Origin: an uncultured virus (IMG/VR IMGVR_UViG_2811995097_000007)
Lineage: Duplodnaviria; Heunggongvirae; Uroviricota; Caudoviricetes
DNA: 20,797 bases
Reading direction: 5' to 3' (one strand)
Virus record (IMG/VR): IMGVR_UViG_2811995097_000007
The position numbers and the translations under genes were made by a program. Under the pieces are notes generated by a model that had not been told where the DNA came from, searched no databases, and saw nothing but the letters and a program-made list of their open reading frames with translations. This document shows, in pieces, positions 1-20,797 of this stretch (position 1 is the stretch's first letter; each line of letters opens with the position of its first letter).

Positions 1-27
1 CGCTGTAAGCAGGTCGGAAAAACTCAT
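1..27 (-). CDS. 5' end of the next late gene (MSFSDLLTA...), truncated by the window; position and start resemble the small HTH-type gene that follows DUF2730 in Mu-like phages
   Basis: ATG at 27 overlaps the TAA of the upstream gene (TAATG) and has GGAGG upstream. Only 9 codons are visible. Confidence 0.55.
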
Positions 28-395
28 TATTTGCCTCCATTAATTTCGTTTTCGAGCAGCAGATTAAGAGGGCGTTCAATACGCTTCATAGCTTCGGTCT
101 GAGCCTCAGCTCCAACCCGTAGCGCCTTGATGTCTCCCGCCATGCTGCCTAGCTGTTCTTTGATGGCGCTCATCTCCTTGCCGGTGGGAGCCGTTGATTG
201 GGCCAGCTCTGTGACGGTCTGGCGATCTTCAAGCACCTTCCGTTTATCTTCATGCTCCTTGCACTTCTTCTCGCAGTCTTTGCTGCTGACAAATTCTTTG
301 CGCAGATAGAGCATGCCACCGGCGATGACGAGTTGGACCACTGCCAACACCACAGAAGCTATCCGGCTCCAGTCGGCTGCTGTTTCCAGATTCAC
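27..395 (-). CDS. DUF2730-like membrane-anchored coiled-coil phage protein
   Basis: N-terminal TM segment (IASVVLAVVQLVIAGGMLYL), coiled coil, C-terminal 'RIERPLNLLLENE'. GTG at 395 has GGAGG upstream and overlaps the previous stop (GTGA). Typical position after the lysis genes. Confidence 0.7.
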   Translation of the reverse strand: MNLETAADWSRIASVVLAVVQLVIAGGMLYLRKEFVSSKDCEKKCKEHEDKRKVLEDRQTVTELAQSTAPTGKEMSAIKEQLGSMAGDIKALRVGAEAQTEAMKRIERPLNLLLENEINGGK

Positions 396-1075
396 GGCAC
401 CACCTCCCCGGCGTTCAGACCAGCGGCCCATTCGATCCAGGTGGAGAGCCTTGCCTCCAGCTCACGGGTGTATCGGCCCATGTCGCGGGCATGGGCGAGG
501 ATGTCTTCCGGTGTCACTGTAGGTGCTCCTGGAAGTATCCCGGCTTGAGGGGCTTGGGCAGTTCCGGCATCACCATCAACGCGGGAGGTGGAGGCGGGCA
601 CGGCGTCACCACGGTCACGGGTACGGGAGCCGGTTGCCTCGTTGTAGAGGCGCACCCACTCAGGGCCAAAACGGCAAGAGCCGTCAGCAGTATCAACATC
701 TTTACTCGCATGGGCGATCCTTTGGTTGGTCAGTTCGCGGGACTGCTTTTCAATTGTTTGCTGGGCGGCCAGGTATTGGCTTTCCAGTGTATGGTTCCGG
801 GCAACTGCTTGCTCAATCCGCTGCCTGGCAGCGGACTCGGCCTTGACAAGGGCGCGGAGGTGTTGCTCCTGGATCGCGGCCATGGCTTGGGTGTGCTCTT
901 CGCCCAGCGCGGCCACTTCGGCTTGGCGTTCCAGGTCAGCGGCATCGTATCCGGCGTGGTAGCCGCGCCATGCGGCGGCAGCTACGACCAGGGACACTAT
1001 GATGACAGCGACCAGGCCGATGGCCAGTTTCTTCCAGCCGCCTCCGGCCAGTGCTGCCAAAGGAATGGGAATCAT
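392..1075 (-). CDS. Rz-like inner-membrane spanin (i-spanin)
   Basis: Single N-terminal TM (LAIGLVAVIIVSLVVAAAAW) followed by a long Ala/Gln/Glu coiled coil. Directly follows the endolysin. ATG 1075 has AAGGAG upstream and an ATGA overlap with the endolysin stop. Contains a nested lipoprotein gene. Confidence 0.8.
   Translation of the reverse strand: MIPIPLAALAGGGWKKLAIGLVAVIIVSLVVAAAAWRGYHAGYDAADLERQAEVAALGEEHTQAMAAIQEQHLRALVKAESAARQRIEQAVARNHTLESQYLAAQQTIEKQSRELTNQRIAHASKDVDTADGSCRFGPEWVRLYNEATGSRTRDRGDAVPASTSRVDGDAGTAQAPQAGILPGAPTVTPEDILAHARDMGRYTRELEARLSTWIEWAAGLNAGEVVP
514..711 (-). CDS. Rz1-like outer-membrane lipoprotein (o-spanin) nested within the Rz-like gene
   Basis: Signal peptide MRVKMLILLTALAVLALSG-C with lipobox LSGC and a very Pro-rich mature region. 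Alternative frame, same strand, entirely inside 392..1075. Confidence 0.82.
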   Translation of the reverse strand: MRVKMLILLTALAVLALSGCASTTRQPAPVPVTVVTPCPPPPPALMVMPELPKPLKPGYFQEHLQ

Positions 1076-1710
1076 GGGCATACTCCTTTGCCCCATCCGG
1101 CATTTTCGTAGAGGGGTTCGAGCACCAGGAGGATACGGCGAGGATAGCCACGATTTTCACGGATGGCCCACTTGGCCCGGCCCGCGTTGACCGCTTCCAC
1201 CTGGTCCCACCAGCGGGTCGGGTCCAAGCCAAGGGCCTTTGCCAACTTCTTGTCCTTATAGAGCCAGCCCAACCCGCCGTTGTAGGCGGACAGGGTCATG
1301 GCCATATGGTCGCATTTCGTGGCGCTCTTGATGCGTTTCCAGAGCCACAGGTCGTAGGCGGTCAAGGCGCGGAGCGCCCAGCCCGGATTGAACGGATTGG
1401 CCTTGCCAACCTGCGGGGCAACCTCCGGCAGCCATGTGGCCGTGGAGGGCATGAACTGAGCCAGCCCACCGGCACCCACAGGGGATTTTGCATCGGCACG
1501 CCAAAGACTTTCCTGGTGGAGCTGCGCGGCGAAGGTGGCCACGGGAGCCTCAAGCCCCCATTCCACACGGGCGCAGCGGATGAGCGTAGAGCGGTACTTG
1601 TAGGCTCGGGCCGGTACGTCTGCTGCGCAAACAATGGTTGCCCACAGCAGAAATCCAAGCACGAACATGGCGGGTAGCACCAACAGCTCCCAATTGCGTA
1701 AAAACTTCAT
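1072..1710 (-). CDS. Endolysin, soluble lytic transglycosylase (SLT) family, with N-terminal hydrophobic segment
   Basis: SLT motifs QES (catalytic Glu), GAGGLAQFMP and AYNGG. Start placed at ATG 1710, just after the holin stop. Confidence 0.92.
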   Translation of the reverse strand: MKFLRNWELLVLPAMFVLGFLLWATIVCAADVPARAYKYRSTLIRCARVEWGLEAPVATFAAQLHQESLWRADAKSPVGAGGLAQFMPSTATWLPEVAPQVGKANPFNPGWALRALTAYDLWLWKRIKSATKCDHMAMTLSAYNGGLGWLYKDKKLAKALGLDPTRWWDQVEAVNAGRAKWAIRENRGYPRRILLVLEPLYENAGWGKGVCP

Positions 1711-1712
1711 GG

Positions 1713-2069
1713 CTACAGCCCCAACCCTACCGCCAGCATGCAAGCACAGACGATAGCAGCGCGGCGGAACTGAGCCGCCACAAAGGGTATCCAGTCGGAA
1801 GACGAATCAAAGACAGTGGTGGTTTCCGATTCAGGCTCCTGCGACTCGGAAGCCTCAACAAGAATGCCATCGATGTCGTACTTGTCGGGCCGTGCATAAG
1901 GGAACAGGGCGCGGTCAAAGCAGTAACCGGCGAACCCGGCGATGGTGACGAGGCTGACCTTGTAGACAATGACGGGGAGCTGCTGAGGGGAGATGAACGC
2001 AACCAGGCAGAGCAGCAGCACGACCATGATGGCGGCGCTGGTCATTCTGGGCATCTTGGGGAAAATCAT
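1713..2069 (-). CDS. Putative holin (2/3-TM family of Mu-like phages)
   Basis: Hydrophobic segments, 'GYCFDRALFPYARP' and C-terminal 'RRAAIV...AVGLGL'. GGAGG precedes ATG 2069. First gene of the lysis cassette. Confidence 0.85.
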   Translation of the reverse strand: MIFPKMPRMTSAAIMVVLLLCLVAFISPQQLPVIVYKVSLVTIAGFAGYCFDRALFPYARPDKYDIDGILVEASESQEPESETTTVFDSSSDWIPFVAAQFRRAAIVCACMLAVGLGL

Positions 2070-2164
2070 AGAGGGCCTCCGCTTTGCGGTTTTGCGGAAG
2101 GCGGCCCAGGACAAACAAGGAAACACCTGGAACCGCCTTCCATTAGAAGGAGTTCTAGGTGCCC

Positions 2165-2209
2165 AAGTTAGGCGTTATGGGGGATTGAGTATTGTAACGG
2201 AGGTTATAA
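2165..2209 (-). promoter_or_regulatory. Candidate Mor/C-activated late promoter
   Basis: Imperfect dyad TTATAAC-CTCC-GTTACAA (2209-2192, minus strand) lies about -51 to -34 relative to a TAACTT -10-like hexamer (2170-2165). No clear -35. Upstream of the holin. Confidence 0.55.
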
Positions 2210-2238
2210 ACTGAAAGGCCGCCTGGAGGGGCGGCCTT
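2207..2238 (-). terminator. Rho-independent terminator after the 313-aa accessory gene
   Basis: 9-bp stem AAGGCCGCC (2215-2223) / GGCGGCCTT (2230-2238) with a 6-nt loop, followed on the minus strand by TCAGTTT. Begins 5 nt after the stop codon. Confidence 0.75.
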
Positions 2239-2243
2239 CGGTG

Positions 2244-3185
2244 TTATTTGTTGGGGGGCAGCTCTGCGAGCTTCTTGTGATCCATGTTTGATCGGGGTGA
2301 ACCGACACCGACAATGCTGCCGAACTTGACCTTCTTCCCGGTGTAGCGGACGTCGATCTGGACATTGAGGGCCAAGGGCACCTGTTGGCTTTCGATTCTG
2401 TCATCTATGGATTTCAGGAATTTTTTCTTCTCTGCATCCGTCAGGTGCTCAAGATATGCGCTGACATGGTAGTCACCCTGGGAAAGCTCCAGGACCGGCA
2501 TAGGCTTGGTCAGGTCAATTTTTTCCAGGTGGTATTCACCATCACAGGGAGCGGCCACTTCGGGAGTTCTTGTCTTTGGAGCCTTGACGAGCTGCTTGAC
2601 TTCCTTGGCTGGCAATACAGGGCCACCCGCAACGGAAACTTGATCAGTGTCAGCCAACTGCCTGGTGAGCTTTCTGAAAGGAGCCTCGGCTTTCACAGGG
2701 TCCAAGCCCTCTTTCAATGCCACGTCTCGCATGGACTGGATGGCCTGAACGGCAACCTGCTGGGTACGGGCTTGATCCTGGGAAGTCTGATACCTGTCCC
2801 ATGCCTGATATCCCGTCATAGAAAGAATGAGGGTTATGAGAACCGCAGCGGTTTTGGCGTTCATATTTGGGATCGCCTCCTTAATCAGTGCCCAGAAGTC
2901 TGGGTCCAATATACCGCTTCCCTGCCGGATGGCAACCTTGAGCAGGGGAACATCGCCGCCAAACACATCCGGGTTTTGCTGGCAGAACGCTTTCAATTCT
3001 CGCTGCAAATCCAGAACAAATTGCGCACTCCTGTTGTCAATGCGCTTATCCCAGGTCACGCCTTGCAACCGGATCGGCATGCTGGCGCACCCCTTCACCA
3101 GTTCGGCATCTCCCGGTTTGGCCTTTCCTTCGGAGACCTGCCACATAAACTCAATTAGCTCGTCTAACTCTTTGACCTTATCCAT
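2244..3185 (-). CDS. Accessory (moron-like) protein of unknown function, 313 aa
   Basis: Long ORF with GGGAGG RBS, one central hydrophobic stretch (AAVLITLILSMTGY), its own candidate promoter and terminator. Lies between the repressor and the lysis genes. Confidence 0.8.
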   Translation of the reverse strand: MDKVKELDELIEFMWQVSEGKAKPGDAELVKGCASMPIRLQGVTWDKRIDNRSAQFVLDLQRELKAFCQQNPDVFGGDVPLLKVAIRQGSGILDPDFWALIKEAIPNMNAKTAAVLITLILSMTGYQAWDRYQTSQDQARTQQVAVQAIQSMRDVALKEGLDPVKAEAPFRKLTRQLADTDQVSVAGGPVLPAKEVKQLVKAPKTRTPEVAAPCDGEYHLEKIDLTKPMPVLELSQGDYHVSAYLEHLTDAEKKKFLKSIDDRIESQQVPLALNVQIDVRYTGKKVKFGSIVGVGSPRSNMDHKKLAELPPNK

Positions 3186-3229
3186 AGTCCTCCCTGTTGT
3201 TTTTCACGATATGCCAGACCCTCATTCCT

Positions 3230-3238
3230 ATCATAGCA
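3230..3238 (-). promoter_or_regulatory. Extended -10 promoter candidate (TGcTATGAT) for the 313-aa gene
   Basis: The minus strand reads TG-C-TATGAT about 45 nt upstream of ATG 3185. Confidence 0.5.
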
Positions 3239-3302
3239 ATTCGGCCCGCTCACCGCTTCCGCCCATACGGGGCGGGCCGTTCGTGCAGAAATTTTCCGTA
3301 GG

Positions 3303-3719
3303 CTATTCTTGCTTGCGTACCCGCTTCTTTTTTTCTCCGGTGGGCCATGCCGCCGATTTCAAACCTTCCTGATCCTGTCCGTCCACGCCGGACTTTGCAA
3401 AGCTGGCACCTGTCCGCTCCAGGATGCGTTTGTCCTCCTCATCAGAGGCCCGGTAGTCGGCGATAAGCATGGCCTCACGGGCTGAATAGTCAGCAGAAGG
3501 AGGTTCCCCCTCCCCAAGCAGCAGCCAATTGGCATCCAATTTAAAGTCCTGAATAAATTGCATCAGAAAATCGAGTTTGGGCGCGGTTACACCCGTCTCA
3601 TAATTCGACAAAGTGTTTTTACCAAGCCCATATCTCTTAGTTATTTCGGCCTGAGACACGTCACCTCTGGCCTTTTTAAGTCTTTCCCCAATCTCAGATT
3701 TTGGCACAAAGAACTCCAT
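3303..3719 (-). CDS. Prophage repressor, XRE/Cro-CI HTH
   Basis: 'IGERLKKARGDVSQAEITKRYGLGKNTLSNYETGVTAP...DANWLLLGEG'. Divergent from the early operon. Start moved from 3794 to ATG 3719 because the upstream extension spans the operator region. Confidence 0.9.
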   Translation of the reverse strand: MEFFVPKSEIGERLKKARGDVSQAEITKRYGLGKNTLSNYETGVTAPKLDFLMQFIQDFKLDANWLLLGEGEPPSADYSAREAMLIADYRASDEEDKRILERTGASFAKSGVDGQDQEGLKSAAWPTGEKKKRVRKQE

Positions 3720-3760
3720 ACCCAAAAAATTGGGTTGACCTATTCCCAATTTTTTGGGAA
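3720..3760. promoter_or_regulatory. Paired operator-like palindromes of the immunity switch
   Basis: CCCAAAAAATTGGG (3721-3734) and CCCAATTTTTTGGG (3745-3758) are exact reverse complements, each of the form CCCAA-N4-TTGGG. They flank a TTGACC -35-like hexamer (3735-3740). Confidence 0.75.
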
Positions 3761-3821
3761 AACAACAAACACGAACCGCGCCAAAGCGCGTCAAACGAAC
3801 TCAAAAAAAAGGAACTACACT

Positions 3822-4055
3822 ATGGCCAAGACCTCCAAACCTCTCCTGTCCCCGGAAGAGGCGAGGGCAAAGCTGGATGAACAAGGGCTGTCCATCGCCA
3901 AGTGGGCCGTCAAGAACGGCCTGAACCCAAACACTGTTAGCGACCTCCTTAATGGTCGTAAAAAAGGCGTCCGTGGCGAATCGCACAATGCCGCCGTCTT
4001 GCTCGGCCTCAAACACGGCAAGGTAAACCGAACCAGTGCAGCCATGAGCGTGTAA
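3822..4055 (+). CDS. Ner/Cro-like DNA-binding protein, BcepMu gp16-like
   Basis: 'EEARAKLDEQGLSIAKWA...VSDLLNGRKKGVRGESHNAAVLLGLK'. AAGGA RBS before ATG 3822. First early gene. Confidence 0.85.
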   Translation: MAKTSKPLLSPEEARAKLDEQGLSIAKWAVKNGLNPNTVSDLLNGRKKGVRGESHNAAVLLGLKHGKVNRTSAAMSV

Positions 4056-4095
4056 CCAATGCTCTTTTCTATACCCACCACAGGACACGGACGCA

Positions 4096-4545
4096 ATGTC
4101 TAAACGTAAGCCAGATTCAGACGAACGCATGGTCCAACTCATGCTGCCACTGTCTAGCCTACCTTCACAACGGCTGCAAAGTGGCTCTCTGCGGACCTTT
4201 GAAGCTGTCAAAGATGGGTTGAACCGCTCTCTCAAGGACTGCGGATTGTCCCGCGAGATCATTGCCGAGGAGATTTCCCGTCTCACCGGCCACGACATCA
4301 CTGTCCATCAAATTAACAATTGGGCCGCTCCATCTAAAGAGGATCGGCCCACGCCGCTGCACTTCCTCGCAGCCATCACCGAGATCACCGGCAGCCCGGC
4401 ACTGGCCGAGGCCGCACTGGACGGCACCGGCTACAAGCTGCTGACGCCCGAAGAGGTGGTCTTTTACGAGATCGGCAAGGACGAAGTGGAGAAGCGGCAG
4501 AAAGCCAAAGAGAGGAAAGCGTTATGGGAAAAGGTCGGGAAGTAA
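4096..4545 (+). CDS. Phage regulatory protein (HTH, CII-like)
   Basis: 'LSREIIAEEISRLTGHDITVHQINNWAAPSK' HTH-like segment, AGGA RBS, second position in the early operon. Confidence 0.6.
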   Translation: MSKRKPDSDERMVQLMLPLSSLPSQRLQSGSLRTFEAVKDGLNRSLKDCGLSREIIAEEISRLTGHDITVHQINNWAAPSKEDRPTPLHFLAAITEITGSPALAEAALDGTGYKLLTPEEVVFYEIGKDEVEKRQKAKERKALWEKVGK

Positions 4546-4763
4546 AATTGCTTGAATTGATCCTGGGCGAAGTGACGGCCATCCGCCGCCACCTCGACAA
4601 AGAGGCGGCAGCGGAGGCGTTGCGAGAACAGAATGCGCAGCCGCTTAATCCTTTGTGGACTGGCTTTGATCCTGCGGTTGGAGAAAGCCGATCTTCCGGC
4701 TCTGCAACTCTTCCTCCATCTCATCCGTGTACAGACCCTGACCACGAGCCGTCAGCAGAATAA
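4524..4763 (+). CDS. Small hypothetical early protein (start uncertain)
   Basis: Overlaps the end of the previous gene in operon orientation. Its 3' half overlaps a minus-strand ORF. Confidence 0.35.
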   Translation: MGKGREVKLLELILGEVTAIRRHLDKEAAAEALREQNAQPLNPLWTGFDPAVGESRSSGSATLPPSHPCTDPDHEPSAE

Positions 4764-4926
4764 GGCCAGCGAGACAGATATGATCCCAGTTTTTCCCACC
4801 GCCGCCAGTCATGCATCCATTTCTGGCATTCCCAACAAGCTCACACACAGGCAGAGCCGGACAAGGGTTTCCCTTGGGCTGATCGAGTCCAAGCGGCGGT
4901 GCGGAACCAAAGTTTTTAATATCCAT
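4645..4926 (-). CDS. Counter-oriented small protein, 93 aa, with near-terminal RKIGF
   Basis: Strong SD (AAGAAGGAG) 6 nt before ATG 4926, four Cys, acidic stretch followed by RKIGF. Confidence 0.55.
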   Translation of the reverse strand: MDIKNFGSAPPLGLDQPKGNPCPALPVCELVGNARNGCMTGGGGKNWDHICLAGLILLTARGQGLYTDEMEEELQSRKIGFLQPQDQSQSTKD

Positions 4927-4998
4927 AAGACACTCCTTCTTTCGGATTCAGATGAACTTAATAGCAGGGAGCCTATTCACAAACAAGAGGAGGCGATC

Positions 4999-5223
4999 AT
5001 GGCCACCAAGAAGATCACCATGCACGACACTCTCCAACTGCAACGGATGCGCAAGGTCCAGGAACTGCTGCAAAAGGGTGTTCTCACCTTCAAAGACCTG
5101 CGCTCCATCTGCCCCCGCGACGACCAGCGGGCCGACCTGGTCGCCAGGATGCTGGCGGGCGGCCTGATGGACGCCACCTTTTACCCCAAACCTTTGCCCA
5201 ATCAGGAGGTAGCCAATGGCTAA
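4999..5223 (+). CDS. Hypothetical early protein, 74 aa
   Basis: GAGGAGG RBS before ATG 4999. The stop overlaps the next gene's start region. Confidence 0.7.
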   Translation: MATKKITMHDTLQLQRMRKVQELLQKGVLTFKDLRSICPRDDQRADLVARMLAGGLMDATFYPKPLPNQEVANG

Positions 5224-5518
5224 AACCGGCACTTCGGCTCGGCGCGCACTGGCCGTTCTTCGTATTCTCAAAGGCCACACCCTGCATGGCCTGTCCAACG
5301 GCGAAATAGCCAAGGCCCTGGACGAGAAGCCCGTCAACATCACCCGCGCCCTGGATGTCCTCACGGATGAAGGGTTGGTCAACAAACTCGAAACGGGCCG
5401 ATACGCCCACTCCATAGGCATGCTGCAAATCGCACAGGCCCACGCCAACGAAATGAATCAGGCTCAATACAAGATTCAGGAAATCAACAACCGCGTCGCT
5501 GCCGGAGCGATGAACTAG
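5216..5518 (+). CDS. IclR-type winged-HTH DNA-binding protein
   Basis: 'RRALAVLRIL...GLSNGEIAKALDEKPVNITRALDVLTDEGLV...GRY'. AGGAGG RBS. Confidence 0.8.
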   Translation: MAKTGTSARRALAVLRILKGHTLHGLSNGEIAKALDEKPVNITRALDVLTDEGLVNKLETGRYAHSIGMLQIAQAHANEMNQAQYKIQEINNRVAAGAMN

Positions 5519-5539
5519 ACCACGAAGGAGACTGACCCC

Positions 5540-6652
5540 ATGACCGTTCCCTGCTCATCCTGCGAACACCACTTCGCCAAATCCAACCAGCGCCCAGGCA
5601 AACTCATCCCGCACCATCATGGCAAATGCACCAGACCCGAAGGGCTTTGCGATGAACACTATGAACACGAAGAAGCCATGCGCAAAGAGTCACAGGCATT
5701 CCTGGAAGATGATGCACCCGCCATTATCCCGGAGATTTCTGACGAACGTAGTGCGGAACTGGCACAGACCCAAAACACTGCCGCAGCTGTTGACCAGGCT
5801 GTCATGGATGCAGAGGAAGTCCATACCGCCCTGGGCCGCATTGAAGGGCTTGAATTTCTGCGACGCGTCGGAGATGTCGCAATAGCTCAAATCTTCGCAG
5901 AAGTGCGCAAGTCAAAGAAATACAAAGGATTGCCGTACAAGGACGAAAACGGACACCTGCGACACGTCGCAGATTTTGAGGAGTTTTGTTCGGTCAAGCT
6001 CGGCAAGTCCTACCGCCGCTGCCATGAATTGGCCCAAAATCTCAATATGCTCGGCTCTGACCTTTACGAATCCGCAGAAACCATAGGCTTCCGAGCCAAG
6101 GACTACCGCGCCCTCAAGGCCCTGCCGCCGGAAGAGCAGGAAGTGGTCAAGACGGCCCTGGCCAGTGACTCCAAAGACGAGGTCGTTGACATCCTCCAGG
6201 ACATGGCCGCCCGGCACCAGGCCGAGAAGGAGGCCGCCAAGAAAGAGAAGGACGATCTGACCGCCGACCTGGATGCACGGGGCAAGCTACTCAAGGACAA
6301 GGCCGAGAAGCTGGAACAGACCGAAGAGGAGCTGTACCGCCTCAAATCCCTGCCCAAGGACGCTAACCTGGAACTCAAGCTGGCCCGTGAAGAGGAAGCC
6401 ACAAACGAACTCAACAAGGCGTTTGTCACCGCCCTGGGCGCGTTCAACGAAATGCTCATGCAGGTGGATGCCATCACGGAGAACGAGGACGTTTCCAGCC
6501 ATACCAAGGCATACGGCTTTGACCAGGTTCGGGCGTTCTGCATCGACATTCAGGCGAATATCGCCAACTACGGCATCCCCGTTGATTTCGAGGAAATGGT
6601 CAACCCCGCCTGGATGAAGGAAGAGGCCAAGACTGGCCTGGAAGAAGGATAG
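5540..6652 (+). CDS. Conserved Mu-like phage coiled-coil protein upstream of the transposase (DUF3102-like)
   Basis: 370-aa ORF with AAGGAG RBS, 'FEEFCSVKLGKSYRR' segment, long coiled coil, position immediately before the transposase. Confidence 0.6.
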   Translation: MTVPCSSCEHHFAKSNQRPGKLIPHHHGKCTRPEGLCDEHYEHEEAMRKESQAFLEDDAPAIIPEISDERSAELAQTQNTAAAVDQAVMDAEEVHTALGRIEGLEFLRRVGDVAIAQIFAEVRKSKKYKGLPYKDENGHLRHVADFEEFCSVKLGKSYRRCHELAQNLNMLGSDLYESAETIGFRAKDYRALKALPPEEQEVVKTALASDSKDEVVDILQDMAARHQAEKEAAKKEKDDLTADLDARGKLLKDKAEKLEQTEEELYRLKSLPKDANLELKLAREEEATNELNKAFVTALGAFNEMLMQVDAITENEDVSSHTKAYGFDQVRAFCIDIQANIANYGIPVDFEEMVNPAWMKEEAKTGLEEG

Positions 6653-6655
6653 GCC

Positions 6656-8374
6656 ATGAAAGCGAACCTCGGCGAATTGGATGCCCTGCGCGATCTGGCG
6701 CACCGGCTGGACGAAGCTGGCCACGGTGAGCGCAAGCCCCTGGTGGAACAGGTGGGCAAGCTGCTCAACTGCTCGGAACAGACCGTCTATCGCAAGCTGA
6801 AAAAGCTGGTGGGCTGGACCTCTGGCCGCAAGCGCCGCAAGGACTCCGGCAAAATGACCGTATCCGAGGACACGGCCAAGGCAGTTGCCCACCTGATGCA
6901 CAAGTCCACCCGTAAGAACGGCAAGCGGACCATGCCCATGACCGTGGCATGCAGTGCGCTGCGCGAGTCCGGGTTCGACGAGGCAAAGGTCTCCACCACG
7001 ACAATCAGCCGGGCCATGCGCCGCTATCGCTGCCACCCGGACATGCTCAAACAAGGCAAACCCTACGTCAATATGCGCTCATTACATCCCAACCATGTGT
7101 GGCAGGTGGACCCGTCAATCTGCGTTTTGTTTTACCTGCCCAAAGGCGGCATGGCCGTCATGGAAGAGGGCAAGTTCTACAAGAACAAGCCGGGCAATAT
7201 GAAGAAGGTCGAGAAGGAACGGATATGGCGTTACGTCATTACCGACCACTACTCCGGCACCATCTATGTCCGTTACGTCCAGTCAGCCGGTGAAACCGCG
7301 CAGGGCCTGGTGGACGTCCTCCTGGACGCCATGTCTGTTCGCGGCCTGAATGACCCCATGAACGGCGCACCGTTCCTGCTTGGCCTTGACCCTGGAAGCG
7401 CCAACACCGCCTTCCTCTTCAAGCACCTGTGCGAACGCCTGGGCATCGAACTCCTTGTCCATATGCCGGGCAACCCACGCGCCAAGGGCCAAGTGGAATG
7501 CGCCAACAACATCGTTGAGACGCAATTCGAGTCGCGGCTCGGTTTCATGAACGTCCAGAGCGTGGAAGAGCTGCAACAGAAAGCGGACCAGTGGCGGCAG
7601 CACTACAACGCCACAGCTATCCACAGCCGCACCAGCAAGACACGCAACGACGTCTGGCTGACCATTGCCGAGGATCAGCTCCGCCTGATCCCGGCCTTGG
7701 AACTCTGCCGCGAACTGGTCACCACCAAGCCCAAGGAGGCCACGGTGGATTCCAACCTCTCCATAACCCACGCCATCAAGGGCTTTGGCCGCAACACCTA
7801 CGACCTGCGCCAGCTGCCCGGCCTCGTGCCGAAGATGAAGGTGGACGTGGTGGTGAACCCGTACCGCGCCCCTGCGGTGGACGTGATCATTCACGATCCG
7901 TCCCTGCCGGAAGCCCCGGTCTGGACCGTGGAGCCGAAGGACATGGACGAAGCGGGATTCTGGAAGGACGCCCCGGTCTATGGCCAGGAGTACCAGAGCA
8001 AGCCCGACACCCTGGCGGACAAGACCGTCAAGGAGATCGACGAAAAGGCTGGCCCCGATCCCAAGCACATCCTGGCGCCGGAAGGCGTGGACGTGATGGC
8101 GGACGTCAAGCCCGCGCCGGACTACCTGCCCAAGCGTGGCCGGGACATCGGCGTGGACGCCAGCAAGCGCGAACTCGCGCCGTACACCGTGGTGGAGGCA
8201 GCCCGGATGCTCAAGCAGCGCCTGGGAGACGAGTGGAACGCAGAAGCCTACGCATTTCTCCAGCAGCGTTACCCGGACGGAGTGCCGGTGATGGAGCTGG
8301 ACGACATAGCCGCACGGCTCGGCAAACCCGAAGTGGCCGCTGCGCCGCTTAAACTGGTCGTAAACGAGGGCTAA
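6656..8374 (+). CDS. DDE transposase (phage transposase A)
   Basis: rve-type catalytic segments HPNHVWQVD, LGLDPGSAN and NPRAKGQVE. N-terminal HTH-like region. 572 aa. Confidence 0.95.
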   Translation: MKANLGELDALRDLAHRLDEAGHGERKPLVEQVGKLLNCSEQTVYRKLKKLVGWTSGRKRRKDSGKMTVSEDTAKAVAHLMHKSTRKNGKRTMPMTVACSALRESGFDEAKVSTTTISRAMRRYRCHPDMLKQGKPYVNMRSLHPNHVWQVDPSICVLFYLPKGGMAVMEEGKFYKNKPGNMKKVEKERIWRYVITDHYSGTIYVRYVQSAGETAQGLVDVLLDAMSVRGLNDPMNGAPFLLGLDPGSANTAFLFKHLCERLGIELLVHMPGNPRAKGQVECANNIVETQFESRLGFMNVQSVEELQQKADQWRQHYNATAIHSRTSKTRNDVWLTIAEDQLRLIPALELCRELVTTKPKEATVDSNLSITHAIKGFGRNTYDLRQLPGLVPKMKVDVVVNPYRAPAVDVIIHDPSLPEAPVWTVEPKDMDEAGFWKDAPVYGQEYQSKPDTLADKTVKEIDEKAGPDPKHILAPEGVDVMADVKPAPDYLPKRGRDIGVDASKRELAPYTVVEAARMLKQRLGDEWNAEAYAFLQQRYPDGVPVMELDDIAARLGKPEVAAAPLKLVVNEG

Positions 8375-8377
8375 ACC

Positions 8378-9532
8378 ATGACCAAATTGAAGGAGTTACT
8401 TGAAAAGAATGGAGTCTCACAGCGCAAGCTGGCGCGGGAGTTGGAACTCTCCCCGGCTGCTGTGAACAGCATTGTCAATCAAGACGAGTGGCCCAAACGC
8501 GCCGACAAGAAGGCACTCCAGGCCACCATCAGGAAACAGCTGCGCAAGGCTGGAGCGAACGAAAACAAGGTCAAGCACCTGTTCCGAAAGACCCGCGCCC
8601 AAATAGTCAAACCCACTGAGAAGGAGGATGATTTCATGTTGTTGAGAAAGCAGGGGCTGTACCCCGAAACCAAGAGGCACTTCAAGCTGGCGGCCAATCC
8701 CTTTGAAGAGATTCGCGGCAATGAGGACGTGTTCCTTTCTAACGAGATCAGGTACGTCCGGGAAAGCCTCTGGCACACCGCACGGCATGGCGGCTTCATG
8801 GCCGTGGTCGGCGAATCCGGCTCCGGCAAGTCCACGCTGCGCCGTGACCTTTGTGACCGGATCGCCCGCGAAGGCCAGCAGGTCCATGTGATGGAGCCGT
8901 ATGTGCTCGGCATGGAAGACAACGACAAGAACGGCAAGACGCTCAAGGCGTTGCACATTGCCGAGTCCATCATGTCCACGGTCAAGCCTCTGGAGCGCAT
9001 TCTCTCCAGCCCGGAAGCCAGGTTCCGCCAGGTTCACAAGACCCTGCGCGAAAGCCGCCGCTCCGGTTGGTCGCACTGCCTCATCATTGAGGAAGCCCAC
9101 GCACTGCCCATTCCGACCATCAAGCACCTCAAGCGCTTCCTGGAGCTGGAAGACGGGTTCCGCAAGCTCATCTCCATCGTTCTGCTCGGCCAGCCCGAAC
9201 TCATGCAGAAACTGAGCGAATCCAGCCCCGAAGTGCGCGAGGTCGTACAGCGCTGCGAGGTGGTGGAGCTGGCCCCGATGAACGGCAGCTTGCCCAAGTT
9301 CGTGGATTTCAAATTCGAGCGCGTTGGCGCGACCCCCGCCGAGATCATCACCACCGATGCGGTGGAGGCGATCCGCGCCAAGTTGACCGGCCCGGCCTCC
9401 CGCTCCGGCGCTGGCGATTCCCTTTCCCTGGTCTACCCGCTGGCCGTGATCAATCTGCTCACCGCCGCCATGAACCTGGCTGCGGACATCGGCGCACCGA
9501 CCATCACCCCGGACATCATTGAACAGGTCTAG
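8378..9532 (+). CDS. Transposition ATPase (B protein; ExeA/AAA_22-like) with N-terminal HTH
   Basis: N-terminal HTH 'VSQRKLARELELSPAAVNSIVN', Walker A GESGSGKS, Walker B LIIEEAH, 'IVLLGQPEL'. Follows the transposase. Confidence 0.93.
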   Translation: MTKLKELLEKNGVSQRKLARELELSPAAVNSIVNQDEWPKRADKKALQATIRKQLRKAGANENKVKHLFRKTRAQIVKPTEKEDDFMLLRKQGLYPETKRHFKLAANPFEEIRGNEDVFLSNEIRYVRESLWHTARHGGFMAVVGESGSGKSTLRRDLCDRIAREGQQVHVMEPYVLGMEDNDKNGKTLKALHIAESIMSTVKPLERILSSPEARFRQVHKTLRESRRSGWSHCLIIEEAHALPIPTIKHLKRFLELEDGFRKLISIVLLGQPELMQKLSESSPEVREVVQRCEVVELAPMNGSLPKFVDFKFERVGATPAEIITTDAVEAIRAKLTGPASRSGAGDSLSLVYPLAVINLLTAAMNLAADIGAPTITPDIIEQV

Positions 9533-9540
9533 GAGGCAAC

Positions 9541-9795
9541 ATGAAGCTCACGCCCATTCAGGACATGAACGATACCCGCAGACAGACCCAAAATCAGGCA
9601 TGGCCCTGGAACGCTCAGGGCCTCATTGGCAGCAAGATCGCCGGACAGGCGCTTGCACTGAAAGGACTGATCCAGCGCGATATGGCCAGCCGGACCATTG
9701 AGGAGGCAAACCGTATCTGCGACGCGATCATCACAACCGCAGAACAGGTTGAAAACCTGGAGCATGCACCGCTTATCGGAGGAACACATGGATAA
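9541..9795 (+). CDS. Hypothetical early protein, 84 aa
   Basis: AGGAGG RBS; fills the gap between the ATPase and DUF3164. Confidence 0.7.
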   Translation: MKLTPIQDMNDTRRQTQNQAWPWNAQGLIGSKIAGQALALKGLIQRDMASRTIEEANRICDAIITTAEQVENLEHAPLIGGTHG

Positions 9796-10393
9796 CGTTG
9801 AACACATGGTTAATGGCAAAGGCCATCTGGTTCCTGTGGAACAGGTGTCGGATTACGACAAGGCTAAAAACGATCTGGTCATAGAGACTATTGATGAGGT
9901 CGAAAGCCTCCAAGCCGTATTGAAGGAATTCAAAACGGCCATCCTGGGCAATGTCGCCGCATTCATGGAGATCGCGGCGGAGAAGTATGGAGCCAAGGTG
10001 GGCGGCAAAAAAGGCAACGTCCAGTTGCTTAGTTATGACGGCAACCTCCGGGTGCAGCTGGCTGTAGCCGAGTTCCTGACTTTTGACGAACGGCTCCAGG
10101 TCGCCAAGTCTCTGGTGGATGAATGCCTGAACGAGTGGACCGAAGACTCCCGGCCCGAAGTCCGCACCCTGGTGAACATGGCCTTTGAGGTGGACAAGCA
10201 GGGCAACGTATCTCCTTCCAAGATTCAGCCGTTGCTCAAGCTCGAAATCCATGACGAGAAATGGCAACGCGCCATGGCCGCGATCCGCGACAGCCTCACC
10301 GTCCAGTACAGCAAGCAATATATCCGCTTCCACCGACGCTCCGGCCCGGAAGGCAAGTGGGAATCCATCCCGCTGGATATAGCGGCACTGTAG
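9788..10393 (+). CDS. DUF3164 family Mu-like phage protein
   Basis: 'GHLVP', 'GGKKGNVQLLSYDG', 'FDERLQVAKSLVDECLNEW', 'KQYIRF', 'IPLDIA'. GGAGG before ATG 9788. Confidence 0.88.
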   Translation: MDNVEHMVNGKGHLVPVEQVSDYDKAKNDLVIETIDEVESLQAVLKEFKTAILGNVAAFMEIAAEKYGAKVGGKKGNVQLLSYDGNLRVQLAVAEFLTFDERLQVAKSLVDECLNEWTEDSRPEVRTLVNMAFEVDKQGNVSPSKIQPLLKLEIHDEKWQRAMAAIRDSLTVQYSKQYIRFHRRSGPEGKWESIPLDIAAL

Positions 10394-10416
10394 GAAATCA
10401 GTTCCAGGAGTGACCT

Positions 10417-10707
10417 ATGAATAACGCACCACGTTTCAAAAAGGATTACCCCGGCAAAACTGTCATGCTGTTCCGCAATGCGCCGGAAGATCGTTCCAAC
10501 CTGTTTACGGAAGGCGCGACGGCAAGGGTGGAGCGACGAGTCAAGGCTGAGGAGACCAAACTTGGCCACTGGCCGCTTCCCGGTGACGGTGCAAGCTGGT
10601 GGCTTCGTCTTGAAATTCGATGCCCACATTGCAACGCGCACCATCAGGCGTTCGTGCCTGAATCCTGGATTGAACAGGGATTAATAGTGTTCAAGGTGGA
10701 GGATTGA
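10417..10707 (+). CDS. Hypothetical protein with CxxC (CPHC)
   Basis: AGGAG RBS; operon context. Confidence 0.65.
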   Translation: MNNAPRFKKDYPGKTVMLFRNAPEDRSNLFTEGATARVERRVKAEETKLGHWPLPGDGASWWLRLEIRCPHCNAHHQAFVPESWIEQGLIVFKVED

Positions 10708-10895
10708 TGCCCAGGTTCAGAGTCACCACGGATAACGGTCACCTTGTGATCCACGACAACAACGAGGGGCGGCCCGTGGTGGCTATCCTGCCTAACACAA
10801 AGAACCCCAACGCGCCGCTCAACATCGCCAAGGTATGCAGTGAAAAGCTGAACGAGGTTTGGGAAGCGCACGAGAAGAAGGAGCAAAGCAAATGA
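10707..10895 (+). CDS. Hypothetical small protein
   Basis: GGAGG RBS and TGATG coupling to the upstream gene. Confidence 0.65.
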   Translation: MPRFRVTTDNGHLVIHDNNEGRPVVAILPNTKNPNAPLNIAKVCSEKLNEVWEAHEKKEQSK

Positions 10896-11146
10896 AATAC
10901 ACAGCCGAGATCAGCAAGAAAGTGATGAAAACCATCACCATCGAAGTTCCCGACCATGTGACCGAAGAAGACGTCAAAGAGTTCACCGACGAAGCCATAG
11001 ATGACCTCTTTGATCTTGAAGATTACCAGGGCACGGTCAAGTGGCAGGAAGATGATTTCTTCGACTCTCCCGTGGATATGACTTTGGTGGCAAGCGACGA
11101 TGGCCACGAATACGAACTGGACGGATTCGGCCAGGCCGAAGCGTAG
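10892..11146 (+). CDS. Small, highly acidic protein, 84 aa
   Basis: AAGGAG RBS, ATGA overlap. By hand count 25 Asp/Glu versus 6 Lys and 0 Arg. Confidence 0.75.
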   Translation: MKYTAEISKKVMKTITIEVPDHVTEEDVKEFTDEAIDDLFDLEDYQGTVKWQEDDFFDSPVDMTLVASDDGHEYELDGFGQAEA

Positions 11147-11221
11147 TCCATCAAAGGTAGGGCAACCCCGGTTGTCCTGTCGAATGATGGAGCTACTTAA
11201 TCAAACAATAGCGAGGTAGAG

Positions 11222-11656
11222 ATGAACGTTAAGTGCAAAAAGGGAATCATGCCCGCCCGTCCGTTGTGCTTCGGCAGCCATGCCATCAACGAAAAGAATG
11301 AACGGCGCACCTGCATGGAAACTTGTGAACATGAGTTCGAGTGCTTTCATGGAAGCACCATGCTGGCCCCGTCCGATCTGGAGCTGGCACAGGCCCTGAA
11401 TCGTGTTCTCTTGCGTGAGAATGGCCAACTTGCGGCACTGGTTCATACAGGCCGCATGCGAGACATTGAAGTCATTGGTTGGCTTGCTGAGATTTGTGAG
11501 CGCAACGACACCCACGTTGATTCCATAGATTCGAGCGACATGCCCATTGAAGACGTGAGCCTTGGCGATTTGCGCGGCCTTTGTCTCACGGCTCACAGCG
11601 TCATTTTTGCCCAGGGGAGAATGAAACGCGCAGCCCGGATCATACCGCGCTCATAA
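11222..11656 (+). CDS. Hypothetical protein, Cys-rich N-terminus
   Basis: GAGGT RBS; 144-aa ORF in operon orientation. Confidence 0.65.
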   Translation: MNVKCKKGIMPARPLCFGSHAINEKNERRTCMETCEHEFECFHGSTMLAPSDLELAQALNRVLLRENGQLAALVHTGRMRDIEVIGWLAEICERNDTHVDSIDSSDMPIEDVSLGDLRGLCLTAHSVIFAQGRMKRAARIIPRS

Positions 11657-11747
11657 CGACATGAGCGACCATTACCGCTGCAAACTCTGCGGAGCGTCAT
11701 GGATATATGACCCGCCCTGCGGATGCGAAGAAGAGAAGGAGCAAACC

Positions 11748-12203
11748 ATGGCAATGACAAACAAGGGTAAGCAATGGAGGACAAGCCTGATCAGGAAGGC
11801 CAAGACCATCCAGAACCAGGTTCTCCATATGTCGGCAGAGGATTACGAAACCATGCTGCTGGTGCGCTACAACAAGAGTTCCACGGCTGACCTATCTATT
11901 AATGAATTGAAAGACCTCTGCGCCTATCTGGACACCCTCACAGGTAAAGAGCCTGACAAGAAGCAACCGCCCAAGGTTGATCCCCAGGCCCGAAAAATAT
12001 GGAAGCTCTGGCAGGAGCTGCACGAGATCGGCGCTGTGCGCGATCCTAGTGCCAAAGCCCTCAACGCCTTCATCAAGAATCGTTGCAACATCTCTGTGGA
12101 GTCCTACACCTGGCTCAGTTCCCACCAGGCCAGTGACGTTATCGAAATACTCAAGCAGTGGTTGAAGCGAGTAGAGCGGAAGAATCAGACAGTCAATGGA
12201 TAG
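11748..12203 (+). CDS. gemA: GemA / gp16 (DUF1018) regulatory protein
   Basis: 'DYETMLLVRYNKSSTADLSINEL', 'RKIWKLW...ALNAFIK...WL...ASDVIEILKQW'. AAGGAG before ATG 11748. The ORF is also open from 11661. Adjacent to mor. Confidence 0.82.
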   Translation: MAMTNKGKQWRTSLIRKAKTIQNQVLHMSAEDYETMLLVRYNKSSTADLSINELKDLCAYLDTLTGKEPDKKQPPKVDPQARKIWKLWQELHEIGAVRDPSAKALNAFIKNRCNISVESYTWLSSHQASDVIEILKQWLKRVERKNQTVNG

Positions 12204-12209
12204 GTAAGC

Positions 12210-12557
12210 ATGAGCGATACGAGAAAGCCCGCCACGGCACTTTTGAATGACCTGGCTGACCACCTGGCCGAGAAGGCCCACAAAGACCTTAACATCCCCA
12301 GGGCGAAGGCCAAAGAGTTCAGCGAGGACACCACGGCCTATATCGCCGATCTGTGGGGCGGTCAGATTCTGTACATCCCCAAGGACATGGCAGGACGTAT
12401 CTGCTCAAGAGACGCCAAAATCTATGCTGACTTCGTTGGTGACAACCACTCCGAGCTGGCCCGTAAGTACGGGTTGTCTTTCCAGCACATCCACCGTATC
12501 ATCAAAAAAGAGCGGGAGAAGCGTAGCGTCAAGCAACACGATCTCCCGCTCGTCTAG
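12210..12557 (+). CDS. mor: Mor/C family transcription activator
   Basis: 'WGGQILYIPK...RDAKIYADFVGDNHSELARKYGLSFQHIHRII'. Confidence 0.92.
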   Translation: MSDTRKPATALLNDLADHLAEKAHKDLNIPRAKAKEFSEDTTAYIADLWGGQILYIPKDMAGRICSRDAKIYADFVGDNHSELARKYGLSFQHIHRIIKKEREKRSVKQHDLPLV

Positions 12558-12560
12558 GCT

Positions 12561-12675
12561 GTTTCAGTATGTGTAAAAGAGTTTCAGGAATGTCCGTCCC
12601 GGTATATCCCGTTTCTTCCCGGATAGTCCCGTTTATCTCACACCTACTACTTAGTTATAACGTGGGGTCTCAACA
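12561..12675. repeat. Candidate prophage end with phased repeats (transposase-binding region)
   Basis: GTTTCAG at 12561 and 12581. TCCCG at 12597, 12607, 12617 and 12627. TCTCA at 12636 and 12668. Ends in CA (12672 or 12675). Confidence 0.6.
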
Positions 12676-12728
12676 TCGGATTGACAGCTTTTGACAACCT
12701 GGGCATTCGCGCTCTCAAGGCTTCTTAT

Positions 12729-13313
12729 TTAATTTTCATATATGATTAATGCCTGAGCAATAAGGTCACACATGGGAGCCTCATCGGAGACTCCTTCAAT
12801 GCATGCAGCGAGCCAATCATCTGTTAGCTTCTCTACATCAAGGTCAAAGCCGGCGTTCTGAGCCAACAATGACAGAAAGTAACGCAAACATCGGCCGTTA
12901 CCTTCTCTGAAAGGATGTGCCATATTCAGTTCTAAAACGTAATGGGCAGCTCGTTCTACGAAATCCTGTGGGGAAAGCCCCTTCAACTTGTTCTCATTAG
13001 ATAGATTTTTTAGAAGTGAAGTGACCACATTCTCAATAAAACGAGGGTTGGCGAACTGCGTGTTTCCCTTGCTAATAGAAACATTTCTTTCTTCTCCTGC
13101 CCAATCATAGACATCTTGAAAGAGATGAAGATGAAGGGATTTGAGGTGAGCATAATCAAATTTGCCCGCGGGTGGGTCCTCCATCATGCGGTTAGCAACA
13201 GAAAGGCGCTCGAATTTATCAAGCGCCTCCTGAGTTTTATGTCCGCCCTTACTCTTGAGGACCGAAGAATTGTGGTATGTATATGCGTCCCTATGCGCGT
13301 ATCGTGTTGTCAT
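12729..13313 (-). CDS. fic: Fic-family toxin (VbhT/FicT-like AMPylase)
   Basis: Canonical HPFREGNGR motif and 'LHLHLFQDVYDWAGEER.V.ISKG..FA'. Confidence 0.93.
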   Translation of the reverse strand: MTTRYAHRDAYTYHNSSVLKSKGGHKTQEALDKFERLSVANRMMEDPPAGKFDYAHLKSLHLHLFQDVYDWAGEERNVSISKGNTQFANPRFIENVVTSLLKNLSNENKLKGLSPQDFVERAAHYVLELNMAHPFREGNGRCLRYFLSLLAQNAGFDLDVEKLTDDWLAACIEGVSDEAPMCDLIAQALIIYEN

Positions 13314-13527
13314 AGTCAGGGAAACGCTCTTTTAAAAGGTTTGTGCGTTCTTCAATTGAACATCCCTTTTTGATGCACTCTTCAAAGACAGAGACTTCTT
13401 CCGCAGAAAGCTTCAATCCTTCTATCTCTAGAGAGGCTTTTGCATGCCTGAAGCGACGAGCCATGACTTCAACTTTAGTTCTTGGCCGTTTGTTCTTAGT
13501 GAAAGTGTATTTGCGCTTTTGAGTCAT
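13291..13527 (-). CDS. VbhA/FicA-like antitoxin
   Basis: 78 aa, overlaps the fic start, carries the inhibitory (S/T)xxxE(G/N) motif as SLEIEG. Confidence 0.85.
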   Translation of the reverse strand: MTQKRKYTFTKNKRPRTKVEVMARRFRHAKASLEIEGLKLSAEEVSVFEECIKKGCSIEERTNLLKERFPDYDNTIRA

Positions 13528-13762
13528 GCTAATACAATAATGCTTAGAGTAAGAAAAAGCAAACTCGCCATTATAAGAAAACCTTCAGCGGCTTTTTCGG
13601 TATGCCTTATGAGTGGGGGGGCAAATTGGCCAAAGAGTCTATTCGATTAATATGTAAAACTGGTGTGAGGCTATTGTCTGTAAGTCAGTGCCGTATAATT
13701 TAAGACCCAGACATACTTAAAATACGTATGGGTCTGTGTTTATTTTGGGATAAAATGACGAA

Positions 13763-15124
13763 TTATTGATCAATCATTTTTGCTGGAATTGATGCCTTCC
13801 TCAAAACGTCAGCAACATGACTAGACATACCAACGTGGCCTATCACATTTATGCCGGAACCGGTCTGAAGAGCTTGTTCTACTAGCGACCTTAGTTCTGA
13901 CAACCTACTTCCTACTTTGTACTCCAGCCAAGAAGAGGCTTCTCCTGGGACGATGATTCTTCCAGAACTGATGGAACGCCCTTTGTGGAGTTGAAGAATC
14001 CAAACTTGGCTGCCATCATGGGCCCATTCAAACCTAACGTCTTCTAAGGTCTTAGAGAGTACATCATACTGACTGTTCAAATCGGCAAGAACCTTCTCAG
14101 GGAGAGCTTCGGCTGCAATCTCTCCCTGCATGAAGCGGTCCCCAAATCCTCTAACTCCTTCAACTAACCGTTTCCCGTCTGCATCAGTAATTAAAGCCCC
14201 TGAATACAAAGACTCTACGCCCTCCTGGACAAGACATGAGGCTATCGAACGTCTTTCTGGATCGTCTGAATCCATTAAGGCATATGGGTCTTCCCAGCCT
14301 TGGACAGTAGTAAATCTTCCGGGCTCTTGAACTTTAGGACACGTTCGAGTCCATAAGGAACCAGAACCAGTAGGAGAGCCAAAAGTATAAATTGGTAATA
14401 GTGGATTCCTTGAGAAGGATGTAACCCTAGGAACAGGAGCTCCAAGCAAAGCTGCTACCAACAGTCCATATACTTTATCTCCGAGAAACTGACTAAATGG
14501 ATTCGGCCATACAAAATGGGGAGGAATGGAAATTTCCTCAAGCTCTTCAACTTCCCATATGATCGTATGCTGATGGCACCATCCTCGCGCCTTCGGATGA
14601 ATACTAAATTCAACCCGATGCCCTTCATGGTAGTCTAGATCGGGTCGAAAACCGTATACGATTTCCAACAAATCTAATGCCAATTTAATTGGCAACGAAG
14701 GAATTGGGGTATCGCTGTCCTTTTCAACAAACCGTGGCGTCACTCCTGGGGCAAACTCTATACAACCACCTTGAAGGGCTCCCGACACTCCCCCATCATC
14801 AACATCGATAGTTTCGTTGATGATGACAAAGAATCCTTCTGATGTGAGCCTCCTAATGTGAGCAAGAGCTATTGAAGAATCCTTAATTCCGTAATGAAAC
14901 TCATTCCCTTGAAGCTGGTCTGGCTTAAAACTGCGAACATTGATTGAAGCTTCCGGAGAGGCCCCAAGGAGGGCTTCAACTGCACTGATAGTGTTTTTGA
15001 ATTTGATATTGGCATTGTACCCAAAAACACGTGAGTAACGCTGATCTTCACCTGGGCCAAAGCTAACAAACTGAGCAACATTTGCGTTTGAAGCTAGTTG
15101 ATCAAGAACTTCATCTTTGTACAT
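13763..15124 (-). CDS. Protein with two PEP-synthase/PPDK-like ATP-grasp modules and a C-terminal phospho-His swivel-like motif (putative dikinase-type phosphotransferase)
   Basis: Second module: LVQEGV, YSGAL, LVEGVRGFGDRFMQGE, RFEWAHDGSQVWILQL. First module has parallel motifs (NVRSF, IINETI, VSGAL, IEFAPG, RVEFS, IIWEV). C-terminus GMSSHVADVLRKASIP resembles GxTSHAAIVARELGIP. Confidence 0.68.
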   Translation of the reverse strand: MYKDEVLDQLASNANVAQFVSFGPGEDQRYSRVFGYNANIKFKNTISAVEALLGASPEASINVRSFKPDQLQGNEFHYGIKDSSIALAHIRRLTSEGFFVIINETIDVDDGGVSGALQGGCIEFAPGVTPRFVEKDSDTPIPSLPIKLALDLLEIVYGFRPDLDYHEGHRVEFSIHPKARGWCHQHTIIWEVEELEEISIPPHFVWPNPFSQFLGDKVYGLLVAALLGAPVPRVTSFSRNPLLPIYTFGSPTGSGSLWTRTCPKVQEPGRFTTVQGWEDPYALMDSDDPERRSIASCLVQEGVESLYSGALITDADGKRLVEGVRGFGDRFMQGEIAAEALPEKVLADLNSQYDVLSKTLEDVRFEWAHDGSQVWILQLHKGRSISSGRIIVPGEASSWLEYKVGSRLSELRSLVEQALQTGSGINVIGHVGMSSHVADVLRKASIPAKMIDQ

Positions 15125-15695
15125 CTGTAAGCTCGTATTTCTTCAATTTATCAAGCGTTTTTTTCATTTTACTAATATCTAGTCCCAAATCACTTAGTTC
15201 TTTCAACGACGAGGAAATCGATTTAATAGCATCCAATGCCTGTATATATTTACCTCGCAAGTCGTATGTTGGCAGACTCAGTTCTTTTGCTGTGACGTAT
15301 TCTATAACGCACCCATTGCTGTAGTGCCATCCATCATTAAAAATCATTTTTTTGGAATACTTACCAATAACAGCACACCAAAGCGCCAAGTATTTCTCTT
15401 GAGACCATTTTGGCATATCAAAACAAGCCGGATCAATAACATACTCATTGGTCTTTTTCCTAATCTCGGCTGTTATTGATTTTGACTCCATGCAATTTGG
15501 GGTAAGCACATTTTCCATAAATGACTGCTCATACTCATTTGATCCTTGATCAAAATTATTACTCTTAATCCATTCGATAAAGCGCAAGCCATTTGTCATT
15601 GGAGTGCTAAAGTAGATTCCTTTATTATCTCCGAGGACGCATGCTATTATATTGCATGCTGAACGGACCGAGTCGTCTAGTGTAAATGATTTCAT
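15111..15695 (-). CDS. Nucleoside 2-deoxyribosyltransferase-superfamily (DUF4406-like) protein
   Basis: 'IYFSTPMTNG', 'VIDPA', 'W...Y...W', 'IFNDGWHYSNGCVIEYVTAKELSLP', matching the IY.S.P.TG / .PA / GW..S.G...E...A..L pattern. Confidence 0.72.
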   Translation of the reverse strand: MKSFTLDDSVRSACNIIACVLGDNKGIYFSTPMTNGLRFIEWIKSNNFDQGSNEYEQSFMENVLTPNCMESKSITAEIRKKTNEYVIDPACFDMPKWSQEKYLALWCAVIGKYSKKMIFNDGWHYSNGCVIEYVTAKELSLPTYDLRGKYIQALDAIKSISSSLKELSDLGLDISKMKKTLDKLKKYELTDVQR

Positions 15696-17935
15696 ATGGC
15701 AGATTCAAAAAGCTCATTCAGTTCGGGGTCATTGCATTTCTCTTTGAAAAACTTGTGCAACTCATTGCCTTTCATAAAGCTCAGTTTATGCTTTATGCAC
15801 TTAATAAAGTCTGAGTCACTTTTCGAGTGGTCTTTGATGAGCTTAAAGCCTTCCTGCTCACAATCTTGGTTAACAATTGCATACAGAAGAGCATACTCTA
15901 CTACCAAAGAATGTCCTCCATCTATAATGCTTATATTCTCTTTCTCATCTTTCTCGTACAACCGCCCTCGATAATGATCGAGTTTGATTGAAGGGTACCG
16001 ATCTCCCTTGAGATCTTTAAAGGTGCACCCCGCAGTACTTTTAGCAACAGCGGGATCTGTTACTATTTTTTTGCGTAAAGAATACGCTGGAGGCATTAAG
16101 GGTAATATAAAGTCAACTCGTCCTTTTCTTTTTATTGCAGGATCGATTCTCTCTTCATAGTTTGTAGCAATGATGAAAATTGACCTCTCTCGCTTTCGCA
16201 AATCATTAATCTTGGGGAGCATGCCCGGGGTCATAAACTGAAAAATTCCAGTCTGCTCTCTGTAACGAGAAGTCTCCCTATCAAGCAAAAACTGATCGAT
16301 CTCATCGAACAGAATTACTGCGTCTTTCTGTTCCTCTAAACACTTAAATATTGCTTTAGCCCTCGCTTCAACCTCACCAGCTCCTCCAGCAAGGAAATCA
16401 CTGGGGGTAACTGTAATGAACTTCCACTTGAGTGCTTTAGCAATATTCTCTCCAACCGTGCTTTTCCCAGTGCCAGGGGGGCCATATAAGAGCATCGAGT
16501 AGTGCTCGGCTTTAGTACTTCTATTTCTGGGCTTAATAAATTTATCCCCTATAAAACTATATATTCTGAGCCTGCTGTTGAGGCCAAGCTCTTGAATTGG
16601 TTCGAATTTATCGACAATGTTATTATCCCAATAAACTGTTGCTTCTTTATTCTTATTGCTTGCTTTGCGGATTGGTTGCTCGACTTTAAGACCCGATGCT
16701 TCCAAACTTCTACGAGCAATTCTATCCTGCAAAATATGCCTATAATTAATCAAAAAACACAAAATTTCACTTGTTTGGAAGAGGTGGATTTCATTTTCAC
16801 CTCCGACATGCTCGGAAGCCCAGCCCCAACATGGCTTTTGTTCACTATCACTATTGATATCAACTTCTCTGATTTGAGCTTTAAGCCATCTGAAGTATCT
16901 TTTGAACATAGCAGAGTGCTTTGAAAAAAGACTTTCCTTGCTGTCGTCATGGTCAAGCAAGCAGCAAATCCGTAACAATGAGTTTGCAACTTCTACGCTC
17001 AGTGGCAATAAGATTTGACCTTGTGCTGTTGCATAGATTGGATTGATTGGTCGCCAATATGGAGTCAAATTCTGAACGGCCTCAAGTACCTCAAAGGCTC
17101 GTTGAATTGTTTCTTGACTGACGGCCTCTCTCTTGCTCCTAAGCGCGCCCTCAAGACTAAATACTAACTCTGCAGGATCAAAACGACTGTCAGGTATATC
17201 ACTATAAGAAAGGTGAAGGTGAAGGCGTCTTTCAAAAAAATCAAATGGGTCACTGGGCTCTTGAGAGCCCACCTTCTTTATTAGCTGCAACAACCGCAAA
17301 GATATGAATGAGTGAACGTTTTTTTCTGGTGGCTTGATATCATACTGAGTCCCGGATGGACCCACCTTTTTTTCTGGTGGAAATTCAAGAATTTCATTGG
17401 AGGCAAACGCTCCCATCCTGTTAGCTTGTTTTTTTATTGTATTTATTACATTAGAGTCGCCTGAGTCATCTAAGCCATCTTTAAATAATTCTGCACACCA
17501 CAGAAGTGAAAGTGGATCATTGTCGCCATAGGTTGCAGAACTGGTAATAGGTTTGTTTTTGTTCATCCTATCCACAATTCTTTCACGATACTCTTCAAGG
17601 GCTAACTGGCTGTTCTCCGACCAATCAGTTGGGCACTCCATACCAGGAAGACAAAAAACTGACTCAGCAGGTACTTTAGGAAATAGTACATCCCTATCGA
17701 CATTGCGATCCTCTGCAAGCCTAACCATTGTCAAAATCATTGAATTGGTGCTGGTAGAATATCCTTCTGGAAAATCAGGCTTAGTACTGTTTACCTTATA
17801 TGGCCACGCCATCTTATCTTTTGAAAATGTATGGCTGAAGGTGTGAAGTACCTTTTTTATGATTGAATCAAGTTCTTCTAGTTCTTGAAAATCTTTCTTG
17901 TACTCATTTTGAAAATACACTTCGAGATCGTTCAT
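15692..17935 (-). CDS. Classical-clade AAA+ ATPase with a large (about 430 aa) uncharacterised helical N-terminal domain
   Basis: Walker A LLYGPPGTGKS, Walker B VILFDEID, sensor-1 IIATN, second region of homology IDPAIKRKGRVD. TAAGGT RBS. Confidence 0.9.
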   Translation of the reverse strand: MNDLEVYFQNEYKKDFQELEELDSIIKKVLHTFSHTFSKDKMAWPYKVNSTKPDFPEGYSTSTNSMILTMVRLAEDRNVDRDVLFPKVPAESVFCLPGMECPTDWSENSQLALEEYRERIVDRMNKNKPITSSATYGDNDPLSLLWCAELFKDGLDDSGDSNVINTIKKQANRMGAFASNEILEFPPEKKVGPSGTQYDIKPPEKNVHSFISLRLLQLIKKVGSQEPSDPFDFFERRLHLHLSYSDIPDSRFDPAELVFSLEGALRSKREAVSQETIQRAFEVLEAVQNLTPYWRPINPIYATAQGQILLPLSVEVANSLLRICCLLDHDDSKESLFSKHSAMFKRYFRWLKAQIREVDINSDSEQKPCWGWASEHVGGENEIHLFQTSEILCFLINYRHILQDRIARRSLEASGLKVEQPIRKASNKNKEATVYWDNNIVDKFEPIQELGLNSRLRIYSFIGDKFIKPRNRSTKAEHYSMLLYGPPGTGKSTVGENIAKALKWKFITVTPSDFLAGGAGEVEARAKAIFKCLEEQKDAVILFDEIDQFLLDRETSRYREQTGIFQFMTPGMLPKINDLRKRERSIFIIATNYEERIDPAIKRKGRVDFILPLMPPAYSLRKKIVTDPAVAKSTAGCTFKDLKGDRYPSIKLDHYRGRLYEKDEKENISIIDGGHSLVVEYALLYAIVNQDCEQEGFKLIKDHSKSDSDFIKCIKHKLSFMKGNELHKFFKEKCNDPELNELFESAI

Positions 17936-18232
17936 ATTTAACCTTAGTATCCTTTGGAGTTTTCAGCGTGACATTGAGGACTGAATAACTAAAGCAAGCA
18001 TAATGAGCAACAAGATGAATTCTAGGGACAAAATGGCTATTGGAAGACTTTAATCTTTGTGGGGAAAGAGCATTTTGCAAACAACAAGAGGATGGGAATA
18101 TTTCAGTGATTTTTCAAAAGTTACAAATGTTTAGAATGCTTTTTTTAAAAAAATTCTGCTGAATAGTGTTTTTTTACAAATCTTAATTAATAGTCTTGAA
18201 AGTCTGATGCCTGCCTTCGAAAACACAAAGCT

Positions 18233-19243
18233 TCATCGTGCCTTACCTGCTAACCTATCAGCTAGCCTACTGGATCTTAAGTGAGTATAGCGTTTCAACA
18301 TCTGCAAATTCTGATGCCCCGTGATCTCCGCTATCTCCAAAATGTCCAGATCAGTGCTTTCAAATAGTCTCGATGTGGCTTCATGTCGAAGATCGTGGAA
18401 AGTCAGATCTGTAATCTCTGCCTCCTCTCTCGCCCTTCGCATTGCAATCGTTATAGCGTTTTCACTCATCCCAAATACTGAGCCTGAAATCTGTCGAGGG
18501 ATGCTTTTTAGTATTCCTAATGCAGTTGGTGAGAGAGGTACTATTCTTTCGGACATATTTTTTGTTTCAGAAAGATAAGCCGTCCTACCCTGAAGGTCGA
18601 CTTTGTCCCACTTGAGATTGGCTATTTCAGATCGGCGCATGGCCGTTTCAATTGCAAATTGAACTACCGGTCGGAAGCGCTCTCCACAAGCTTCTATAAG
18701 GCGTTCCTCTTCACTCTTTGCGCCTTCGCTCGGAGCCGGCTGCAATCTGCGGGTTCTGCCTCCATTCAATTTGGGCTTTCTGGCCCGTTTTACCGGATTG
18801 CTCAGGCTTTCCATGCCCCAATCGTTTCCGGCAACTTCGAATAATCGTGAAAGTATTGCCAGATCAAGACGGATGGTGTTGGGCTTCACTCCCTCTTCTT
18901 CGCGTTCCCTGATGAACTCGGCAATGTGTTTGCTGCGGATGGTGGCAAGGTACAGATTTGCTATTTCTCGCTGCTGTAGAGCTCTAGCGCGGCGTGTTTC
19001 ATTGGCAACCATTTTGAGGTTGGGGATGTACTCTTCGATGAAGCGGTCCAGAGCTTCATAAAGTGTGGTAGACTCAGCCTCTTTGCGGGAGACAAATACA
19101 CCGCGGTCCATCTCATTTTCAATATCTCGTGCCCACTGTTCGGCGTCTGACTTTCGCTCAAAGGTTTTGCTCTGAGCGGGGTAGCCTTTGCGCCTAACTT
19201 TAGCTTGCCATTGATGTTTGCCGCGTTTGGAGATCGTAGCCAT
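18233..19243 (-). CDS. Tyrosine recombinase / site-specific integrase
   Basis: Catalytic set ETAMRRSEI (R), TKN (K), FHDLRH (HxxR), TGH (H), KRYTH (Y). N-terminal arm-binding-like 'WQAKVRRKGYPAQSKTF'. Confidence 0.95.
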   Translation of the reverse strand: MATISKRGKHQWQAKVRRKGYPAQSKTFERKSDAEQWARDIENEMDRGVFVSRKEAESTTLYEALDRFIEEYIPNLKMVANETRRARALQQREIANLYLATIRSKHIAEFIREREEEGVKPNTIRLDLAILSRLFEVAGNDWGMESLSNPVKRARKPKLNGGRTRRLQPAPSEGAKSEEERLIEACGERFRPVVQFAIETAMRRSEIANLKWDKVDLQGRTAYLSETKNMSERIVPLSPTALGILKSIPRQISGSVFGMSENAITIAMRRAREEAEITDLTFHDLRHEATSRLFESTDLDILEIAEITGHQNLQMLKRYTHLRSSRLADRLAGKAR

Positions 19244-19806
19244 TATCTTGCCTCTTCTAAGTGGGGGAGTGCGCGGAGCAGCCAGCCAGGAACTTCTTCG
19301 TCGGTGAGAGTTATGCTTCCGTTCGTGATAGTTGCTACAGTTCGGTCCTGCCGTCTGGAATTATCGATGATGACAGCACGGTCAACCACCGAAAGCGCTT
19401 TCTCCAGATTGTTCATACTGCGGCCATACCTTCGAATGACGTCTTCATCCGGGACATGGTGACCGCCAAGGGCGACTCTTTGTTTGATGCGGTGGATGGA
19501 GTCTTGTGGGCTTTCCAGGGCAACATAAAACAGCTCCACATCATATCCGTTTTGCTTGGCGAGCTGCATGAGCTTGAAATCAAAATTTGATGTCATAGTG
19601 GATTCTTTGGCGAAAGATATGCCCTCGGCAATGAATCGTTTCACTCTTCTTGATGTCTCTTTACCTGCAGCAATGGGGTGGAGGTCTTCGAGCTTGGCGA
19701 TCAGGTCAGGGTCAACCACCGGCATGATGTCTCGGAGGCTTGTTTTAGTCGTGAAGGTGCTTTTGCCGGAACCGTTGGGTCCACATATCATGAGTAGGAG
19801 GGGCAT
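19243..19806 (-). CDS. Zeta-toxin-like P-loop kinase (COG4185-like)
   Basis: GPNGSGKST, VDPD, 'SFAKEST', 'RVALGGHHVPDEDVIRRYGRS', 'IIDNS'. Confidence 0.87.
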   Translation of the reverse strand: MPLLLMICGPNGSGKSTFTTKTSLRDIMPVVDPDLIAKLEDLHPIAAGKETSRRVKRFIAEGISFAKESTMTSNFDFKLMQLAKQNGYDVELFYVALESPQDSIHRIKQRVALGGHHVPDEDVIRRYGRSMNNLEKALSVVDRAVIIDNSRRQDRTVATITNGSITLTDEEVPGWLLRALPHLEEAR

Positions 19807-19994
19807 TATGTGGATTCCTGAATGAGTTCAACTTTACCGTTGGGGAGTTCTATGACCAAGTTTCCCTTGGCATCGCGGTATGTGATAGGGATTTCTTTAT
19901 TCAGAATGTGAGACAAGAAATAGTCCTGATTTTCGTGAGATTGAGCTGCCAACTCAATAATGCTGGGATTTGTGTTTTTTTTGATGGTTGCCAT
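19806..19994 (-). CDS. Small partner protein of the zeta-like kinase (putative antitoxin)
   Basis: 62 aa, TAATG-coupled to the kinase, 'IPITYRDAKGNLVIELPNG'. Confidence 0.6.
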   Translation of the reverse strand: MATIKKNTNPSIIELAAQSHENQDYFLSHILNKEIPITYRDAKGNLVIELPNGKVELIQEST

Positions 19995-19996
19995 GA

Positions 19997-20797
19997 TTAA
20001 TCCTTATCGTTCAAATGACTATAGTATTGTTGATCCATGAGGTAGTCTTCTTCCTCTTGTGCGCGTTCAAGATCGTGCCAACACTCATTGCAGGCTTCGA
20101 ATTCGTCAGCCCGGCTCATGCTTAAATCACTTTCCAAGGTTATCTCATCGCAAATCTCACAGTAAAAGGCGTATTCTTTGTGCTGGCAAGTAAAGCAAGT
20201 GTTGATGCCTTCGTCAGCGACAAAGGTTGTAAATCCACAAATTGGGCAATCTGTCAGCTCACTATAGTTGTTTTCCTTTATGATTTTTAACGCAGTCTCG
20301 TATTGCACTAAGGTGTGCTTATAGTCAGAGATTATAATTTCCCACACATCTTTAGTGCATAAGTCTTTGACAGAAAGTTTGAATTGTAGCTCGCAGAAAT
20401 TCGAAATGTAATTCAGTATCCTACTGAATAAATATTTTTGTTCCGATTCAATCGAAATACTTCCATGGATAATGTCGTTTCTACACTTCACAGCCAATAA
20501 CAGATCGCTTGCAGGCTTCCTTTTGCCGCTTTCCGCATATTCAATATTTAATTGACATAAGGCATTAAGGCGATGAGCTGCTTTTTGGATGGAAACGGTT
20601 TTGGTTCTTTTGTCAACGTCACTGAAAATCAACCATTCATGCTCTCTTCTAAGGCGCTCTTTAAAGAAAAGCTCAACAGCTTGAACCAAGTTGGAGATGG
20701 CGAATTTCCATTCATGATCGTTTTCTTTGGCGGCCACAGCTTTTTTTAAGGATTCAGCAAGATAGCTTTGTGCATTTTCATAGAGCGACAGTTTCAT
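19997..20797 (-). CDS. HEPN-like domain plus C-terminal Zn-ribbon protein (start lies at the window edge)
   Basis: N-terminal helix 'QAVELFFKERL', RxxxxH motif RNDIIH, four CxxC pairs (CPIC, CFTC, CEIC, CNEC). Confidence 0.65.
   Translation of the reverse strand: MKLSLYENAQSYLAESLKKAVAAKENDHEWKFAISNLVQAVELFFKERLRREHEWLIFSDVDKRTKTVSIQKAAHRLNALCQLNIEYAESGKRKPASDLLLAVKCRNDIIHGSISIESEQKYLFSRILNYISNFCELQFKLSVKDLCTKDVWEIIISDYKHTLVQYETALKIIKENNYSELTDCPICGFTTFVADEGINTCFTCQHKEYAFYCEICDEITLESDLSMSRADEFEACNECWHDLERAQEEEDYLMDQQYYSHLNDKD

What the first reader, a model, noticed from the sequence alone, without database searches (positions are those of the whole stretch)
13763..15124. Internally duplicated PEP-synthase-like ATP-grasp protein with a minimal His swivel and no pyruvate-binding barrel
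Seen: motifs in the N-half parallel those in the middle (NVRSF/WTRTC, IINETI/LVQEGV, VSGAL/YSGAL, IEFAPG/VEGVRG, RVEFS/RFEWA, IIWEV/WILQL), followed by GMSSH(436)VADVLRKASIP. Established: PPDK-family dikinases use one ATP-grasp, one His swivel and one acceptor domain. Inference: the acceptor domain here is itself a diverged ATP-grasp, so the enzyme may shuttle phosphate or pyrophosphate between two nucleotides and yield an unusual nucleotide product.
Basis: partly seen in the sequence, partly recalled or inferred. Interest (0 to 1): 0.75.

Follow-up and report, generated by a model that had tools for sequence, protein, structure and literature searches.

The report
Tandem ATP-grasp phosphohistidine enzyme, unnamed family
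This gene encodes a member of a widespread, unnamed enzyme family built from two ATP-binding modules and a very short carrier segment with an invariant histidine, which probably moves phosphate between nucleotides together with a neighbouring nucleotide-cleaving enzyme on a mobile island.

Summary
The ORF 13763-15124 (-) is real: 453 aa, with every quoted motif in place. It matches no Pfam, NCBIfam, PADLOC or PHROG family. It belongs to a large family of 668 clusters at 50% identity.

His436 is kept in 253 of 254 relatives. The protein ends 17 residues after it, with no TIM barrel.

The DUF4406/NDT-like neighbour is fused to this domain in 28 of 29 long relatives. Other relatives sit beside HD nucleotidases, membrane proteins or AAA+ ATPases, or inside phage replication modules.

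Best reading: a His-dependent dikinase with a second nucleotide site that acts on (deoxy)nucleotides. The chemistry is untested. I rate it a new variant of a known kind, interest 0.7.

The parts
13763..15124 (-). Whole gene, 453 aa: tandem ATP-grasp plus C-terminal His436 segment (P0001).
   Evidence: ORF and translation. More than 1264 homologues, none with a name or Pfam domain. AF2 model pLDDT 93.7.
14516..15124 (-). Residues 1-203: N-terminal ATP-grasp-fold module, the proposed acceptor or second nucleotide site. It carries the family's most conserved motifs (K3-D4, N62-x-R64, N103-E104-T105, D110-GGVSG115, R170-x-E172, W190-E191).
13940..14515 (-). Residues about 204-395: PPDK-type nucleotide-binding ATP-grasp (K217, R260, Q300, E366, Q378, H380).
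13766..13939 (-). Residues about 396-453: minimal phosphohistidine-type segment (beta-alpha-beta-alpha-beta). The His436 codon is at 13817-13819.
   Evidence: Secondary structure. The structural alignment reaches model residue 453 against PPDK residue 473 and RPH residue 843. hhalign aligns GMSSHVADVLRKASIP with GGdTSHAAItSRElGIP. His436 in 253/254 and 91/92.
15111..15695 (-). P0002, 194 aa: DUF4406 / nucleoside 2-deoxyribosyltransferase-like partner. Its stop overlaps the start of P0001 by 14 nt.
   Evidence: Pfam DUF4406 E 0.0046, below cut-off. phrog_355 E 3.9e-4. ESM Atlas features and structure point to DUF4406 clusters. Fused to the P0001 domain in 28 of 29 long relatives. Invariant Y28, S30, T34, G36, N67, R79, W123, S126, G128, C129, E132.
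15692..17935 (-). P0003, 747 aa: N-terminal domain of about 470 aa (possibly an alpha/alpha toroid) plus a C-terminal classical AAA+ ATPase. It is the first gene of the operon and overlaps P0002 by 4 nt.
   Evidence: Pfam AAA E 1.3e-24 at residues 481-611. Best PADLOC match IetA, E 2.6e-16, AAA part only. Atlas structure rows: squalene-cyclase/glycoamylase-like, TM 0.51-0.54. Homologues precede DUF4406 and P0001 in 9 of 91 loci and on a Burkholderia plasmid.
18233..19243 (-). Tyrosine integrase at the edge of the low-GC island (context, not part of the enzyme system).
   Evidence: Pfam Phage_integrase E 7.2e-27. phrog_1 E 1.2e-60. GC 0.37-0.45 for the three operon genes against 0.57 for window 1-12600.

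Best explanation
P0001 is a histidine-dependent phosphotransfer enzyme of the PPDK / PEP-synthase / rifampin-phosphotransferase (dikinase) superfamily, with an architecture not described before.

Shown (predicted model and conservation):
- Residues about 204-395 form a PPDK-type ATP-grasp.
- Residues about 396-453 form a cut-down phosphohistidine segment carrying the near-invariant His436. In the model it docks on that ATP-grasp as in the ATP-site-engaged conformers of PPDK and RPH.
- Residues 1-203 form a second, highly conserved ATP-grasp fold that keeps an Arg / Glu / Glu set at positions parallel to the nucleotide/Mg site of the C half.

Inferred:
- The C-half site uses ATP to (pyro)phosphorylate His436.
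- The segment then delivers the phosphoryl or pyrophosphoryl group to a second ligand held in the N-half ATP-grasp, most likely a (deoxy)nucleotide.
- The enzyme works with the translationally coupled DUF4406/NDT-like protein P0002, probably in physical association, because the two are one polypeptide in many relatives.
- In other relatives the partner is an HD phosphohydrolase of the YfbR (5'-deoxynucleotidase) group. The simplest common denominator is that P0001 makes or consumes (d)NMP and the partner processes it.
- The three-gene operon (AAA+, DUF4406, P0001) lies on a low-GC integrase island next to toxin-antitoxin-type genes. It is most likely a nucleotide-centred conflict (phage-defence-type) module, with the AAA+ protein as regulator or sensor.
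For: Fold:
- The N half alone is an ATP-grasp.

Sequence:
- hhalign places E366/Q378 and His436 on the Mg-site and catalytic-His motifs of PPDK/PpsA-like proteins (E 4e-4 to 7e-4).
- One relative hits Pfam PPDK_N at E 0.0016.

Conservation over 268 relatives: H436 253/254, E366 257/257, Q378 255/256, K217 266/268, R64 257/257, R170 268/268, E172 267/268, E191 247/268.

Partner:
- 28 of 29 relatives of 560 aa or more among the top 150 representatives are DUF4406::P0001 fusions.
- A DUF4406-family gene lies within 4.5 kb in 40 of 91 loci.
- HD + DUF7002 + kinase-PurA-like genes are present in 28 of 91 loci.
- The HD partner matches Atu1052 at E 3.9e-22 and YfbR at E 0.025.
- Stop/start overlaps of 14 and 4 nt link the three genes.

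Mobility and conflict context:
- GC drop across the island.
- Integrase, zeta-like kinase and Fic (PADLOC PDC-S04, E 1.6e-64) are neighbours.
- 14 plasmid copies.
- The P0001 tree groups by partner type.
- Variable third components include four unrelated families with TM-like segments.

Phage copies sit next to a dNMP kinase, primase-helicases and SSB.
Against: - No biochemical evidence of any kind.
- The N half has no detectable sequence relation to PPDK_N (probability 0.08%) or to the C half. Nucleotide binding there rests on fold and on recalled ATP-grasp logic.
- The His segment is about 55 residues, roughly half of a canonical swivel domain. Pfam PEP-utilizers is not hit.
- P0002's DUF4406 hit is below Pfam's cut-off, and its profile finds no solved structure.
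- P0001 and its partner families hit no PADLOC model.
- Only 8 of 111 sampled flank ORFs (8 of 31 loci) hit PADLOC at E <= 1e-10, there was no background control, and none of these was in the 13 rhizobial-type loci sampled.
- 20 of 91 loci show none of the recognised partners.
- Standalone phage copies show that the enzyme does not need the NDT-like partner.
Confidence: 0.5

Rival explanations
1. Signal generator. P0001 uses its two nucleotide sites and His436 to make a nucleotide-derived second messenger, for example a 3'- or 5'-(pyro)phosphorylated nucleotide. The variable third components (3-4-TM proteins, larger proteins with TM-like segments, AAA+) would be the effectors that respond to it. 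The DUF4406/HD partner would trim or degrade the signal.
For: - A constant enzyme pair with interchangeable third components, four of them with TM-like segments, resembles the layout of nucleotide-signalling defence systems (recalled knowledge).
- There are two nucleotide-type folds in one enzyme.
- The P0001 tree tracks the partner type.
Against: - No recognisable sensor domain for a nucleotide was found in the partners (Pfam and PADLOC empty).
- DUF4406::P0001 fusions fit a two-step pathway better than a synthase plus degrader.
- Standalone phage copies in replication modules are hard to explain as host alarm-signal synthases.
Confidence: 0.2
2. A dikinase for a non-nucleotide acceptor (a small molecule, antibiotic-like compound or protein side chain), as in rifampin phosphotransferase, phenylphosphate synthase or PTS enzyme I. 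The N-half ATP-grasp fold would be only a binding scaffold.
For: - The closest structural relatives include RPH, and HpeI is the best match of the N half. These enzymes phosphorylate non-nucleotide substrates (recalled).
- The N half lacks sequence similarity to nucleotide-binding PPDK_N.
Against: - The N half keeps an Arg/Glu/Glu set parallel to the nucleotide/Mg site of the C half, and it is the most conserved part of the protein.
- All recurrent partners that could be classified by family are nucleotide enzymes: DUF4406/NDT-like, YfbR-group HD, dGTPase-like HD+HD_assoc, P-loop kinase fused to a PurA-like domain, and phage dNMP kinase.
Confidence: 0.15
3. Ordinary nucleotide salvage or anabolism, not a conflict system. 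The enzyme would simply re-phosphorylate (d)NMPs for the cell or the phage, and the island location would be incidental.
For: - Phage copies lie in replication modules next to a dNMP kinase, SSB and primase-helicases.
- PADLOC evidence in flanks is sparse.
Against: - The distribution is patchy: 293 relatives in a collection of 185,579 species genomes.
- Copies sit on plasmids and integrase islands.
- Partners are degradative enzymes, proteins with TM-like segments, and a weakly DarT-like DUF7002 (E 0.14).
- The window copy lies beside Fic and zeta-like toxin genes.
Confidence: 0.1
4. A classical ATP-grasp ligase (acyl-phosphate chemistry) in which His436 is structural and is not phosphorylated.
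For: Many ATP-grasp ligases (Ddl, RimK, DcsG) are among the Foldseek and VIA matches.
Against: - The His sits in a G-x-S-S-H-x-A-D-x-L-R motif that aligns with the catalytic motif of PEP-utilising enzymes and is kept in 253 of 254 relatives.
Confidence: 0.05

Closest known systems
Pyruvate phosphate dikinase / PEP synthase (PEP-utilising enzymes)
   Same: - PPDK-type ATP-grasp directly followed by a His-bearing segment with a G-x-[ST]-S-H-x-A motif.
- Equivalents of the K22, E323 and Q335 positions are kept as K217, E366 and Q378. The PPDK numbering is recalled, supported by the mutant titles and the alignments.
   Different: - No PEP/pyruvate TIM barrel.
- The His domain is about 55 residues instead of about 100, and it is C-terminal.
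- An extra ATP-grasp module lies in front.
- Arg337 is replaced by His380.
- Pfam PPDK_N, PEP-utilizers and PEP-utilizers_C are not hit.
Rifampin phosphotransferase (RPH, e.g. 5hv3/5hv1)
   Same: - The His domain is at the very C-terminus.
- Three-part logic: ATP-grasp, acceptor domain, His carrier.
   Different: - RPH has about 850 aa, with a dedicated rifampin-binding domain between the ATP-grasp and the His domain.
- Here the acceptor candidate is an ATP-grasp placed before the catalytic ATP-grasp.
- There is no resistance-gene context.
Split aromatic dikinases (HpeI 9goj; phenylphosphate synthase type)
   Different: Those are single ATP-binding subunits that serve a separate His/acceptor subunit (recalled). 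Here both modules and the His are on one chain.
Carbamoyl phosphate synthetase large subunit
   Same: It is the precedent for an internally duplicated ATP-grasp in which each copy carries out a different phosphorylation step (recalled). CPS appears among the matches.
   Different: CPS uses no phosphohistidine carrier, has a different ATP-grasp subfamily and is much larger.
NDT-superfamily N-glycosidases in defence (retron Ec86 effector; DNPH1/Rcl type)
   Same: - The partner P0002 belongs to DUF4406, an NDT-like family.
- NDT-like effectors are known in retron defence. I saw this only in the search listing: titles and abstracts of 10.1101/2023.08.16.553469 and PMC7736814.
   Different: P0002 is not linked to a reverse transcriptase. 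It is coupled or fused to the tandem ATP-grasp enzyme. Its activity is untested.

Membership tests
PEP-utilising dikinases (PPDK/PEPS/RPH superfamily) | PPDK_N-type ATP-grasp nucleotide-binding domain | tested here: met
   [not shown]
PEP-utilising dikinases (PPDK/PEPS/RPH superfamily) | Phosphohistidine swivel domain with a conserved catalytic His | tested here: inconclusive
   The His is kept in 253/254, and its motif aligns with G-G-x-T-S-H-A-A. The structural alignment extends through it. However, the segment is only about 55 aa and Pfam PF00391 is not hit.
PEP-utilising dikinases (PPDK/PEPS/RPH superfamily) | Autophosphorylation of the His from ATP (beta-phosphate retained) | not testable with these tools
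   Needs 32P labelling or mass spectrometry.
PPDK / PEP synthase / PTS enzyme I proper | C-terminal PEP/pyruvate-binding TIM barrel (PF02896) | tested here: not met
   The protein ends 17 residues after His436, and homologues end likewise. No such domain is found in P0002 or P0003.
Rifampin phosphotransferase | Rifampin-binding domain between the ATP-grasp and the His domain | tested here: not met
   The only other domain is the N-terminal ATP-grasp fold. The His segment follows the C-half ATP-grasp directly.
ATP-grasp fold (N half, residues 1-203) | ATP-grasp B + C subdomain topology covering the whole module | tested here: met
   [not shown]
ATP-grasp fold (N half, residues 1-203) | Binds a Mg-nucleotide | not testable with these tools
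   Only conserved R64, E172 and E191 at positions parallel to those of the C half. No ligand modelling was available.
Sequence-level internal repeat | Significant similarity between the two halves | tested here: not met
   hhalign probability 0.2%. Profile Smith-Waterman z -0.39 against 60 shuffles.
DUF4406 / nucleoside 2-deoxyribosyltransferase-like (for partner P0002) | Match to the family model and a conserved acidic catalytic residue | tested here: inconclusive
   Pfam E 0.0046, 17.8 bits against a cut-off of 22. A relative at L034 scores 25.7 bits, above the cut-off. Atlas structure rows name DUF4406. E132 is invariant in 22 sequences. Its equivalence to the NDT catalytic Glu is recalled, not tested.
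Known anti-phage defence systems (PADLOC v2.0.0) | Match of the component proteins to a defence-system model | tested here: not met
   P0001 and P0002: 0 families. Partner families X_TM, c8, c10, kinase-PurA, DUF7002 and HD: 0 families. Only the AAA module of P0003 resembles IetA.

The most novel reading that the evidence does not exclude
The enzyme is an NTP:NMP pyrophosphotransferase. His436 takes the beta,gamma-pyrophosphate from a nucleoside triphosphate in one PPDK-type site. It hands it to a (deoxy)nucleoside monophosphate in the other site, which is the reverse of the same half-reaction. (d)NMP and (d)NTP are thus interconverted in one step, without NMP kinase or NDP kinase.

In phages this would rebuild dNTPs. 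In the bacterial operons it would run the other way, and the coupled DUF4406 N-glycosidase or HD 5'-nucleotidase would destroy the dNMP. Together they would drain a dNTP pool, possibly a phage-specific one, while conserving ATP.

A variant of this reading is pyrophosphoryl transfer to a sugar hydroxyl, giving a new alarmone-like nucleotide.
Probability: 0.2. Interest if true: 0.9.

Novelty: new variant of a known kind. Interest (0 to 1): 0.7.

Why it matters
The dikinase superfamily (PPDK, PEP synthase, rifampin phosphotransferase, glucan-water dikinase) is a textbook case of a swivelling phosphohistidine carrier. In every described member I know of (recalled), one ATP-grasp is paired with an unrelated acceptor domain.

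A large unnamed family in which the acceptor is itself an ATP-grasp, and the carrier is cut to about 55 residues, would extend that mechanism. It would suggest direct nucleotide-to-nucleotide (pyro)phosphoryl transfer.

Three observations make it a good candidate for a new nucleotide-pool-based step in the phage-bacterium arms race:
- its fusion to NDT-like enzymes;
- its modular pairing with membrane proteins, AAA+ ATPases and HD nucleotidases on mobile elements;
- its presence in phage replication modules.

It is also a well-defined target for biochemistry.

Tried and rejected
- Sequence-only routes to a name gave nothing usable. Pfam, NCBIfam, PADLOC and PHROGs were empty for P0001. PDB sequence searches with the protein and with the 57-sequence profile gave best E values of 0.13 and 0.19 to unrelated chains.
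- Sequence-level repeat detection between the halves failed.
- The profile of the N half against PPDK/PpsA-like proteins gave nothing.
- The P0002 family profile against PDB gave 0 matches.
- The BFVD viral fold library had no close relative. The best hit was Bacillus phage G Gp139 (E 8e-8, TMq 0.38), followed by generic ATP-grasp proteins.
- 50,697 isolated phage genomes gave no tblastn match.
- The window's own assembly is not held. The nearest record, provirus G001 (41 kb), lacks P0001, so the Mu-like prophage in window 1-12.5 kb is not the carrier of the operon.
- The scan's earlier notes had nothing for this place or this sequence.
- Eight literature searches found no description of this family: DUF7002; DUF4406 + defense; adenylosuccinate synthetase + anti-phage + defense system; ATP-grasp + deoxyribosyltransferase + conflict systems; dikinase + anti-phage; 2-deoxyribosyltransferase + anti-phage + defense; nucleotide-targeting effectors + immune systems; phosphohistidine + ATP-grasp + phage + swivel. 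I saw only listings and abstract starts and read no paper. Subscription journals are not covered by the library.
- The promoter/terminator scan of 12600-18300 was uninformative: 3 promoter-like sites against 11.9 expected.
- I considered and rejected a truncated or pseudogenised PPDK, because all 57 aligned homologues end at the same place.
- I considered and rejected the idea that the N half is a 'pre-ATP-grasp' Rossmann domain of a classical three-domain ligase. It aligns to the B + C (ATP-grasp proper) part of Ddl, RimK, PurK and synapsin, not to their N-terminal domains.
Full report
**1. The object**

The minus-strand ORF 13763-15124 starts with ATG, ends with TAA and encodes 453 aa. The six N-half/middle pairs are collinear, with offsets of 187-199 residues. 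GMSSH(436)VADVLRKASIP lies at 432-447, only 17 residues before the end.

The protein matches no model in Pfam (only a sub-threshold ACT_9 hit, E 0.052), NCBIfam, PADLOC or PHROGs. It matches no solved structure by sequence, either alone or as a 57-sequence profile.

It is not an orphan:
- The word-indexed search found 1264 proteins at E <= 0.001 among 8000 scored candidates. All those carrying a name are 'hypothetical protein', and none has a precomputed Pfam domain.
- The exhaustive profile search found 668 clusters at 50% identity with E <= 0.001, of which 338 have E <= 1e-30.
- In one genome per species (185,579 species), 293 stretches encode a relative. They are spread over Desulfovibrionaceae, Acidobacteriota, Cyanobacteria, Bacteroidota, Alpha- and Betaproteobacteria, Gemmatimonadales, Planctomycetota, Actinomycetes and others.
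- 14 plasmids carry a copy, mostly rhizobial.
- 11 IMG/VR contigs carry a copy.
- None of 50,697 isolated phage genomes does.

**2. Is it internally duplicated?**

By sequence, no.
- hhalign of the N-half profile (residues 1-203) against the C-half profile (204-453) gives probability 0.2%, E 0.28.
- My own profile Smith-Waterman score (15.7) lies inside the distribution of 60 column shuffles (16.9 +/- 2.9, z -0.39).
- No ungapped diagonal at offsets 187-199 is among the ten best of 180 offsets.

By structure, yes.
- The AlphaFold2 model built on the 57-sequence alignment is confident (mean pLDDT 93.7, pTM 0.90, no segment under 50).
- Foldseek against the PDB returns ATP-grasp proteins (DcsG, PPDK, Ddl, VanA, PPIP5K2); 26 matches have E <= 0.001.

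I therefore folded residues 1-203 alone on a 45-sequence alignment (pLDDT 93.6). I searched that model against 48,161 representative chains without any Foldseek prefilter.
- Below them come Ddl, CPS, RimK, GAR synthetase and PurK. Practically every one of the 50 rows is an ATP-grasp protein.
- The alignments cover model 1-200 and fall on the B + C (ATP-grasp proper) part of the targets, not on their N-terminal Rossmann-like domains.
- Foldseek agrees: DcsG E 2.4e-5; RimK E 3.3e-4 and weaker.

The protein is therefore a tandem of two ATP-grasp modules, both of which have PPDK-type chains among their best structural matches, that have diverged beyond sequence recognition.

**3. The His segment**

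After the second ATP-grasp comes a linker (about 382-398) and then a small beta-alpha-beta-alpha-beta unit (399-451). His436 sits at the start of its second helix.
- The structural alignments to PPDK end at model 453 / chain 473. Those to RPH end at model 453 / chain 843.
- With the catalytic residues recalled as His455 (PPDK; the entry title 'T453A mutant' fits this) and His825 (RPH), the offsets from the His to the end of the alignment are 17 in the model and 18 in both targets.
- hhalign of the family profile against seven PPDK/PpsA-like proteins taken from five genomes aligns GMSSHVADVLRKASIP with GGdTSHAAItSRElGIP, and RFEWAHDG..VWILQLH with DtEF...LwfvQaRP. The scores are probability 25.6% / E 7.4e-4 for the whole protein, and 34.3% / E 4.2e-4 for the C half. 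This is weak on its own but agrees with the fold match.
- The PPDK entries in which I recall the His domain facing the nucleotide site (1kbl, 1dik, 2dik, 1ggo, 1jde) and the RPH AMPPNP form 5hv3 align through the His segment.

From these ranges I infer that the model places the His segment against the C-half ATP site, as in the ATP-engaged state. I could not inspect coordinates, so the distance to the N-half cleft is unknown.

The segment is about half the size of a canonical swivel domain, and Pfam PEP-utilizers is not hit. 'Minimal His swivel' is a fair description. No TIM barrel exists in this protein or in the two upstream gene products. All 57 aligned homologues end within about 10-30 residues of the motif, so this is the native architecture.

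**4. Conservation**

Over 268 family members aligned to the family HMM:
- His segment: His436 253/254 (one Arg), S435 246/253.
- C half: K217 266/268, R260 267/268, Q300 262/264, E366 257/257, Q378 255/256, H380 214/255 (otherwise N or Q).
- N half: K3 250/252, R64 257/257, E104 262/262, D110 257/263, G112 257/263, G115 259/263, R170 268/268, E172 267/268, W190 268/268, E191 247/268 (18 Q).

In the 92 sequences compared (91 loci and the window's own), His436 is present in 91. The exception, L077, has a match that stops at residue 394.

The N half is if anything the more constrained: mean column identity 59% (A2, 45 sequences) against 54% for the whole protein (A1, 57 sequences), two different sequence sets. 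NETxDVxDGG is the most conserved stretch of the family. It is not a decayed copy.

**5. The operon and the island**

P0001 is the last gene of a three-gene operon on the minus strand.
- P0003 (15692-17935, 747 aa) has a classical AAA+ module at residues 481-611 (E 1.3e-24). Its best PADLOC match is IetA, for the AAA part only.
- The N-terminal domain of P0003 (about 470 aa) has nearest Atlas structures of squalene-cyclase / glycoamylase-like alpha/alpha toroids (TM 0.51-0.54). This is a lead only.
- P0002 (15111-15695, 194 aa) is DUF4406/NDT-like.
- The genes overlap by 4 and 14 nt.
- Their GC is 0.37-0.45, against 0.57 for window 1-12600.
- Beside them lie a tyrosine integrase (18233-19243), a zeta-toxin-like kinase (19243-19806) and a Fic protein (12729-13313; PADLOC PDC-S04, E 1.6e-64). 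A 78-aa upstream ORF (13291-13527) carries an S-x-x-x-E-G motif.
- The left 12.5 kb is the early region of a Mu-like prophage: repressor-like regulators, transposase 6656-8374, MuB-like 8378-9532 and a late activator 12210-12557.
- The nearest held record, a complete 41-kb provirus sharing 26% of the window's words, does not encode P0001. The operon therefore belongs to a separate integrative island, not to that phage.

**6. The partner**

P0002's own DUF4406 hit is below cut-off (E 0.0046, 17.8 against 22 bits). Other evidence supports the assignment:
- It also hits phrog_355, 'nucleoside 2-deoxyribosyltransferase' (E 3.9e-4).
- A relative at L034 passes the Pfam cut-off.
- The ESM Atlas places it, by features (0.96) and by structure, among DUF4406 / DUF1937 / DUF7768 clusters.
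- The Burkholderia gladioli plasmid copy is annotated 'DUF4406 domain-containing protein'.
- Fifteen positions are invariant in 22 sequences, including S126-x-G128-C129-x-x-E132. That E132 corresponds to the catalytic Glu of NDT/DNPH1 enzymes is my recollection, not a test.

The strongest link is natural fusion. Of the 150 best family representatives, 29 have 560 aa or more, and 28 of these carry a P0002-family domain in front of the P0001 domain (E 3.7e-07 to 5.9e-61 against a local HMM). Pfam sees DUF4406 weakly in 7 of 21 of them. The two proteins thus act together, very probably in contact. The complex predictor was not available to test this.

**7. Contexts elsewhere**

I used local HMMs over six-frame ORFs within 4.5 kb in 91 loci: 80 genomic and 11 viral. 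The HMM seeds came from the same loci, so the counts are descriptive.

| Loci (of 91) | Partners found |
|---|---|
| 13 | DUF4406 + X_TM, a small protein with 3-4 TM-like segments |
| 9 | DUF4406 + P0003-type AAA+ |
| 8 | DUF4406 + c10, a 570-670-aa protein with TM-like segments |
| 6 | DUF4406 + c8, an 840-960-aa protein with TM-like segments |
| 4 | DUF4406 alone |
| 28 | HD phosphohydrolase + DUF7002 + P-loop kinase fused to a PurA-like domain |
| 3 | Part of that HD / DUF7002 / kinase-PurA set |
| 20 | None of these (three of them have 400 nt or less of upstream sequence) |

In all, 40 of the 91 loci have a DUF4406 gene nearby. Further details on the partners:
- In three viral contigs the AAA+ gene is followed by a DUF4406::P0001 fusion.
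- The B. gladioli plasmid has the same AAA+ - DUF4406 - P0001 order as the window. Its ATPase is 36% identical to P0003 over residues 1-642.
- In the 28-locus set the HD protein matches Atu1052 at E 3.9e-22 and YfbR at E 0.025, and the PurA-like domain hits Pfam Adenylsucc_synt at E 1.4e-56. DUF7002 resembles DarT only weakly (E 0.14).
- Among the 20 'none' loci, four have a dGTPase-like HD + HD_assoc gene next door (L036, L048, L076, L097). Seven are viral contigs with phage-type genes nearby:
  - L095/L096: DnaB-like helicase, primase, the homologue, DnaJ, RuvC, a PD-(D/E)XK nuclease.
  - L103: PrimPol-helicase, then the homologue, then directly a deoxynucleoside monophosphate kinase (phrog_139, E 3.2e-33).
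  - L100/L101: SSB upstream and terminase downstream.
  - L097: portal and head-tail joining genes.
  - L102: an AAA ATPase, a RuvC-like resolvase, an RF-1-domain protein and an RNA ligase.
- These phage copies keep every checked residue.
- A FastTree tree of 91 sequences (L077 left out; no support values read) groups P0001 by partner type. The phage sequences lie inside or beside the AAA+/DUF4406 clades.

None of the partner families matches a PADLOC model. I sampled 111 of the 185 flank ORFs of 180 aa or more, at most 4 per locus, from 31 of the 38 picked loci. Eight ORFs in 8 loci hit PADLOC at E <= 1e-10: PDC-S23, AbiEi, HEAT-ARM_XIII, ThsB, PDC-M06B, GajB/UvrD-type, RmrA and DEDDh. All eight are DUF4406-type loci and none is among the 13 rhizobial-type loci sampled. 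I had no background rate to compare with.

**8. Mechanism**

Shown, on predicted structure and conservation:
- two ATP-grasp modules;
- a near-invariant His in a PEP-enzyme-type motif, docked on the second module;
- no other acceptor domain;
- obligatory association with a DUF4406/NDT-like enzyme in a large part of the family.

Established for the superfamily (recalled textbook knowledge):
- The ATP-grasp transfers the beta,gamma-pyrophosphate of ATP to the His, releasing AMP.
- The gamma-phosphate goes to Pi or water.
- The His then carries the beta-phosphate to the acceptor domain.

Inferred here: the C half is the ATP site, the His436 segment is the carrier, and the N half is the acceptor site. 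Three points suggest the acceptor is a nucleotide:
- The N half has an ATP-grasp fold with its own conserved Arg/Glu/Glu set.
- Every recurrent partner that can be classified handles nucleotides.
- The two alternative partners that replace each other (an NDT-superfamily enzyme and a YfbR-group HD) are both related to enzymes that act on 2'-deoxynucleoside 5'-monophosphates (recalled).

So the most economical scheme is that P0001 produces or consumes (d)NMP. Producing NMP from NTP is exactly the nucleotide half-reaction of a dikinase.

The boldest consistent version is a symmetrical NTP:NMP pyrophosphotransferase, in which the second site runs the first half-reaction backwards. The island location, the toxin-type neighbours, the modular third components and the patchy, plasmid- and phage-linked distribution argue for a conflict role. 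The standalone phage copies in replication modules argue that the core activity is a nucleotide-pool reaction useful to either side.

**9. Comparison and novelty**

The protein works like a PPDK / PEP-synthase / RPH-type dikinase. It passes the fold test for the nucleotide domain and, partly, for the His domain. It fails the defining tests for PPDK/PEPS/EI (no TIM barrel) and for RPH (no rifampin-binding domain).

Carbamoyl phosphate synthetase is the precedent for a duplicated ATP-grasp, but it has no His carrier.

Eight literature searches (listings and abstract starts only, no paper read) found no description of this family or of a DUF4406-dikinase pair. The library lacks most subscription journals, so prior comparative-genomics mentions cannot be excluded.

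I rate it a new variant of a known kind, carried by a large unnamed family, with untested but well-constrained chemistry.

Noticed in passing
window 12729-13527 (-): A Fic protein (194 aa; Pfam Fic E 2.6e-17; PADLOC PDC-S04 E 1.6e-64; NCBIfam VbhT-like E 5.7e-38) is preceded by a 78-aa ORF (13291-13527) that overlaps it by 23 nt. The small ORF contains SLEIEG, which fits the S-x-x-x-E-G inhibitory motif of FicA/VbhA antitoxins (motif recalled). This is probably a separate FicT/FicA toxin-antitoxin pair just downstream of the operon.
   Followed up: partly
window 1-12600: Early region of a Mu-like transposable prophage at GC 0.57: repressor-type regulators (3303-3794, 4096-4545, 5216-5518), MuA-like transposase (6656-8374, phrog_310 E 8e-101), MuB-like transposition protein (8378-9532) and a late transcriptional activator (12210-12557). 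An Rz-like spanin gene lies on the opposite strand at 392-1096. A complete 41-kb provirus record shares 26% of the window's words but lacks the P0001 gene.
   Followed up: partly
window 19243-19806 (-) and 18233-19243 (-): A zeta-toxin-like P-loop kinase (187 aa, Pfam Zeta_toxin E 3.8e-10) whose stop codon shares one base with the start codon of the tyrosine integrase gene. No antitoxin partner was looked for.
   Followed up: no
window 15692-17935 (-), residues 1-470 of P0003: The N-terminal domain of the AAA+ protein has no family hit. The ESM Atlas structural neighbours are squalene-hopene-cyclase / prenyltransferase / glycoamylase-like alpha/alpha toroids (TM 0.51-0.54). That would be an unusual partner for an AAA+ module.
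   Followed up: partly
L013:6388-9415, and 27 other loci of the same type, mostly alphaproteobacterial (rhizobial): A conserved four-gene neighbourhood: a YfbR-group HD phosphohydrolase, the P0001 homologue, DUF7002 (weak N-terminal resemblance to the DNA ADP-ribosyltransferase DarT, E 0.14) and a 530-aa fusion of a P-loop kinase with an adenylosuccinate-synthetase-like domain. An HTH gene often lies beside it, and in L014, L017 and L061 a PUA-calcineurin gene. None of these matches a PADLOC model. It looks like an undescribed nucleotide-modifying conflict system.
   Followed up: partly
L005:5527-6252, L006:4291-5133, L039:1772-2707 and relatives (13 loci): A small protein (215-310 aa) with the conserved N-terminal motif KLEYEQAAxRYENIYKAIWQxFSY, 3-4 TM-like segments and a C-terminal coiled-coil-like tail. 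It always lies directly upstream of the DUF4406 and P0001 genes. In L056 and L004 it is fused to the DUF4406 domain. Its only hit is a weak one to DUF6161 (E 2.6e-4).
   Followed up: partly
L103:8001-9927 and L095:5198-12180: Metagenomic phage contigs carry standalone P0001 homologues inside replication modules. In L103 a deoxynucleoside monophosphate kinase gene follows directly. In L095 the homologue lies between primase and DnaJ/RuvC genes.
   Followed up: partly
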